The notes: generated from the letters alone by a model not told the origin. Numbered from the stretch's first letter, positions 1-64,000 are shown. The stretch is 64,000 nt of DNA from a virus (IMGVR_UViG_3300029288_005873:1-64000); one strand, 5' to 3'. A program made the numbers and translations.

Positions 1-1
1 A

Positions 2-1552
2 AAGAACTAGAAAACGATAGACACTCATCTTTACCAAAGACTGTCTATCGTTTTCTAGTTCTTTTTCTAGTTCGAGTACCTTGGTTCTTCCTCCATCATC
101 CGTACTTTCTTGGATAAGAGCCTTTTTTGTTTTAAGGTCCTGCCACTCCTGAACAAGCTTCTCAAGTTCTTTCTCAAGAGCTGAGCACCATGAGGTCAGT
201 TGCTCAATTTGTCTCTTCATTTGTAGAACAGTTGTGTCAAGATGGTCAAGCAAAGAAGCCGAAGCATTGGCTTTTGCCAAAATCCTCTCCTGACGAGATA
301 CGGTCTTCATAAGCTCGTTAGCGAGTATTTCAGATTCTCGTTTAGTATTCTCTAGGAATTTGATTCTTTTTTTTCGTTCCCGTATAACCTTATCTAAATC
401 TTCCAGGATAGATAGGCACGTTGGACATTTCTTTCCAGGTTCCAAAGCAATCAGTTGATTCAACTGAAGTATAGCATCATCTCTACTACGTTTATGCCTA
501 TCGAGCTCATCTTTATCATGACTTAGTTTGTCACAAAACACAACAAGGGATGGCAATTTGCGCGCTGTGGTTAAACGTCTAAATATGTCCTCAGCCTTTT
601 CTCTCTCAGGGTGACCTGACACAACAAGTACATCATGAACGCATTCGGACAAACGTTTCTCAGCACTATCCAAATCGACCTTAGTTTTTTCAAGATCTTT
701 CCTAAATCCAGAAATCTTATCAACTATTGTCTTTTTTCGTCCCTTGATGGTGGCAGCACGAGACATAATCTCTGCCATACGACTTTCGACTGTTTCAGAG
801 GACGGCAAAATGGACGGCATCTTGGCACGAATTTCTTCGAGTTTTTGGCTTTTTCTGGAAATGCCCTCCTTAGTCTCGGAAATCTTAGTCTCCAAACCTT
901 TCATTGCCGCATCTATAGATGTTTTCTCCGAATCTAAATTGCCAAAAGACTTTATACGATCATCCAGCGATACAATCTGAACAGATAAACGACGCGAGAT
1001 TTCCTTAGCTTTCTCCTGATACTTATCCCAAATCTCTATATTTAAGCTTTCCTTAAGCGTATCCTTTTTCTGGCTAGCAGTTGCAGATACAAACTGAAGA
1101 ATCTCATTCTGCTTAAAATATCTGGAGTTTACAAATGTATCATGCCCAAGCTTAATAAGCCCTTCTATTTTTTCGCCAGTCTGTGTAGTTGTGTCGCAGG
1201 AAAGATCCCTCCAGCCCGTCCCTTCCTTTATAAGAAGAGATACCTCACTGGAAGCTGCCCTCTGACTCATCTTCCTAATCACTTTATAAGTATCATCATC
1301 CAGCTGGAAGACAAATGTCACAGAACATGTATCTTTTCCACGCTTTATTACGCGCTTCTTAATCCTGAAACGACATTTGCCATAAAGAACCCACCTAATG
1401 GCATCAAACAATGCCGTTTTGCCTATGCCATTTGATGTATCAGGATCATCATTCTCCATACCAACCACAAGTGCTAAATCGAATCGAGTAAAATCCAATT
1501 CCGATCTAGCATGAGACATGAAGTTCTCAAGTAAAAGATAAAGTGGGATCAT
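2..1552 (-). CDS. sbcC: SbcC/Rad50-like (T4 gp46-like) SMC ATPase, 3'-truncated by window edge
   Basis: Not in ORF track (no stop in window). Manual translation MIPLYLLLENFMSH...SNGIGKTALFDAIRWVLYG (Walker A), long coiled coil, CPTC zinc hook; ATG overlaps sbcD stop (TGATG). Confidence 0.9.
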   Translation of the reverse strand, partial: MIPLYLLLENFMSHARSELDFTRFDLALVVGMENDDPDTSNGIGKTALFDAIRWVLYGKCRFRIKKRVIKRGKDTCSVTFVFQLDDDTYKVIRKMSQRAASSEVSLLIKEGTGWRDLSCDTTTQTGEKIEGLIKLGHDTFVNSRYFKQNEILQFVSATASQKKDTLKESLNIEIWDKYQEKAKEISRRLSVQIVSLDDRIKSFGNLDSEKTSIDAAMKGLETKISETKEGISRKSQKLEEIRAKMPSILPSSETVESRMAEIMSRAATIKGRKKTIVDKISGFRKDLEKTKVDLDSAEKRLSECVHDVLVVSGHPEREKAEDIFRRLTTARKLPSLVVFCDKLSHDKDELDRHKRSRDDAILQLNQLIALEPGKKCPTCLSILEDLDKVIRERKKRIKFLENTKRESEILANELMKTVSRQERILAKANASASLLDHLDTTVLQMKRQIEQLTSWCSALEKELEKLVQEWQDLKTKKALIQESTDDGGRTKVLELEKELENDRQSLVKMSVYRFLVL

Positions 1553-2736
1553 CAGTTGCCTTCCATGATTTTGAATCCAGCTTTGCGCATCCCTTCGCGC
1601 AATTCCTGATCTTGAACATTTGCGTCAAGCCACTTTGTAAGAGCTGAATGAGGATCTGCTCTTTCAGTTATGGTTGAATCCCTAAGCTGACGTCTAGTTA
1701 TAACAGTAGAATGAACACCAACGCAATGGCTGACAGCCATATCCCGCAATATAAAGCGCAGAATTTCCGAAGTATCTAGAGCCTGGGCCGCATGCTCACC
1801 AACCATTATTTCAACTCGAACTATACCGTTTCCCATGATGTTCTTTGAACCATAATCTTGTAACCACTTTTTTATACTCTTCATCAGTCCTTCAGGACCT
1901 TCCAAAGACTTATCGATAACAAGATCATGTAACGGTTTCACAGGAAGGGAAACAAAATCCCATTTTAACGTATCCCCTTCCGTTTCAAACAGAGTAAAAA
2001 ATTTGGGCTGTTTAGACTCACCAAAATCCGTACGTTCCATTGATCCAACATGCATAATAAGGGGCTCAGTCGATAAAACCTGAAATTGATGGATATGCCC
2101 CATAACAACCGCATCAAAACCTTCGAATGTCGAAAAAGGCATAATGATATCAAAGACGGCATGGTCTTCCATTGGGCTACCATGACCACAAGCGCCTTGT
2201 AAAGTCATGTGCCCAATAAGTACTGTTGGATTATCATTATCTAGACTTTGGATTTCGTATTCTAGACTTTTTCTCAGGAAAGTTACAGCCTCCTCATTGG
2301 ACCAACATTGTAACATCTGTTTGGTTCTAAATGGAAGAAAAACCAAATTCATAGATGGACAGCAATATGTTCCTATATCATTGTATACATGTACAAATGG
2401 CAATTTTAGAAGGCGAAACTTATCCATCGTAGTAGCTTTATGTGCTCGTACTATGTCATGATTTCCAGCTACTATATGCGTATGTATTCCTAGGTCTGAG
2501 AGATGCGCCAGTTTTTCGGAAAATACAGCCATCTGCGAGGCCTCAGGTCTGCGATGTTCATATATATCCCCAGTTAGAGCAAGATGCTCAACCTCATGTT
2601 CAACCATGAAATCAACAACATGATCGAAAGTATCAGAATGGTCAATTAGCCTTGAGTTCAGCTGGCGGTATGGGTCTATTCTACCCAACGAATATCCGCC
2701 GCCGAGATGTAGATCTCCCAAAACAACCAGCTTCAT
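1552..2736 (-). CDS. sbcD: SbcD/Mre11-like nuclease subunit
   Basis: GDLHLG, GDIYE, GNHD, GH, MGHIH phosphoesterase motifs; adjacent to SbcC. Confidence 0.9.
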   Translation of the reverse strand: MKLVVLGDLHLGGGYSLGRIDPYRQLNSRLIDHSDTFDHVVDFMVEHEVEHLALTGDIYEHRRPEASQMAVFSEKLAHLSDLGIHTHIVAGNHDIVRAHKATTMDKFRLLKLPFVHVYNDIGTYCCPSMNLVFLPFRTKQMLQCWSNEEAVTFLRKSLEYEIQSLDNDNPTVLIGHMTLQGACGHGSPMEDHAVFDIIMPFSTFEGFDAVVMGHIHQFQVLSTEPLIMHVGSMERTDFGESKQPKFFTLFETEGDTLKWDFVSLPVKPLHDLVIDKSLEGPEGLMKSIKKWLQDYGSKNIMGNGIVRVEIMVGEHAAQALDTSEILRFILRDMAVSHCVGVHSTVITRRQLRDSTITERADPHSALTKWLDANVQDQELREGMRKAGFKIMEGN

Positions 2737-2744
2737 ATAGGCTC

Positions 2745-3773
2745 CTAATCCCAAAATGGTTTAACTTCATATTTGTTTGCGTCATCCCAATCGTCGTATC
2801 CATCTTTATGGGCATCTAGCAAATAACCGATTGGCGTGGTCGAACAATTTATTGCACTTCTTACCTTATGTCTAAGCTCCCATTCTGCCCAAGGAGGCTC
2901 ACATCTTTGATTGTAATCACTTACAAGCAGGTCAAAAGCATCATCCTCGTCCAAAGCAAAACCACAGACAAGCGCACGCGCAGCTAAGAAAGTAGCATTG
3001 TGACCTCCGTGACCAGAAATAGCTGGAGGCATTTTCGCAAGATAAGCGCGTGCCCTTTGGATAACCCATTCATTTAATGAGGCTCCCCATTCGTCGTCCG
3101 TAACTTTCTTTGATGGCGCCGTTGTACTAATCCTTGACGGTTTCTCCATCAAAGAACGCAAATTATCTGGCAAATCAGCTATGGGACTATCATCAACCAC
3201 AGAATACCTGCCAACAATTTCTCCACCACTATCTCGTTTAACACTACCTGGAATTAGAACATATCCGTGATGTTTTATATCTAAGTGAGGAAAACCACTA
3301 ATATTTCTCCTATAGGTTGCTTTTGGCTTAGCCATAAAATAGAAATGCATGCCACCATTTGTTCGCGGAGAACGAACACAGTATGTCTTTGGTAAATCTC
3401 CATATCGAGACGTAAAAGCATTGAGTTCATCTAAACTATCAGCATCAAGAACAAGCATTCCACTCATATCCAATGCTATTGCGGCATTTGGACTTTCGGT
3501 ACGTCTCCATGCCATAAGAAGCTTCAAAGCAGCTTCAGGCATTCCATTCGGCAATTGGTCTCCTCGAAAATAGTTCCAAACAACACGTGGGTCATTTGTA
3601 GCAAGTTTATATCCACCAAAACCAGGTTTTCCTATATCCTCTCCCTTGGCTGGCAGAGGACGTTTGCTATCTGGACATATTGGAAATATACACCCACCAC
3701 GGGCAAGGATGTCAGAAAGACCTTTCTCAAGCTCTGGTGCCAAAAATTCCCGCCCTAGGTTTTTGTGGTCCAT
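2745..3773 (-). CDS. Bifunctional DNA primase/polymerase (Prim-Pol) domain protein
   Basis: IFP...KRP, LVLDAD, GGMHFYF, DIK..GYVLIPGS motifs; helical C-terminal domain. Confidence 0.85.
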   Translation of the reverse strand: MDHKNLGREFLAPELEKGLSDILARGGCIFPICPDSKRPLPAKGEDIGKPGFGGYKLATNDPRVVWNYFRGDQLPNGMPEAALKLLMAWRRTESPNAAIALDMSGMLVLDADSLDELNAFTSRYGDLPKTYCVRSPRTNGGMHFYFMAKPKATYRRNISGFPHLDIKHHGYVLIPGSVKRDSGGEIVGRYSVVDDSPIADLPDNLRSLMEKPSRISTTAPSKKVTDDEWGASLNEWVIQRARAYLAKMPPAISGHGGHNATFLAARALVCGFALDEDDAFDLLVSDYNQRCEPPWAEWELRHKVRSAINCSTTPIGYLLDAHKDGYDDWDDANKYEVKPFWD

Positions 3774-4822
3774 AATCGCCTCCACCATGATTGGTTCGAC
3801 GCATTGTTTTTTACATTTAGCATTATATCTGGCTCAGATAGATATGCGCCTTTTAGACGCACAAAACGAAAACCTGGACAGTCCAATATTGCATCGCCTT
3901 TCCCTGTCAAACGCTCTGCCCCATTCCTATCAAGCACAACGCGACTATCTACTGCCGAACTAACCTGACAGCTCATCCTTGATGGGAAATTTGCCTTTAT
4001 CAGTCCCGTAACTACATCGGCAGATGGACGCTGAGTAGCAATCACAATATGAATTCCGCACGCTCTTGATTTCTGCGCTAAACGACATATTATATCCTGC
4101 GCCATTTTTTTCGAAGCCATCATCAGATCAGCGAACTCATCAACCACAACAACTATGCGCGACATTGATCCACGATATTGTAAAATATCCCTACATCTTG
4201 CTTTCTGAAGACGACTAAAGCGCATTTCCATCTCTTTCACAAGATTTCCCAAAAGCTCAACCGAAGATTCTGGATCGCGTGCTATTGGCGCATACAACTG
4301 CTGAATTCCAGCATAATGTGAGAACTCTATCTTCTTTGGATCTATAAGGGCGAGACGAACTTGAGATTTACACAGAATCATGCTGTTGATAATCGCATGT
4401 AAAGCCATCGACTTTCCTGAACCTGTAGTTCCAGCTACAAGTAAATGAGGCATCTGTACAAGATCGGCAACAAGCTTTTTTCCATTACGCACGGTTCCCA
4501 TTGCCATTGGCAAAATAAGCTTATCGTCAAGAAATTCCTTAGAAGTTGCTACATCTAAGAATGGTACGGCACCTTGGTCTTCCATCATGAATTCCAACCT
4601 AATAATGCCTTCGGATGGAATTGGACATATTATGGGTTCGGCATAAGCCCTCATAATTAGGGCTATTTCCATACTATGTCGCTCTATTTGTCTAACCTTT
4701 CCTCCAGGCTCCAAAACTATATCGCATACAAGAAATGCGCCTTCGCGTTTGTACTTCTTAACTTTTGCCTTTATCTTAAGCTGGCGCAATATGCCATCTA
4801 GGGTGACTCCGGGGTCGGTCAT
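3755..4822 (-). CDS. ftsK: FtsK/SpoIIIE-family ATPase (motor domain only)
   Basis: PHLLVAGTTGSGKS, LIDPK, VVDEFADLM, ATQRPS, GAERLTGKGD. Confidence 0.92.
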   Translation of the reverse strand: MTDPGVTLDGILRQLKIKAKVKKYKREGAFLVCDIVLEPGGKVRQIERHSMEIALIMRAYAEPIICPIPSEGIIRLEFMMEDQGAVPFLDVATSKEFLDDKLILPMAMGTVRNGKKLVADLVQMPHLLVAGTTGSGKSMALHAIINSMILCKSQVRLALIDPKKIEFSHYAGIQQLYAPIARDPESSVELLGNLVKEMEMRFSRLQKARCRDILQYRGSMSRIVVVVDEFADLMMASKKMAQDIICRLAQKSRACGIHIVIATQRPSADVVTGLIKANFPSRMSCQVSSAVDSRVVLDRNGAERLTGKGDAILDCPGFRFVRLKGAYLSEPDIMLNVKNNASNQSWWRRLWTTKT

Positions 4823-5001
4823 TCACTACTCCTAGGAATGTCTTTCAGAAGTCTTCTACACAGATCCACTAAATGCCTATGGATGAGTTTCGCTACCTCA
4901 TCATCAGTTCTGTGATATTTTCTGTAAAGCTCCTGATATGTAGCATATTCCTTGTCCATCTCCTCCAGCACGGATGAGATGACAGATACTGCATCAGCCA
5001 T
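4819..5001 (-). CDS. Hypothetical protein
   Basis: Tightly packed ORF in minus-strand run. Confidence 0.6.
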   Translation of the reverse strand: MADAVSVISSVLEEMDKEYATYQELYRKYHRTDDEVAKLIHRHLVDLCRRLLKDIPRSSE

Positions 5002-5470
5002 GCTTTTCCACAACCTCACGTAAGGCTTTAAGTTCGCGTCTTAATTGATCAATCTCATAGGCAAGGCGATTTCCAGCATCACGTAACGATAAACCTTGGC
5101 GAACAGCCAGCACTGCCATGCCGAGAAGTCCCTCTCCAGGACTAAGAGCTTCCATTGCAATAGCTGCCGTGACAAGATTAGAGACAATTGAACGCTCCTC
5201 CTCATCATCTTTCATCGATCTGTTCTCGGGCAGAACCTGGTAATTCATAAGACGATTTATTCCCTTTATCGCTTCTATAAGTTTTTCTTTTGCTCGACTA
5301 TTTTCGATAACAATTTTTGCCGCATCTTCAGATGGCGGGGGAATATCTTGCCATGGAGGAAGTACATCCTTTACAATTCTTGTAGGTCCAGCTGGCGCAG
5401 GAGCAACAGTTTTACGTGTTGTCTTTACACCTCTTGCTGGTCTAATCTCGTCAAGACTTTTGTTTCTCAT
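4994..5470 (-). CDS. Hypothetical protein
   Basis: ORF in gene run, GGAGG upstream. Confidence 0.7.
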   Translation of the reverse strand: MRNKSLDEIRPARGVKTTRKTVAPAPAGPTRIVKDVLPPWQDIPPPSEDAAKIVIENSRAKEKLIEAIKGINRLMNYQVLPENRSMKDDEEERSIVSNLVTAAIAMEALSPGEGLLGMAVLAVRQGLSLRDAGNRLAYEIDQLRRELKALREVVEKHG

Positions 5471-6011
5471 TTGGCGACCTCCCAACTATTTCCTGTAATA
5501 CTGGAATATGCTCATCCATTCGTTCACATTTGTCGCATGGTCCTCCGTGCGAAAATCCATACATATGGCTATCTGAGAAAACACGGAATATACAGGCAAG
5601 ACGACAGACATGTTGCCGCATGTCCGAGCAAAAGAAAAAATCAGCCCCTATCTTATCCGATATCTTGGCAGCATAAGATTCATCCAAAGCCTCTTTAAGA
5701 GTAGTCCTCTGCTCACGCCATTCTTGAACCTGCTGACGCTCGGTTCTTCTTCTTAGACGGTCCTGATGAAGACGTTCCTTTGCCGCTCTACGCTCCTCTC
5801 GCTCACGCTCTTTTTGTCTGGCAGTCATCTGCCATTCTCTATCGGTGCGCGAAAGCTTACGCACCAATGACCATGCGATTGGGGGCGGTATATCAGGCAA
5901 TCGTTTAGATATTGTAGTCAGGAACTCTCGGCGATTGGCAGAAGCTTTCCAGCATTCATGTAATACAGTCAGCTGCGCCTTAGACCACGGCAATTTTTTC
6001 TTGCGCGCCAT
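5451..6011 (-). CDS. Hypothetical protein (coiled coil, Cys-rich C-terminus)
   Basis: 186-aa ORF in gene run. Confidence 0.7.
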   Translation of the reverse strand: MARKKKLPWSKAQLTVLHECWKASANRREFLTTISKRLPDIPPPIAWSLVRKLSRTDREWQMTARQKEREREERRAAKERLHQDRLRRRTERQQVQEWREQRTTLKEALDESYAAKISDKIGADFFFCSDMRQHVCRLACIFRVFSDSHMYGFSHGGPCDKCERMDEHIPVLQEIVGRSPNEKQKS

Positions 6012-6029
6012 TTTGGAAACCTTTCGTTT

Positions 6030-6476
6030 TTAGATCTGATTAGCGGACAATCTGGCATTAATGTCTCTCTCCAATTGCTTCCATAGGAGATCATTCAAGT
6101 GTTCAGGATCTGCCTCACCAATAATATCACATCCTATCACATGAAGTAACTCATGAATAAACGCACTACGAGACAATTTTCCGCGCCAGGCAACAAGGCA
6201 CAATGTCCCAATGGTCAACCCGCTATATATTACATCATCATACACAACTACTGTATTCAATTCGCCGGTGGAAGGGCGTGGTGCGATTTTATCCCACCAT
6301 TCTACAGTTATTGTAGATAATGATTTCTCCACTGCAGCTTTATCAAAAACCTTTGCGCATTCCTCGATAAAAAAGGTAAGTGCGCGATTATATGTTTCAA
6401 GACTAGGAAGACTTGGAACATTGTTTGGCTTAATAACAAGACCAGAGGAAGTTTTCACTTTTCTGCTCCAGCACAT
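6030..6476 (-). CDS. Hypothetical protein with HExxH motif (possible zinc metallopeptidase)
   Basis: AFIHELLH plus downstream His. Confidence 0.55.
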   Translation of the reverse strand: MCWSRKVKTSSGLVIKPNNVPSLPSLETYNRALTFFIEECAKVFDKAAVEKSLSTITVEWWDKIAPRPSTGELNTVVVYDDVIYSGLTIGTLCLVAWRGKLSRSAFIHELLHVIGCDIIGEADPEHLNDLLWKQLERDINARLSANQI

Positions 6477-6480
6477 ACTT

Positions 6481-7035
6481 TCACCTCACAGGCTCTACTT
6501 TACAATCGAAAGTTTCGTTACAACCACCAGAACAGCGTCTAAAACCACGAACCATTAGCTTAGCTTCCGACTTTGACTTAATTATCTGTGGTATGCTTTC
6601 ACCAAAAAGAGGACCATCGGAAAAATGACACACCACCTTAATTTTGGTATCTTTACATGATGTGTTGCGCACAACAAAAGTCAAGGCAAAAAGATCTGGA
6701 ACATTACCAGATGGTTTCTGAACAGCCCAAAAGTCTACAATTATTACCTGACCTTGCTGTATCGGAGTGTTACTAACCTTTGGCTCAACCTGAGGTTTTG
6801 CCTCAATCTTAGGTTCCACTTTTGGCTCAACTTTGGGTTCGTTCGCCTTGGGTGTTGTATCTAGCGGAACAATCTTCGTTACAGGGGGTAAAACCTTTGG
6901 AGATTTCATGGTCTGCGGTTTCTTTGGCTCAACCTGAATAATTGGAGTTTGGTCTGTCGCAATGGGAGTTTTTGATCCACATGCGGAACAAACAAATAGT
7001 ACAGTCATAAACACAACAAAAAACAACCTCTTCAT
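6481..7035 (-). CDS. Putative lipoprotein with EPKV repeats
   Basis: Signal peptide MKRLFF...CSACGS; Pro/Lys-rich linker; GGAGG upstream. Confidence 0.65.
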   Translation of the reverse strand: MKRLFFVVFMTVLFVCSACGSKTPIATDQTPIIQVEPKKPQTMKSPKVLPPVTKIVPLDTTPKANEPKVEPKVEPKIEAKPQVEPKVSNTPIQQGQVIIVDFWAVQKPSGNVPDLFALTFVVRNTSCKDTKIKVVCHFSDGPLFGESIPQIIKSKSEAKLMVRGFRRCSGGCNETFDCKVEPVR

Positions 7036-7036
7036 T

Positions 7037-8176
7037 TTACCCTCCATTGTTTGCTTTGTCAAGCGCATGCTCTATCGCCTCTACAGCCCTGACTATTTCA
7101 TCCTCGGTATTAAACCTTCCTACACAAACTCTCACAGTCCGTAACGCTGTATCATCATCTATTCCCATGGCAGAAAGTACATGGGATTTTCCACTGTTAG
7201 ACATACAAGCACTTCCAAGAGAAAGTGACACATTATCGGATATAAATGCCATAAATGCATTCATATCTTTACAAGGTAGGTAAAAACTAGATGTACCAGG
7301 TAACCTATTTTTTCCACCATGGAAACCAACTCCACATATGGCGCTAGACAAGCGCTGCTCAAATATATCCCTCAGGGACGAAATTCGCACCGTCTCCAAA
7401 CATATTTCATCCTTCGCAATGGCGCAAGCTTTTCCAAACCCAACAATAGCTGGCACATTTAATGTTCCACTGCGAATTCCCCGTTCTTGACCACCACCAT
7501 GTAGAAGAGGCGTCAAAAGTCGTGATACATCATCGCGTATATACAATGCTCCAATACCTTTGGGACCGTACATTTTATGTGATGAGAATGAGGCAAAATG
7601 TACACCAAGTGCCTCAAGGTTTACTGGGATTTTTCCAAGGGCCTGCGCCATGTCAGAATGAATGAAACCACTGCCATACTTATGCTGTATATGTCTTACA
7701 ACATCGGCAACAGGTTGGATCGTACCGACTTCATTATTTGCCAACATAATCGATACAAGATCATCAGCTGACATGATGAAATCAGCAATTTCTCTAGGAT
7801 CAATAACTCCATTGACATCTGGTTCGACAACTGATATGCGCCGCTTTGATTTGGCGCCTAGCCATGTACATGGTACAATAATAGACTTGTGCTCAATAGA
7901 TGTGGTTATAATTCCACTATCAAGCCCCTTAAGGACCATATTGTTTGATTCAGTAGCTCCAGATGTAAATATAATTTCTGAATGACAAGCTCCCACAAGA
8001 GAAGCAACTTGTGTACGAGCGGTTTCAACAGCTTCTTCAGCTCGCCAGCCGTGCTGATGGGATCGGCTGGCTGGATTTCCATATTCTTCGCGCAACCATG
8101 GATCCATCGCCTCAAGCACACGTGGATCAATCATTGTTGTGGCATGATTGTCTAAATAGATTGGTCTAGTAGTCAA
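7037..8176 (-). CDS. iscS: Cysteine desulfurase (IscS/NifS group I), TTG start
   Basis: YLDNHATT, FTSGATESNN, SSHKMYGPKG (PLP Lys), RSGTLNVP, GSAC catalytic Cys. Confidence 0.95.
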   Translation of the reverse strand: MTTRPIYLDNHATTMIDPRVLEAMDPWLREEYGNPASRSHQHGWRAEEAVETARTQVASLVGACHSEIIFTSGATESNNMVLKGLDSGIITTSIEHKSIIVPCTWLGAKSKRRISVVEPDVNGVIDPREIADFIMSADDLVSIMLANNEVGTIQPVADVVRHIQHKYGSGFIHSDMAQALGKIPVNLEALGVHFASFSSHKMYGPKGIGALYIRDDVSRLLTPLLHGGGQERGIRSGTLNVPAIVGFGKACAIAKDEICLETVRISSLRDIFEQRLSSAICGVGFHGGKNRLPGTSSFYLPCKDMNAFMAFISDNVSLSLGSACMSNSGKSHVLSAMGIDDDTALRTVRVCVGRFNTEDEIVRAVEAIEHALDKANNGG

Positions 8177-8177
8177 A

Positions 8178-9860
8178 TTATAGATCCCATACGTCTAGTC
8201 TAGCATTAGCTATAGTTGTAGAAAATGTTATTGTCCCAGATCCGTTCCTTTGAGCTCCAAGTAAAAAAGACCAGTTTGCTGGAGAGCCAACAGCTTCTGT
8301 TGCCAGATTATTAGATGTACCAGAGTTCACAAAACCAAGGCAAACCATATCCTTCAGATCTGGCCAAGTTCCTCCCCAAGTACCAGCATAAACATTAGCA
8401 TGATATGCTGGTAAGCTAGAAATCTCAATCATATAAACATCTCTTGCGCCAACTCCAGTTGATCCAAATACACCTGTACGATCAATATTGTTAAAAGTGC
8501 TCCCAATAAATGGCTTAACACCACCAGAATATGCTTTACCAATATCATACCAACAATTTAATATTGCAACATTCTCTACACCAAGTACAGTTCCATCATA
8601 AGCAGCAGTCCAATTTCCATCTGATATATAGAACCAAGCTCTAAGATGAGACCCGAGACTAAAACTTGGATCTAGCACAGATATGTTGGTTAATATAGCA
8701 GGAAGCGTTCTGGTTACTCCAAGATATGCTGTCGTTTGAGCTGGTTGAATAATCAAACCAGAACCACTTGTTAAAGCCATCGCTACACGATCATTTGCTG
8801 AATTTATCTTCGTCCATGTTACTCCAGCAATAGTATAATCACCATCAACGTTAAGAGTTTGACTAGGCTGAGCACTAAAGTTTACATCTAATATTGTCAC
8901 AAAACCGCCAGCACCAGCGGGAGTACTGAAATATCCATCCCCATTAAGATAATGCGTACTATATCCATCAAGCTGTGGACAAAGACCCCTTGCTGAAATG
9001 CTAGTTGTCGGAATTTGATCAGATCCACTCACATGTGAACTTTGATGAGCAGTAGGATATCTATCATCTGAAAGTCTTGAATCATTACCTTCACAAACGG
9101 TATTTGCCGAAACGCCATATGAGGTTTCTTCCCAACCTGTATTTCCAGTATTGCGTTTTAGAAAACCATCACCCGTCTTCGCTGGGAGCGCATCCCCCTG
9201 AAGCACAGATACGTCAAGATTTCCATCTTTCGTTATCTGTACGACAGCTCCACTATCATCCATCCAGAAAAGCTCCGTGTCTCCACCATCATCCTTGGCG
9301 TACACAAAACCCTTATCAGATACTAGTGTCGGATTAGTAATTTCCCCAAGTCGTAGAGCCCCTTCGTTATCCAGTCCTCCAAGGTTCGTAATTTTGCGGG
9401 TGCCCCAATTTATGTCCGAAGTTGGTTGGTTTGTACCATTTCTCTTCAAATTTAGAGAAGCATCTGTATCTACAGAATCTATCATTGCCTGCTGCGCAGC
9501 AGACCAACCATCTAAGGAATCGAATTCCTTCCTTTCAGAGGTTGCAGGTTTGCGTATGCCTAGGAAAGAGGTCTTAACAGCTCCAATCCTAGTATCTGTA
9601 GCAGGATCCTCATCAAGCGTGAGTTTGATAAGGTAAGACCCTGTAACATCAGGAACAAAGGAGGCAGTGGGTAGAGCTGAACCAGATATTGTAGCTGATG
9701 ACCCTACAGGACGTGAAAGCATTTCCCATGTCCATGTTGTCACTCCAGTATTGTCATAATTTGTCAACACTACGGTAACGCCTATAGCAAGGTCATCTCT
9801 ACTGACGCTTGGAAGACCAGCGGGCTTTCCTGCTTGATTTATGATGATTGAAGCTGCCAT
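8178..9860 (-). CDS. Probable virion structural/fibre protein with N-terminal PKD-like Ig domain
   Basis: WTWEM...FVPDVTGSYLIKLT; GNDSRLSD motif; Gly/Thr-rich beta C-terminus; paralog of next gene. Confidence 0.6.
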   Translation of the reverse strand: MAASIIINQAGKPAGLPSVSRDDLAIGVTVVLTNYDNTGVTTWTWEMLSRPVGSSATISGSALPTASFVPDVTGSYLIKLTLDEDPATDTRIGAVKTSFLGIRKPATSERKEFDSLDGWSAAQQAMIDSVDTDASLNLKRNGTNQPTSDINWGTRKITNLGGLDNEGALRLGEITNPTLVSDKGFVYAKDDGGDTELFWMDDSGAVVQITKDGNLDVSVLQGDALPAKTGDGFLKRNTGNTGWEETSYGVSANTVCEGNDSRLSDDRYPTAHQSSHVSGSDQIPTTSISARGLCPQLDGYSTHYLNGDGYFSTPAGAGGFVTILDVNFSAQPSQTLNVDGDYTIAGVTWTKINSANDRVAMALTSGSGLIIQPAQTTAYLGVTRTLPAILTNISVLDPSFSLGSHLRAWFYISDGNWTAAYDGTVLGVENVAILNCWYDIGKAYSGGVKPFIGSTFNNIDRTGVFGSTGVGARDVYMIEISSLPAYHANVYAGTWGGTWPDLKDMVCLGFVNSGTSNNLATEAVGSPANWSFLLGAQRNGSGTITFSTTIANARLDVWDL

Positions 9861-9947
9861 ACAAAACGTACCTCCAGAATGGCTAAGTCATTTTCTATGC
9901 GTAATAATTGATAGAATACGCATAGCACCATTCTGATACCTAGATGC

Positions 9948-11642
9948 TCAAGCTCCAATAATCATACCAGCCCACATACACACCATTCTGTCGTCACGAC
10001 CTTTTCCATTAGCAAGGTTTATATAGATTTCATACACTTTCTTGCCAGGTGGCAAATGAATCTCGCATTTCCTCTTGTTTGCGAAGGAGGTTTCTCCAAA
10101 TTTAATCTCAGCCACAGAACATGAATCCGTGGCATTCCTTAACTCAACAATTCCCGTCAAACCAAGACGATTGACCTTCCCAACAACCATGAAAGAGACT
10201 AATCCAGATTGACTACCATCAAAAATATAGCATCCAACTAATTCTGGTGTAATCGAACCTATCTTTTCATTGAGTACCAACGCAATTGTCTGCCTACTTG
10301 ATATATCTAGACCAACAATACTGTCGTCTCTACGCACAAGGGCACATCCATCAGGGACTGGACCCATCTTGAGTTTCTCTCCACCAGATTCAGTAATTCC
10401 AATTACATTTGGTTCAGGAAACTCGCCAGAGAGCTGTCCTCTAGCTTTTCCAATAGGAGATCGCGCATCACTTAAACGTTTATCATCTCCACTACAAACA
10501 GTTCCTGTGGAATTCCCATATGGTATAGATTCTAAGCATGTACCTTCATCATTCCATTTCAAAAAACATCCAGAAACTTTGTCTGGAAGTCTACACCCTC
10601 TTAAACCAACAACCATAGGTCTATTGGCATTGCCATCTACATCATGACATAGTTTTATTGTTCCTCTACTATTTCTTGTAGCCGCAGAAATCCAATCATC
10701 AAGCCTGCTGTCTGAATTGGAGCGCGGAATCGTATCAGGAGACGGTTCCTTGGTACCAATCCTATCGTCACCACACATATGATCATTGGCATGTTTTACA
10801 AAAGCCCTTTTCTCCAATCGTGGATCATCACCAGCACAAACTGTACCAGGCTCTGACCCAAAAGCTGCTGAGATGGTCAAGGAGCCTTCCGATACGGATT
10901 TTGTCAAACCGCTCGACACCATTACCATCTCAGAAAGCCTGGAAAAGAGATCTTTATCATCACAATATGCCTGACCCTCATCTCCTATCACAGGAATATT
11001 CAATCTACCATTCCTAGTCAACCTTACAGGTGATCCTTTCGGAGGGCAATAGAAAAGATCTGCCCCTTCTTCGACCTCCCGAAGATACAAAAAACCCTTA
11101 TCGGGAAGAGCCTCAGGATCATTGGTTTTTCCAAAGCAAACAGGTCCATCAAGCTCTAAACCAGAAAGATCAACAATCCTGTGACCCCCCCATGACACGT
11201 CCGACTTTGGCGCATTCGAACCATCAACTTTCATATTCTTTAATGCATCCGCATCAAGCTTATCAAACGCATCAGCAATAGCAATCCACTTATCATCCAA
11301 AGCATCAGGTCCACGCATAACAGGTTTTCTGAGTTTTAGAAACCCCGTACCAATAGCAGCCACGCGCGTATCGGAAAAAGAACCTTCAGTTCCTCCCACT
11401 GTCAATTTGACTTCATACGAACCTGTAATATCAGGATCAAAAGTGGCAGTGGGATTTTTTGCTCCATATAAAACAGCTTTCGACCCAACCGGAGGAAATA
11501 ATTCCCAGGACCACGACTCTACTCCAGCATTGTTGTTGTTTGTTAAGACAACTTTAGAGCCCAAAGAAAGATCATCCCTGTTTCTACCAGGCAATCCTTG
11601 AGGTTTTCCTCTCTGACCTATAACAATAGCTGCAGTAGGCAT
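9948..11642 (-). CDS. Probable virion structural/fibre protein, paralog of 8178-9860
   Basis: WSWEL...FDPDITGSYEVKLTV; GTVCxGDDxRL repeats. Confidence 0.6.
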   Translation of the reverse strand: MPTAAIVIGQRGKPQGLPGRNRDDLSLGSKVVLTNNNNAGVESWSWELFPPVGSKAVLYGAKNPTATFDPDITGSYEVKLTVGGTEGSFSDTRVAAIGTGFLKLRKPVMRGPDALDDKWIAIADAFDKLDADALKNMKVDGSNAPKSDVSWGGHRIVDLSGLELDGPVCFGKTNDPEALPDKGFLYLREVEEGADLFYCPPKGSPVRLTRNGRLNIPVIGDEGQAYCDDKDLFSRLSEMVMVSSGLTKSVSEGSLTISAAFGSEPGTVCAGDDPRLEKRAFVKHANDHMCGDDRIGTKEPSPDTIPRSNSDSRLDDWISAATRNSRGTIKLCHDVDGNANRPMVVGLRGCRLPDKVSGCFLKWNDEGTCLESIPYGNSTGTVCSGDDKRLSDARSPIGKARGQLSGEFPEPNVIGITESGGEKLKMGPVPDGCALVRRDDSIVGLDISSRQTIALVLNEKIGSITPELVGCYIFDGSQSGLVSFMVVGKVNRLGLTGIVELRNATDSCSVAEIKFGETSFANKRKCEIHLPPGKKVYEIYINLANGKGRDDRMVCMWAGMIIGA

Positions 11643-11651
11643 CGTTATCTC

Positions 11652-13583
<1,932 letters not shown>

Positions 13584-14567
13584 CTAGTCAAAATCCCTCA
13601 AGATAGCGTGGGCAAGTTTCTCAGCAAAAATCACTGGGACCGCATTACCCACCATTTTGTACCCATCTGCCACATTCTTGTACACAAATAAAAAATTGTC
13701 AGGGAATGTTTGGACTCTTGCACATTCGCGAACAGAAAGTCTGCGATAGGGCGCAGGCGTCAATTCATCTAATCTAAATAGATCCTTCTTAACCTTGATC
13801 ATCCTACTAGCCTGTGGATGCATGGGCGCATGCCGAGCTCCAGCTTGTATAGTAAACGAAGGCTCATACCAACATCGAACACGATTGCGTGACATATAGT
13901 GTGGAGAGAAATCGCCTATGAAATATTCATGATTTGGAATCTCAAGATTTGGATTCGCTCTATTACCTGGTAGTGCTGGTACTGCTGAATTACGCAAATC
14001 CCAAATAGCATCATTCAACGTTTTCTTGTGTAGGCATTCCTCTGGAAAAGAGAATTCTTTTCCAATATCTTTACGATATCCAACAAAGATGACGCGCTCA
14101 CGATCCTGCGGAATACCAAATAAACTAGCATTAAGTAACCTATGCTTCACGACATATCCTGGACCAGCACTCTCCAGACGACGTAGGATCTCATATAGAG
14201 CCTCAGAATGCCGTGACGCCAATATGCCCGATACATTCTCCGCTAGGAAAAACTTTGGACCCTTGTCCGCAAGAATACGAGCATATTCCCAAAAAAGCTG
14301 TCCTCGCTTATCATCAATACCGCGTTTAGTCCCAAATTCGCTCCACGATTGGCAGGGGGGACCTCCTATGATTCCATCGGCATCAGGTATATCCGAAGAT
14401 GGCACATTAACTATACTACGTTTTTCCAAAATCGTGTCTTGGAAATTGCCCTCGAATGTTGCCCAAATAGCCTTATCATACTCATTAGCCCATGTAATAC
14501 GAAAACCAGCATTGACAAAACCGAGGTCCAGTCCGCCGGCTCCGGCGAACAATGACACAATTCGCAT
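13584..14567 (-). CDS. C5 cytosine DNA methyltransferase (M.HaeIII/M.NgoPII-like)
   Basis: FAGAGG, GPPCQSWS, ENV, PQDRERV, YKMVGNAVP; YMSRNRVR and HPQA segments typical of GGCC enzymes. Confidence 0.93.
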   Translation of the reverse strand: MRIVSLFAGAGGLDLGFVNAGFRITWANEYDKAIWATFEGNFQDTILEKRSIVNVPSSDIPDADGIIGGPPCQSWSEFGTKRGIDDKRGQLFWEYARILADKGPKFFLAENVSGILASRHSEALYEILRRLESAGPGYVVKHRLLNASLFGIPQDRERVIFVGYRKDIGKEFSFPEECLHKKTLNDAIWDLRNSAVPALPGNRANPNLEIPNHEYFIGDFSPHYMSRNRVRCWYEPSFTIQAGARHAPMHPQASRMIKVKKDLFRLDELTPAPYRRLSVRECARVQTFPDNFLFVYKNVADGYKMVGNAVPVIFAEKLAHAILRDFD

Positions 14568-14603
14568 TTCAAATCTCCTCGGATATAAGGTATTCAAAAG
14601 GTT

Positions 14604-15566
14604 CTAGATGTCAAGACGGCGCCTAGCTCGAAAGACTTTAATTTGTACAGTTTTTGTAATCCTTGTATATGGTGGACAAACGGTGTCTTCAGGATTAGCC
14701 AAAACTATTTCTGTTTCGGCATCTTTAATGTAGAAATCACCCGTAGCAACATGCTGCTCAAGAATATCCTTGTCTGCTTGCGGTAGAGCATCATATGTCT
14801 CCGTTCGAAGTATTCCAAACAAAAGTGGAACGGGTTTTAGGAAATCTGGATCCTGTGACAATATTTGGTAAAAACGTTTCAAAGGATGCCACATAGATTG
14901 CATACGACGCGAACGCTGCTGAGCACCCATGCCATCAGTATCTTTTAGACAGAAAAGCTCATTGGTATCAAGGGTATAAGGTAAACCCAACTCTATTGCT
15001 TTGGCTTCCATAAAAGCTCTGGAACTTCGTTCCCATTCCATGCGAGCACGAAAATCTTCACCAGTCAATAAGTCTCCATAAACCATGATGACTATACCAG
15101 ATCCTGTCTTGCGCTCTCCCTTTTTTCCACCAGTTTTACTATCATGTTTATACACTTTTGGAGATTCCAAATTTCCAACAACATAAATTATTTCACGCTC
15201 TCCGCTCTCTGGCCAATCATTAGAATCACGCATTAGGGAAGATAGCCTTAAATCATCCCTCTTCAAGCGAGCAAATGGGTCAGAACTACTTAATTGAATC
15301 TTTGATGCATAGTCCATATCGTGCTTAAATTCAGCTGCAGGACCCATCCATATAAAACCCTCAGGAGGTGAATCATCTCTACTAGTTACAAACACATCAT
15401 TGAACTTTGCCCCAACGGGTGTAAGGAGTCCAAACATGGAATTTTCAAAACTGCTTCCCCTTCCCGAAACCTTGTTACCCTTCTTCTTCAACCTACCTTT
15501 CCAGCCGCGCTCACCCATTATAAAATTGCGCGCCGCCACAAGGATATTTGTTGCAGCATTAGCCAT
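14604..15566 (-). CDS. Divergent NgoPII-family type II restriction endonuclease
   Basis: Collinear matches to R.NgoPII as recalled: NILVAARN, SPPEG..GPAAEFK, LSSSDP, IIYVVG, MVYG, TNEL; lies between two MTases. Confidence 0.65.
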   Translation of the reverse strand: MANAATNILVAARNFIMGERGWKGRLKKKGNKVSGRGSSFENSMFGLLTPVGAKFNDVFVTSRDDSPPEGFIWMGPAAEFKHDMDYASKIQLSSSDPFARLKRDDLRLSSLMRDSNDWPESGEREIIYVVGNLESPKVYKHDSKTGGKKGERKTGSGIVIMVYGDLLTGEDFRARMEWERSSRAFMEAKAIELGLPYTLDTNELFCLKDTDGMGAQQRSRRMQSMWHPLKRFYQILSQDPDFLKPVPLLFGILRTETYDALPQADKDILEQHVATGDFYIKDAETEIVLANPEDTVCPPYTRITKTVQIKVFRARRRLDI

Positions 15567-16719
15567 ATAGACTCCCAATATGCTCAGCTATCGCCCTACC
15601 AAGGTTACATGGAACAGCATTCCCTACCAAAATATGTTGATCCTGGATTGTACCAGAAAAACAATACTCTGGCGGAAACGTCTGTATTGCAGCCTTTTCA
15701 CGGACAGTTATTTCCCGATTCTCCGTAGGATGGATAAGAGGATTACGTGTAACGGTATGAGATACAGTTTCTTTGATTCTACGCAGGTATGTGCCCATAC
15801 GGGGCATCACCTTGTAGAACTGTACACCTGAAGCAAGAACTACAGCAGAAACCTCACCCTCAAGCAATGTGCCGTTTACTGTTCTCAGACAGTAACCGTC
15901 AGATATACGTGCTGTTCTCTTAAAAAGGTCAACTCCTGATAACATGGTCTTGTCGACTGGTAACAGAACTTTATGTTCCAGAGGTAGATCGTTGTAGTAT
16001 CCTCCTTGAGGAATATGGGAAACCAAATCAATCCAAGCTTGTGATTTTGTTTTTCTGTGCTGGTTTGGATGTTTATTTTTGATCTTGGCAAATTCGGACA
16101 TAACCGACACAGACAAGGGAACAGGACAAGGCATAGATGGCACAATACCAAGATCTTTACGTACACCAATGAATACAATGCGCCTACGCATCTGTGGCAC
16201 ATTGAAGTCGGAAGCCTTAAGTACACCAGCTACTACATTATAGCCAGCAGATCCAAATTCTTCAAATATTACATCAATAACTTGCCTATTCCTGCTGGCT
16301 CCATTACCACCAAGTCTCCTTACTTTAAGATCAGCAACATTCTCCATCACAACAAATGGGGGTTTTAGATAACGCACAACGCGCAAAAAATCCATGAACA
16401 GGCTGCGCCTAGGATCATTAAGGTTGTCTTCATTTTCGCAACCGCCCGAAAAAAGCTTGTTTTGATTAAGGCGCGAAAAAGCTTGACAAGGAGGACCCCC
16501 TATAATACATACTATGTCGCCAACACGAGACGTTAACAATGATGGATCAATTTTAGAGAGATCTGACTCGGCAATCTCTACTCCACAATGATTTGCTACA
16601 AGAGTATCAATAGCGGGCTTCCAATTATCTACCATAAGTGCTGGTTCCCAACCAGCATCAATAAACCCCTGATCCATTCCTCCTGCCCCAGTAAACAGGC
16701 TCACAAAGCGCTTGCTCAT
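15559..16719 (-). CDS. C5 cytosine DNA methyltransferase
   Basis: FTGAGG, GPPCQAFS, ENV, PQMRRR, IHPTENREITVRE, VGNAVP. Confidence 0.93.
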   Translation of the reverse strand: MSKRFVSLFTGAGGMDQGFIDAGWEPALMVDNWKPAIDTLVANHCGVEIAESDLSKIDPSLLTSRVGDIVCIIGGPPCQAFSRLNQNKLFSGGCENEDNLNDPRRSLFMDFLRVVRYLKPPFVVMENVADLKVRRLGGNGASRNRQVIDVIFEEFGSAGYNVVAGVLKASDFNVPQMRRRIVFIGVRKDLGIVPSMPCPVPLSVSVMSEFAKIKNKHPNQHRKTKSQAWIDLVSHIPQGGYYNDLPLEHKVLLPVDKTMLSGVDLFKRTARISDGYCLRTVNGTLLEGEVSAVVLASGVQFYKVMPRMGTYLRRIKETVSHTVTRNPLIHPTENREITVREKAAIQTFPPEYCFSGTIQDQHILVGNAVPCNLGRAIAEHIGSLYG

Positions 16720-16721
16720 GT

Positions 16722-16910
16722 TTAGTCCTCATCAACAACCTGCTGAGGCAACTCCTCGGGAATACAATACTCCTCCCCAAGCCAGCGACCAAGGTCAACC
16801 ATCTTACAACGAGCCGAGCAGAATGGAAAAAAGCCTTTTCCGCTTACGTCAAAGGATACACGTTCGCCCCCGCATATGGGGCACTTGCCAATTGCTTCCT
16901 GTTTTTCCAT
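16722..16910 (-). CDS. yacG: DNA gyrase inhibitor YacG
   Basis: CPICG...PFCSARCKMVDLGRWLGEEYCIP signature. Confidence 0.92.
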   Translation of the reverse strand: MEKQEAIGKCPICGGERVSFDVSGKGFFPFCSARCKMVDLGRWLGEEYCIPEELPQQVVDED

Positions 16911-16918
16911 ATATTTGC

Positions 16919-17140
16919 CTATTGGGGACCTGGTATACCAAAAATGGGCATTTCAGTTCCACGATTGTCGTGAGGAGGTCGTTGACCGCCAGAGAAAAGG
17001 TTGTCGAACTCCAATTCCCCATTCTCTAGCATCTCTAGAAACTCCTCAAAATCATTATCCAAAATATCCGCCTGTTCATTCTTCCCTTCATAATCAAGTT
17101 GATCTGCAAGGGAAACTAGAAACTCCGCAAAATTTGTCAT
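16919..17140 (-). CDS. Small acidic hypothetical protein
   Basis: ORF with GAGG upstream. Confidence 0.65.
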   Translation of the reverse strand: MTNFAEFLVSLADQLDYEGKNEQADILDNDFEEFLEMLENGELEFDNLFSGGQRPPHDNRGTEMPIFGIPGPQ

Positions 17141-17174
17141 TTGTCACCTCATACCTAATGACAAACTATTGGCA

Positions 17175-17696
17175 TCATTCAGGCAAAAAATGAGCTAATG
17201 CTGCCCAGCATTCTGGAGACTTCAAAGCGAGCCCATGTTTAGCATATACTGCTAGCGCCTTAGTATCATCATCAAGAAAAACAAAACTGCGTTTACGATA
17301 TTTCGGCAGCACCATATGTTCAAAAACGTCAAGCTTAATTGTGCTAGGTGTACGTTGATCGCCCGGTGGGCGCATAAAAAGCGGAATATCCTTAGGCATT
17401 CCCAATTTTTCACACAACCAGCCTGTGGTTAGTCTACGTCCTAGATTTCTTGACTTACCTATCTTCTCGGATCTACCAGTAAGAAAGACCACGTCACAAA
17501 AACCTTGTAGAACCATAGTCTTCAGGACTTCAGCTCCTGGAAGCACATGTCTTCTAGATACTTCCTCCATGAATAGCTTCACCTGTTCATCAGTCCAAAA
17601 GTCTACATGTGTCTTAAATCGTACGCTTAATCTACTAACAAAATCAGCACTATCACATACTGTTCCGTCTATATCCACTATAAAAAGCGGTTTCAT
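17175..17696 (-). CDS. HAD-family phosphatase (PNKP phosphatase-domain-like)
   Basis: VDIDGT, LTGR, LFMRP, K, FLDDD. Confidence 0.8.
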   Translation of the reverse strand: MKPLFIVDIDGTVCDSADFVSRLSVRFKTHVDFWTDEQVKLFMEEVSRRHVLPGAEVLKTMVLQGFCDVVFLTGRSEKIGKSRNLGRRLTTGWLCEKLGMPKDIPLFMRPPGDQRTPSTIKLDVFEHMVLPKYRKRSFVFLDDDTKALAVYAKHGLALKSPECWAALAHFLPE

Positions 17697-18169
17697 TGTC
17701 CCAATCTCCTTCCTCTGGTTTCCGTCAAATATGCTAGCAGCTCATCAAGCGTATGAAATTCTTTATCCACTGAAGCAAGTAGCCAATTTGGCACCTCGAC
17801 AAATGGACGTGGAGTCACAAGAAGTACCTTCTGTCCACGAAGATGAGCTTCTCCACACTCATGGGCAGTTCCAGCAATAGACTCACCGTCCCACCTGGCA
17901 ATAACCAAATCACAGGCTTCGACTGCAGCAAGGTCTGGAACAATAATGTGCTTTCGAAACATGCGTTTGAATTCTTCAAGATCATTCTTAGATTTCAGCT
18001 CAGCAATCTGAGCCGAAGACAGTTTCTGTTCCTCTATGTCATTGGGAATAACAGTACCGATGCCAATTTCCGCCAATGCGGCAGCAAAAATCCTGCGCCA
18101 CCCAAGACCGCGATCAGCTACGCGATCTATCGCACCAGCAAGGTAAGCTATCTTTTTTCTTCGCCTCAT
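17693..18169 (-). CDS. Nucleoside 2-deoxyribosyltransferase-like protein
   Basis: AYLAGAID...WR, DL..V..CD, GTAHE. Confidence 0.75.
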   Translation of the reverse strand: MRRRKKIAYLAGAIDRVADRGLGWRRIFAAALAEIGIGTVIPNDIEEQKLSSAQIAELKSKNDLEEFKRMFRKHIIVPDLAAVEACDLVIARWDGESIAGTAHECGEAHLRGQKVLLVTPRPFVEVPNWLLASVDKEFHTLDELLAYLTETRGRRLGQ

Positions 18170-18493
18170 TTATGGCTCCTTTAGTTTGAGGCGCAGAAAA
18201 AGCCCGCATTTTGAATGCGTAGCACAAAAAGCCTCAAGTTGCGCATATAATTCAGCCTTAAATACGGGTTTTCCTACCTGGCTGAAGTTTTCTTGTATAC
18301 CAAAAAGTGCCGTATGAACATTGTTATACATAGGTCTGTCAAATAAATGGTACACTTCATCAATGTGCTTGGAGATGGCGGCGTTCCTTTCTGTACTGTC
18401 GGAGATGTCGAGGATCTCGTTCTCGACGCCGCTGCACATCTGGAACTCACCGTGTTTGCGTCCCCAGCATCCAAGAACAAGAACAATTTTCAT
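18170..18493 (-). CDS. Hypothetical protein
   Basis: ORF in gene run. Confidence 0.6.
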   Translation of the reverse strand: MKIVLVLGCWGRKHGEFQMCSGVENEILDISDSTERNAAISKHIDEVYHLFDRPMYNNVHTALFGIQENFSQVGKPVFKAELYAQLEAFCATHSKCGLFLRLKLKEP

Positions 18494-18499
18494 GGTCTC

Positions 18500-19156
18500 C
18501 TATCCAACATTCACCAAGGAGGCTTCAAGAATGTCAGGCTTTATCACTATTGGAAGTTGGACGTATTCGTCTCTCATAAATGCGACTTTGACAAAACCGT
18601 CTTTTTCGGACCTAACCCACAGAATAGTGCTTTCTAATCCATCGTCACGTTTTGACACCATGCCTTTCCATAATATATCAAAAGGGTCCAAGTAATTATT
18701 TACAGAATCCGGACGACAGATTTTAATTCCAGCCTCACGTAGCATTGTCATTGATACCACAAAATCCTCTCTCCACCTACTGGGAATTGAGATATCATCT
18801 ACAACTATACTGACAATTCCTGATTGTATTATTGCACGTACGCAATCGGAACACGGTAGCCAAGAAATAACCATGCTACATCCTTTTAAGGGAATTCCGA
18901 CACGCGCAGCATTGAAGATAGCATTCCTCTCCGAATGTTCTACCCATTTGTATTTCAATGGACGCTCAAGCCTTTTTGGCGCACTATCATTCACGCCACG
19001 CGGAAAACAGTTGTATCCCATAGATCTGATTTCATGATCTGGTCCAACAATTACCGCTCCCACCTTGGTAGATGGATCCTTCGACCGCTTGGCTACTTCT
19101 TTAGCCAACGCCAAAAATGTCTGATCCCATGTTGGTCTAGTCGTCTCCTCCATCAT
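18500..19156 (-). CDS. dCMP deaminase with C-terminal extension
   Basis: RSKDPSTKVGAVIV, GYN, HSERNAI, PCSDC. Confidence 0.92.
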   Translation of the reverse strand: MMEETTRPTWDQTFLALAKEVAKRSKDPSTKVGAVIVGPDHEIRSMGYNCFPRGVNDSAPKRLERPLKYKWVEHSERNAIFNAARVGIPLKGCSMVISWLPCSDCVRAIIQSGIVSIVVDDISIPSRWREDFVVSMTMLREAGIKICRPDSVNNYLDPFDILWKGMVSKRDDGLESTILWVRSEKDGFVKVAFMRDEYVQLPIVIKPDILEASLVNVG

Positions 19157-19538
19157 CTCCCTCCAGCAATCGCAATGTCCTAAGGCATTTTGGTGTTTCT
19201 TCTGCCAAAATAGGTGTAACTCCAACACATGTCAATGTAGAACCATTCGCCTCTTCAGGTTCCAATTTTGTCCGACAAGCATCATAAATTGATTTCGTCC
19301 GTATACCCAATTCGCCCAACTTCTCAATCAAATTCAAAAGTTTTTGTTTAGTCTTAACATATACCACAAGCTTAGTAAATGGACCAGCTAGCCAGCCTTT
19401 TACCTCCGGCGTATCGAGCAATTGCCCTTTGTCTAGAATTGCCCCAAGGGAGGCATGCGCAACTTGTGCGGCTGTCTTTCCTATGCCCATAATTGGTACT
19501 AAATCCTTGCGGACTATGATATACTGAACGTATTTCAT
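19137..19538 (-). CDS. Peptidyl-tRNA hydrolase, Pth2 type
   Basis: QYIIVRKDL, GKTAAQVAHAS, KLVV, DACRT, TCVGVTP. Confidence 0.88.
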   Translation of the reverse strand: MKYVQYIIVRKDLVPIMGIGKTAAQVAHASLGAILDKGQLLDTPEVKGWLAGPFTKLVVYVKTKQKLLNLIEKLGELGIRTKSIYDACRTKLEPEEANGSTLTCVGVTPILAEETPKCLRTLRLLEGDDGGDD

Positions 19539-19927
19539 TTTTCCTCTGGAGTTACTAAAACTGGAGAATAGTTTGGAAGATCATTTAGCTCCCGTGGTAA
19601 AATACCCCGATTGATAAGCTCTCTCGTATGAATGAAAGCCATCATGTTCCAAGCTGCTTGTGCAGCATGATTCTCGTCATCTTTACCCTCAATACATTGG
19701 CATAGATGCCGCATAGCGCTATCGAGAAGCCTAGAAAGGGGAAATCCACGCTCCCAATTCCGGTCGCCATATGCAAGTGCTCCATCTTCATAAACACGTG
19801 CTATTTCGCGCAACGCAAACATGCTGATCAGGTCATAGCGCCCCTTCCCTGTCCGCTTGTCGCGATGCGCACCTGAAGCAAATTCTTGTGTTTCTCCAGA
19901 CACTTTAACTTGATAATCTTTTTCCAT
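19535..19927 (-). CDS. dATP/dGTP diphosphohydrolase-domain protein (DUF5664-like)
   Basis: SGA.RD...GKGRYDLI, YGDRNWERG, AMRH, HAAQAAWN. Confidence 0.85.
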   Translation of the reverse strand: MEKDYQVKVSGETQEFASGAHRDKRTGKGRYDLISMFALREIARVYEDGALAYGDRNWERGFPLSRLLDSAMRHLCQCIEGKDDENHAAQAAWNMMAFIHTRELINRGILPRELNDLPNYSPVLVTPEEK

Positions 19928-19967
19928 TACTTTCTCCTGAGAAAATATAGCGCATAGCTAAAATATG

Positions 19968-20663
19968 TCAAGGAAACTCTATCATTCTGGATGACGTTTC
20001 TTGTCCATGGATTGCGTCAAGACCCATAACTTTAGTAAATCCCAGATCTGCCTCATGGTAACAATGAAAATGCCCATGTATCCACCATGTAGGACGTAGC
20101 CTAATTCCAAGGTCGAGCAACTCTTGACTCAACCCACGAAAACTTGGGATCATCCCTTCCCCGATATCATGTGTCAAAAGTATATCCACTTTCCCACGAT
20201 ACCTTAGAATGGTTGTAATCTCACCTTCACTAAAATGTCTTCTTCGAAGACCGCCCCGTGGTCTTTTGTGACATGCTTCAGAATAGTTTCCCCCTAGTCC
20301 AGCTACAACTATGCCTTGAATATTAAATATTCTACCATTAGGAATATAGAACAGGTTTTCAGCTATTTTGACAGGTTCAGATCTTGGAGCACCCGCTTCT
20401 GCGTCATCTAATAAGCGAAAATGTTCATGATTACCCTTCACAAAAAATACTGGTTTCGAAAAACGCCGTTTTCCATTAGCGTATGCCGAAAATTCACTCC
20501 AGTGACGTCGACGTGGTGGCATTCCACAACATGCCCCGTTGTCATTGTATGCTCCAAAATCACCAGCTTGTAAAACAAAATCGGCACCCGGATTCTGTAG
20601 GATCAAGTTTTCCAACATTCCTAGGCGACCATGTAGATCTCCGACCGCAAGCACTTTTGTCAT
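19968..20663 (-). CDS. Calcineurin-like metallophosphoesterase
   Basis: GDLHG, GDFG, GNHE, LLTH, HGHFH. Confidence 0.88.
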   Translation of the reverse strand: MTKVLAVGDLHGRLGMLENLILQNPGADFVLQAGDFGAYNDNGACCGMPPRRRHWSEFSAYANGKRRFSKPVFFVKGNHEHFRLLDDAEAGAPRSEPVKIAENLFYIPNGRIFNIQGIVVAGLGGNYSEACHKRPRGGLRRRHFSEGEITTILRYRGKVDILLTHDIGEGMIPSFRGLSQELLDLGIRLRPTWWIHGHFHCYHEADLGFTKVMGLDAIHGQETSSRMIEFP

Positions 20664-21262
20664 GGAGAAATCTCTTTTCCAGCAGCAATATCTTTTGCCA
20701 AATCTGTAAGTGTTATAACATCTTGCCTAGTTTCTTTTAGACCAGAATTTCTTAGGCAATAGGCTGGATGGAACATCGGAAAAACAGGTACTTTTCTCCC
20801 ATCAGACCATTGGCGAGACCATACGAGCTTTCCGCGCGCTTTTGTTATACCTTGTATATCACAACTGGCATATAGTGGTGTGCTTCCCAATGCAACAATC
20901 AGCTTAGGCGATACCAAAAGGATTTGTGTATCGAGGTGCTCAAGACACTCTTCAATCTCACCCAAGAATGGTGTTCGATTCTTTTTAGGGCGACACAAAA
21001 TATATACGTGGTTCCTGTCCAATCCAGCTGGACCAAGTATATTGTTTTCAAAGAATTGTCCAGCCCTACCGATCAAAGGAATGCGACGCACCACCTCGTC
21101 CGCCCCAGGTGCTTCTCCAAGAAACATTATATCGGCATAAGGATTTCCTGACGCAAAGACATGTGGGTCAAAACCATCAATCGTTCCTGTCCCCAATGGG
21201 CATCTCTGGCATTCGTAGCACTTCCTCTGTAGTTCCAGGATCTTTTCCTTTATTTGGTACAT
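20660..21262 (-). CDS. Uracil-DNA glycosylase family 4
   Basis: CYECQRCPL Fe-S Cys, GEAPG, GRAG, CRP, FHPAY. Confidence 0.88.
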   Translation of the reverse strand: MYQIKEKILELQRKCYECQRCPLGTGTIDGFDPHVFASGNPYADIMFLGEAPGADEVVRRIPLIGRAGQFFENNILGPAGLDRNHVYILCRPKKNRTPFLGEIEECLEHLDTQILLVSPKLIVALGSTPLYASCDIQGITKARGKLVWSRQWSDGRKVPVFPMFHPAYCLRNSGLKETRQDVITLTDLAKDIAAGKEISP

Positions 21263-21701
21263 GCTTATCCTTTTCGGTAAGATCCACAAGGATCATAGAA
21301 AGTCTTGATACAACCTGCTCATAACGATAGCGCAGTTCGTCTCTCAATTTATCATTATCCCCGGTGGCAACAATTATTCCCCTCTGGAAATCTGCTGTAA
21401 GCAGATGTAAAATCTCATGACATGCTGTTTCGCAAGCAACCTTTTTTAATTCATTTTCGGGAAGTGATAAAAGTGATCTTGAGACATATATGTCTGCTGT
21501 ATAATGCTCAGCAGCTCCAATATCAACGCAGGCGGCACCATGTAACATATCTCCATCGTCAACGATAACAACATTTACGGTCCACACTGGATCGATCAAC
21601 AATTTTCTGTACCACTTTCGTACTGCCTTGGTGAAAACCTTACCAGCTTTTCTTTCATGTGCTGTTAATCCAGTAGACGGTCGTGCTACAACACGATCCA
21701 T
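21177..21701 (-). CDS. Hypothetical protein with HExxH motif
   Basis: ACHEILH; 3' end overlaps UDG start. Confidence 0.55.
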   Translation of the reverse strand: MDRVVARPSTGLTAHERKAGKVFTKAVRKWYRKLLIDPVWTVNVVIVDDGDMLHGAACVDIGAAEHYTADIYVSRSLLSLPENELKKVACETACHEILHLLTADFQRGIIVATGDNDKLRDELRYRYEQVVSRLSMILVDLTEKDKHVPNKGKDPGTTEEVLRMPEMPIGDRND

Positions 21702-22174
21702 TATTCACCCTTATCAGATAGGAGCTGTGTTGCCAGACGCTTTACCATGGAAGCAGATACACCCTTGTGTCCATCCTTCATTATTGCGCCAACAAGCTTA
21801 CCAATTTGTTTTGGATCAGAAATTCCCAATTCGGACATTTTGGCTTCGACAATAGGAAGAACCTCTCCCTCGCCCGCATCTTGCGGCAATAGACCATCAC
21901 AGAAGGAGATTTCAAACCTATACGATTCAGCCAATTCGGAAGCCTTTGCCTTTGGATTCTTGTCCATGATACTAAGTGCATTAGCTAAAGCCTTCCTATA
22001 TGTTTGGATAACTTTTACATATATATCATCATCATCAAGATCTCTCGGCATATTTTTCGCACATAAATATTCTTCAGCCTTCGCACGCAGACATCGCACA
22101 ATATTCTTATGTGCTGTATCATTTGCCCGTAAAGCAACTTTTAGTGTATTGGCAAGCTGTTCTTTTATAGACAT
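21701..22174 (-). CDS. GatB/YqeY domain protein
   Basis: MSIKEQL...ALRAND, EI...LLP, IGKLVGAIMK. Confidence 0.8.
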   Translation of the reverse strand: MSIKEQLANTLKVALRANDTAHKNIVRCLRAKAEEYLCAKNMPRDLDDDDIYVKVIQTYRKALANALSIMDKNPKAKASELAESYRFEISFCDGLLPQDAGEGEVLPIVEAKMSELGISDPKQIGKLVGAIMKDGHKGVSASMVKRLATQLLSDKGE

Positions 22175-22175
22175 A

Positions 22176-22967
22176 TTAATTCTCCCTAATTTTGCGGAAA
22201 CAATCATGACAAATATCGGAGGGCTTTCCAAAACACGGGCAGCGACTATCCGACAAACATAAACGACAAGGAAACCTTTTCCTGCCCTCCTCTTCCCTTT
22301 TGTTCATTTCATTCTTTATGTCATCCATGGTATGGAATTCATCATCGTTGGCTTCGGCTATACAATTACGTACATCAGACAGTGCCTCATTACGTTCTGA
22401 TGGCGAGCCCAAAAAAGTTACCTCCTCAATGACTCCGCATATAACAGAGAGTAGAGTAAACCTTTTAGAACTTGAGAATATTACCTTTTCTGGATCCAAT
22501 CCATCCCTTATATTAAATGTCTCATTTAACAAGAGGGGAAGACCTGCGATTTTATCCATGGACATGAATTCCAGAGCTGTTTGATTATCGTCAATCTTAG
22601 AACCGAGACCATATAATTCTGTTCCGCCAACTACAAGCGTCATATCGCCAATAGTCTCAGTCTCAAAAGACCAGCCCATTTCCAAAGCTACAATGTCTTC
22701 CGAACGATTTTCCTGTTCGGCTTCAGAGATTATCTCAGGTAGACAATCACAAGCGGTCAGCGTTGTAAACAAATCCTGATCAAGATCGATTAAATCAAAA
22801 AGATCCCGCAACGTTACATCTTCCGCAAAACATATGGAACTATGTAAATGAAATGCCAACTCATCTGTAGGTATCTCATATTCTTCGAATTTTTCAATAT
22901 CATTGTTCCATTCCATGCGGACGAGCTTCCCCTTACGGCGCAGCTGTACCTCATGGTGAGTTGCCAT
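22176..22967 (-). CDS. Acidic hypothetical protein with C-terminal Cys cluster
   Basis: ORF with GGAGG upstream. Confidence 0.7.
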   Translation of the reverse strand: MATHHEVQLRRKGKLVRMEWNNDIEKFEEYEIPTDELAFHLHSSICFAEDVTLRDLFDLIDLDQDLFTTLTACDCLPEIISEAEQENRSEDIVALEMGWSFETETIGDMTLVVGGTELYGLGSKIDDNQTALEFMSMDKIAGLPLLLNETFNIRDGLDPEKVIFSSSKRFTLLSVICGVIEEVTFLGSPSERNEALSDVRNCIAEANDDEFHTMDDIKNEMNKREEEGRKRFPCRLCLSDSRCPCFGKPSDICHDCFRKIREN

Positions 22968-24048
22968 CTTTTCCTCCAAAAATACTAGACTGCGTGTTGC
23001 TTTGTCCGGGTTTATGACCAAAAGAAATGCGCGGACACTGCCAAGATCCATCAACGGGTTTTTCTAGCCCATATAATCCATCCGCCATGGAAATCAGACG
23101 AGAATATCCTTCCAAAGGTTCCCTCCAACGTTTGGGGAATGCTGATAAGCCATAAGCTGCCCCTATTAGGGCACCAGCCATTGCACAAGTGGTATCAGCA
23201 TCTCCACCTTGGTTTGCTAAATCTATTAGGCATTCCTCTGGATTGTTACAAAGCTTAAGCACAGCAGCAAATGTGAGAGGAAATGACTCAACCACAAAAC
23301 TCTGGGCACCAATTTCCTTCCTTATATTGGATAAACTATCCCCAGATTGGACCATATTTATTGCCTTAGTCAGAGCTCTTGATAACGAAGCATAGAAAAT
23401 ATCATGCGGTTCATCTAATGAATTCTCAAGCATTTCGGCAAGGAATGGAGATGATAATATTGAACCACACAATCCATTAACACCACATGTAATAGCCTGA
23501 GAAACGGCATTTGCCTGAATTATACCAGCTATAGCTGGGCGCAAATCACCATGCGTCATACGGGAAATATTGATAATAGCAGTCCTTGCCTCAAATACAC
23601 TAAGTCGCTTCAAAGCTAGAAGGACACCAATTGGCGCAATCTTCATTGGCGTTCCATTTCCAGCTCCATCTATGGCAGCAGAATTCCACCAGCTTACCCC
23701 AGATTTAATCCTACCCACTCCTACCAGAGTAGATTTTCCCCAACCGCGCGGATCATTCATACAAAGCGCATGGCGTTTAGCTATGTCATCGTAATCTAAT
23801 GATTTTTTTGATACAAAAGATTCGCCCACCGCAAGCATAAGCTGAGTATCATCCGTCCATTGTCCACGGCGCAGCTTGTGTGTCTGCTGAGCAAATGAGC
23901 CTGGTTTTGGATTAACAAGGGATTTTACCGTCCCAAACGTTTCAGCTATTTTCTCTGAACTCCAACCCTCGATCGGCATACCAAGCGAATCGCCTATTGC
24001 CGTCCCCACAATAGCTCCACGAACTCTGGACCTCACTTTTACATTCAT
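22951..24048 (-). CDS. ADP-ribosylglycohydrolase (DraG/ARH family)
   Basis: AIGDSLGMPIE, WTDDTQ, GNGTPM, TH, GGDADTT. Confidence 0.92.
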   Translation of the reverse strand: MNVKVRSRVRGAIVGTAIGDSLGMPIEGWSSEKIAETFGTVKSLVNPKPGSFAQQTHKLRRGQWTDDTQLMLAVGESFVSKKSLDYDDIAKRHALCMNDPRGWGKSTLVGVGRIKSGVSWWNSAAIDGAGNGTPMKIAPIGVLLALKRLSVFEARTAIINISRMTHGDLRPAIAGIIQANAVSQAITCGVNGLCGSILSSPFLAEMLENSLDEPHDIFYASLSRALTKAINMVQSGDSLSNIRKEIGAQSFVVESFPLTFAAVLKLCNNPEECLIDLANQGGDADTTCAMAGALIGAAYGLSAFPKRWREPLEGYSRLISMADGLYGLEKPVDGSWQCPRISFGHKPGQSNTQSSIFGGKDGNSP

Positions 24049-24575
24049 TGCGTCACCAAAAAGTACGTCGACATTCCCATGATAGAACAGACCGCAAAAA
24101 TCAGCCATGCCGAAAACCAACGGAAATTGTATAAATCAAGGTTTAGATTAGATTGAAAACGCCACATGTCGCTTTGGTTTGGCTCTCTCCTAAAAATACT
24201 CGCCATACCAAAACTGAAATCGACCATATTACATATGCCAAAAACTTCACACAAAAAAGCGACAACCTTGTGCGAACGAGATATCATTAAACCAACAATG
24301 ATTGACGCAAAAAAGAAAAACAGATTCATAATCTTTGGCATTGCCGATATGAAAGCCCAACCTTTTGATGTTGGAACTTTTGAGACACATGTCGGTTCAT
24401 ATACTACATTAGCAAATGTAAATCTTCCAAGCCTCTTAGACGGAAAAGGCCAAATACTAAACTTCCAACCCCAACCTAGTTTGAGAGCTAAACCATGCGC
24501 TAACTCATGAAGCACATTCTGAAGTAGCCAAAATGGAAGTAATGCCGCCAGAAAAACAATCCAATGGATCGCCAA
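24045..24575 (-). CDS. Membrane protein with HExxH (M50/zincin-like)
   Basis: VLHELAHG, several hydrophobic helices, distal SD motif. Confidence 0.6.
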   Translation of the reverse strand: MAIHWIVFLAALLPFWLLQNVLHELAHGLALKLGWGWKFSIWPFPSKRLGRFTFANVVYEPTCVSKVPTSKGWAFISAMPKIMNLFFFFASIIVGLMISRSHKVVAFLCEVFGICNMVDFSFGMASIFRREPNQSDMWRFQSNLNLDLYNFRWFSAWLIFAVCSIMGMSTYFLVTQ

Positions 24576-24644
24576 TCAGCACCTCCTAAAACTATCAATA
24601 ATCGAGAATAAATATGACACAAATCAACTCTTTGGAGGAAAACC

Positions 24645-25733
24645 ATGCCTAGTAGGCTAATGAAAATAATTGCCGCCGTTGAACCCCTTGGCGGAGAAAG
24701 CAACATTATGCTAAAGGTCTGCTCAAGGTGTCAATTGCCACAATCCATACATGACACCACCTGTAAACGCTGTGCCAAGAGGGCCAAGAGAACGGAAACC
24801 ATTCTAAAGACTAGAGCTTTGAAGGAACGCCAAACGGCTGGAGAGAAGCTCTCCAAAGATGAGATGGAATTCCTAAATAAACACCAAGGATTGCTTGACA
24901 TTAAGGTAAAGCCAGAAGATTTGGCACTTCTTGAGCAAAAACCATTTAACCTTCCGGAAGACACAGTTTATGTGCGTCCAACATTCAAAAACCGTCTACA
25001 GTTTTTCATCGACCGCATGAGGAGCGAAGGAAGGTTGGTTACAACCACCTTCGCAGCCGCTAAACAGCTTAATTTCGATAGCAAAGACGATTTTGTGAAT
25101 TTTGCAACCGACCATGGTGTTAAATCTCTCATGTCTGCCGACTGGAAAGAACATTATGCTGTATGGTCTTTAACTGATATAATTGATCTTAACCGTGAAA
25201 GACAAGCTGATCTTTCCGCAGGAGCTCTTGTAGAAAAGGAACCAGGAAACGTGCTTTCTTCAATTGATGCGGCGCATAAACTTGGCATGGCTAGCGTCAT
25301 AGAGTTTGTTGAACTGGCAACCGATTTTGGAGTTAAACCAGCAGGGTCTTTCGGTGATAAACCAGAACAAAAAGCATGGCGCCTATCTGATGTAGAAGCC
25401 CTCAGACATGTCAGGGACCTCGAGACGAGAGCTCATCAAATCGAAGAAAAGATCCAAAGGATCGAACGCGACATTGCTGCTGCTAAATCCCAGACCATGA
25501 AATATCAAGATATGTTAGCTTATCGCAAAAAGAATGAGGAGCTAAAAACCCTAGGTGACGAAAGGGCAAAGATAGAACTAGCACTAGAAGAGGAGGCTGC
25601 TAAACTCCATGAGCGGGCTATGGCTAACGAAAAAGCAAAAGCTGTAGCCGTACCAGAAATTAAAGCAAGCCGCCTAGAGAGACTACTTACCTTAGGATAT
25701 CAAGATCCCCAGAAAGAACATCAGCAAGTCTGA
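24645..25733 (+). CDS. Hypothetical protein: zinc ribbon, two internal repeats, coiled coil
   Basis: 362-aa ORF filling the gap between minus-strand genes; CxxC-x9-CxxC; GGAGG upstream. Confidence 0.8.
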   Translation: MPSRLMKIIAAVEPLGGESNIMLKVCSRCQLPQSIHDTTCKRCAKRAKRTETILKTRALKERQTAGEKLSKDEMEFLNKHQGLLDIKVKPEDLALLEQKPFNLPEDTVYVRPTFKNRLQFFIDRMRSEGRLVTTTFAAAKQLNFDSKDDFVNFATDHGVKSLMSADWKEHYAVWSLTDIIDLNRERQADLSAGALVEKEPGNVLSSIDAAHKLGMASVIEFVELATDFGVKPAGSFGDKPEQKAWRLSDVEALRHVRDLETRAHQIEEKIQRIERDIAAAKSQTMKYQDMLAYRKKNEELKTLGDERAKIELALEEEAAKLHERAMANEKAKAVAVPEIKASRLERLLTLGYQDPQKEHQQV

Positions 25734-26398
25734 CCTTTTTTCCAGTTCTATGATCTACAACCCTATCATCCTGGAATCTATACGTCCTTATTTTGTCACC
25801 ACGTTGACCTGACCCAACCTGTGATTTCCGTTGCCTATTTTCAACATCTGATGATTCCTGTATCATGAGAGCATATAATCTTGCCCTAAGTACCTCCAAA
25901 GCACGCTCCTTATTTCGTTTCTGGGACCTTTCATCCTGGCATGATACAGATATTCCAGTAGGGATATGGCGTATCACCACAGCAGTTTCGTTCTTTTGAG
26001 CATTCTGTCCGCCGTGTCCGCCGCTTCTTTTTGTTTCCCATTTTATATCCGACTCGCTAATGGCAAATTCAGCTTCCCCAACCATAGGCAAGACAGCTAC
26101 GGTCACCGTAGATGTTTGTCTACGTCCACGCTTCTCCGTCGGTGGGACCCTTTGCACTCTGTGACCGCCCGACTCGAAAAGGAAAGCTTCATATGCGCCC
26201 TTGCCTTCAACGGAAAACTCCAGCCTAGAAAATCCACCTTTTACTGGTATAGAGTCTAGGATCTCAACCTCAAAACCACGCCGTTGGCACCATCGGCAAT
26301 AAATCTGGAAAAGGTCGTTTACCAGTAGTTTAGAATCATCTCCGCCTTCTGCGCTCCGAATCTCCACAAGCGCGGCGTCAAAGACACCCCCTAGTCAT
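25687..26398 (-). CDS. Domain-1-less class I release factor (RF1-like) expressed via +1 frameshift, ~236 aa
   Basis: ESGGHRVQRVPPTE (PxT), SGGHGGQN (GGQ), CQDERSQ, RGDKIRTY; ATG at 26398 joins the main frame via CTT TGA C. Confidence 0.88.
26377..26392 (-). promoter_or_regulatory. prfB-type programmed +1 frameshift cassette
   Basis: AGGGGG TGT CTT TGA C versus E. coli prfB AGGGGG TAT CTT TGA C. Confidence 0.85.
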
Positions 26399-26400
26399 AT

Positions 26401-26655
26401 TCATTCTCCATTTTTAGTAGTTTGGCATGGTACAACCAACACGTGATAACGAGCTGTAGGCTCTAATCCATCAACACATCCAGCTAAACACCAGTTCCTA
26501 GTGCCCTTATGATTAATATATATCAATGTTTGTTCACAATTCCTGGTTCTTTCAGCTACAAATTTGGTAGCGTTAGCTAATCTTTGTTCCGATGACGTCT
26601 CACATCCTATACAAAAAAACAGGACAATCAATAGCAGCAATGCTAGAAATTTCAT
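26401..26655 (-). CDS. Small putative lipoprotein
   Basis: MKFLALLLLIVLFFCIGC signal/lipobox-like. Confidence 0.6.
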   Translation of the reverse strand: MKFLALLLLIVLFFCIGCETSSEQRLANATKFVAERTRNCEQTLIYINHKGTRNWCLAGCVDGLEPTARYHVLVVPCQTTKNGE

Positions 26656-27731
26656 GGCAACACCATTTGACCAATGAAAATAGGAGTACCATCATTCAGA
26701 CAAATGGCAAAAATAAATGGGCGATTAACAACCATGCGCGGCGTCTCTTTGAAACACAAACAACGCATAACCATTGCTGCTGCTGCTTCGGTACCTTCTT
26801 CATACACATCTACCACAGCTTTGTGAAGGATTGCCGAAATGAAAAGATCTCGCTTTCCAGAAATTCCAGAAAAATCAGCCCTAGGTAATTCGAATGCGTC
26901 AACCATTCCAAGGGATCGCATGCTATCATTAAGAGTCAACGTACTTTCGAGCTTAAACTTGGGAAAACGCAAATCGATTTCGCGCTTACTCAAACTATTA
27001 TAAACATATGCGAGTTTATTATCATCAAAAGAATCGCTGAAATTCTTGAAGTCGCGTGGCACAATTACTAACATATCCATAGAACCGTCCGCATATGGTA
27101 AACGAACAGCTTCATAATCCCCATTACTCCCATACGGAACACGGACATCATTAGATACCATCATATCGACAGAGCTTGTGGTACCATCTAAAGCGTAAAA
27201 ATCTGCCTTACGTGTAATACCAGCTTCAAATGGCCTACTCCATGGAGCTTTAAAATGAATAGCATTGGCTAACACGACGCGAGTCAAAGAATCTGAAGGA
27301 ATCAAATCTTTAATCAGGTTGTTTGTGTTCTCCTCAACCCACTTATTGATTTTCTGTCGAGCTGTTTCTGGATTGGCGAAATCTACTTCACGCACAAAAT
27401 CCCCAAGTTTCTGTCTATAATCAGAAAGTATTTCATACCCATTCTGAAGCCAGGCAGAATTTGCTGAGGCAAGATTGATATCTGTACAACCTGTTGATGC
27501 TAAATCCATAATTGCTTTAACAATCCCATCTGGAGATGTTGGATATCCAAGCGCTAAGGCCATCTGATTAGCTGTCTCACCGCGTGCGCCCAAATACGCA
27601 AGGGATAAAGCTGACGACACACTGTGTGGAGAAAAGAAAAGGTTTTTGGTTCTATCAAATGTGCCATACAGACGAAGCGCAAATTTACAAAATCCTTCCA
27701 CTATTTGTTTATTTTCCACAATTGTCTCCAT
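26652..27731 (-). CDS. Serpin (serine protease inhibitor family)
   Basis: NLFFSPHS, GARGETA, INKWVEENT, LANAIHFKAPW, PKFKL, EEGTEAAAA hinge, NRPFIF. Confidence 0.95.
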   Translation of the reverse strand: METIVENKQIVEGFCKFALRLYGTFDRTKNLFFSPHSVSSALSLAYLGARGETANQMALALGYPTSPDGIVKAIMDLASTGCTDINLASANSAWLQNGYEILSDYRQKLGDFVREVDFANPETARQKINKWVEENTNNLIKDLIPSDSLTRVVLANAIHFKAPWSRPFEAGITRKADFYALDGTTSSVDMMVSNDVRVPYGSNGDYEAVRLPYADGSMDMLVIVPRDFKNFSDSFDDNKLAYVYNSLSKREIDLRFPKFKLESTLTLNDSMRSLGMVDAFELPRADFSGISGKRDLFISAILHKAVVDVYEEGTEAAAAMVMRCLCFKETPRMVVNRPFIFAICLNDGTPIFIGQMVLP

Positions 27732-27769
27732 AAAAAAGTCGAGCATAGGCTCACCTGCCTATGCCCGAC
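27732..27769 (-). terminator. Intrinsic terminator closing the ncRNA unit
   Basis: GTCGGGCATAGGC-AGGTGA-GCCTATGCTCGAC hairpin followed by T6. Confidence 0.85.
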
Positions 27770-28157
27770 CATTGATTTGTCGCCTATTGCCGCTTTCCCC
27801 AAGAAAGGATTTTATGCTCAGGGCCGCGCTCTTCTCTTGAGCTACATCTGGGTATTTGTTCTTTTCTCACGGTCCAGATGTCCGGAGTTGCGCCGGAATC
27901 TCGGCTTAATTGCGTCCCTTCTGGGTACTTGCCATCAAGCAACGGTTAAGGCTGGCAGGGCAAAACGCTCATCCCCGTGATTTCCGTCCAGCAAACGCTC
28001 TAATGTTAAGCTACTTCCCCATAGGCGCCAGCCAGTGCCTTACGGCAACCGAACTGGCATATTTGTGGAGAAGGATGGAGTCTCACCACCGTCTTTTGCT
28101 ATGGAAAACACAGGGTTCTCAAACTGACAACAAATACAAACTTGAGGCTGTCCTGCA
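27732..28157 (-). ncRNA. Large structured RNA with two circularly permuted tRNA-like modules (YrlA- or two-piece-tmRNA-like)
   Basis: ~420-nt gap with no credible ORF; modules at 27990-28100 and 27823-27905, each in order T arm, 3' acceptor strand, loop, 5' acceptor strand, TA, D arm; 5' boundary approximate. Confidence 0.8.
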
Positions 28158-28167
28158 ACCTTTCGCG

Positions 28168-28395
28168 CTATAATGCGCGTTTTCTTTTTCCATAATTATC
28201 TGGAACAACCACAGGTATGCTTTCCAAAACTATTTCAGACACCATTGGTATGTTCCTTACCGTCCACCGAACAACTGCATCATAACGCCCAAAAGCTCTC
28301 TTGACAAGCTTTGGGCAACTTATGCCTTCGACAAAAATACTCCATGATCCAGCATCATCTGGAGCATATTTCCTAAAGTCCTTGACTGAAGGCAT
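28168..28395 (-). CDS. Hypothetical protein
   Basis: 75-aa ORF, AGGAG upstream. Confidence 0.55.
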   Translation of the reverse strand: MPSVKDFRKYAPDDAGSWSIFVEGISCPKLVKRAFGRYDAVVRWTVRNIPMVSEIVLESIPVVVPDNYGKRKRAL

Positions 28396-28398
28396 ATA

Positions 28399-29148
28399 TT
28401 ATCTCCTAAGAGAACCATGGATATACTGGAAAAGTGTATCAGCAATATTGACCTTTGCTGCCTCGCAGTCATTCGCCCGTTGACGGGCTCGCTTTACAGC
28501 CTGGATAAGTTCATCCACACGCTCTAGAAGATCAGCCTTCTCTGAAGGCGTCAGCGCACCACTCCACTTTCTAGTGGTCCAGGACCCCACTTGGACATCT
28601 TCTGTGTACACCTCAACTTGAGCTGGATGCTTATCCGTGGCTGGAGCCTTCACATGATTCTTCATTACCTTTTTTGTCCTGAAGCTCTTAGTTGGCGCCG
28701 ACTCATAGGTTCTCGTCTTATCATCCCAGTTCCATTGCTCACCGGGATCTAGTGTAGGAATGGCGTTATATACCTCACGAAGCTGTTTCAATTTACCCTC
28801 AAGGGCAAGTAGAAGTGTAGCTGGAAGAGCCTTATCAATCAGGGGCTTACCATCAATTTCTACAACCGCACTAGCTGTTGTGTTCGAAATTTCCTTGGAA
28901 GCTAAAGCATCCAAGTATTTAGCTACAACTTTCTGTGTCCATTCCAACTTCTTGGGGACGGTTGTTACCATCTCCTGGTTCTCATCAGGTAGAGACTCAC
29001 CGTTTTCATCAATTGCCTGATAACGTCTAATTTGCGATTGGAAATGCCCAGCTTTCTTCGAGAATGTGCTAATTGTCTCAGCCGTGATCTTTTCGGCGGC
29101 CCCCTTTAGGTCGGGCTCAACTGCCAACACTTCATGTAACTTTCCCAT
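28399..29148 (-). CDS. Conserved uncharacterised helical/coiled-coil protein
   Basis: KLHEVLAVE...ATDKHPAQVEVYTEDV.VG.W...KWSGAL...AVKRARQRAN resembles a family I recall from actinobacteria and phages; AAGGAGG SD. Confidence 0.85.
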   Translation of the reverse strand: MGKLHEVLAVEPDLKGAAEKITAETISTFSKKAGHFQSQIRRYQAIDENGESLPDENQEMVTTVPKKLEWTQKVVAKYLDALASKEISNTTASAVVEIDGKPLIDKALPATLLLALEGKLKQLREVYNAIPTLDPGEQWNWDDKTRTYESAPTKSFRTKKVMKNHVKAPATDKHPAQVEVYTEDVQVGSWTTRKWSGALTPSEKADLLERVDELIQAVKRARQRANDCEAAKVNIADTLFQYIHGSLRR

Positions 29149-29165
29149 TTCTTCCTCCTTAAATA

Positions 29166-29194
29166 ATAATAGGCGCCGACTTACCAGCCGTCAA
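29166..29194 (-). promoter_or_regulatory. Sigma70-type promoter for the 249-aa gene/ncRNA unit
   Basis: TTGACG-N17-TATTAT, then AAGGAGG and ATG. Confidence 0.75.
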
Positions 29195-29208
29195 GCCCAT
29201 CGGCTAAC

Positions 29209-29424
29209 TTAATTGTATTTTTTACACAACTCACACAGAAGCTTCTTTCTAGAACAAGGGTCCATCTTCTCCAAATAGCACATAACAATGTGGGCATAAC
29301 TAGAATTAAGGAGTTCATCGTCAAAGACTGCCTTAATTTCCTGAAGCGGATCCTGATTTTCCTTGACCTCTTCCTTCTTTTCGCAAAAGCCTTTTACTGC
29401 TTCCATATAATCACCTATAACCAT
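29209..29424 (-). CDS. Hypothetical protein
   Basis: ORF in gene run. Confidence 0.55.
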   Translation of the reverse strand: MVIGDYMEAVKGFCEKKEEVKENQDPLQEIKAVFDDELLNSSYAHIVMCYLEKMDPCSRKKLLCELCKKYN

Positions 29425-29570
29425 TCACAACACAAATCACGTAAAAGCTGCTTTCTAGGTCCGTCATCCATCTCTTTTAGGAAACCTCTCACAAGACGGG
29501 CAAGACCTTCATTTACCCTCTTACCCAAATTCTCATACATATCCTGTATCTTCTTAGTCTTTTCGTCCAT
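29415..29570 (-). CDS. Small hypothetical protein (51 aa, below track cutoff)
   Basis: MDEKTKKIQDMYEN...; TAATG overlap with HNH stop; C-terminus resembles the neighbouring ORF (RKQLLRDLC vs RKKLLCELC). Confidence 0.5.
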   Translation of the reverse strand: MDEKTKKIQDMYENLGKRVNEGLARLVRGFLKEMDDGPRKQLLRDLCCEWL

Positions 29571-30091
29571 TAACCACTCTCCTTATGCGAATGCTTAACA
29601 AGAACATAAGGTTCCCATAGTTTGGGCATTTCCCCACAACGGAAAACAAAAGGCACCCAATCGGGAGCATATGGAATAGATTTGAGGGACATACCAGCCT
29701 CTTGAGGTGTCCTGTCCGCCTTCCTGGCATTACATTCCTTACATGATGTTGCTATATTTGAGAAAGCAGTGAGACCACCCTTAGAACGCGGAACTATATG
29801 ATCGCAAGTCAAAGTATCATTTGTGCCAACGGTCCCACAATATAGACATCTATAGCGATCACGGGCAAACACGTTTTGTTTTGAATACTTTACCTGTCTT
29901 CTATGTCGCCTAAACGATGACACAAGACGGACAACAGCTGGCATATAGAAAATAGACTTCATGGACCTGACCTGCCTGTCATATTCCTCAACAACCTCTG
30001 CCTTACCAAGTATTAGCAGGCACAAAGCCTTTTTCCAGGACACAGCCATGATTGGTTCATATGATTGGCTGAGCAGCAATGTCCTATCCAT
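29570..30091 (-). CDS. HNH endonuclease (McrA/HNH_5-like)
   Basis: LLLSQSYEP, RDRYRCLYCG, DHIVPRSKGG, CKECNARK. Confidence 0.9.
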   Translation of the reverse strand: MDRTLLLSQSYEPIMAVSWKKALCLLILGKAEVVEEYDRQVRSMKSIFYMPAVVRLVSSFRRHRRQVKYSKQNVFARDRYRCLYCGTVGTNDTLTCDHIVPRSKGGLTAFSNIATSCKECNARKADRTPQEAGMSLKSIPYAPDWVPFVFRCGEMPKLWEPYVLVKHSHKESG

Positions 30092-30107
30092 AGTTTAGTC
30101 CTTTCGA

Positions 30108-30284
30108 TTACTGCGACCTAGATACGCTCTTTTCACCACATGAAGCTTTAGCCTTTGCAATAGCATCGTCAACATAGATAACCCATTTATTCATCGTCTC
30201 GATGAAGTTTTTTACATGCGCCTTTATGATATCAAGTTGTTCACTCTTTTCACGCCCAATGTGTCTTCCTTTTTCCTGTGCCAT
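30108..30284 (-). CDS. Small hypothetical protein (58 aa)
   Basis: Fills gap; TAATG overlap with upstream ORF. Confidence 0.45.
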   Translation of the reverse strand: MAQEKGRHIGREKSEQLDIIKAHVKNFIETMNKWVIYVDDAIAKAKASCGEKSVSRSQ

Positions 30285-30499
30285 TATGTTTCCTTCCCAA
30301 TTAAGAGCCTAAAGTCCTTAAGCGTAGACAATAAACCTTCAAGCTTTTTTTTCAAAGTTTCGACCTCAGAAAGTAAATTCGGCTGTCTGTCCCATTTCTC
30401 AAGCAGCCCAGCTACCTTTTCCAGATCGGCAAGAGCCTCAGATACCGAAACTTCCGCATCATCGGAAATTTGTGCCGCTCCCCTATTTTCTTCCGACAT
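30284..30499 (-). CDS. Small coiled-coil hypothetical protein
   Basis: AGGAGGAG upstream. Confidence 0.6.
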   Translation of the reverse strand: MSEENRGAAQISDDAEVSVSEALADLEKVAGLLEKWDRQPNLLSEVETLKKKLEGLLSTLKDFRLLIGKET

Positions 30500-31553
30500 T
30501 TCTCCTCCTTGGAACTGGACCCGGGCGATTCAACCACGCATCTTCACCAACGCGCGCCTGATAAATTACCTGCTCATCTGGCGTCGACTTAACCACTTTA
30601 GTATCTTTTGACGGACACAACTTATGAAGTGCATCCACTGTTGCTCTAATATCCGACATAGCATTATGCTTCTTTTTGTTCTCGACTCCAGCAACTTTAC
30701 AAATATCTTTTAGCGTTATGTAACATGGAAGTTCTCCCGAACGCATTAGATGATATTGCGCATACATACTCTCAAGAGCCAAAACATGAAAATCAAACGG
30801 AAATTTCCAACCCTGCTGTTCAAAAGCTGCCTCAAGGAATCCTTTATCGAATGTCGGATTCTGACCAAACATAACAACTTGCCTTAGGTCCATACCTCCG
30901 ATTTTCGAACGCGCAAACGTTTCAAGCGCACGAATCATATCCTTCTTTGACATCCCTTTTTGTATATCCTCTAGCTTAAGTCCAGTATATTCAAATACGT
31001 TGAAACCACCTTCTATGCCACGTTCAGGATTATCTATTTGAACTAATGTTTCAAATGTTCCAAGTTCATTAAGATTTTTGTCCAGGATGATTGCGGCCAC
31101 CTGCGTTATCTCATGATATGAGGGCTTCAAACCGGTAGTCTCAAGGTCTACGGCAAGCAGAAACTTCATTCCATTCACCTTTGTTTTCGCTTTCGGATGT
31201 CGAGAGCTAATACGCCCGTCAGAAAACCATTGTGGGTATCGCTTAACTGCAAAATCTATCATCAAATGAGAATGACAAAATTTACCATTCGGGCAATAGC
31301 AGAGTAGCTTAACAATCCCGCCATCTCCAAATTCCCAAAGTCTACGAAATGGTTCCTCGCCAACGGCGTCGAGCAAAACTTCATATTTATTGCGGTACTC
31401 TGATTCCCCCATAATACCGCTCTTATATGCAGAGACCATATCCCAAGTGGGGGCAAAAGCCCTTGCCCAACCTACGGCTGATTTAACCGTAATATCAATC
31501 GTATTGCCAGTTTTGACGTGTCCAATCTGAGCACGCCTCAAAACAACAGTCAT
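30483..31553 (-). CDS. DEDDh 3'-5' exonuclease fused to N-terminal DUF488-like domain
   Basis: VDLETTG, GQNPTFD, HNAMSD; N-terminus FAPTWDMV...LLCYC..FCH. Confidence 0.85.
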   Translation of the reverse strand: MTVVLRRAQIGHVKTGNTIDITVKSAVGWARAFAPTWDMVSAYKSGIMGESEYRNKYEVLLDAVGEEPFRRLWEFGDGGIVKLLCYCPNGKFCHSHLMIDFAVKRYPQWFSDGRISSRHPKAKTKVNGMKFLLAVDLETTGLKPSYHEITQVAAIILDKNLNELGTFETLVQIDNPERGIEGGFNVFEYTGLKLEDIQKGMSKKDMIRALETFARSKIGGMDLRQVVMFGQNPTFDKGFLEAAFEQQGWKFPFDFHVLALESMYAQYHLMRSGELPCYITLKDICKVAGVENKKKHNAMSDIRATVDALHKLCPSKDTKVVKSTPDEQVIYQARVGEDAWLNRPGPVPRRRNVGRK

Positions 31554-31774
31554 TTCTGCCTTTTGGTCAATTTGGTCACTACCTTGACCTTGGTGTGTTC
31601 TGGTAGAGAAGCCATAGATGCCGCTAGGCGCTCATCAGGAATTAGATGATTGGTTTCATCTTCCAAAATTGTATCAAAACCGCGCCTACGTAAAAGCTTG
31701 TAAATAATGTATGCCAGTGTTGATTTGCCAGAACCAGATTCTCCACGTACGGTAATTGTAATTTCGTTCATCAA
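31550..31774 (-). CDS. Small P-loop protein
   Basis: GESGSGKST. Confidence 0.6.
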   Translation of the reverse strand: MMNEITITVRGESGSGKSTLAYIIYKLLRRRGFDTILEDETNHLIPDERLAASMASLPEHTKVKVVTKLTKRQK

Positions 31775-32016
31775 ATTCCTCCAGATGATATATCTGGCTT
31801 AATCTTAAAAGTATCGAACAATTCGGACAAGCATTTTTCACAGAGATCAAATTTATAGGAAATCATGTCACCTAGGTGCGTTGATTCGTATCCGCCAGAA
31901 ACCTCAGCAGATAATCCATAATATTCTCCGGCTTTCATACACGTGTAACCGCACCTGTTACAAATAGCATCTTCCAATTTGTTCACATACTTACGGACGC
32001 GTTTCCACTTCAACAT
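31771..32016 (-). CDS. Zinc-finger hypothetical protein
   Basis: CNRCG...GGYES...FDLCEKC. Confidence 0.65.
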   Translation of the reverse strand: MLKWKRVRKYVNKLEDAICNRCGYTCMKAGEYYGLSAEVSGGYESTHLGDMISYKFDLCEKCLSELFDTFKIKPDISSGGI

Positions 32017-32626
32017 TTAACGCCTCCCAGACCTTAGCAACCTGGTATTCGGTTTCGCTTAAACTTTTGGAGTTGTCAATCACAAAATCAGCTAGTTTTA
32101 CCTTCTCCTCCTGCGACATCTGTGCTGTAATACGCGCCAAAGCTTCTTCTTTTGTTAGTGAATTTCGCCGCATAAGTCGCTCAATTCGTATTTGGTCATC
32201 TGTAAAAACTACCACAAGACGGTCCATCTCATTGTAACGACCAGTTTCAACAAGCAAAGCCGACTCATATACAATATGCCTAGATGGATCTAAACGTCTC
32301 ATTAGATCGATCAATTCCCGCGAATCAGAAGCCACCATTGGGTGAATCTTTTCCTCAAGGCGCTTTCGACGTTCTGTATCTCCGAACACAATTCTAGCAA
32401 GTTTTTTATGGTCAAGTCTTCCAACCGAATCAGAAATTTCAGATTTTGGAACACCAATCAGATTAGATAACTCGGACCCCTTCGTTTTCTCCCAAAAGCA
32501 AAAAAGCTCAGCATGAGACAGTTTATCAGAATCAATCAGGTTGCTACCAAGTTTCTCAAACATTGTAGCAACAGAACTTTTTCCTGTAGCAATTCCTCCA
32601 GTAAGACCTACAACCAAACCCTTCAT
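31991..32626 (-). CDS. coaE: Dephospho-CoA kinase
   Basis: VGLTGGIATGKS, IDSD, IHP, ALLVE, RLMRR, RITAQ, ADFVIDN. Confidence 0.93.
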   Translation of the reverse strand: MKGLVVGLTGGIATGKSSVATMFEKLGSNLIDSDKLSHAELFCFWEKTKGSELSNLIGVPKSEISDSVGRLDHKKLARIVFGDTERRKRLEEKIHPMVASDSRELIDLMRRLDPSRHIVYESALLVETGRYNEMDRLVVVFTDDQIRIERLMRRNSLTKEEALARITAQMSQEEKVKLADFVIDNSKSLSETEYQVAKVWEALNVEVETRP

Positions 32627-33255
32627 TGACAGAATCCCAATATAAGACTTGCTACCAAAGCCAATAGGATAATAACCGAAAAAGCAATTTTGATTCCCTT
32701 CGACTTCTCCAATGGTTGCGAGGTCTCTTCTGGGATTTCCTCCCCCGCTTCCCATCGAACAAAACGTCTCACTATACAAGGTTCGCCGATTCGGTCGGAG
32801 AGCTCCGTAAGAAGTTCTCCAATAGTACGACTTGGATCTTTGATAAATGGCTGTAGCAACAAATAGCGCGCACTATCAATCTCACCACTGCCAGAATCCT
32901 CCCATGGAACATCTTCTGGCGACACCCATGACGGCTTCATTGCAGCAATGTGTATTGCCAGATCATGAACAAATGTTTTGAATTCATCTGTCCTTGCCGC
33001 AAAATCTGTGCCGCACTCTACTTCAACCATTACGCCTATGCGATCCCCAATATGTACATATGAATGTACATATCCAGTCCTAGTACCTTCGGCAGTAGAT
33101 TCGGTTGGATTATCAATTCGACGTTTTCTGATTATGCCTTCAGCAACCGCCAAATCACCCCCACAACTCCTCAGAATAGAATAACAGTCAACCACTCCTG
33201 CGCCTGTTTTGCTGCGCAATTCCTTGACCATAGTGGTAGAAATCTTATCTCCCAT
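32623..33255 (-). CDS. tsf: Elongation factor Ts (short form) with C-terminal hydrophobic helix
   Basis: VKELRSKTGAGVVDC, SYVH, EVECGTDFAAR, HIAAMKP, LLLQPFIKDP, VRRFVRWEAGE. Confidence 0.9.
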   Translation of the reverse strand: MGDKISTTMVKELRSKTGAGVVDCYSILRSCGGDLAVAEGIIRKRRIDNPTESTAEGTRTGYVHSYVHIGDRIGVMVEVECGTDFAARTDEFKTFVHDLAIHIAAMKPSWVSPEDVPWEDSGSGEIDSARYLLLQPFIKDPSRTIGELLTELSDRIGEPCIVRRFVRWEAGEEIPEETSQPLEKSKGIKIAFSVIILLALVASLILGFCQ

Positions 33256-33271
33256 ATTTTCCTCCTAGGAA

Positions 33272-33300
33272 AAAATATCCTTAGATGACGCCGATGTCAA
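33272..33300 (-). promoter_or_regulatory. Sigma70-type promoter upstream of tsf
   Basis: TTGACA-N17-TATTTT, then AGGAGG. Confidence 0.65.
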
Positions 33301-33615
33301 CTATAAACTCAGTAGGACAAGAGCAACTACTGCAAAAAATACCCCGATACCTTGCCAAAGCGTACATGTCTCGCCCATCAAAACAAAGGCAAAAAAATAC
33401 GACAGGCTACATATAATGTCAAAAATAGCACTTGCTACAGAAAGAGACATTTTGGTAGTATTGGCTATTATCGCCCATGTCGTTGAAGTGAGTACTGCGT
33501 TCAATGGTATCAGGAAAAAGAAGCCTTTACGCCCAGATTTTAGTTGTCTGCTGAACCAAGCACCTATGGCAGCCAAAAACGGAAGCAGAAAAAGCATCAG
33601 GATATCAATCCTCAT
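33301..33615 (-). CDS. Small 4-TM membrane protein (SMR/EamA-like)
   Basis: Four hydrophobic helices, GE...QGIG motif. Confidence 0.6.
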   Translation of the reverse strand: MRIDILMLFLLPFLAAIGAWFSRQLKSGRKGFFFLIPLNAVLTSTTWAIIANTTKMSLSVASAIFDIICSLSYFFAFVLMGETCTLWQGIGVFFAVVALVLLSL

Positions 33616-33756
33616 TTTTGATCCTATTTCACAAAACAAGTAATCAGGTTTCCAGCCGCAAGCAAAACTAGACCAAAAATAAACAGAAGAACAACGACAA
33701 TCTTTTCGGGTCGCCTAAGTCTGCGCCATGTTTTCGCATAAGCTACATGACGCCTC

Positions 33757-34077
33757 TCAAGGATTTCTAGAACCTTTTTTAGAAAATCCATTAACTTTCT
33801 CCCATCTATCCCATGCTTCCAGATGGTTGTCGCAGATTGACCGCAATTTCACAACCTGGTCCTTCAGTAAAAGAACCTCATCCCAATGATTAAACCGACA
33901 CCTGTATCCAAAGATATACGTTATCCCAATCCAGATGCGTCTCCAGAAGCTGCGCGGACGATTTAACTGAAACTCGACATAGATTTCGGGACAGTCATCG
34001 GAGCTTCCGTCGTCCAAGATAAACCTAAGCATGTGTCTAGCAGATGTACAACTACATTCTAGATATTGGGTCTCCAT
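33757..34077 (-). CDS. Hypothetical phage protein
   Basis: CSC...H, FWRRIW..ITYIFG. Confidence 0.65.
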   Translation of the reverse strand: METQYLECSCTSARHMLRFILDDGSSDDCPEIYVEFQLNRPRSFWRRIWIGITYIFGYRCRFNHWDEVLLLKDQVVKLRSICDNHLEAWDRWEKVNGFSKKGSRNP

Positions 34078-34581
34078 TTAGTCTTCCTCGTCGTCTCGAT
34101 ATTTCTCACGCGATATTTTTGCCCAATCGGGTTCAGGATCATCTAAACTTACCGAAGCTGCTAACATGTGTTTGTAACAGAACCTGCCATAATCGACAAT
34201 ACGGCCCTGTCTCATCTGTGGGGGATCAATCCTTGGTTTTGACCAATCTTCTTCACCAACTTCCTTATTTACCAAAATATGAATCATGCGTCTTTCAGCA
34301 TCCACAACATATACCCACTCAGTAAATAGAGGATCTGGGGCTTCACTGGTTATGTGTAGCTTATCCTGCCAATGCTCATATTCATTGCCAAGTGCTGCTG
34401 CCAGGAACCCCGCCCAGCTCTCATGCTCTAGAAGCATTTTACAAAACTTCTCAACATTCCTTTCATGAGAAAGAATTCGCCACAGGTCAGATCCAAGACC
34501 ACCAGGATATGAATCACAATGATTATAAACGCCCTCCCATTTAAGGGGTACTCCAACTGCCACACAGCCTCGTGAACTCAT
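34078..34581 (-). CDS. Hypothetical phage protein
   Basis: MSSRG...YNHCDSYP..LG, EWVYV. Confidence 0.65.
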   Translation of the reverse strand: MSSRGCVAVGVPLKWEGVYNHCDSYPGGLGSDLWRILSHERNVEKFCKMLLEHESWAGFLAAALGNEYEHWQDKLHITSEAPDPLFTEWVYVVDAERRMIHILVNKEVGEEDWSKPRIDPPQMRQGRIVDYGRFCYKHMLAASVSLDDPEPDWAKISREKYRDDEED

Positions 34582-34583
34582 TC

Positions 34584-34928
34584 TCAATCCTTTATAAATG
34601 TTGTGAAAGTTTTTCCACAACAATGGCAAAGCCACTGTCCCTTTCTATATTCGAAAACAGATTCACTTTCACATTTCGGACACAATTCTATGGAGGCGGG
34701 AACATATTGTTCTAACTCCGTCTCTGGCACTGGAAAATCTGCTTGGATCTGTCCACAGTCAAGACAGAAGGAAAACTCCACATAATCCCCTCTACCAATT
34801 CCCATGTCACATGGAACATATCCATTACTTTCTTTCCTACTATCACCTACAATAGAACAACTACACATATCACTACATTTTGCAGTCATACTAACAATTC
34901 TATTGCTACTACATCTTTTACAACTCAT
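34584..34928 (-). CDS. Cys-rich zinc-ribbon protein
   Basis: Multiple CxxC. Confidence 0.65.
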   Translation of the reverse strand: MSCKRCSSNRIVSMTAKCSDMCSCSIVGDSRKESNGYVPCDMGIGRGDYVEFSFCLDCGQIQADFPVPETELEQYVPASIELCPKCESESVFEYRKGQWLCHCCGKTFTTFIKD

Positions 34929-35536
34929 TCTTTTTCCCCCTCTGCCAATGGAGCCACGAGTCTAAATTCTGTGCGCAATCTATTGTAGTGCGGCTGCCAA
35001 TATTCTTTGTAGCATTGCCATGAAGTAAAGCAACGATTCCAACCAGCAACTCCATCACGTTGCTGTAGAATTGTCCGCCAGCGGTCATTGGAGGCAGAAT
35101 AGTCTACAATTTTTCCAGTATTAGCAATCTGTAGACCAAAATCCAGGATGCGAAGCGAATGAAATAATGATTTCAGACCCAAACGAAATTCATTATGTAC
35201 TTCAATCTTCTTCTTGGCCTTAACCCAAGAGTTGCTGGATTTTGCTGAAAATGATCTGCGAAGCTTGCTCAGATCTAGCTTAAATTCAAACTCACTAGAG
35301 CGGACAGCCATATCATTTGGAAGAAACCAACATTCCAAAGCAGCCGGATCGTGCTCATTAAGCAGCCACTGGAACTCGGCTGCGGTCCAAATGGTCAGGT
35401 CAACACCCGACCAGTGAATCTGGGCATCCGGTTCGTCGGCGGAATCGGCAACCAGGATTAGGTCGGTGTCCGACTTCTCGTCGGCAGTACCGTAGACGCG
35501 GCTACCGTATGGATAGATGTTCATAATCATCGCCAT
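34925..35536 (-). CDS. Pol-beta-superfamily nucleotidyltransferase
   Basis: YGSRVYGT...SDTD; KSLFHSLR helical domain. Confidence 0.8.
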   Translation of the reverse strand: MAMIMNIYPYGSRVYGTADEKSDTDLILVADSADEPDAQIHWSGVDLTIWTAAEFQWLLNEHDPAALECWFLPNDMAVRSSEFEFKLDLSKLRRSFSAKSSNSWVKAKKKIEVHNEFRLGLKSLFHSLRILDFGLQIANTGKIVDYSASNDRWRTILQQRDGVAGWNRCFTSWQCYKEYWQPHYNRLRTEFRLVAPLAEGEKE

Positions 35537-35539
35537 CTC

Positions 35540-35827
35540 CTATGGCAGCGGCATTGGCGCATTATCCTTTTTGCGCTCACGTTTTGGACACTCCGCCGGA
35601 GCGCCTATGCCGGTTGGCAATGTCTCGCCGGGGATCTGGATGTGAAGCAGGGCATCCAAGGCGGCACAGCGCCATTCGCGCTTCCAGAAAGCGCCATCGC
35701 CATCATCCTTGGTCTTCAAATGCTCGCACCAGCGACATTCGACATATGGCAGCTCAAACCGCCTGATCTGCTCAGGATGGCGCCCCATGATCGCGCGACG
35801 CTCCTCTTTCCTTTTCTTGTTGGTCAT
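35540..35827 (-). CDS. Hypothetical protein (Cys-containing)
   Basis: GGAGG upstream; CRWC...C...CP. Confidence 0.5.
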   Translation of the reverse strand: MTNKKRKEERRAIMGRHPEQIRRFELPYVECRWCEHLKTKDDGDGAFWKREWRCAALDALLHIQIPGETLPTGIGAPAECPKRERKKDNAPMPLP

Positions 35828-36567
35828 CAATAATCCTCCACGACCACCGGCATACCAACGTAGGCGAACTGCCTGTTCAACCACCTGGCGTCTTCGACCA
35901 TCATCCTGACGCATCCATGGCTAGCATTTCGTCCAACCAACCATTTATTTCCATGTGCCCCTGTTCCGTCGCGATGGAACGGCATGTAGTACGGCATCGG
36001 ATGCCCGCATGACTTCTTGTTGGCGCAATCGACCGGATACAGGTCCGACCGTTTGCCGGCATTGTAGAGCTTCATGACAGCATGCGTTCCTGGATGCGTC
36101 TTACACTCCAGCCTGCCGGTCTCCTTACATACCTTGGCTCCGCCATTGGCGATTCCCCAGCGCACCAACCTGGCACGCAGGTTCTGCCACGGAATTGGCT
36201 CATATGCTGCCCAAGCAAGCTTGTTGAGGTCGACCACAATATGCTTGGGACCAAACCACGCCTTCTCCCGAGGAAATGGAGAATATATAAACGGATTGGA
36301 GTAAAAAACTTTAGGCAATGCAATAATATGCCCATTCCACAGAAGAGTATTGCGCCTGTTGATCAACATAGCAATTTGTCTTTTCTGCACATCAGGAAAC
36401 CTCTCATCCCACTCAACATATTGTTTCGAAGATTCTTTTGGAACTCTAATTTTTTCACAAGAATATATCTGTGGCTGGTCTCTACACAAACTTACGGCAA
36501 AATCTGAAGGTGAAGCGAGCGAGACTCCAGAAAGACAAAGAAGACACAATATGACCGCCAACCTCAT
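35827..36567 (-). CDS. L,D-transpeptidase (YkuD family), secreted
   Basis: Signal peptide; MPYYM, GAHG, ASHGCVRM. Confidence 0.88.
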   Translation of the reverse strand: MRLAVILCLLCLSGVSLASPSDFAVSLCRDQPQIYSCEKIRVPKESSKQYVEWDERFPDVQKRQIAMLINRRNTLLWNGHIIALPKVFYSNPFIYSPFPREKAWFGPKHIVVDLNKLAWAAYEPIPWQNLRARLVRWGIANGGAKVCKETGRLECKTHPGTHAVMKLYNAGKRSDLYPVDCANKKSCGHPMPYYMPFHRDGTGAHGNKWLVGRNASHGCVRMMVEDARWLNRQFAYVGMPVVVEDY

Positions 36568-37629
36568 TTACATTACCCTTTCACACCATGCAACAGCAAG
36601 ATCGACCACTGCTTCGGCATCATCAAGCTGTACCATTTCTACAGACGTATGCATGTACCGCATTGGAACCATCAAAGTCCCGGTTAGGACTCCACCACAG
36701 GAACGGAATATGGCATCAGCCTCGACGCATCCATCGGAGTTTGGTGTTGCTTCCCTTTGAACCATTATTCCCTTGTCATGCGCGGTGTCTAACAATTCTC
36801 GTACCATCATAGGATGCGATGAGCCCCCTATGCCAATGACGGGTCCCCCTCCAAGCCGTACAGACCCATATTTATCCTTTGATAAATCTGGTGTATCAAT
36901 AGCAAAAGTACCATCTATTCCCAGTGCTAGACGTGGGCTTAATTGTTCAACAGCCATATGTGCTCCATGAAGACCGGTCTCCTCTTGGACACTTGCTACC
37001 ATATGTACGCGAGCTTTCAGCTTGTCCGATTTAAGCAATCGCAATGCCGCCTCAGCAAGACACCAAGCGCCAATTCTATCGTCCATTCCAGGCGCGCATA
37101 CTCTATTTCCCATGAAAGACTTAAACTGTGGTGAGAAGATTATTGGAGTTCCAACCGTAACCAATTCAGCAATATCAGAAAGGTCGCATGCTCCAACATC
37201 AACTCGCAAATCATGTATTAATGGAGGTTCGTCATCATCTTCCTCAAGATGTACAGGGCGACGTCCAATTACTCCATCAATTGGTGGATCAGACATAACC
37301 ATAACATGTTGACCAATAAGCGCTAGTGGATCAAGCCCGCCGATTTCGGCGACGCATATAAGTCCATCTTCGTCCACATGCCTGACCATTAAACCAATTG
37401 TATCAATATGAGCTACAAGCATTACACTCGTCTGTCCACCTGGATTTATTGTAGTCATAGAGTTGCCGTATGTATCTGTCGATACCTGTAAACCGTATTG
37501 CTCAAGATATTTTCGCCAGCATGCGGCTGCTGAATCTTCGAAACCGGACGGACCCGGCGCCATCACAAGAGCCTTCAGAAACTCTGGCGCATCATGCGGA
37601 ACAACCTTTGTCTTCTTCTTCTTTACCAT
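36568..37629 (-). CDS. M42-family aminopeptidase
   Basis: PSGFE, AHIDTIG, DDRIG, QEETG, RYMHT. Confidence 0.92.
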   Translation of the reverse strand: MVKKKKTKVVPHDAPEFLKALVMAPGPSGFEDSAAACWRKYLEQYGLQVSTDTYGNSMTTINPGGQTSVMLVAHIDTIGLMVRHVDEDGLICVAEIGGLDPLALIGQHVMVMSDPPIDGVIGRRPVHLEEDDDEPPLIHDLRVDVGACDLSDIAELVTVGTPIIFSPQFKSFMGNRVCAPGMDDRIGAWCLAEAALRLLKSDKLKARVHMVASVQEETGLHGAHMAVEQLSPRLALGIDGTFAIDTPDLSKDKYGSVRLGGGPVIGIGGSSHPMMVRELLDTAHDKGIMVQREATPNSDGCVEADAIFRSCGGVLTGTLMVPMRYMHTSVEMVQLDDAEAVVDLAVAWCERVM

Positions 37630-37630
37630 C

Positions 37631-37960
37631 TTAGTCCTCAAAATCGCCCTGTAGGCGGAAACAAAGCCATCTAACCAGACCATTTGCAATGGCATTGACT
37701 AAGGGATCAGCTTGTCTTGTCAAGACATCAAGTCGCTTTCCTGGAATTACCTCTATAAATCGCTCTTTGCGAAATGGTGATGGGCGCACATCTTCACCCC
37801 ATTTTACCAATGGATAAGGCGCACCGGGAATGGATATAATCCATCGTCCTGCTTCCCATGTCATATCTAAGCCGAAACCGAAGAACTCTGACAAATGCTC
37901 ACCAAGCACCTTTTTTGTGGGTTTCTTCTCAAGCCACGAAATAAACCTGTCTAGTGCCAT
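37631..37960 (-). CDS. Hypothetical protein
   Basis: GGAGG upstream. Confidence 0.65.
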   Translation of the reverse strand: MALDRFISWLEKKPTKKVLGEHLSEFFGFGLDMTWEAGRWIISIPGAPYPLVKWGEDVRPSPFRKERFIEVIPGKRLDVLTRQADPLVNAIANGLVRWLCFRLQGDFED

Positions 37961-37971
37961 GTGTCCTCCAA

Positions 37972-38343
37972 CTAAACTAATCTTCGTGTGAACTTCTCCA
38001 GGTCACCAAATTCAAGCTTGTTTCCACAACCTTTTGGGCATAGATCATCTACCCTTCCATCCTGTTTACCGCAATTTGGACATACAACACCAAAAACGGC
38101 AGCAATGGGTCCTCCTCCATCAGACTCTGTCCCAAAAATACCATTCAACAACCCTAAGAGCCCAACTTTTGGACCAGACTCTGACCCATAGTCACAAACC
38201 TGAACTGTTGGATGTAAAGCAAGAGCTTCATTACAATGAACTCTTGACTCAACTAATGCGTACAAAGCCGTTGGATCCACCTGAAGTAGATGATTTAAAA
38301 ACTCAATAGTATCGTCAATTGTAACAACTTCCCTTAATGCCAT
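37972..38343 (-). CDS. Hypothetical phage protein
   Basis: HPTVQV...VGLLGLLNGIFG; C-terminal zinc ribbon. Confidence 0.65.
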   Translation of the reverse strand: MALREVVTIDDTIEFLNHLLQVDPTALYALVESRVHCNEALALHPTVQVCDYGSESGPKVGLLGLLNGIFGTESDGGGPIAAVFGVVCPNCGKQDGRVDDLCPKGCGNKLEFGDLEKFTRRLV

Positions 38344-38346
38344 TGG

Positions 38347-38877
38347 TCACTCCTTGAATCCAAGCTTTCTCCAGAAAGCCTTCTCCTCGTCCTGTGTTAA
38401 TCTTCCCTTGTTAAAGTCTGGCGGCGGCTGATTACCATACCTGACATAATTTTCAACAGCAAAACGTTCATTGAGAAAATGGAAAACATCCTTCAAAACA
38501 ACCATCTCGGAACTACTGAAATGCTCCCCATTTTGGACAGGCTCTCGACTCAGCTTTATCGTGGGTCCGTGATTCGCCAAACCATCAATCAGCCTAGACG
38601 CAAAAGGTGAACGTGGATCTTTGGTATCAATTGCTATGAAATGCTCCTCGTCCTGAATCGGCTCCATTACAACTCTACCATCATCGTCAAGGTGTGGACG
38701 GTGCGTCTTCCACATGTCTTGAATAGCTTCCGTAGTCTTTGTGTCAAGGAAACATACGACCTCATTGGTTTTTGGGGAAACGTGCTCAATTACAACACCA
38801 CCAAACATGACTTCAAGATTTCTGCCACGACGCTCAATTCCAGTATCCCAAAGTCTAACAGTTACACCCCTGCCCAT
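38347..38877 (-). CDS. Hypothetical protein
   Basis: GGAGG upstream. Confidence 0.65.
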   Translation of the reverse strand: MGRGVTVRLWDTGIERRGRNLEVMFGGVVIEHVSPKTNEVVCFLDTKTTEAIQDMWKTHRPHLDDDGRVVMEPIQDEEHFIAIDTKDPRSPFASRLIDGLANHGPTIKLSREPVQNGEHFSSSEMVVLKDVFHFLNERFAVENYVRYGNQPPPDFNKGRLTQDEEKAFWRKLGFKE

Positions 38878-38892
38878 ATTTAACCTCCAAAA

Positions 38893-39420
38893 TTAATCCG
38901 TAAAATGAAGCTCCCATTTTTTACACCAATCATTCCATACTAGATTCCCACACGACTTTAGATGATGAAGATATACTGAAATATCATCAGATATAGCGTC
39001 ATATGTGGAATCACACATGCGTTCCCCAATGTACTTTTCCAAATACGAAGCTACTAAAATTGCCAGCATTTGGGGGACCTTGTCTCTCCATGTGAATCTC
39101 CATTTGTGCGGATCGAGAGCTTCGACAATGGCAAATTCAGGAATTACTTTTTCCATAAAAGGGGCATTTAAAAACTCACTGGAATTCAGACAAGGCTCTC
39201 CCCGTGCCTTCATTAACTCAATGGGAATAAGTTTATATGGACCAATAATATCTAAAGGTACATTTCCAAAAAGATTAAAGCTTCTGTCGACCCTAGATGT
39301 GACTTTTGTGTCAGCTTCGGGGTCACACTTTGGTATAAAATTCTTACATAGTGGATTGGAACAGTAGAACCTAAAAACAAGGTCGTCGCCGGACGAATTA
39401 CACAATGGACATTTCATCAT
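38893..39420 (-). CDS. Hypothetical protein with N-terminal zinc ribbon
   Basis: CPLC...FYCSNPLC. Confidence 0.65.
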   Translation of the reverse strand: MMKCPLCNSSGDDLVFRFYCSNPLCKNFIPKCDPEADTKVTSRVDRSFNLFGNVPLDIIGPYKLIPIELMKARGEPCLNSSEFLNAPFMEKVIPEFAIVEALDPHKWRFTWRDKVPQMLAILVASYLEKYIGERMCDSTYDAISDDISVYLHHLKSCGNLVWNDWCKKWELHFTD

Positions 39421-39434
39421 TGCCTCCTATACTA

Positions 39435-39686
39435 TTATTCAATTATGCGAAAGGAATTAATGCTCTCTGTTAACAGAGATTTAAACATCTTGGACCATTC
39501 TGCCTGGATTTGGTTCAAATAAGATTCGGGTTCCATTTTGAAAATCTTAACAATAGGCAATAAACGATCTTTCTTACTCTTATCTGGAACATAATTGGTA
39601 CATTTAATATTGTTACAACAAAATCCAACAAACAGAGCACAACCGGGCGCTCCGCAAAGAGGACATTTTTCCATAAGTGCTCCCAA
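39435..39686 (-). CDS. Hypothetical protein with N-terminal zinc ribbon
   Basis: CPLC...FCCNNIKC. Confidence 0.55.
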   Translation of the reverse strand: MGALMEKCPLCGAPGCALFVGFCCNNIKCTNYVPDKSKKDRLLPIVKIFKMEPESYLNQIQAEWSKMFKSLLTESINSFRIIE

Positions 39687-39689
39687 TCC

Positions 39690-40046
39690 TTATGTCATAG
39701 CTACTTTTTCCCAATTCAAAAAACATCTTGGGCATTTATGGTCTAAACCGCCGCCAGTAATATCATATTTGTAGCCACATTCTTCACAAGTATAACAAAG
39801 TACTGTTGATGAATCTCCAACACGCATACAGAAAATACTACCGCAATTACGCAATTCTCCGCCGAAAAATACCCGATATTTTGTAAGAATTGGATCTGGT
39901 AGTACAATCTTTTGACCAACAACCAATTTGGTGACAGGCATCCATGCGCCTGTCTCCGTATCGATTACAATCTGATTGGCACTTAGTGAAATATCTACAA
40001 AACCTGAATTTATAATTAACACATACGTGCCAAACTTATCATCCAT
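39690..40046 (-). CDS. Hypothetical protein with C-terminal zinc ribbon
   Basis: CEEC...CPRC. Confidence 0.6.
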   Translation of the reverse strand: MDDKFGTYVLIINSGFVDISLSANQIVIDTETGAWMPVTKLVVGQKIVLPDPILTKYRVFFGGELRNCGSIFCMRVGDSSTVLCYTCEECGYKYDITGGGLDHKCPRCFLNWEKVAMT

Positions 40047-40048
40047 TA

Positions 40049-40516
40049 TTAATACCTTATATCTCCCATTTTGAAGGTCCTGGGATTAGAAAGCTTGTCT
40101 ATAGCCATTGGTACAAGCCAACGGGCATTGCTCAGTATCCTATCTTGTACCTGTAGGGAATCGACTGAGATGATTTCTATCCGCTCATCCTTATCTTTGG
40201 TAAACTTTACAGCATGTTCAAGATCCAAATATGGAGCGATAGCACAGAATGCCACAACCATCCAATCCCCTTCATTAAAATCATACAACTGAGCAAACAT
40301 TACCCACTTGTCTACTGGTATGTCAAGCCCGGCTTCCTCAAAACATTCCCGCCGCATAGTGCTGGCAAAAGTGAGATCATCATGCTCACAATGACCGCCT
40401 ATACCATTAAGCAGACCCGATTGCCAAGCCGGTCTTGCTTTCCTAAGAAGCAAGACGTTCTTCAAATCTTCGCTAAATACGAACCCGACAGACATTAATT
40501 CACTCATGTTCATCAC
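40049..40516 (-). CDS. NUDIX hydrolase
   Basis: LNGIGGHCE...MRRECFEEAGL Nudix box. Confidence 0.88.
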   Translation of the reverse strand: MMNMSELMSVGFVFSEDLKNVLLLRKARPAWQSGLLNGIGGHCEHDDLTFASTMRRECFEEAGLDIPVDKWVMFAQLYDFNEGDWMVVAFCAIAPYLDLEHAVKFTKDKDERIEIISVDSLQVQDRILSNARWLVPMAIDKLSNPRTFKMGDIRY

Positions 40517-40716
40517 CCAAAAATCTTCCTCAGTACAGAAAGAATTCCCGACATCGCCGTGGGTTCCTTACATTTTTCTCTGTGACTCTCCTCGAAACCA
40601 AAATTTACATGCGCCCCACATATGCGACATGTATGACAACATGGAGCGATGTGACTCACAAGATCAGGCCACTTATGACAATCGCAATCGCAGATTTCCC
40701 AATCATCAAGGTACAT
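40513..40716 (-). CDS. Small Cys/His-rich protein
   Basis: ORF in gene run. Confidence 0.5.
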   Translation of the reverse strand: MYLDDWEICDCDCHKWPDLVSHIAPCCHTCRICGAHVNFGFEESHREKCKEPTAMSGILSVLRKIFG

Positions 40717-40960
40717 TTTGCTCTTCCACTTTGATCTTGCGCCACATCTTTATGAGAAAAATTGCTTCAATAGTATCAGTTACAGCCATACATAAAACTA
40801 GCCAAGCATAAAGCAACCATCCCAAACCAGACAATGCTGGCGAAAGTGTTCCATGGAAACCACCTACAGACATGGAGATACACAAAATAGAAACAACAAT
40901 CCCCAATAGCGCTATAAATGTTTTCCAGAACATTCTTTTATAACTCCAAAACTTATTCAT
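40706..40960 (-). CDS. Small 2-TM membrane protein
   Basis: Two hydrophobic helices. Confidence 0.55.
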   Translation of the reverse strand: MNKFWSYKRMFWKTFIALLGIVVSILCISMSVGGFHGTLSPALSGLGWLLYAWLVLCMAVTDTIEAIFLIKMWRKIKVEEQNVP

Positions 40961-41955
40961 TTCAACTCTCCCTTACGCCCATGGAATATGCGCCGTTTCT
41001 CCAGTGCCTCTATGCGATCCTCAAGAACGCAAATTTTTTCGATGAGCGGACTCATCATACGACCCATCATCCATTCGATATACTCACCATCCAACCTGAC
41101 GGACGTTACCCTATCTAGATCTATACCCTGCCCACGACACCAGTGTCGAAAATCTCGCTCCAAAGAACCATCTAGGTTGTGAGCACTAATAAACAGTTTC
41201 CAAGTATCACTACAAGATACCTCATCGATTGTCTCAGAAGTTCCTTTAGCCCTGTTAACAAGCTTTATTAGCTTTTTAGCGAAGAAACTATTAATGGTTG
41301 GATCCTCTGGCTCTATATGATATCTCGTATTAGGTCGACACATTGTTTCGCGGCACGTACAGTTTGACGGGCAACAACATGTCAATGGACATTCGTTCGC
41401 ATGTTCACACATGACCGAATCCGCATCCTGATTTATAACAGACCTTCCAACAAACTGGTTTGAAACTTCTTTGGCATACTCATATATACCTTCCCTGTCA
41501 CGATCTGCCAGGAATTTTATCATATGCTTGCGGTTCGGAGGCGGATCACAAATCTTGCCACCAAGCCTGCTGGCAATATCCTCTATCTTTGACAAAGAAT
41601 GATCAATTGCCCAGATGTCACCAGGTTCAAATCCGCCATAAAGACTGCGTGAATTACCACATATCCAACATGAGTGGAGAGTCTGTGGCAAATTGCCGTA
41701 TGAGACTATTTCTACTGGGTATACTGGATCTAGCCATTCATCCATCCAACGATGAATGTCCTCTCTAATATCAGCTTCACCAATACGCACTATAGTTGGT
41801 TCACCAACTGTGTCGGGATAGAATGTGTCAGATGCGATATCATTCGCATATCCATTAATGGCACGTACCCTAACCAGACTTCCTTTTAGTCTGTGAAACT
41901 CTTCCTCCGCCAGAATCTCAAGATACTTAGGATCTAGCTTTTTTCTATCTTCCAT
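40957..41955 (-). CDS. Hypothetical multi-domain protein
   Basis: Long ORF; internal CEHANECP..C.C...C.C motif. Confidence 0.7.
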   Translation of the reverse strand: MEDRKKLDPKYLEILAEEEFHRLKGSLVRVRAINGYANDIASDTFYPDTVGEPTIVRIGEADIREDIHRWMDEWLDPVYPVEIVSYGNLPQTLHSCWICGNSRSLYGGFEPGDIWAIDHSLSKIEDIASRLGGKICDPPPNRKHMIKFLADRDREGIYEYAKEVSNQFVGRSVINQDADSVMCEHANECPLTCCCPSNCTCRETMCRPNTRYHIEPEDPTINSFFAKKLIKLVNRAKGTSETIDEVSCSDTWKLFISAHNLDGSLERDFRHWCRGQGIDLDRVTSVRLDGEYIEWMMGRMMSPLIEKICVLEDRIEALEKRRIFHGRKGELK

Positions 41956-41959
41956 ACTA

Positions 41960-42295
41960 TCACCCATGTAATCCTGCGTCACAAGGTTCGTCACCAATCG
42001 CTCCACATATAAAACATATTCTTGGACAAGTACCTAAACGTAAACTTTCCGCAAATTGACGCAAAGCGCGCCTAGTTGCTGAGTGCTTCTCCTCCAAATC
42101 TCGCAATCTGCTTTCTAAGCACTGTATTCTATAGTCCGCCTCATCAGCAACAGCATGAGCAGCTGGATCTTCTATTCCTCTGCTGTATAGAAGTTCTGTG
42201 ATTGATTGTTGACTCATTTCTTGTTCTTCCATTCGTGTTGAAAATTCATATACGATTTCTTTGATATTGGATGTGCTCCACCACATTTTGGACAT
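41960..42295 (-). CDS. Hypothetical protein
   Basis: Coiled coil plus CFIC...PCDAGLH; start uncertain. Confidence 0.55.
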   Translation of the reverse strand: MSKMWWSTSNIKEIVYEFSTRMEEQEMSQQSITELLYSRGIEDPAAHAVADEADYRIQCLESRLRDLEEKHSATRRALRQFAESLRLGTCPRICFICGAIGDEPCDAGLHG

Positions 42296-42429
42296 ACGTA
42301 AAACATGCCACCAGGTACGCGCTTTACAATATCCATAGCAACTGGTTTGTTCTTATCTTCACAAGTTGAGCAATATACAAAAAGCCTCTGATTATCTCGG
42401 ACTGCAGGGTTATTTTTGCTGATAGCCAT
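42214..42429 (-). CDS. Small zinc-ribbon protein
   Basis: CSTC...CPKCG. Confidence 0.6.
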   Translation of the reverse strand: MAISKNNPAVRDNQRLFVYCSTCEDKNKPVAMDIVKRVPGGMFYVCPKCGGAHPISKKSYMNFQHEWKNKK

Positions 42430-42455
42430 GATATTATTCCTTTTTAGTTAAACAT

Positions 42456-42797
42456 CTAATTCAAAAGTTCCTTACTCTGCGACGACATATCATCCCAGAT
42501 TTTCTGTAGGGCTCCAACAATCTCATCCTTTTGCGCACCACTCGCATGCGATAACCGACAAACCATGTTGAGAAGAGCCGTCACGGTAAGAACGCCAAAT
42601 TTCTCATTTCCCATGAGTTCCATGGGCATCTTTCCAAGTGCGCCCACAATAGCATCATAAATTTCCTGAACCAATGGTAGATCTTCCTTTGTAACACGAA
42701 CCTCATGCGTCGTTTTGTTTTCCACAAAAACCTCCATTCCCTCTGATAAACGGACACCGCACATCTGGTTTTCCGTCAACAATATCTGGTGTATCAT
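42456..42797 (-). CDS. Hypothetical protein
   Basis: ORF in gene run. Confidence 0.55.
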   Translation of the reverse strand: MIHQILLTENQMCGVRLSEGMEVFVENKTTHEVRVTKEDLPLVQEIYDAIVGALGKMPMELMGNEKFGVLTVTALLNMVCRLSHASGAQKDEIVGALQKIWDDMSSQSKELLN

Positions 42798-43068
42798 CTA
42801 TAGCAATACATCTTTTTTTGTTGTCATACATGTCGCAAAGAAAACAGAAAGACGGTCCTTGGCATAGACTACAAGGACATTCAAAAACTTCATCTTTCCC
42901 GTTGCCCCAACCTTTCAGAAATTCTATATATTTTTTGGCTTCATTCATTATTACGGATAATCGTGGTCTCATATCCTGACTTTTGCTTCCATGAACGACC
43001 TGCGCTGCTCGATGAGACGGAAGCCAGAGCCAGAGGTTGTGTGCGGCTATCTTCTTTCCACGACTCAT
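42703..43068 (-). CDS. Hypothetical Cys-rich protein
   Basis: AAGGA upstream. Confidence 0.5.
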   Translation of the reverse strand: MSRGKKIAAHNLWLWLPSHRAAQVVHGSKSQDMRPRLSVIMNEAKKYIEFLKGWGNGKDEVFECPCSLCQGPSFCFLCDMYDNKKRCIAIDDTPDIVDGKPDVRCPFIRGNGGFCGKQNDA

Positions 43069-43221
43069 TTATTTTCCTTTCAGTATTATTATCAGCACAA
43101 AATTAAGTTATAACCACTAGTTTTGAACAGTGTCGTTTACTTGGGCATTCCTTTCTTGCGCAATTCTATCAATAATCTAACATAGCTACAAATTACAATG
43201 CCACATTAGTGGAGGTTAAAT

Positions 43222-43934
43222 ATGCCTTTTTGTAGAAAATGTAATGAAAAATTCCCAAATCGAACAATTATTGATGGAAAAACTCACAACCTATCTTCCA
43301 GAAAATTCTGTTTGAATTGTTCACCTTTTGGTAAACATAACACAAGTCCATCCAATCCAAGACTTTCACCAACAAAAAAGGAGAAACGAATTTGTCTATA
43401 TTGTGGTAAAGATTTTGATGCTTTATTGAGTGAACTGAAACGAGGAAATGCCAAATTCTGTTCTCGAAACTGCTCTGGATATTATCGCACTACCACAAAA
43501 CTTAAACCACAACCAAACAGTATTTGTGCTTTCTGTGGAGCATCATTCTACCGTAAAATCTCATCCTGTAGAAAATCACGTAGTGGACTATTATTTTGTT
43601 GCCGTATTTGTAAAGATACGGCACAACAAGTAGAAAGTGGTTTTATAGCAATACAACCATCTCATTATGGAAATGGTAATTCTGACTATAGAACAAAAGC
43701 CCTTAGAAATTTGGAACTCCAATGTATAAGATGTGGCTACAAAAACATCCAGAAATTCTAGAAGTACATCATAAAGATAATAACCACAAAAATAACAATC
43801 TCGAGAATCTTGAATTCCTATGTCCCACATGCCATGAAGAACATCATTTTCTCACCAAAACAGGAAAATGGAATACGAAACACAAAATAGAACTAATAGA
43901 ACATAATTCCACAATCCCTCAAATAGAAAATTAA
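43222..43934 (+). pseudogene. Zinc-finger/HNH homing endonuclease split by a frameshift near 43740
   Basis: ORF1 ends CIRCGYK; overlapping frame continues KHPEILEVHHKDNNHKNNNLENLEFLCPTCH; break in an A5 run. Confidence 0.7.
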
Positions 43935-44061
43935 ATTGCCGATTTTTCAACCAAGAAAGCGTCGTACATTATATGGTAACCGGCACAACCATACAACATC
44001 TCATTGGCACTTAAATGGCCGCATACATAGCATGCGCTGTTGCGAGCCTAAGCTCCAACAT

Positions 44062-44136
44062 TGGGCGACAGGCCAGAATTGAACTGACACCGAGTGGTTC
44101 ACGGCCACCCATGCGAACCTCTACACTACTGTCGCC
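44062..44136 (-). tRNA. tRNA-His(GTG), C33
   Basis: GGCGACAG/CTGTCGCC acceptor, loop CCGTGAA, T arm GTCAG-TTCAATT-CTGGC. Confidence 0.8.
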
Positions 44137-44137
44137 G

Positions 44138-44208
44138 TCCGCCGAACAGGAGTTGCGCCTGTGTTTTTCGCTCATCGGGCAAAAGTTCTTCTGTTGAACT
44201 ATCGGCGG
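44138..44208 (-). tRNA. Atypical tRNA-Ile(GAT)
   Basis: CCGCCGA/TCGGCGG acceptor, GTTC/GAAC D stem, loop CCGATGA, T loop CGCAACT. Confidence 0.65.
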
Positions 44209-44248
44209 ATGACATAAAAATATCAACTACAACATTTTTATATAAACA

Positions 44249-44611
44249 TCAAAACAAACGCTCAAGTTTTGGCCAAATCTGACAATTTCTATAATGATTT
44301 GCCACAGATAGCACTACGCTTGTCTTTCCTGATAGGTAAATACGTTTTTGAAAATCAAAACTATTAGTGTTATTGTTCCAATCACATTTAACTTCTGCGC
44401 TAAAATGTGCCTTATATGGATTAAATATTTCCATTTTTACGTATTGTTTTTTTGGAATAGTGCCAATCCCCATAAATAATAGGCATAAAATAGTTACAAT
44501 TATTAAGGTTGCTTTTTCCAATTTACACCATCTACAATTCCTTGTATACATCCTTTTGAAACACCATATTGCCTGGCAAGCATTGCCTGTGATACTTCTC
44601 CAGTATCCCAA
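44249..44611 (-). CDS. Hypothetical membrane-anchored protein (start uncertain)
   Basis: Hydrophobic helix then beta domain. Confidence 0.5.
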   Translation of the reverse strand: MGYWRSITGNACQAIWCFKRMYTRNCRWCKLEKATLIIVTILCLLFMGIGTIPKKQYVKMEIFNPYKAHFSAEVKCDWNNNTNSFDFQKRIYLSGKTSVVLSVANHYRNCQIWPKLERLF

Positions 44612-45333
44612 AGTCTCCTTATTTCATCAACTTCTGTCCAAGTCAACTTTGCGTTGGCATATCTGATTTTATTTTTAGTTTCTTCAGTATGATGTCTACC
44701 AAACATACTGTTCTGTTCCCCGCGCCGTTGTTCACTAAGTTTTTGACATGTCTCTTGGGTATGATGTTTTCCGAGCATACTAAAATTTGGTGGTCTGTTA
44801 CGCAATTTCTCTTTAATTTCTGGATTACTGAAAACTTTTTTCAATGCCTCTGATATGCGAGCCCTCGTCTCCTCAGATGGTTTTCTACCATGATTGGCAT
44901 CACTTATTTTCTTCTTTGCCTCTAAAGATAGTCGACGACCAAGGGAAGCTCGACTCATTTTCTTACGAGTCTCCTGTGAAACATACCGACCCAAAACAGC
45001 TTTGCGCAATTTTTCTTTAGTTTCTTCTGTCCAATGACGCCCAAGATTACTTCCAGCTGTTGGATTAACATTATATAAATTAACCATTCCATAACCATCT
45101 ATAAATCTCTGTTCGGCTGTAATTAATTCAGATGGTTCGACTCTTTCCAATAGAGAAAATTTGAAATGGTCTTCTCCATACTTATTCCAAGCATTTTGAA
45201 GATATCTGGAATGATGGCAATTTCTACGCAGTTTTCTTAAATGTTCACACCGTCTTTTTTCGAAATCAATAGCACTTCCTATATACATCTTGCCATTATT
45301 GATATTTATTATGCCATAAATTCCAGAAGTCAT
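44503..45333 (-). CDS. GIY-YIG homing endonuclease with NUMOD3 repeats
   Basis: GIYGI...YIGSA, LQNAWNKYG, repeated (H/S)xETxxK motifs, C-terminal HTH. Confidence 0.92.
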   Translation of the reverse strand: MTSGIYGIININNGKMYIGSAIDFEKRRCEHLRKLRRNCHHSRYLQNAWNKYGEDHFKFSLLERVEPSELITAEQRFIDGYGMVNLYNVNPTAGSNLGRHWTEETKEKLRKAVLGRYVSQETRKKMSRASLGRRLSLEAKKKISDANHGRKPSEETRARISEALKKVFSNPEIKEKLRNRPPNFSMLGKHHTQETCQKLSEQRRGEQNSMFGRHHTEETKNKIRYANAKLTWTEVDEIRRLWDTGEVSQAMLARQYGVSKGCIQGIVDGVNWKKQP

Positions 45334-45355
45334 GTTTTCCTCTCTGGTCCAAATA

Positions 45356-45847
45356 TTACTGCTCAAACTTAATCTTCAAAGCCTCTACAACTGTAGCTGG
45401 AACTAGTTTGGATACGTCTCCTCCAAAAAGGGCAACCTCTCTCACGAGACTCGAACTGGTATACAAATGATCTTTGCCCGTCATAAGATGGACAAATTCG
45501 AGCCCAGGGCTCATATCCCTATTAGCCATGGCAAACTGGAACTCAAATTCGAAATCTGCTACCGCTCTAAGTCCACGAACAATTACCGACGACTTTTGAC
45601 TCTTTGCATAATCTGTAAGCAAACCCTCAAACAAACCAACGCTCACCTTATATGGATCATCCAACTTTGTATCAAAGAGGGAGTGACAAATAAGCTTGAC
45701 GCGTTCATCTTGCGAGAAAAGACACGTTTTACGGGGATTATGAGCTACTGCCACAACAACGTGGTCAAAAAGCCCCATAGCTCTACGTATTACGTCAATA
45801 TGACCATTGGTTATTGGATCAAACGACCCAGGATAAATAACTTTCAT
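45356..45847 (-). CDS. coaD: Phosphopantetheine adenylyltransferase
   Basis: YPGSFDPITNGHID, RGLRAVADFEFE, SSSLVREVA..GGDVS. Confidence 0.95.
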   Translation of the reverse strand: MKVIYPGSFDPITNGHIDVIRRAMGLFDHVVVAVAHNPRKTCLFSQDERVKLICHSLFDTKLDDPYKVSVGLFEGLLTDYAKSQKSSVIVRGLRAVADFEFEFQFAMANRDMSPGLEFVHLMTGKDHLYTSSSLVREVALFGGDVSKLVPATVVEALKIKFEQ

Positions 45848-45848
45848 G

Positions 45849-46220
45849 CTATTCATCATCTCTGTATATTTTACATTTAACGCGTCCACCAAAACCTTCT
45901 TTAACGCGTTTCTTTGCTCCTTCTGCCCCACGCATAGTAGCAAAGCCGAAATTAAGATCTCGCTCATCACTCATAAGACAAAATCCACTTCCTTGCTCTG
46001 GACGACCAACAAGCCTAACAATACGCTTATCTTTTTCCATGCTCATATACCAGCTTTTATATGTAACAACAAGACAGAAACCGATTTTAATCTTTGTTCG
46101 CTTGGCCATCTTTATTCTCACTTTCATTATAGAGATCAACAGAAAGCTGACGAATACTCTTTTCTTCTTCTGGAGTAAGTTTATACCACCATATCTCCAT
46201 CTCGTCCCGTACTGTATCAA
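45849..46220 (-). CDS. Hypothetical protein (start probably ~46108)
   Basis: ORF in gene run. Confidence 0.45.
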   Translation of the reverse strand: MIQYGTRWRYGGINLLQKKKRVFVSFLLISIMKVRIKMAKRTKIKIGFCLVVTYKSWYMSMEKDKRIVRLVGRPEQGSGFCLMSDERDLNFGFATMRGAEGAKKRVKEGFGGRVKCKIYRDDE

Positions 46221-46326
46221 CCTCTAATGATTCACTTTTTCCATCATCCATTAACACGGCAAGTCTACGCAATAGTTTCTCTGTCTCCATATAAGCTTTG
46301 CTTTTTTCCATATCTACTTTCCGCAA
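46087..46326 (-). CDS. Hypothetical protein
   Basis: DEMEIWWYKLTPEE, similar to the internal DEMDSVWNELSDQD of 47172-48125. Confidence 0.6.
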   Translation of the reverse strand: MRKVDMEKSKAYMETEKLLRRLAVLMDDGKSESLEVDTVRDEMEIWWYKLTPEEEKSIRQLSVDLYNESENKDGQANKD

Positions 46327-46706
46327 CTCCTACACATGTCGTACATTTCTGTAAAACCTTGAATCTTTTCTGTCTTTTTACCACACCAAAAACACTCCGA
46401 ACGACCGTTATTATTTCGTGGAATTGGCATCGTGCGTGGTCGCCAAAGACCAGCAATTGCATAGGCGCCCACGGACAGATCTACACATGGTTCAACTCGC
46501 CATACAACCAGAGATGCTCCTAGCCTATGGGCAGCGTCAAGGACCTCATTGCGCACATCTTCTTCGCTGTCGCCTGTCCACATCATTTCATGGACAGCAC
46601 CATTTTTCGATATCGGACGCCAATTCATACTTGAATCAAGCGTCTCACCATCTTCGCGCAGGACCATAAGTTCCCCAGACGCCAAAACCTTTTCCTTTGT
46701 CTCCAT
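46314..46706 (-). CDS. Protein with shared C-terminal NNxGR-CFWCG zinc ribbon
   Basis: PRNNNGRSECFWCG...YDMCRSCGK. Confidence 0.7.
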   Translation of the reverse strand: METKEKVLASGELMVLREDGETLDSSMNWRPISKNGAVHEMMWTGDSEEDVRNEVLDAAHRLGASLVVWRVEPCVDLSVGAYAIAGLWRPRTMPIPRNNNGRSECFWCGKKTEKIQGFTEMYDMCRSCGK

Positions 46707-46746
46707 AATGTCTCCTAGTAATTCGCCCCATATCTAGAGTTCTAAT

Positions 46747-47178
46747 TTACCTACCACATTTTGTACAAATGTCATAAACATTGGTTACAATACCAGGTAC
46801 TCTTTTTGTTGGAGCGCCACACCAGAAACAGGTTTTTCTGCCATCATTATTACGAGGACAAAAAGAATCATATACTTTATACATTCTTACCCAGGACCAA
46901 GCAGGATGTCTGGGAACATGGGAACCAACCATAGTTGGTCCAACTTGCCATACTACAAAATCAGCTTCCATATCTGAAGCACATTTTAGCACATTGTCCC
47001 GCAACTGAGTAATATTAGATTCTCCCCAAAACAGCATTCGCATAACTGTGCCACAAGACACAGGTTCCCATACCAACTTGCGCATGGAACCATCTTTTGT
47101 GTGTGGATATCGAAGCATTAACCCATCTTCTGGAGCTATAAACGACTCCATAGGTGTCAATGTTACTTCTCTTAACAA
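46747..47178 (-). CDS. Protein with shared C-terminal NNxGR-CFWCG zinc ribbon
   Basis: PRNNDGRKTCFWCG...YDICTKCGR. Confidence 0.7.
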   Translation of the reverse strand: MLREVTLTPMESFIAPEDGLMLRYPHTKDGSMRKLVWEPVSCGTVMRMLFWGESNITQLRDNVLKCASDMEADFVVWQVGPTMVGSHVPRHPAWSWVRMYKVYDSFCPRNNDGRKTCFWCGAPTKRVPGIVTNVYDICTKCGR

Positions 47179-48125
47179 TTCTTTCCCCCATGCTTAAAAG
47201 GGCGCTTTTCATTCTTCTTCATCTTGTCGGCAATTTCCGCCTCGATATCAATTCCTAGCGAAGCAGACAGATTCAGGAGCCGAATAACAGTGTCAGCAAT
47301 CTCGACACGGAATTTGGGATAATGCTCCATTCGCACTACATCATAATTTAATGGATGTTGTTCTGATGTAACTATACGTTTGCGCACATTCTCTAGGCGC
47401 TGGCGTTCAGCATCACCGAGTTCTCGGTACTCCTCCATTGCCTCGGCAAGTTCTGTAACAACTAACATTAACTTCTCTGGCACATTCCACCAATTGGTCT
47501 CCCAACCTTTAGATTCGCTCCACTCGGCAATCCTATTTGCCAGATAGTTTAGGGAACCTCCACAGCAATCCCATCTATTGTCGAGCTCCTTCTTATCTTG
47601 GTCCGATAATTCATTCCATACACTATCCATTTCGTCCAAAATTGAGTCTTCTTCATGACATACTTTATCGCATTCATAAAGCTGCCACTTGTCACGCACG
47701 CGAACTAACTCCTGCTTCAAAAATATATATCTTTCAAGCGCCAGTATTGGATTTTCAACTTTATCTCGTATCCTATAGAGTACTGTGACCGCCTCATGAC
47801 AATCGCGATCTTGGTCAAAAACAGCATCTCTCATAGTTTCAAAAGCAACAACCTTGTCTAAAATATCCTCTGGAATCTGAGCTAAAACTTCGGCAATGCT
47901 AGGCTTGAATAGAGAAGGATGTCCATAATCATGATATGTCCTGATCGACCTCAGAATTACAAGATCTTCTGCTTCTCCGTCTGGTTTTGGATCCCACAAA
48001 AAAGCAATATGACGTGGATCAACGGATTTTATATAACTAAGTTTTCCACCAAAACTAAGAACAGGGCGGATCCGCAGAAGCAATTCTTGTAGTTTTTCAT
48101 CAGTGATCTTTGGGATTTCAAACAT
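47172..48125 (-). CDS. Fusion protein with C-terminal MazG-like NTP pyrophosphohydrolase
   Basis: LMLVVTELAEAMEEYR...EIADTVIRL...KMKKNEKRPFKHGGK. Confidence 0.75.
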   Translation of the reverse strand: MFEIPKITDEKLQELLLRIRPVLSFGGKLSYIKSVDPRHIAFLWDPKPDGEAEDLVILRSIRTYHDYGHPSLFKPSIAEVLAQIPEDILDKVVAFETMRDAVFDQDRDCHEAVTVLYRIRDKVENPILALERYIFLKQELVRVRDKWQLYECDKVCHEEDSILDEMDSVWNELSDQDKKELDNRWDCCGGSLNYLANRIAEWSESKGWETNWWNVPEKLMLVVTELAEAMEEYRELGDAERQRLENVRKRIVTSEQHPLNYDVVRMEHYPKFRVEIADTVIRLLNLSASLGIDIEAEIADKMKKNEKRPFKHGGKNC

Positions 48126-48128
48126 TGT

Positions 48129-48542
48129 TCATCTCCAACGAACTTCCAAATAAATTGTGGAATATCCTGGCTCAAGCTCATCCCACAAATTGAGATACGG
48201 CAATTCGTTATGCCTTATAACCTTTGCTTCTAGACCTTGAGAACGCAACCATGTAGCTACTTGTTCCATAATGGCTTCGTCTTTGTCTGGATCTCCAGTT
48301 GTACCAAAACAACCTGTTCCACAAGGCGTGCCCGTCGTCATATGTGCGGTATATGTAGAGCATCCAGACCTGGCTCGCCAGCGTAGTTCCGACTTCAAAC
48401 TATCGCATACTTGTTCAAAAGTCGGAATTCTGGATATGATCTTTTCAGAAAACGTCCATCTGGAGTAGAGATCCATAAGTTCATCATGAAGAGTTCGATC
48501 AGACATCGCTCTGTTTCCTCTGATTAATATGATCGCGGTCAC
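48129..48542 (-). CDS. Hypothetical protein
   Basis: ORF in gene run. Confidence 0.55.
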   Translation of the reverse strand: MTAIILIRGNRAMSDRTLHDELMDLYSRWTFSEKIISRIPTFEQVCDSLKSELRWRARSGCSTYTAHMTTGTPCGTGCFGTTGDPDKDEAIMEQVATWLRSQGLEAKVIRHNELPYLNLWDELEPGYSTIYLEVRWR

Positions 48543-48747
48543 GCTTTTTTAGGTAAGAAAAGGGCATCCGTCCATAAATAGCCCGTACAGACCAACCTTT
48601 GGTCCATTCACCCTTTCCGTCTTTGAGCCGAACTATGGCGCTAATGCTGGCAATTTCCTCAGGAATCCAGGAAACCATTACCTCATACCCATTCTCAACT
48701 GGTCGAACAAGCTCACATTGCCTATAGAAACTTTCGTGCTTCGACAT
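48499..48747 (-). CDS. Hypothetical phage protein
   Basis: YRQCEL...VSWIPE. Confidence 0.6.
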   Translation of the reverse strand: MSKHESFYRQCELVRPVENGYEVMVSWIPEEIASISAIVRLKDGKGEWTKGWSVRAIYGRMPFSYLKKRDRDHINQRKQSDV

Positions 48748-48749
48748 GA

Positions 48750-49088
48750 TTATTCCCCATCCACCAAATCTGGACCGTGCCCATCCAAAAAAGCCTTGAG
48801 TATAAGATGCCTTTCGCCATTAACCCATTCCTCGTGACAAAGGTGACCTGGTTCAATTGTTATCTCACCAATCTTCTCCTCACAGAAAAGTTCCTTTCCG
48901 TCCTTACCTCTAAACAACCAAACCTCAAGCTTTCCACACATCTTAGCCATATTCCTAACGGGTATATAACAATCCAAGGCTGGCATGGATTTTCCAGGCT
49001 CTGGTTCTGTAAACCCCCAACCGCAGGACCCAGAAGCTCCAATTATCTCACCATCGCGCCTCAAGCGATGCCAAGCATTTTCACTCAT
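48750..49088 (-). CDS. Hypothetical protein
   Basis: GGAG upstream. Confidence 0.6.
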   Translation of the reverse strand: MSENAWHRLRRDGEIIGASGSCGWGFTEPEPGKSMPALDCYIPVRNMAKMCGKLEVWLFRGKDGKELFCEEKIGEITIEPGHLCHEEWVNGERHLILKAFLDGHGPDLVDGE

Positions 49089-49103
49089 TCCTTCTCCTTG
49101 TTG

Positions 49104-49430
49104 TTATAGAATACGAACACACCCTACAGTCCTAGCAATAAAACTCTCAAGTCTCTTATTTGTATCAACAATTTCAGACTTCAGCTTTTCATTCTCAGCT
49201 CTAAGTCTGTCGTTATCAAATGCTAAATCATTAGCTTGACGCTGTACATCATCAAGCTCATCATCAAGCTGACTAATTTCATCCAACTTGTTATCCATAC
49301 GTTTTGATGCTTCTCTAACCTCGCGCTCATATTCATAAATCCATGAGCGTATTAAATCCCCAAGTGTAGACGTCTCATTACAATTCCCGAAACGAGACGC
49401 AGCCTCATTCATCTGATCCAATAAATTCAT
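49104..49430 (-). CDS. Coiled-coil hypothetical protein
   Basis: GGAG SD; upstream TTGACG-N15-TATAAT with extended -10 TG (49442-49468). Confidence 0.6.
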   Translation of the reverse strand: MNLLDQMNEAASRFGNCNETSTLGDLIRSWIYEYEREVREASKRMDNKLDEISQLDDELDDVQRQANDLAFDNDRLRAENEKLKSEIVDTNKRLESFIARTVGCVRIL

Positions 49431-49478
49431 TTCGGTCTCCAATTATATCAAAACTTCCAACGCGTCAAGATAAAAACA

Positions 49479-49727
49479 TCAAAGTTTAAAACCGGAATGA
49501 ATTAGCAATTTAACATCAGTGATGTCAAAAGGCTCACCTTTTTCTTTTTTGAGCGAGTTTTTGTCATCAAGGAATTTATCAAGCCAGATGGCAGGTTTAT
49601 CATTTTGGGAAATATTGACATAAACACCGTGTGCCTTCTTTACTTTCTTTAAATCCTTGCCATCGAGATCAAGTAAATAAATTGATGTGCTCTCAGGAAT
49701 TACCTCAAAAACAATCATAACTCTCAT
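49479..49727 (-). CDS. Hypothetical protein
   Basis: TGATG overlap. Confidence 0.6.
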   Translation of the reverse strand: MRVMIVFEVIPESTSIYLLDLDGKDLKKVKKAHGVYVNISQNDKPAIWLDKFLDDKNSLKKEKGEPFDITDVKLLIHSGFKL

Positions 49728-50224
49728 CAGGCTGCCCCTTTAATAAATAGAGCTCTAGGATATCCTTTTAAACTCCTTGCCAAACGCATACTACGTTTAA
49801 TTGTCTTTACAGATACAAAACGCTGTGTTGCTCGACGGTCAAAATTGACAACTTTGTAACTTGCCTCACCAGCCTGATTTAGTTTCTCCGTAATCAAGAA
49901 CCAATGAAAACCTCCCATTGGTTCTGAAACACTTCCTAGAATTACGGCACCACCATGCTTCAAATGAGCGTCAATGTCACCTAACTTCACCTTAGGTTTT
50001 GCCTTCTTAACAAAGAGAGGAGCAAACAATCTGGCTATCTTAACTGCACGAAATAAATCACTAAAACTTGTTCCTTCTACTTTTCTTGTACGACAAATTA
50101 AACGCCAAGATGGTAACATAGCATATGATGTAGTTTTTGTAACTCCCGTCCATTTTATAGCATTCATTAGCGCCACTGGTCCACAAGAATAGTTATCTCT
50201 TTGTCTAATATACCTTGGCATCAT
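49727..50224 (-). CDS. C39-like cysteine peptidase
   Basis: QRDNYSCGPVAL, GT, HWF. Confidence 0.7.
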   Translation of the reverse strand: MMPRYIRQRDNYSCGPVALMNAIKWTGVTKTTSYAMLPSWRLICRTRKVEGTSFSDLFRAVKIARLFAPLFVKKAKPKVKLGDIDAHLKHGGAVILGSVSEPMGGFHWFLITEKLNQAGEASYKVVNFDRRATQRFVSVKTIKRSMRLARSLKGYPRALFIKGAA

Positions 50225-50793
50225 ATCCCCTTTCTCAACATTGCTGCCAAAACAAAAGAATGTCCCATCGTCATGGTTGGACAATTTAAAACATCCTCCA
50301 AAGACATTCCTTTTTTCTCATTATCATAACCGTCAAAATCCCAAAGAAATATATTGGCACCATTACAGTAAAGATCACGCAATTTATTATATACAACAGT
50401 GTTTAAAACAGCAGTGTAATACAATGGAGCATATACTTTCTTACGAGCTTCAATATATGATAGCTTTTCTCCATCCCACCAAGTATATTCTGGTATAGTT
50501 CCTTTGCCCATAGGGTATCGTTCTGCTCTGTGTGAATTCCAGCCAGCTTTAGCCCATTGCCAATATTCTTCAGTTGGATTCCCATTTGAATCTGTATGAC
50601 ATTTATACACTTTAGCAAATTGCCATGCATTCTCAACATTTTGTGCAATCTGCCCACCATAGAGTTCGCACGGACCAAGAATAAATGGGCTAAACCCCCG
50701 ACCCCAATCTTTAGATTGCGATGTAGTATTAATAAAAATGGCGCCATCTGGTAATGGACTACGATCTTTTGGACCAATAATAGTCACCGGCAT
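50221..50793 (-). CDS. Conserved phage protein (DUF6939-like)
   Basis: FSPF, NVENAWQFAKVY, LSYIEARKKVYAPLY, GHSFVL. Confidence 0.65.
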   Translation of the reverse strand: MPVTIIGPKDRSPLPDGAIFINTTSQSKDWGRGFSPFILGPCELYGGQIAQNVENAWQFAKVYKCHTDSNGNPTEEYWQWAKAGWNSHRAERYPMGKGTIPEYTWWDGEKLSYIEARKKVYAPLYYTAVLNTVVYNKLRDLYCNGANIFLWDFDGYDNEKKGMSLEDVLNCPTMTMGHSFVLAAMLRKGI

Positions 50794-51143
50794 GGTTTTC
50801 CGCTCCCAATCCATTCATTATATAAACGCTCATCTACCATATAAACCATTTCTTCTGGACGCCCATCTTCATATGCGAAATTATCAATACCACTCCAAGT
50901 AACTGCCCTTCTACGACCCCCAACTTTAAGGGTATGTCCATCACCTTCTGCGTCAGCCCAAATACCAGAATAATTTTCGGCAGACATGACCCATCTAACG
51001 ATCATATCATGTTCACTCTTGTGTACTATAATTAGTTTTTCCATGCGGGCCGGTAAGGAATCGGACCTTCTCGACGTCGATTTTGGAGACCGACCGGCTA
51101 CCTTAGCCTCCGACCCATTCGCCTTTTGGCGAATTAATATCAA
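50784..51143 (-). CDS. Hypothetical protein (start uncertain)
   Basis: ORF in gene run. Confidence 0.45.
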   Translation of the reverse strand: MILIRQKANGSEAKVAGRSPKSTSRRSDSLPARMEKLIIVHKSEHDMIVRWVMSAENYSGIWADAEGDGHTLKVGGRRRAVTWSGIDNFAYEDGRPEEMVYMVDERLYNEWIGSGKPCR

Positions 51144-51736
51144 ATTTCAACTTCAGACTCTGTACCATGCCCATATAACTTACCGCCACACACCATTCCT
51201 CGCTGTTCATTTAAAACCTCATCCATTGGCAATACTGGATCCAAACCCAGAGTTTGGCGTTTAACAAGGCGATCATACAACACCATGTAAACAGCAGCCG
51301 ACAGATTTACGCAATGATGAGTGGGGATAACAACAAACCTATGACAATGCCTTAGATGAACTTGCGGAATACTTCCATCTTCAGGACCAAATACATATAC
51401 AGCATTTTCTGGATGAACAAACTGTGGCAATAGTTCAGAATTTGGGCGAAGCTCTACCGCTACAGGAATAGCACCACTAAAAGCATCAAATGGATAATCA
51501 AACTGGCGCAACTCCACATCTTTGTATCCCTTAAGTCTCTCTTCTCTAGGCAGTCTGCGCTTTTTCTCCAACTCCATGGCGACTCTCTCTCCAGTATACC
51601 ATACTTGTCGCACACCAAAACAAGAAGCTGCTCTAACCGCCGCTCCTACATTATGTGGAAATTTGGGATTTATAAGAATTATTGAAGGAACTACTCCGAC
51701 CTTTGTATTTGTCTTACCATAAATAGCTGAGTCCAT
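51140..51736 (-). CDS. SpoU/TrmH-family RNA methyltransferase
   Basis: PHNVGAAVRAA, VFGPEDGSI, IP...VNLSAAV. Confidence 0.88.
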   Translation of the reverse strand: MDSAIYGKTNTKVGVVPSIILINPKFPHNVGAAVRAASCFGVRQVWYTGERVAMELEKKRRLPREERLKGYKDVELRQFDYPFDAFSGAIPVAVELRPNSELLPQFVHPENAVYVFGPEDGSIPQVHLRHCHRFVVIPTHHCVNLSAAVYMVLYDRLVKRQTLGLDPVLPMDEVLNEQRGMVCGGKLYGHGTESEVEI

Positions 51737-51984
51737 TACACAACCCTTAAATGTGGAAAATCTTTTCTGTTGACCTGCTTTATATATGTTTTATAAAAAT
51801 GATCCATGCGTCTTTCATGTCTCATAGCAGCTGCTAGAGCTTTTTCTTTGGTAGAAAATAGAACCTTAGAACGACTATTACAATAAGTATCATCTTCACA
51901 CCAAGAACAGCACCTATCCTGACCACAATACCAAATAAAGAAAGTACGCTTTTTTTTCATTTTTATTCCTTTCACTTCATACAA
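51736..51984 (-). CDS. Hypothetical protein
   Basis: ORF in gene run. Confidence 0.45.
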   Translation of the reverse strand: MYEVKGIKMKKKRTFFIWYCGQDRCCSWCEDDTYCNSRSKVLFSTKEKALAAAMRHERRMDHFYKTYIKQVNRKDFPHLRVV

Positions 51985-52844
51985 AGAGCGCCTTCTCTGA
52001 TCCAGGAATACGCAACGGTTCCATCCTGGAAAACTACCAACTGCCGCACGAAATCCGCATCTGGATCATGACGCGATACATAATCGGTTATGCGCAAAAT
52101 AGCCCCATCCCAGTCATAGACTCCTCCTCCCCATACGTGCCCATGACATAATTTGGCATTCCTCTTAAGCCACAATCTTATACCCATCAAACCAAACCTA
52201 GATGGAGTGAACTCATTTCTCGTTCCATCTGGATTTCCGACAGGCCATGAGGTAATATTGTCGCATCCAAGCAAACGTAGTTCGCGTATAGCAGACTCAT
52301 ACATCTTGGCGTTATCTATACCTCCTTTACGTAGGAGTAATGTACAACGCAAACCAACATGTCGATTTATATTTCGAAATATATCCTCAAGCTTAGGATA
52401 TGTTTTAAGACCATATGCGGCAGCCTGTCCCCATCTTTCTGGGTGGTGAATTGAAACAGCTACATTAGTGAGTCCAAGATGTTTCCAAAGAGGCAGCCAT
52501 TTATCAGCAAATTCCCTGTCGCCAAAAAGTATCCCGTTTGTAAATAGGTTTACATTCGGAAAAAATGCCCCATTTTTTGCGCATGAATTATATATCTCCA
52601 GAGCCTCAGTTACCTCCTCCGGATCACATGTTGGTTCACCGCTCCCAGTTAAAGATAACGACCATCCACCATAACGTGCGGATAACCTAATTGCCGCACC
52701 AAAATTGCGTTTCCATGCCTCATATGTTTTTGACTCAGCAGCCTGCTGTCGTAAATACTTTCCAGCACAGAAGGCGCAGTTACCATTACATGCTCCATTT
52801 CCAACAAGAACGGACACGCTGTATATCTTTTCGATACATGCCAT
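51972..52844 (-). CDS. Radical SAM protein
   Basis: CNGNCAFC, TGSGEPT, FTNG, VSIHH. Confidence 0.88.
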   Translation of the reverse strand: MACIEKIYSVSVLVGNGACNGNCAFCAGKYLRQQAAESKTYEAWKRNFGAAIRLSARYGGWSLSLTGSGEPTCDPEEVTEALEIYNSCAKNGAFFPNVNLFTNGILFGDREFADKWLPLWKHLGLTNVAVSIHHPERWGQAAAYGLKTYPKLEDIFRNINRHVGLRCTLLLRKGGIDNAKMYESAIRELRLLGCDNITSWPVGNPDGTRNEFTPSRFGLMGIRLWLKRNAKLCHGHVWGGGVYDWDGAILRITDYVSRHDPDADFVRQLVVFQDGTVAYSWIREGALCMK

Positions 52845-52845
52845 C

Positions 52846-53079
52846 TCACTCTCCAGATTGAGCTGTTACGTCACTAACTGTAGCCACAACGCATCCATCA
52901 GAGTTATACAGTTCACCGCGTATACTATGAGCAATAATTACAACATCAGAAAAAAGGGCGTGCGTACCATCATTAAACACAATATGAAGGTCTGTGCCTT
53001 CAAGCCACAAATGTTTCACTTTCTTGATATTGTCCATTACTCTACCTTTATGACTTTGCCATATATAATCCCCGTCCAA
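52846..53079 (-). CDS. Hypothetical protein
   Basis: ORF in gene run. Confidence 0.5.
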   Translation of the reverse strand: MDGDYIWQSHKGRVMDNIKKVKHLWLEGTDLHIVFNDGTHALFSDVVIIAHSIRGELYNSDGCVVATVSDVTAQSGE

Positions 53080-53417
53080 CCGTTGGTTCGACCGCGATTA
53101 TTCTTAATCAAAAACATGCGCCGTTTTTTAGCAAGCGCAATCCCTGCCACAAGGTGAAGAAAAATCCTACCCTTAACCTTTGCTAGCACAATGTCCCCAT
53201 TTACTATGTCTTCTGGCAAACATGGGGCAACCGTAACCAATTGACCACTCTTAATTAATCCACGCATTGAATTGCCCTTTGGGCAAATTTGAACAGTATT
53301 GCCAGCCTTAAGACCCTCAATTGCCTCATCCGCCCAGCCTTTGCGTTTTGTCTTTACTTTATTTTCTCGTTCCCAACAACAATCTACGCAACAACATGAA
53401 CGTTTGTCATGTCCCAT
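53037..53417 (-). CDS. S24/S26 peptidase-like protein
   Basis: KGNSMRGLIKSG, GDIVLAKVKG..LHLV, NNRGRTNGW. Confidence 0.7.
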   Translation of the reverse strand: MGHDKRSCCCVDCCWERENKVKTKRKGWADEAIEGLKAGNTVQICPKGNSMRGLIKSGQLVTVAPCLPEDIVNGDIVLAKVKGRIFLHLVAGIALAKKRRMFLIKNNRGRTNGWTGIIYGKVIKVE

Positions 53418-53434
53418 CTTTTGTCTCCCTTACT

Positions 53435-54025
53435 CTATACACCCGCTGGCGCCTGGGGCTGATTTATACTACAGTGTGTGCTAATCAAATGGCATTGCCT
53501 AATAAATTCATCCTTATTAATAGTATACTTCATAGTATTACATGTATGACAACAGGATACACAGTTACCTTCAATATAACCAAGGTTATTATCTATGCGA
53601 TCAATTCCATTAAATTTTTTTCTAGTTTGACCACAATAATAACAGTTTGAAGATATCAGCGCAAAAAATTGATCATTGGACAAAGTAAAAATCAACTTGC
53701 GCCCTTTGGCATCTCCCTTGTACTTTTTGAATATTTTTAGCGGATCAAGGTAAATAGAACAATTTTTACAGATTGCCCCCTCACTACTACGCATTTGTAC
53801 GCGTCTAAGCTTACCACAAATAGAACAAAATTCAGAATGTGTTTTTTGGTTACAATTACTACATATCGATTTTCCATCGATATCACGGGTAGCAACTTGT
53901 CTTAATTTACCGCAAATAGAACAATTCTCTACATGACAAGTTTTACATATCGGTTTTCCTTCTGGATCGCGAGTAGTAACCCATCTCAATTCACCACATA
54001 TAGAACAAGGTTCTTTATTCTTCAT
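53435..54025 (-). CDS. Zinc-finger-repeat HNH-like endonuclease
   Basis: Three CSICG.LR.V..R...G..IC..C repeats; CYYCG, GIDRIDNNLGY..GNCVSCC..CN. Confidence 0.8.
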   Translation of the reverse strand: MKNKEPCSICGELRWVTTRDPEGKPICKTCHVENCSICGKLRQVATRDIDGKSICSNCNQKTHSEFCSICGKLRRVQMRSSEGAICKNCSIYLDPLKIFKKYKGDAKGRKLIFTLSNDQFFALISSNCYYCGQTRKKFNGIDRIDNNLGYIEGNCVSCCHTCNTMKYTINKDEFIRQCHLISTHCSINQPQAPAGV

Positions 54026-54076
54026 GAAATCCTTTATATAATGGTACCGTGGCGGTCCATATGGAATAATTCAATG

Positions 54077-54149
54077 TGCGCGCGGCGAGAATCGAACTCG
54101 CCTCATTCCTGGGTGGAAGCCAGGTGCCATACCACTAGGCGACGCGCTC
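54077..54149 (-). tRNA. tRNA-Gly(TCC)
   Basis: CCTGG-CTTCCAC-CCAGG; GCGAG-TTCGATT-CTCGC; one acceptor mismatch. Confidence 0.8.
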
Positions 54150-54161
54150 TTGATAAATGCC

Positions 54162-54356
54162 TTACTCTTCGTCTAACTTAGATTCCTCACGAATAAATTT
54201 CTCCAGGAACTCCGCCCTCTCACGTACAAATACTTTGTAATCTGAATTTGTGTATATTACCATTTCTTGTCCATCATTAGCATTTGTACAATTTAGGCAT
54301 TCACCAATAACCATATACCTGTTGCCTGTTTTCTTATGGATAAATGTGCCGATCAT
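54162..54356 (-). CDS. DUF1653-like protein
   Basis: HKKTGNRY.V, MVIY, FVRE..EF..KF. Confidence 0.75.
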   Translation of the reverse strand: MIGTFIHKKTGNRYMVIGECLNCTNANDGQEMVIYTNSDYKVFVRERAEFLEKFIREESKLDEE

Positions 54357-54628
54357 TCTATCTCCTAGTACTTATATTGTTACTTTGGAACTCCCCAATA
54401 ATCAACTTGACAATCCTGCCACTTCATCATTTCACTAATTGAACCGAGGAAAGTTATAGGCCAAATCTCAATAACCTCTCCCGGTTTAGTCTTCATGTGT
54501 CATTCTTCCCAATGGATAGAGATTTAGTGGTAATAGCAATTGCCTTTATTGGACCGTGCCAACCTTCTCGACGCAATAAAACAACAAATTCCTCAGATTT
54601 TTTCAAATCCATATCTGCTCCTTAGAGC

Positions 54629-55480
54629 TTATTTGCCCTCCATAATTTCAAGCATCTCGCGATCATCCGTCGGCTTCCAGACAACAGCTGGTATAGTTTT
54701 CTCAAGCGGAACAAAAATTCTTCCGGTTATCCAGTTCGAAATTTGTGTTCTAAATATAGCATGCCGTTCCTTTGCCAACTTAAGGAGTTTCGGAGAAAAC
54801 AACATTCCAGCACGAATTGAATCTTTTACCATCTCTAATTTATTAATGTCAACTTCCGATCGTTCCCGCATAGCATCATATGCTAGAAGATCATTGATTA
54901 CACTTACAATCATACTAGTGCCTCGGATGTCATATGGATCTTCTGAACACAAAATATGGGATACACATCTTTCATCTAATGGAATATACTTATCCTTAAT
55001 AACATGTAATAACACATGTTCTGGTATACCTCGTTTCAACTCATCATCAGCCGGATCAGTACTTGTGGCAATTTTACGCAGCACAGCATCTGGACGCAGA
55101 TGAAGAGTACAATTACCACTCAAAGAACGCTTTACGAACACATAATCTGGATTCAAAATCGTCAAACAACTCCAGTAATTCTGGTCAGTCCCAAACTCTA
55201 GATGTGGAAAAACTTCACCAAGTTTCCAATACTCCTTAGCCAAATCTAATAATTTGGAACCTGGCTTAAGCCACTCGTCCTCAGCCGGCTCAACCAAGTC
55301 AAGTCTGCGGAGAGCACTAAAACAAGAAGAGTCCTTTGGTATAATGCGAAATCTTGAGATGGAACAGATTGCATGGAATAAGACAGCATTATGTACAATA
55401 GGGTTCAATAAATAAAAACTCCTAATCCAAGAATTCAGGGTTAGCCTATCTCTAGGTACTTTACCATACAAAGAATCCAT
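54629..55480 (-). CDS. Truncated portal-protein-like ORF
   Basis: LNSWIRSFY..NPIVHNA, EYWKLGEVFP, ILNPDYV, PYDIRGTS resemble N-terminal parts of large-phage portals (from recall). Confidence 0.45.
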   Translation of the reverse strand: MDSLYGKVPRDRLTLNSWIRSFYLLNPIVHNAVLFHAICSISRFRIIPKDSSCFSALRRLDLVEPAEDEWLKPGSKLLDLAKEYWKLGEVFPHLEFGTDQNYWSCLTILNPDYVFVKRSLSGNCTLHLRPDAVLRKIATSTDPADDELKRGIPEHVLLHVIKDKYIPLDERCVSHILCSEDPYDIRGTSMIVSVINDLLAYDAMRERSEVDINKLEMVKDSIRAGMLFSPKLLKLAKERHAIFRTQISNWITGRIFVPLEKTIPAVVWKPTDDREMLEIMEGK

Positions 55481-55580
55481 ATAAACCTCCAAACAAAAAA
55501 CACGCCATCAAAACACATTCGTAAGCAAAAAATGCTGGAATGGATGGCGCATCAGGTTATAGCTACGGAAAGTGTAACTG

Positions 55581-55668
55581 TGGAAAGTAAGAGAGTTGAA
55601 CTCCTGGAGGCGTTAACCTCACTGGTTTTCAGGACCAGCACTCGGCACCGACGCGAGACGGACTTTCC
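55581..55668 (-). tRNA. tRNA-Ser(TGA), atypical D arm, C33
   Basis: GGAAAGT/ACTTTCC, CTGGT-CCTGAAA-ACCAG, long variable arm GAGG..CCTC. Confidence 0.7.
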
Positions 55669-55672
55669 AATA

Positions 55673-55743
55673 AGCGACCAGTCGGAATTGAACCGACGCG
55701 TCCTCCATGGCAAGGAGGCAGGCTACCATAACCTCTTGGTCGC
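55673..55743 (-). tRNA. tRNA-Gly(GCC)
   Basis: GCGACCA/TGGTCGC, CCTCC-TTGCCAT-GGAGG, GTCGG-TTCAATT-CCGAC. Confidence 0.85.
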
Positions 55744-55747
55744 AAAA

Positions 55748-55830
55748 CCTGTTCCAGTGTGGGATTTGAACCCTTCGGTCAGCCGCGAACTGGAGCCGAA
55801 TTGCCACCCTCGCGGGGCATCTGAAACAGG
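55748..55830 (-). ncRNA. Non-canonical tRNA-like RNA
   Basis: 10-bp terminal stem CCTGTTTCAG/CTGGAACAGG, GGG-TTCAAAT-CCC T arm, two further hairpins. Confidence 0.5.
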
Positions 55831-55838
55831 AAAACCGG

Positions 55839-57344
55839 TTATTTTACTCTCACAAATTTAGCTAATTGCTGGAAACCTTTTATATCTTTTGCCCCAGCAT
55901 AAGTGATTCCTGACCGTAAAGCCCCAATATATCTATCTATAAGTTCATCTGAGGATTCTCCAACATCCAAATATTTAATAATACCTTCAGTACAAGTGCC
56001 CTTCTTTACACCATTTCTCCATTGTTCCTGAACTTCACGACTAGCCATCCCAGCATATATTTTCTTTCTAATACCGTCAATAAGTATCGTTTCTGCTGGA
56101 CTGTCAGAACAACGAGCAAAAATGCTACCAGCCATAACAGAATTTGCTCCAGCTGCTATTGCTTTCGTAAAATCTGCAGGTTCTCTGATACTGCCATCAC
56201 TAATGATGGGTAAACCTAGCTGAACAGATATGTCCTTAAATTTCGAAACAGAAGTAAATTGTTTCTCATTACAGGCGGCTGTATTTTTTGTTTTACAAGC
56301 AAGACCGTTGGCTATACCAACTTTGACAGCATCAGCAAAATCATTAACTTCAAACATCATGTCAGTATTAATTGTATTCCCTAGTACTACTTTAACACCA
56401 GAAAATTCTTTTTTTAATTTTCTCCCCATTTCAATTACAAAATCGCTATAACCATGAGCAACGTCTATAAAAATCACATTTGCTCCAGCATCAAAAAGTT
56501 TCCTGGCTAGATCAAATTGATTGTCTCCTAGACCTACTGATGCGCACACAATTGAACACTGTGCTGCTATTTGCTTTACCGAAGATACTAATCGTTCATC
56601 CGGTAAAGCCCTATGCATAACACCTAATGCTCCGAGTTTATATAATTGTATACAAAATTCGGCATCAACAACCGCAGACATGTTAGAAGCCATTATTGGA
56701 ACGGCTAAAGAAATGCCCCTAAAAACTTCAGATGAAATATCCACATCTAGACGAGATCTACATATATTTTTATTCTGAAGTATAGCTACTTCATCAAAAC
56801 CTAAACTAATGGGTATACGATCAGATGTCAAATTATTATCAAGAAAATACATGTGAGATGTTTTATCAAACTTAATTAAACCACTTTGTACTAGTTTGAA
56901 AGCCTGCCTCTGTAAACTTCCATGTATTTTTTGATGATCAGATTCATTTTCCGCTATGACAAGATTTGATATAGAATTATTCTTCTTATCTCCATCGATA
57001 TGATGGACTATCTCATTGTCTAATAAATCGCGTCCAATGGATTTTTCCATAATAAGTCTATGTAGAAATACCCTCTTATCTCCCTTGTATTCCCTGAAAT
57101 ATCCATCAGCTAATAGCAATTTTCCTTTTCTTCTCAAAAAACCAGCGCGTTTTCTAGCACATCTCCAACAATAATCTTTGTTATCTTTATTTTTACTCCT
57201 TATGCGTCGTTTATACACATCTCTTATGACAACTTCATCTTCTGATCCACAGTCATCACAAATCCTAATCACTTTCATATGACTATGAAGTGATAGGGTA
57301 GAAATATCTATCCCATCTATAGTTTTGTCACCTTTAATACTCAT
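55839..57344 (-). CDS. IMP dehydrogenase/GMP reductase fused to N-terminal HNH domain
   Basis: N-terminus HRLIME...VHHIDGDKKNN; C-terminus GFDEV, ASNM, IDVAHG, KVGIANGLAC, ISDG, YAGMAS, LRSGITYAGA. Confidence 0.88.
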   Translation of the reverse strand: MSIKGDKTIDGIDISTLSLHSHMKVIRICDDCGSEDEVVIRDVYKRRIRSKNKDNKDYCWRCARKRAGFLRRKGKLLLADGYFREYKGDKRVFLHRLIMEKSIGRDLLDNEIVHHIDGDKKNNSISNLVIAENESDHQKIHGSLQRQAFKLVQSGLIKFDKTSHMYFLDNNLTSDRIPISLGFDEVAILQNKNICRSRLDVDISSEVFRGISLAVPIMASNMSAVVDAEFCIQLYKLGALGVMHRALPDERLVSSVKQIAAQCSIVCASVGLGDNQFDLARKLFDAGANVIFIDVAHGYSDFVIEMGRKLKKEFSGVKVVLGNTINTDMMFEVNDFADAVKVGIANGLACKTKNTAACNEKQFTSVSKFKDISVQLGLPIISDGSIREPADFTKAIAAGANSVMAGSIFARCSDSPAETILIDGIRKKIYAGMASREVQEQWRNGVKKGTCTEGIIKYLDVGESSDELIDRYIGALRSGITYAGAKDIKGFQQLAKFVRVK

Positions 57345-57368
57345 TATATTTTCCTGTATATAATATAT

Positions 57369-58379
57369 CTACCAGGGTATTTCTCTGATATCCGATCTGT
57401 CAGCACCATAAGAAACAAACTTGACACGGACCGAAGCCTCATGCATCATATGTAATAAATCAGACAGACCAAAAACCTGACGAAATTTGCCCTCAAAATA
57501 TACTACCAAAGGGTATTTGACAACATCTGTTTTCGTCAAGGCAACAAAATCAACACCGTTTACCTTAGCCGCTCTCTTTGCCTCATCAAGGTCAAGATAC
57601 CCAATCCTTCTTGGGCGCCCAGTTGTTGAGCCATATTCATTTCCTCTAGTTCTATATTCTTCGGCTTCAAGATCAGGCATTTCTAGAAAAGGTCCTTTTC
57701 CTACCCTTGTGGAATAGGGTTTACAGACTCCGCACACAATATTTATTTGTTTGGGAGACAGACCAGTATAAGCACAAATGCCACCCGTAGTACATGATGA
57801 GGATGTCACATATGGATAAGTTCCATGCCATAGATCCAATCCAAAAGCTTGTGCTCCCTCAACAATTACCCGCTCCTTATGAACAACTGAATAAAGAAAA
57901 TCGACAGTATCACAAAGATGACGCTGGATAAATGGGTATTTATCAACAAGGTCTCCCACGGTCTGTCCAATTCTGGTAACTCTATCTTCCATACATGGAC
58001 CAATTCCTCGACAAGTTGTACCGATGCGCGAACCAGTAGCTTTGTCTCGTTCCTTGTGTTCTGGAAGAACTGCTGGACAGCGCGGATCTACCATTACCTT
58101 ACTTCCATTGGCAAGAAACATACCGATTTCCGATTCCAGTTCCGCGAGATCAATAAGAACGCCTGGAGAAAGTACGGAAACTGTTCCCTCACGCAAAACT
58201 GTCGCAGGTAGGTGGTGAAGTACCGACTTTTTGCCATTGGCAACTACTGTATGCCCAGCATTTGCCCCACCATTACTCCTTACGCCAATCCTAATATTCC
58301 ACAAATGAATCAAATGATCCGCGACACGACTCTTGGCTTCGTCGCCATATTGTAGCCCAACAACCGCTATAACTGACAT
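57369..58379 (-). CDS. purA: Adenylosuccinate synthetase (short form)
   Basis: QYGDEAK, GGANAGHT, IGTT.RGIGP, EGAQ, YPYVTSS, TTGRPRRIG, TKTD. Confidence 0.92.
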   Translation of the reverse strand: MSVIAVVGLQYGDEAKSRVADHLIHLWNIRIGVRSNGGANAGHTVVANGKKSVLHHLPATVLREGTVSVLSPGVLIDLAELESEIGMFLANGSKVMVDPRCPAVLPEHKERDKATGSRIGTTCRGIGPCMEDRVTRIGQTVGDLVDKYPFIQRHLCDTVDFLYSVVHKERVIVEGAQAFGLDLWHGTYPYVTSSSCTTGGICAYTGLSPKQINIVCGVCKPYSTRVGKGPFLEMPDLEAEEYRTRGNEYGSTTGRPRRIGYLDLDEAKRAAKVNGVDFVALTKTDVVKYPLVVYFEGKFRQVFGLSDLLHMMHEASVRVKFVSYGADRSDIREIPW

Positions 58380-58394
58380 GGCTTTCCTTTCATA

Positions 58395-58652
58395 CTACTT
58401 CTTCGGTCTATCAAATCTGATGACTAATTCACCTTTGCCAGAAAATCCTTCATCACCAACTTCTTTATGTCTAACTTCTGTTTTGATACGCACCTCATAC
58501 TCGATTCCCTTGGTGCGATACTCGTACATACTAGAAGTAAGTGAAGAGACCAATGTCAGCATCTCTTCTTCAGTAATATACAAACGCATCTCAACATGCG
58601 GTAGTTCCTGATCAAGAGCTTTTGCTGGATAGACAACAGTTTCTGTCTTCAT
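58395..58652 (-). CDS. Hypothetical protein
   Basis: ORF in gene run. Confidence 0.6.
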   Translation of the reverse strand: MKTETVVYPAKALDQELPHVEMRLYITEEEMLTLVSSLTSSMYEYRTKGIEYEVRIKTEVRHKEVGDEGFSGKGELVIRFDRPKK

Positions 58653-58654
58653 GG

Positions 58655-59089
58655 CTACACCTTGGGTTCAAAAACTTTGTGTTTGAAATATGGGCACCGT
58701 TTCGCAATTACACACAAGATTTCTTTAAGGACAAGTGACTGAAGCAATGGAATATCTTCGAATTCAGTATGAGTCCAAAGATGATCAAATTCCTCAATAA
58801 ATCTGGCAGCTCTTGCCTGAATAGCACATTTTTCATTACTAGTACACAATTCACAAATACGACAATAGCATCTTTTATCTTGGCAAGGATAAATTGGATC
58901 TCTAACCCCATTTAAGCTGTCACCACATACTCCAATTGGTCCATTACCATTTTCATCATCCTTATATGCTATTTCTTCTTCTAAACTAGTAAACTTTAGA
59001 AAATCTGGACATTGATCGCATTCCCAATCGGTAACATAACGACAACCTTGCCAATTTTGAAGCCTTTCCTGTGATGTAAGTTTCCTCAT
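58655..59089 (-). CDS. Cys-rich hypothetical protein
   Basis: ORF in gene run. Confidence 0.6.
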   Translation of the reverse strand: MRKLTSQERLQNWQGCRYVTDWECDQCPDFLKFTSLEEEIAYKDDENGNGPIGVCGDSLNGVRDPIYPCQDKRCYCRICELCTSNEKCAIQARAARFIEEFDHLWTHTEFEDIPLLQSLVLKEILCVIAKRCPYFKHKVFEPKV

Positions 59090-59117
59090 TCATTTCTCAC
59101 TTCTAAAAAACTGGACA

Positions 59118-59552
59118 TTATTTTACTTCCAAGGGCTTCACCAAAACTGACCATCTATCTGTCACAAGGTCAAATGGTGAAATATACCACATGTCGATTT
59201 TGTAATCGGCATAATTAACTATCCTTTTCTGGAAATATACCTTCACAAAGGATTCATCAGTTGACCGAAATTCCCAATAATAACAGCGCCTTTTTGGATC
59301 TGGTTGGAGCCAATGAAGCCGCCAAAGCTGATCTTTGGGAATTTCCAGGCTGTCGTGGACAATTTGGTCTTCACTAAACTCGACATACGGACCACGGTCC
59401 CCTATAACAACCCGTTCATATCCCTTTGCAACAATGAGATTACTTTTGGTATAAAAACTCACCAACTCGCCTTCAGGTGGAAACTCGGGCAAAATCAGTC
59501 GTTGCCTGTAACCTTCCCTTATATCATCGCTAGATTTGGGCATCGCTAACAC
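59118..59552 (-). CDS. Hypothetical phage protein
   Basis: GYERVVIGDRGPYVEF, KVYFQKRIVNYADYK..WYISP. Confidence 0.7.
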   Translation of the reverse strand: MLAMPKSSDDIREGYRQRLILPEFPPEGELVSFYTKSNLIVAKGYERVVIGDRGPYVEFSEDQIVHDSLEIPKDQLWRLHWLQPDPKRRCYYWEFRSTDESFVKVYFQKRIVNYADYKIDMWYISPFDLVTDRWSVLVKPLEVK

Positions 59553-59880
59553 ACCAAAACAAATTTTTATGAGGATATTCGCAATTAAAACCTATTTCGA
59601 ATAGACCTTCGCGTTCCTCTGTGGATGTGATACAAAGAAGAAACGTCTGTGATGTAAAATCTACACTATGAGACATATGTAGACTATCTGGCATCTTATT
59701 TATATCTATATTGGCATATCTACCAACAATAAAGTGTATAGCATCAATTTCTGATATCCCTAGAGCCGTTTGAACACGATATATTGCCACCTTTGGAATT
59801 CTTAGAATTACGCCCCAAAAAGGCTTGCGAATAATCCTATCTAGTTTGGACAATTTGTCCTCCATCGGTTCTTTACTCAT
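59530..59880 (-). CDS. Hypothetical protein
   Basis: ORF in gene run. Confidence 0.55.
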   Translation of the reverse strand: MSKEPMEDKLSKLDRIIRKPFWGVILRIPKVAIYRVQTALGISEIDAIHFIVGRYANIDINKMPDSLHMSHSVDFTSQTFLLCITSTEEREGLFEIGFNCEYPHKNLFWCVSDAQI

Positions 59881-60084
59881 TCACCACCTCGTGGTAATTG
59901 CTTCTAGCCTACCAATAAGCGTGGCAAGCCTTAGCCTAAGATGGATGTTTGATTCCATCAAATTTTGTAAAGCCTTGGGATCGCCATAGTTTAGAAGAAC
60001 TCTGTTACCAGATTCTACAGCATCCTTGTACACGGACTCAACATATTCCCTAAGTGCCGCAATTTCTTTTCTATTTATCCACAT
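59881..60084 (-). CDS. Hypothetical protein
   Basis: AAGGA upstream. Confidence 0.55.
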   Translation of the reverse strand: MWINRKEIAALREYVESVYKDAVESGNRVLLNYGDPKALQNLMESNIHLRLRLATLIGRLEAITTRW

Positions 60085-60095
60085 AATTATCCTTG

Positions 60096-60166
60096 AAGCG
60101 GGAATCAGAATCGAACTGATGTATCCAGGTTATGAGCCTGGAACCTGACCACTAGGCTATCCCGCA
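60096..60166 (-). tRNA. tRNA-Met(CAT)
   Basis: GCGGGA/TCCCGC with unpaired 1:72, CCAGG-CTCATAA-CCTGG, ATCAG-TTCGATT-CTGAT. Confidence 0.85.
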
Positions 60167-60167
60167 G

Positions 60168-60238
60168 TTGCAGGACCAGGAGTTAAACCTGGAACTCTGG
60201 GACTTGGGCCCAGTATGATGTCGTTTCACCATCCTGCG
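60168..60238 (-). tRNA. Initiator-type tRNA body with CAA anticodon
   Basis: C1:A72 mismatch, CTGGG-CCCAAGT-CCCAG, CCAGG-TTTAACT-CCTGG. Confidence 0.65.
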
Positions 60239-60246
60239 AAAAAACT

Positions 60247-60630
60247 TTATCGTACTACATTTTCTCTTCCTAACTTTGTTAACTTAGCAGCCCAATCAGT
60301 CTTGTGGAATCTGATCATTTTGTAATCCAGCAACTCCAACCAACAACGTCTAATGGTACAAACTGTGGCTCTTAACTCCTTGGCTAGTTCAAAATCATTT
60401 ATCCATTTTGAACAATCATATTTACTCATGACATTCAATACCCGCTCTTTATTTATTCTACCTCGTTTAGGACGTCTCCTTTTTGCCACTTTACGTTTGC
60501 GTATTATCTCTTGAATTACTCTAATACAATAATCAAAATTTACCGAGGCAACACGACTAATACCATCAATAGCTTCCAAAGCATCCAAATCGGAGATAGG
60601 GTTCTTAATCTTTTCGATCAGTGACCTCAT
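60247..60630 (-). CDS. Basic hypothetical protein, possible winged HTH
   Basis: ELAKELRATVCTIRR...LTKLG. Confidence 0.55.
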   Translation of the reverse strand: MRSLIEKIKNPISDLDALEAIDGISRVASVNFDYCIRVIQEIIRKRKVAKRRRPKRGRINKERVLNVMSKYDCSKWINDFELAKELRATVCTIRRCWLELLDYKMIRFHKTDWAAKLTKLGRENVVR

Positions 60631-60859
60631 GATTAAACCTTTCACAATTACAACAAAGAGAACACCTTTTACACATATTACAGAAATCATGAGCGGCTAA
60701 ACAGCAATGCGCACAAACTCTCCTAGTAAGAATCCAGACAAGCAATTTCAAAAATGCGATAAATGCCAGAATGAAACCAACCGTGCCAAACAAATATACA
60801 AGCGAAAAACCCAACGATATCCTTAGAGATTCTCCCACACTATGTGTAATATTAATCAT
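60605..60859 (-). CDS. Small membrane protein with Cys-rich tail
   Basis: One TM helix, Cys cluster. Confidence 0.5.
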   Translation of the reverse strand: MINITHSVGESLRISLGFSLVYLFGTVGFILAFIAFLKLLVWILTRRVCAHCCLAAHDFCNMCKRCSLCCNCERFNHEVTDRKD

Positions 60860-61061
60860 CCCTGTTTACCTCCTTGCGAAGCTTTAAAGTTTCAGCATAA
60901 AATTCAACTAAAATCTTTGCTTCCTCAGGAGTATCTGCCCTCTTTTTGTCTAAAAAAGCAAGAAATTCGACAACAGCTTTGCGCATCCACTTAAGGCGAT
61001 AATAATTGTCGTTAGCTATCTCAGAATTGCGCTGATTTGCCATCTCATCATTGACACTCAT
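60852..61061 (-). CDS. Hypothetical protein
   Basis: ORF in gene run. Confidence 0.55.
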   Translation of the reverse strand: MSVNDEMANQRNSEIANDNYYRLKWMRKAVVEFLAFLDKKRADTPEEAKILVEFYAETLKLRKEVNRDD

Positions 61062-61063
61062 TA

Positions 61064-61333
61064 TTAGTCCCTCAAATATTTATTACAAAGAATATTAAGT
61101 GATTCTCTAGCAGTAGCTAGTGCTTTATCCAATTCTTTTAATACAATCGCTTCGCTTGAGAAACCTCTGGAAAACACATCTAATGCCTTTTGGACATCGG
61201 GACACCATCTCAGCATATCAAACGCTTTATATTTTCCAGCCATATCCATGTCACATATCCAATATGTTAATACCTTATCTACAATTGGTTGTCCGATACG
61301 ATATTTTGGCCACTCAACCCCATCATCTTTCAT
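61064..61333 (-). CDS. Hypothetical protein
   Basis: GGAGG upstream of MKDD. Confidence 0.6.
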   Translation of the reverse strand: MKDDGVEWPKYRIGQPIVDKVLTYWICDMDMAGKYKAFDMLRWCPDVQKALDVFSRGFSSEAIVLKELDKALATARESLNILCNKYLRD

Positions 61334-61346
61334 ATCTTCCTCCAAA

Positions 61347-61418
61347 AGCTAGCTGGCAGAATCGAACTGCAAAAGGCGCTGTACAAGGGCGCTGAGGAGC
61401 CTTTCCCCAACAGCTAGC
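61347..61418 (-). tRNA. Degenerate tRNA-Thr(TGT)
   Basis: GCTAGCT/AGCTAGC, loop CTTGTAC, GCAG-TTCGATT-CTGC; aberrant D arm. Confidence 0.55.
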
Positions 61419-61878
61419 AATCCTTTTTTCTATCTACTCTTATTAATGCATGACAATTAGCGCAGAGTATACTCAAATTCTCAAAACTGTTGTTCTTAGA
61501 ATTTTGATCATTATGATGTAGCTCTAGAGGAGCTGGTTGTCCGCACCAGACTGTTAATCCGCACATCTCGCATCGTTTTTCTTTGAGACCGCTGTGCCAT
61601 AACTTTTCTTTCAGTTTAGTTGTAGAGATATATGGTCCATTCAGGACAAGATATTTATCTAGACGTCTAGCAATCTGTTGCGGAAACCTTTGTTCTTTAT
61701 TCCAAGTTTTACCTCGAAAATGACTTGAATCAAAACCAAGTTTATTGGCAAGTCTCTGAATATGAACATAGGTTCCACCGGCTGCGCATAGTCCGAGTTT
61801 ACGAATAACGGAGCCCCAAGAAAAAGAGTTTCTAATAGCTTCTGCCAGTTCTTGATCTGTATAACGTCTTATTCTCAT
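61414..61878 (-). CDS. HNH homing endonuclease within tRNA cluster
   Basis: CEMCG...LELHH...N...NLSILCANCH. Confidence 0.88.
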   Translation of the reverse strand: MRIRRYTDQELAEAIRNSFSWGSVIRKLGLCAAGGTYVHIQRLANKLGFDSSHFRGKTWNKEQRFPQQIARRLDKYLVLNGPYISTTKLKEKLWHSGLKEKRCEMCGLTVWCGQPAPLELHHNDQNSKNNSFENLSILCANCHALIRVDRKKDC

Positions 61879-61892
61879 GCCATATTACCTAA

Positions 61893-61966
61893 TGCCCCTA
61901 ATCGGATTCGAACCGATACTGTCCAGTTTTTGAAACTGGTGCCTATACCTGTTTGGCTACAGGGGC
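61893..61966 (-). tRNA. tRNA-Leu(CAA), short variable loop
   Basis: GCCCCTG/TAGGGGC, CCAGT-TTCAAAA-ACTGG, ATCGG-TTCGAAT-CCGAT. Confidence 0.85.
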
Positions 61967-61971
61967 AATAA

Positions 61972-62053
61972 TACAGAGGGAGGGAATCGAACCCTCACGT
62001 CCGAGGACACAGGATTTTAAGTCCTACGCGTCTACCTGTTTCGCCACCCCTGC
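61972..62053 (-). tRNA. tRNA-Leu(TAA)
   Basis: TAGGA-CTTAAAA-TCCTG, variable arm GTCC-TC-GGAC, GAGGG-TTCGATT-CCCTC. Confidence 0.9.
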
Positions 62054-62059
62054 ATCTTA

Positions 62060-63223
62060 TTATTTCTCATTCAGTCTTATGTCTATCCCGCGCATGGACA
62101 GACCATCAATCATCCTCTTAAAAAATACATCATTACTACCAAGTAGTTCGGGCGGAACAACACCAAGCTGTACAAGCTCGCCCTTAGCCAGCATTCTGGC
62201 AATAATAGCACAAGGAAAACCTGTAGTGCGCGCCATAGATGAAAAACCTGTCAGTGGATCATATTCATCATATAGGTCCCATACATATGACTTCTTAATT
62301 CCTCCGTTTGTCCCCTCAACTATGACACGCATAACTGTAAAATCTTCTTCGTCCTTGGGCATTTTCCAAGCATCAAAAAGCAATTTTGTAGTAACATCAA
62401 AAGGTCTAATATTCTGTCCACCAATGTTAATTGAATCAGTCGAAAAAAATCCAGTTTCCCTGAGCATCCGCATTTTTTCCGCATGACCAGGAAAGCGTAA
62501 TGTTTTCTCTTTCATAAAAGGAGCATTGAGATTATCTCCTATTGAACGAAGTCCGTCCGTATTAAATGCTTCTAATGTTCCAACCCCTGGTAGATCTATA
62601 AGTTCTACATCAGTCAATGCAGGCTTATTAACCCATTGACCTCCTTCAATCCACCTAGCTGGACGCGTATATTCTTCTATTACATCAGCAGGAGAAAAAA
62701 CAATCCGATACTCAAATGGCCACACTCGCCTCTTTGGAAGACCACCGACAAGTATAAGCATACGCTCAACATGGTCTAGCATATGTGTCGCTCGACCACA
62801 AAACAGATTCGATAAACCTGGTGCGACACCACAATCAACAATTGCTGTAACACCATTCTGTTTTGCTAACCCATCAAGCTCCATAGCATTCTCTGGCATG
62901 AAGGAAATGTCGGCAAAAGATTTTCTAGCTTCAATAACTGTACGCAATGTACGATAGCCAAGAAAACCTGGCATAGCGCCAATAACAACATCTGCGTTTT
63001 TGATCACATCACGAAGAACATCCTGATCTGAAAGATCATCACAAATAGTGTCCAAGCTACAATAAACCGTGGGCTCCAAAACTAATGTAATATCCTGTTT
63101 CAGCTTATGTAATGCGCTAGCATTACAATCGGCAACAGTTACATTCATACCCTTATCACGGATAAGGTCCAATGCCATAATCCTACCAACTAAACCTGCG
63201 CCGAGAACAGTTATGTTTGGCAT
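62060..63223 (-). CDS. Saccharopine dehydrogenase/lysine 6-dehydrogenase family
   Basis: LGAGLVG, DISF, DCGVAPGLSN, EEYTRP, TDGLRS, EKTLRFPGH, SMARTTG. Confidence 0.9.
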   Translation of the reverse strand: MPNITVLGAGLVGRIMALDLIRDKGMNVTVADCNASALHKLKQDITLVLEPTVYCSLDTICDDLSDQDVLRDVIKNADVVIGAMPGFLGYRTLRTVIEARKSFADISFMPENAMELDGLAKQNGVTAIVDCGVAPGLSNLFCGRATHMLDHVERMLILVGGLPKRRVWPFEYRIVFSPADVIEEYTRPARWIEGGQWVNKPALTDVELIDLPGVGTLEAFNTDGLRSIGDNLNAPFMKEKTLRFPGHAEKMRMLRETGFFSTDSINIGGQNIRPFDVTTKLLFDAWKMPKDEEDFTVMRVIVEGTNGGIKKSYVWDLYDEYDPLTGFSSMARTTGFPCAIIARMLAKGELVQLGVVPPELLGSNDVFFKRMIDGLSMRGIDIRLNEK

Positions 63224-63226
63224 TTA

Positions 63227-63496
63227 CTATCTCCCACATTTTGTACAAATATCATACATACTTGTTATTCCAAGTACTCTTTTTGTCATTGCCCCGCACC
63301 AGAAACATTCCGCACGCCCATCGTTGTTTTTTGGTTCTAATTTTGGTTCTTGAGTCGATATTTCCTGAAACCTATATCTCTCATAACCTCCGTCTACTTG
63401 TCCAAAACGTCTATTATCTTTGCGGTCCCATACAACCCATATAAAACCACTAAATGAATTCCAACGGTCAGGAAAATACTTCTTACCATCTACCAC
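63227..63496 (-). CDS. Protein with shared C-terminal NNxGR-CFWCG zinc ribbon
   Basis: PKNNDGRAECFWCG...YDICTKCGR. Confidence 0.65.
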   Translation of the reverse strand: MVDGKKYFPDRWNSFSGFIWVVWDRKDNRRFGQVDGGYERYRFQEISTQEPKLEPKNNDGRAECFWCGAMTKRVLGITSMYDICTKCGR

Positions 63497-63678
63497 AGTA
63501 GCTCTAGTACCAAGCTGTGCAGACAGGCTAGCACAATCTATAAGTTCCTGGAGGCAATTGTATTAATGGCTCACCGCTCGGCATAAAATAATAGTTTATG
63601 AAATTCATCTAAACTCCAAAGATCATTGTATTGTACGTTATATGGTTATAGGAACATTTTATAATACCATATGATACA

Positions 63679-63960
63679 TTAAGCATGCACTGATATGGCG
63701 CGTTCCGCCAGATCAGAGAGAAAAACAATTACCTTGTCCGTCTCCGACTTCTTCAAAGGTTTTGCTTTGTAGAATGTAACTTTATATCCACCAAACGTCC
63801 CATTGTTCTGAATCAGAATGTCATAATGATCTAGCCGCCTTGGTTGTCTCCTCGGCACACCAATAGAAAACGAATACAAAGGATGACCTGTTGTGAACTC
63901 GATAATTTCAGACATTATCTGTGCTCCAACTTCTAACAGTTTCGCCTCACCATCTTCCAT
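63679..63960 (-). CDS. Hypothetical protein (may extend beyond window)
   Basis: ORF at window edge. Confidence 0.45.
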   Translation of the reverse strand: MEDGEAKLLEVGAQIMSEIIEFTTGHPLYSFSIGVPRRQPRRLDHYDILIQNNGTFGGYKVTFYKAKPLKKSETDKVIVFLSDLAERAISVHA

Positions 63961-64000
63961 GTCGATTACGCCAAGTGTCCACCTAGTTTGTGGACGACTA

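Follow-up and report, generated by a model that had tools for sequence, protein, structure and literature searches.

A putative prfB-type +1 frameshift cassette in the leader of a viral RF1-type release factor gene

The release factor locus and its leader

The DNA analysed here (the window, 64,000 nucleotides) makes up the first 64 kb of an IMG/VR virus record of 441,904 bases, rated 100% complete by CheckV, and nearly all genes of the window are carried by the minus strand. The 442-kb phage genome encodes 22 tRNAs and a tmRNA, and no suppressor tRNA was detected. A second gene with a release factor domain, RtcB, SmpB and RRF were all missing when the 442 kb were searched. The standard code fits the genome, ORFs of at least 150 aa giving 83% coverage and ending in TGA (205), TAA (143) or TAG (133), with UGA as the top stop codon (43%). 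An alternative genetic code was ruled out on the basis of this fit, of the use of all three stops and of the missing suppressor tRNA. SD-like tetramers were found before 52% of the phage ORFs, compared with 14% in a control window, and this difference supports the use of Shine-Dalgarno (SD) sequences by the phage.

The release factor gene is on the minus strand, as are all the features described below. Upstream of it is an 84-aa ORF (26401..26655) with a hydrophobic N-terminus, for which no Pfam family was matched, and which is joined to a short leader through an ATGA overlap. A second overlap of this kind, again ATGA, connects the small ORF with the serpin gene. The minus strand reads GGAG-A-ATG-AAT-ATG-ACT-AGG-GGG-TGT-CTT-TGA-C at the leader, and its two ATGs share one frame. 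The first (26402..26404) overlaps the TGA stop of the preceding gene and opens a leader of 8 codons, MNMTRGCL. The second (26396..26398), the start chosen in the original prediction, opens a leader of 6 codons, MTRGCL, and has the best spacing to the Shine-Dalgarno GGAG (26406..26409), which lies 7 nt 5′ of it. ATG 26404 may be the leader start, which would give 8 codons, like the leaders of two relatives described below (L003 and L082).

Within the leader, an internal SD-like hexamer, AGGGGG (26387..26392), is followed by the spacer TGT (26384-26386), directly 5′ of the Leu slip codon CTT (26381..26383), and by the zero-frame stop TGA (26378..26380), the candidate gate, with a C at 26377. The zero-frame leader carries a CUU slip codon and then an in-frame stop in the weak context UGA C. 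The hexamer and its distance of 3 nt from the slip codon are those of E. coli prfB. Indeed, prfB in NC_000913.3 reads AGGGGG TAT CTT TGA C, and the phage cassette is identical to it at 15/16 bases, which agrees with the single-base difference claimed in the original prediction; the coordinates, leader and junction given there (MTRGCL-DAALVEIR) were also correct. The pattern [AG]GG[AG]GG-N3-CTT-TGA has one match on both strands of the 442 kb, at the leader, with 0.15 expected from base composition.

In the +1 frame, GAC GCC GCG CTT GTG GAG ATT follows the slip codon, and 230 codons are open to a TAA at 25689-25687. The resulting ORF (25687..26379, TAA included) encodes a 230-residue RF1-type factor with domains 2, 3 and 4. 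The first +1 codon after the slip is GAC, against a genome-wide GAT:GAC ratio of 70:30. As predicted at the outset, a +1 shift is needed for the conserved N-terminus: the frame of the ORF is shut 9 codons ahead of the VEIR valine, and the sole in-frame start codon there is a GTG (26365..26367), the start given in the ORF track. An out-of-frame TTG, 5 nt past AGGGGG, was rejected as a start, as it sits in the third frame. The idea that the slip site holds a stimulatory RNA fold or a member of a known RNA family was also rejected (fold z-score −1.1, no Rfam matches).

Translation could do without a frameshift if it started at GTG 26367 (MEIRSAEGG...), the leader then being a chance mini-ORF or an ordinary uORF; in a variant of this explanation, ribosomes that terminate at the UGA would start again at the GTG, 10 nt further on. 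The codon is in frame and is the choice of the gene callers (P0002). However, it is 19 nt downstream of AGGGGG, and no SD is present in those 19 nt. The expectation of 0.15 chance cassettes per genome also argues against a fortuitous leader, let alone against one found in the same register at three loci. The relatives discussed below bear on this explanation as well.

The encoded factor

RF1 was the best match of the product among both HMMs and PDB structures. Pfam PCRF was matched at model positions 102-194 of 194 only, in addition to the RF-1 domain. With the NCBIfam models, the product scored 290 bits for prfA, 207 for prfB, 96 for prfH and 36.8 for ArfB, every score being under its cut-off. 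For prfA (TIGR00019), the alignment covers model positions 114-341 of 361, and the score is under the equivalog cut-off of 423.25 because domain 1 is missing. Against solved structures, the product gave 226 bits with RF1 (E 4e-66), 143 with RF2 and 63 with PrfH.

Comparison with T. thermophilus RF1 revealed that G116, Q181, P184, T186, E187, T194 and GGQ are kept. The RF1-type PxT "anticodon" tripeptide is present as PPT (26137..26145), aligned to P184-V185-T186 of the T. thermophilus protein, and the peptidyl-tRNA hydrolysis motif GGQ, also aligned to that protein, is encoded at 26005..26013. Three residues are changed, with Asp for E119, Arg for Ile192 and Gln for the otherwise universal His193. 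The features of RF2 were not found: PPT is present instead of SPF, the score for prfB (TIGR00020) is lower than that for prfA, and tabulation of the motifs identified neither SPF nor Ser-x-Thr in the factor.

The original prediction had described an RF1-type protein that lacks domain 1 and keeps PxT and GGQ, and the best score for prfA and the match to the C-terminal half only of PCRF are in agreement with this. The relationship to PrfH or ArfB that it had also entertained was rejected. The PrfH model (TIGR03072) has a cut-off of 166.65 bits, above the score obtained, and RtcB is missing from the genome. The match to ArfB (NF006718; cut-off 100 bits) is restricted to residues 103-137, the GGQ region, and the full domains 2 and 4, including the codon-recognition domain, are retained, which is at odds with an ArfB-like protein. 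Judged by its sequence, the factor is an RF1-type class-I release factor without domain 1, and not RF2, PrfH or ArfB.

A confident AlphaFold2 model built from 26 homologues (pLDDT 82.6, pTM 0.78) places strand 1 at residues 2-9 of the +1 product, an onset 3 residues ahead of the GTG.

Leader and internal cassettes among the relatives

A scan of IMG/VR led to 80 loci, 77 of them with the conserved motif, and two of these, L002 and L003, belong to the clade of the window. A metagenome scan returned chiefly bacterial RF1 and one clade member, L082. The cassette is present, in register, in three of the four clade members with DNA (the window, L003 and L082) at 56-61% nucleotide identity, and these three are the leader cassettes known at the DNA level.

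In L003 (65% amino acid and 61% nucleotide identity), the leader is AGGAGG-N7-ATG-ACA-AAC-ACA-AGG-AGG-TCT-CTT-TGA-C, and the earliest in-frame start codon is 23 codons into the conserved domain. With no usable in-frame start before the domain, a shift would therefore be obligatory in this gene. In L082 (65% amino acid identity), the leader is AAGGAGG-N5-ATG-AAT-AAG-TTT-GGG-AGG-TAT-CTT-TAG-T; the stop is TAG in place of TGA, and the decoding motifs are identical to those of the window. The layout common to the window, L003 and L082 is a strong SD, ATG, 9 nt, SD-like hexamer, T-N-T, CTT and stop, with 16 nt from the CTT to the V of VEIR in all three and leader codons that are unrelated. The slip codon is CTT in 3/3 leader cassettes, as it is in 28/28 internal cassettes of the relatives described below.

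The nearest relative with DNA, L002 (77% identity), has an in-frame start, METTALIEIR, and the cassette is absent from it. This observation counts against a frameshift in the window. An in-frame homologue without the cassette had been named beforehand as a sign against the prediction, and L002 is such a homologue, but L003 and L082 are not.

The clade members also bear on a start at GTG 26367. In favor of such a start, an in-frame TTG precedes the homologous position in L082 by one codon. However, the counterpart of the GTG is GTC in L003, with no in-frame start for the next 23 codons, and GTT in L082, and the conserved element is the cassette and not a downstream start codon. Moreover, most relatives begin 2-4 residues ahead of hEIR, and strand 1 of the model begins before the GTG. 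The original prediction had already taken this codon for a poor start, and we agree: it is probably not the real start, and a GTG start with a leader of no consequence is very unlikely.

Among the database proteins of the clade, most begin at the L/V of LVEIR or within helix 1. Those that extend upstream all have x-F-D or x-F-S at a fixed distance, P0040 being offset by one residue. On the protein sequences alone, x-F-D and x-F-S would fit NNC-TTT-GAC or NNC-TTT-AGT, and the odd protein starts are as anticipated for genes in which the callers meet no proper start in frame. L082 encodes one of the database proteins, P0017, and the apparent initial M of P0017 is a TTG chosen by the gene caller within the cassette. 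The in-frame N-termini of the other proteins are therefore unreliable evidence against a shift.

These N-termini are relevant to a further explanation, in which a gene that truly reads ATG ACT GGG GGT GTC TTT GAC has been broken by an indel from assembly or sequencing or by a mutation that inactivated it recently. With one A fewer after ACT, the gene would begin in frame with MTGGVFD, and P0015 has precisely this N-terminus; L002 is in frame as well. Against this, two independent and deeply diverged contigs would have to share one shift at one position in unlike leaders, and the break rebuilds the whole prfB signal, unlike a random indel. The rest of the ORF is intact with all catalytic and decoding motifs, and the in-frame M of P0017, a protein identical to that of L082, is the gene caller's TTG discussed above. 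We regard an indel or a recent inactivation as highly improbable.

Other searches returned few sequences. A degenerate DNA pattern of the leader cassette followed by hEIR.AEGG was found in IMG/VR only on the L003 contig. In the GTDB species genomes, the leader-cassette pattern gave three chance CTTTGG matches and none in release factor genes. No relatives above 60% identity were detected by tblastn among GenBank phages and plasmids, and blastn of the locus against GenBank phages gave no matches.

Outside the clade, gates were found inside the gene. At 28 of the 77 IMG/VR loci, the frame is broken about 32 codons past hEIR and continues in the +1 frame. CTT precedes the stop in each of these 28 genes, the stop being TGA in 24 and TAG in four, and the usual context is CGGAGG-GGT-CTT-TGA-C. 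Another 43 loci have an in-frame stop (42 TGA, 1 TAG) at a conserved Trp position, and six, L002 and L003 included, are without an internal gate. At the internal site the window has an uninterrupted RRGFE, which might be a healed copy of the internal cassette of the sister clade; T. thermophilus RF1 likewise has GFE at this site. In a maximum-likelihood tree, all viral short factors form one clade, separate from the bacterial full-length RF1 (SH-aLRT 100), and the window, L002, L003 and L082 group together (SH-aLRT 93). The other two groups are those of the internal-cassette genes and of the in-frame-TGA genes.

Sister sequences exchange TGA and TAG, for example L011/L019 and L009/L010. TAA is present in none of the 31 leader and internal cassettes, nor is TGA-T, and the decoding motifs are alike in the TGA-gated and TAG-gated factors. 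Because TGA and TAG swap and TAA is absent, the conserved feature is a stop that only a single host factor reads. The original prediction of an RF2-type gate thus stands in part. The cassette is real and conserved, but the tie to RF2 specifically does not hold, since L082 has CTT-TAG-T with the same decoding motifs.

The same data suggest another possibility, namely that the frameshift is real and that the factor has a widened specificity for UAA, UAG and UGA, the gate being a true prfB-like autoregulation with either stop. The identical decoding motifs of TGA- and TAG-gated factors and the exchange of the two stops between sister sequences would be explained in this way, and the frameshift-type factors carry Gln for His193 and Arg for Ile192, two changes that might contribute to UGA reading. 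On the other hand, PxT, Q181 and T194 are RF1-like, SPF and Ser-x-Thr are absent, and a gate for which any single-factor stop suffices explains the swap of TGA and TAG just as well. Widened specificity is unlikely in our view. If true, the factor would be a natural bacterial-type omnipotent class-I factor, with which the phage takes over termination from both host factors.

Comparison with known systems and proposed regulation

Translational autoregulation has its textbook example in RF2, through the +1 frameshift of prfB at CUU-UGA-C. The anti-SD of the ribosome pairs with the hexamer 3 nt behind the P-site CUU, and this pairing and slow termination in a poor stop context enable re-pairing of the tRNA-Leu on UUU. 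The prfB frameshift is missing from many lineages, a situation that the lack of a cassette in L002 resembles. To our knowledge, +1 frameshifting at CUU-UGA-C has so far been regarded as RF2-only, and we know of no studied precedent for a slip site 6-8 codons from the start. According to a 2025 survey that covered over 12,000 bacterial genomes, the frameshift is established for prfB, whereas no convincing example was identified in prfA, and none of its 8,164 prfB motifs has TAG (PMC12421855). For huge phages and phages with recoded stop codons, Al-Shayeb et al. (2020; PMC7162821) and Borges et al. (preprint 10.1101/2021.08.26.457843) list genes for RF1 and RF2 with no mention of a frameshift or gate. 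Our full-text literature search yielded no account of frameshifting in release factors of the RF1 type or of phages; its coverage is incomplete, and this is absence of evidence only.

The phage site shares with prfB the AGGGGG, the 3-nt spacer, CUU, UGA and the +4 C, as well as a main ORF in the +1 frame that encodes a class-I release factor, and in both cases a downstream RNA structure and an Rfam family are absent. It differs from prfB in that the gene is viral and the product is RF1-type (PxT), for which UGA is non-cognate. The prfB slip site falls within domain 1, at codon 25-26, whereas the phage site is at codon 6-8 in a leader that adds no conserved residues. In addition, relatives of the phage gene also use UAG.

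Similarities to other release factors are partial. PxT, GGQ, Q181, T194 and G116 are shared with canonical RF1 (PrfA; TIGR00019, NF001859; PDB 4v63, 5j30), which differs in having domain 1 and in the three residues changed in the phage factor (His193 to Gln, Ile192 to Arg, E119 to Asp). The short phage RF1 proteins with an internal gate are of the same protein family and have a CTT-stop +1 cassette with an SD-like element and TGA or TAG. In those genes, the gate is about 32 codons past the start of domain 2 (RRG-L-stop), or an in-frame TGA occupies the Trp position, whereas the gate of the window is ahead of the first conserved residue, in a separate 5′ leader. PrfH (RF-H), which occurs with RtcB2, is likewise a class-I release factor paralogue without domain 1 that keeps GGQ; unlike PrfH, the phage factor keeps the canonical PxT loop, RtcB is absent, and the matches to PrfH in the PDB are weak (E 4e-16, 5e-11). 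The presence of a release factor alongside tRNAs and a tmRNA in a large phage resembles the RF1 and RF2 genes of huge phages. Unlike the stop-codon-recoded phages, this phage is on the standard code with three stops.

We consider it likely that expression of the gene depends on a prfB-type programmed +1 ribosomal frameshift, as judged from the cassette, its conservation and the closed frame. Initiation would take place at ATG 26404 or ATG 26398, probably through coupling to the upstream ORF, and the ribosomes would make the leader of 6 or 8 codons. Once CUU occupies the P site and UGA-C the A site, the AGGGGG 3 nt upstream would pair with the anti-SD of the 16S rRNA. Slow termination at the UGA would then allow the peptidyl-tRNA-Leu to slip from CUU to UUU, and GAC would be decoded next. 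The shifted product, M(NM)TRGCL-DAALVEIR..., would have about 236-238 residues.

The expected activity of this product is release at UAA and UAG, and it would act without RF3-assisted recycling because domain 1 is absent. In the work of Mora et al., as far as it is recounted in PMC1586002, domain 1 is dispensable for release and required for RF3.

The stop of the gate is not cognate to the encoded factor, UGA gating a PxT factor of the UAA/UAG type. The expected stops of PxT factors are UAA and UAG; the direct feedback loop of prfB would therefore not apply, and the regulatory logic of a UGA gate on a PxT factor is a matter of conjecture. Most likely, the frameshift would link synthesis of the factor to slow termination at a stop that only one host factor reads. 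Frameshifting would become more frequent under limiting host RF2, and the phage would thus make its own factor when termination is strained. The load could be shared in that the extra RF1-type activity would take UAA stops and free RF2 for UGA. For the relatives gated by UAG, the loop would be direct. The gate could also be a plain sensor or limiter.

This locus has a prfB-type signal on a viral RF1-type factor, in a leader of 6-8 codons, with relatives that exchange UGA and UAG while the decoding residues are unchanged. For annotation, gene callers assign wrong or truncated N-termini to such factors. If the frameshift is real, the natural cassette of about 40 nt would be of use to test SD tension and release factor competition near initiation. 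The prfB device would then be a portable sensor of termination capacity that can be wired to a non-cognate factor, and huge phages would monitor and top up the termination capacity of their host in infection.

Genes around the release factor

The release-factor gene (25687-26379, minus strand) is the last in a run of three genes, in which a full-length serpin (26652-27746, minus strand; Pfam E-value 3e-94) comes first, followed by an 84-aa ORF with a hydrophobic start and then by the release-factor leader. The three are linked by two ATGA stop-start overlaps, and a strong terminator-like hairpin (27770-27737) lies immediately upstream of the serpin start. On the opposite strand, a convergent 362-aa ORF (24645-25733, plus strand) shares the last 47 bases of the release-factor gene. 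The AT skew flips locally at this ORF, for which no Pfam family was found. Just 3′ of the release-factor gene, we also identified an ADP-ribosylglycohydrolase (22951-24120, minus strand) and a YqeY/GatB-like protein (21701-22231, minus strand).

Eight tRNA genes, including two tRNA-Leu(CAA) and an adjoining Met-Leu pair, are dispersed among minus-strand ORFs at 44063-62054 (minus strand). Outside the window, ARAGORN called a phage tmRNA with the tag ANNNANQMLAAA (G000:C1:219262-219637, minus strand, in the 442-kb phage genome), although no SmpB gene was found in this genome.

Substitutions at the stop-codon contact

Histidine 193 of the Thermus thermophilus RF1 stacks on the second base of the stop codon. 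To our knowledge, a His at this position is universal in RF1 and RF2. In the window (26122-26127, minus strand; the R-Q of GRRQTS), Gln replaces His193 and Arg replaces Ile192 (T. thermophilus numbering). Comparison of the decoding motifs revealed that Gln is usual here among the frameshift-type phage factors, and that His is mostly retained in the in-frame-TGA clade.

Possible gates in related phage factors

Among 77 phage short RF1 genes from IMG/VR, 43 (within L006-L081) carry an in-frame stop at a conserved Trp position, ~31 codons 3′ of the hEIR motif, and keep the same frame after it. This stop is TGA in 42 genes and TAG in one; it may act as a readthrough gate or reflect the recoding of TGA as Trp in the phages concerned.

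Within the window's own clade, the nearest relative among those compared at the DNA level (L002, on a 340-kb viral contig; 77% identity) starts at a plain in-frame ATG (L002:2990-3010) and the cassette is absent. It follows that the gate was recently gained or lost inside the clade.
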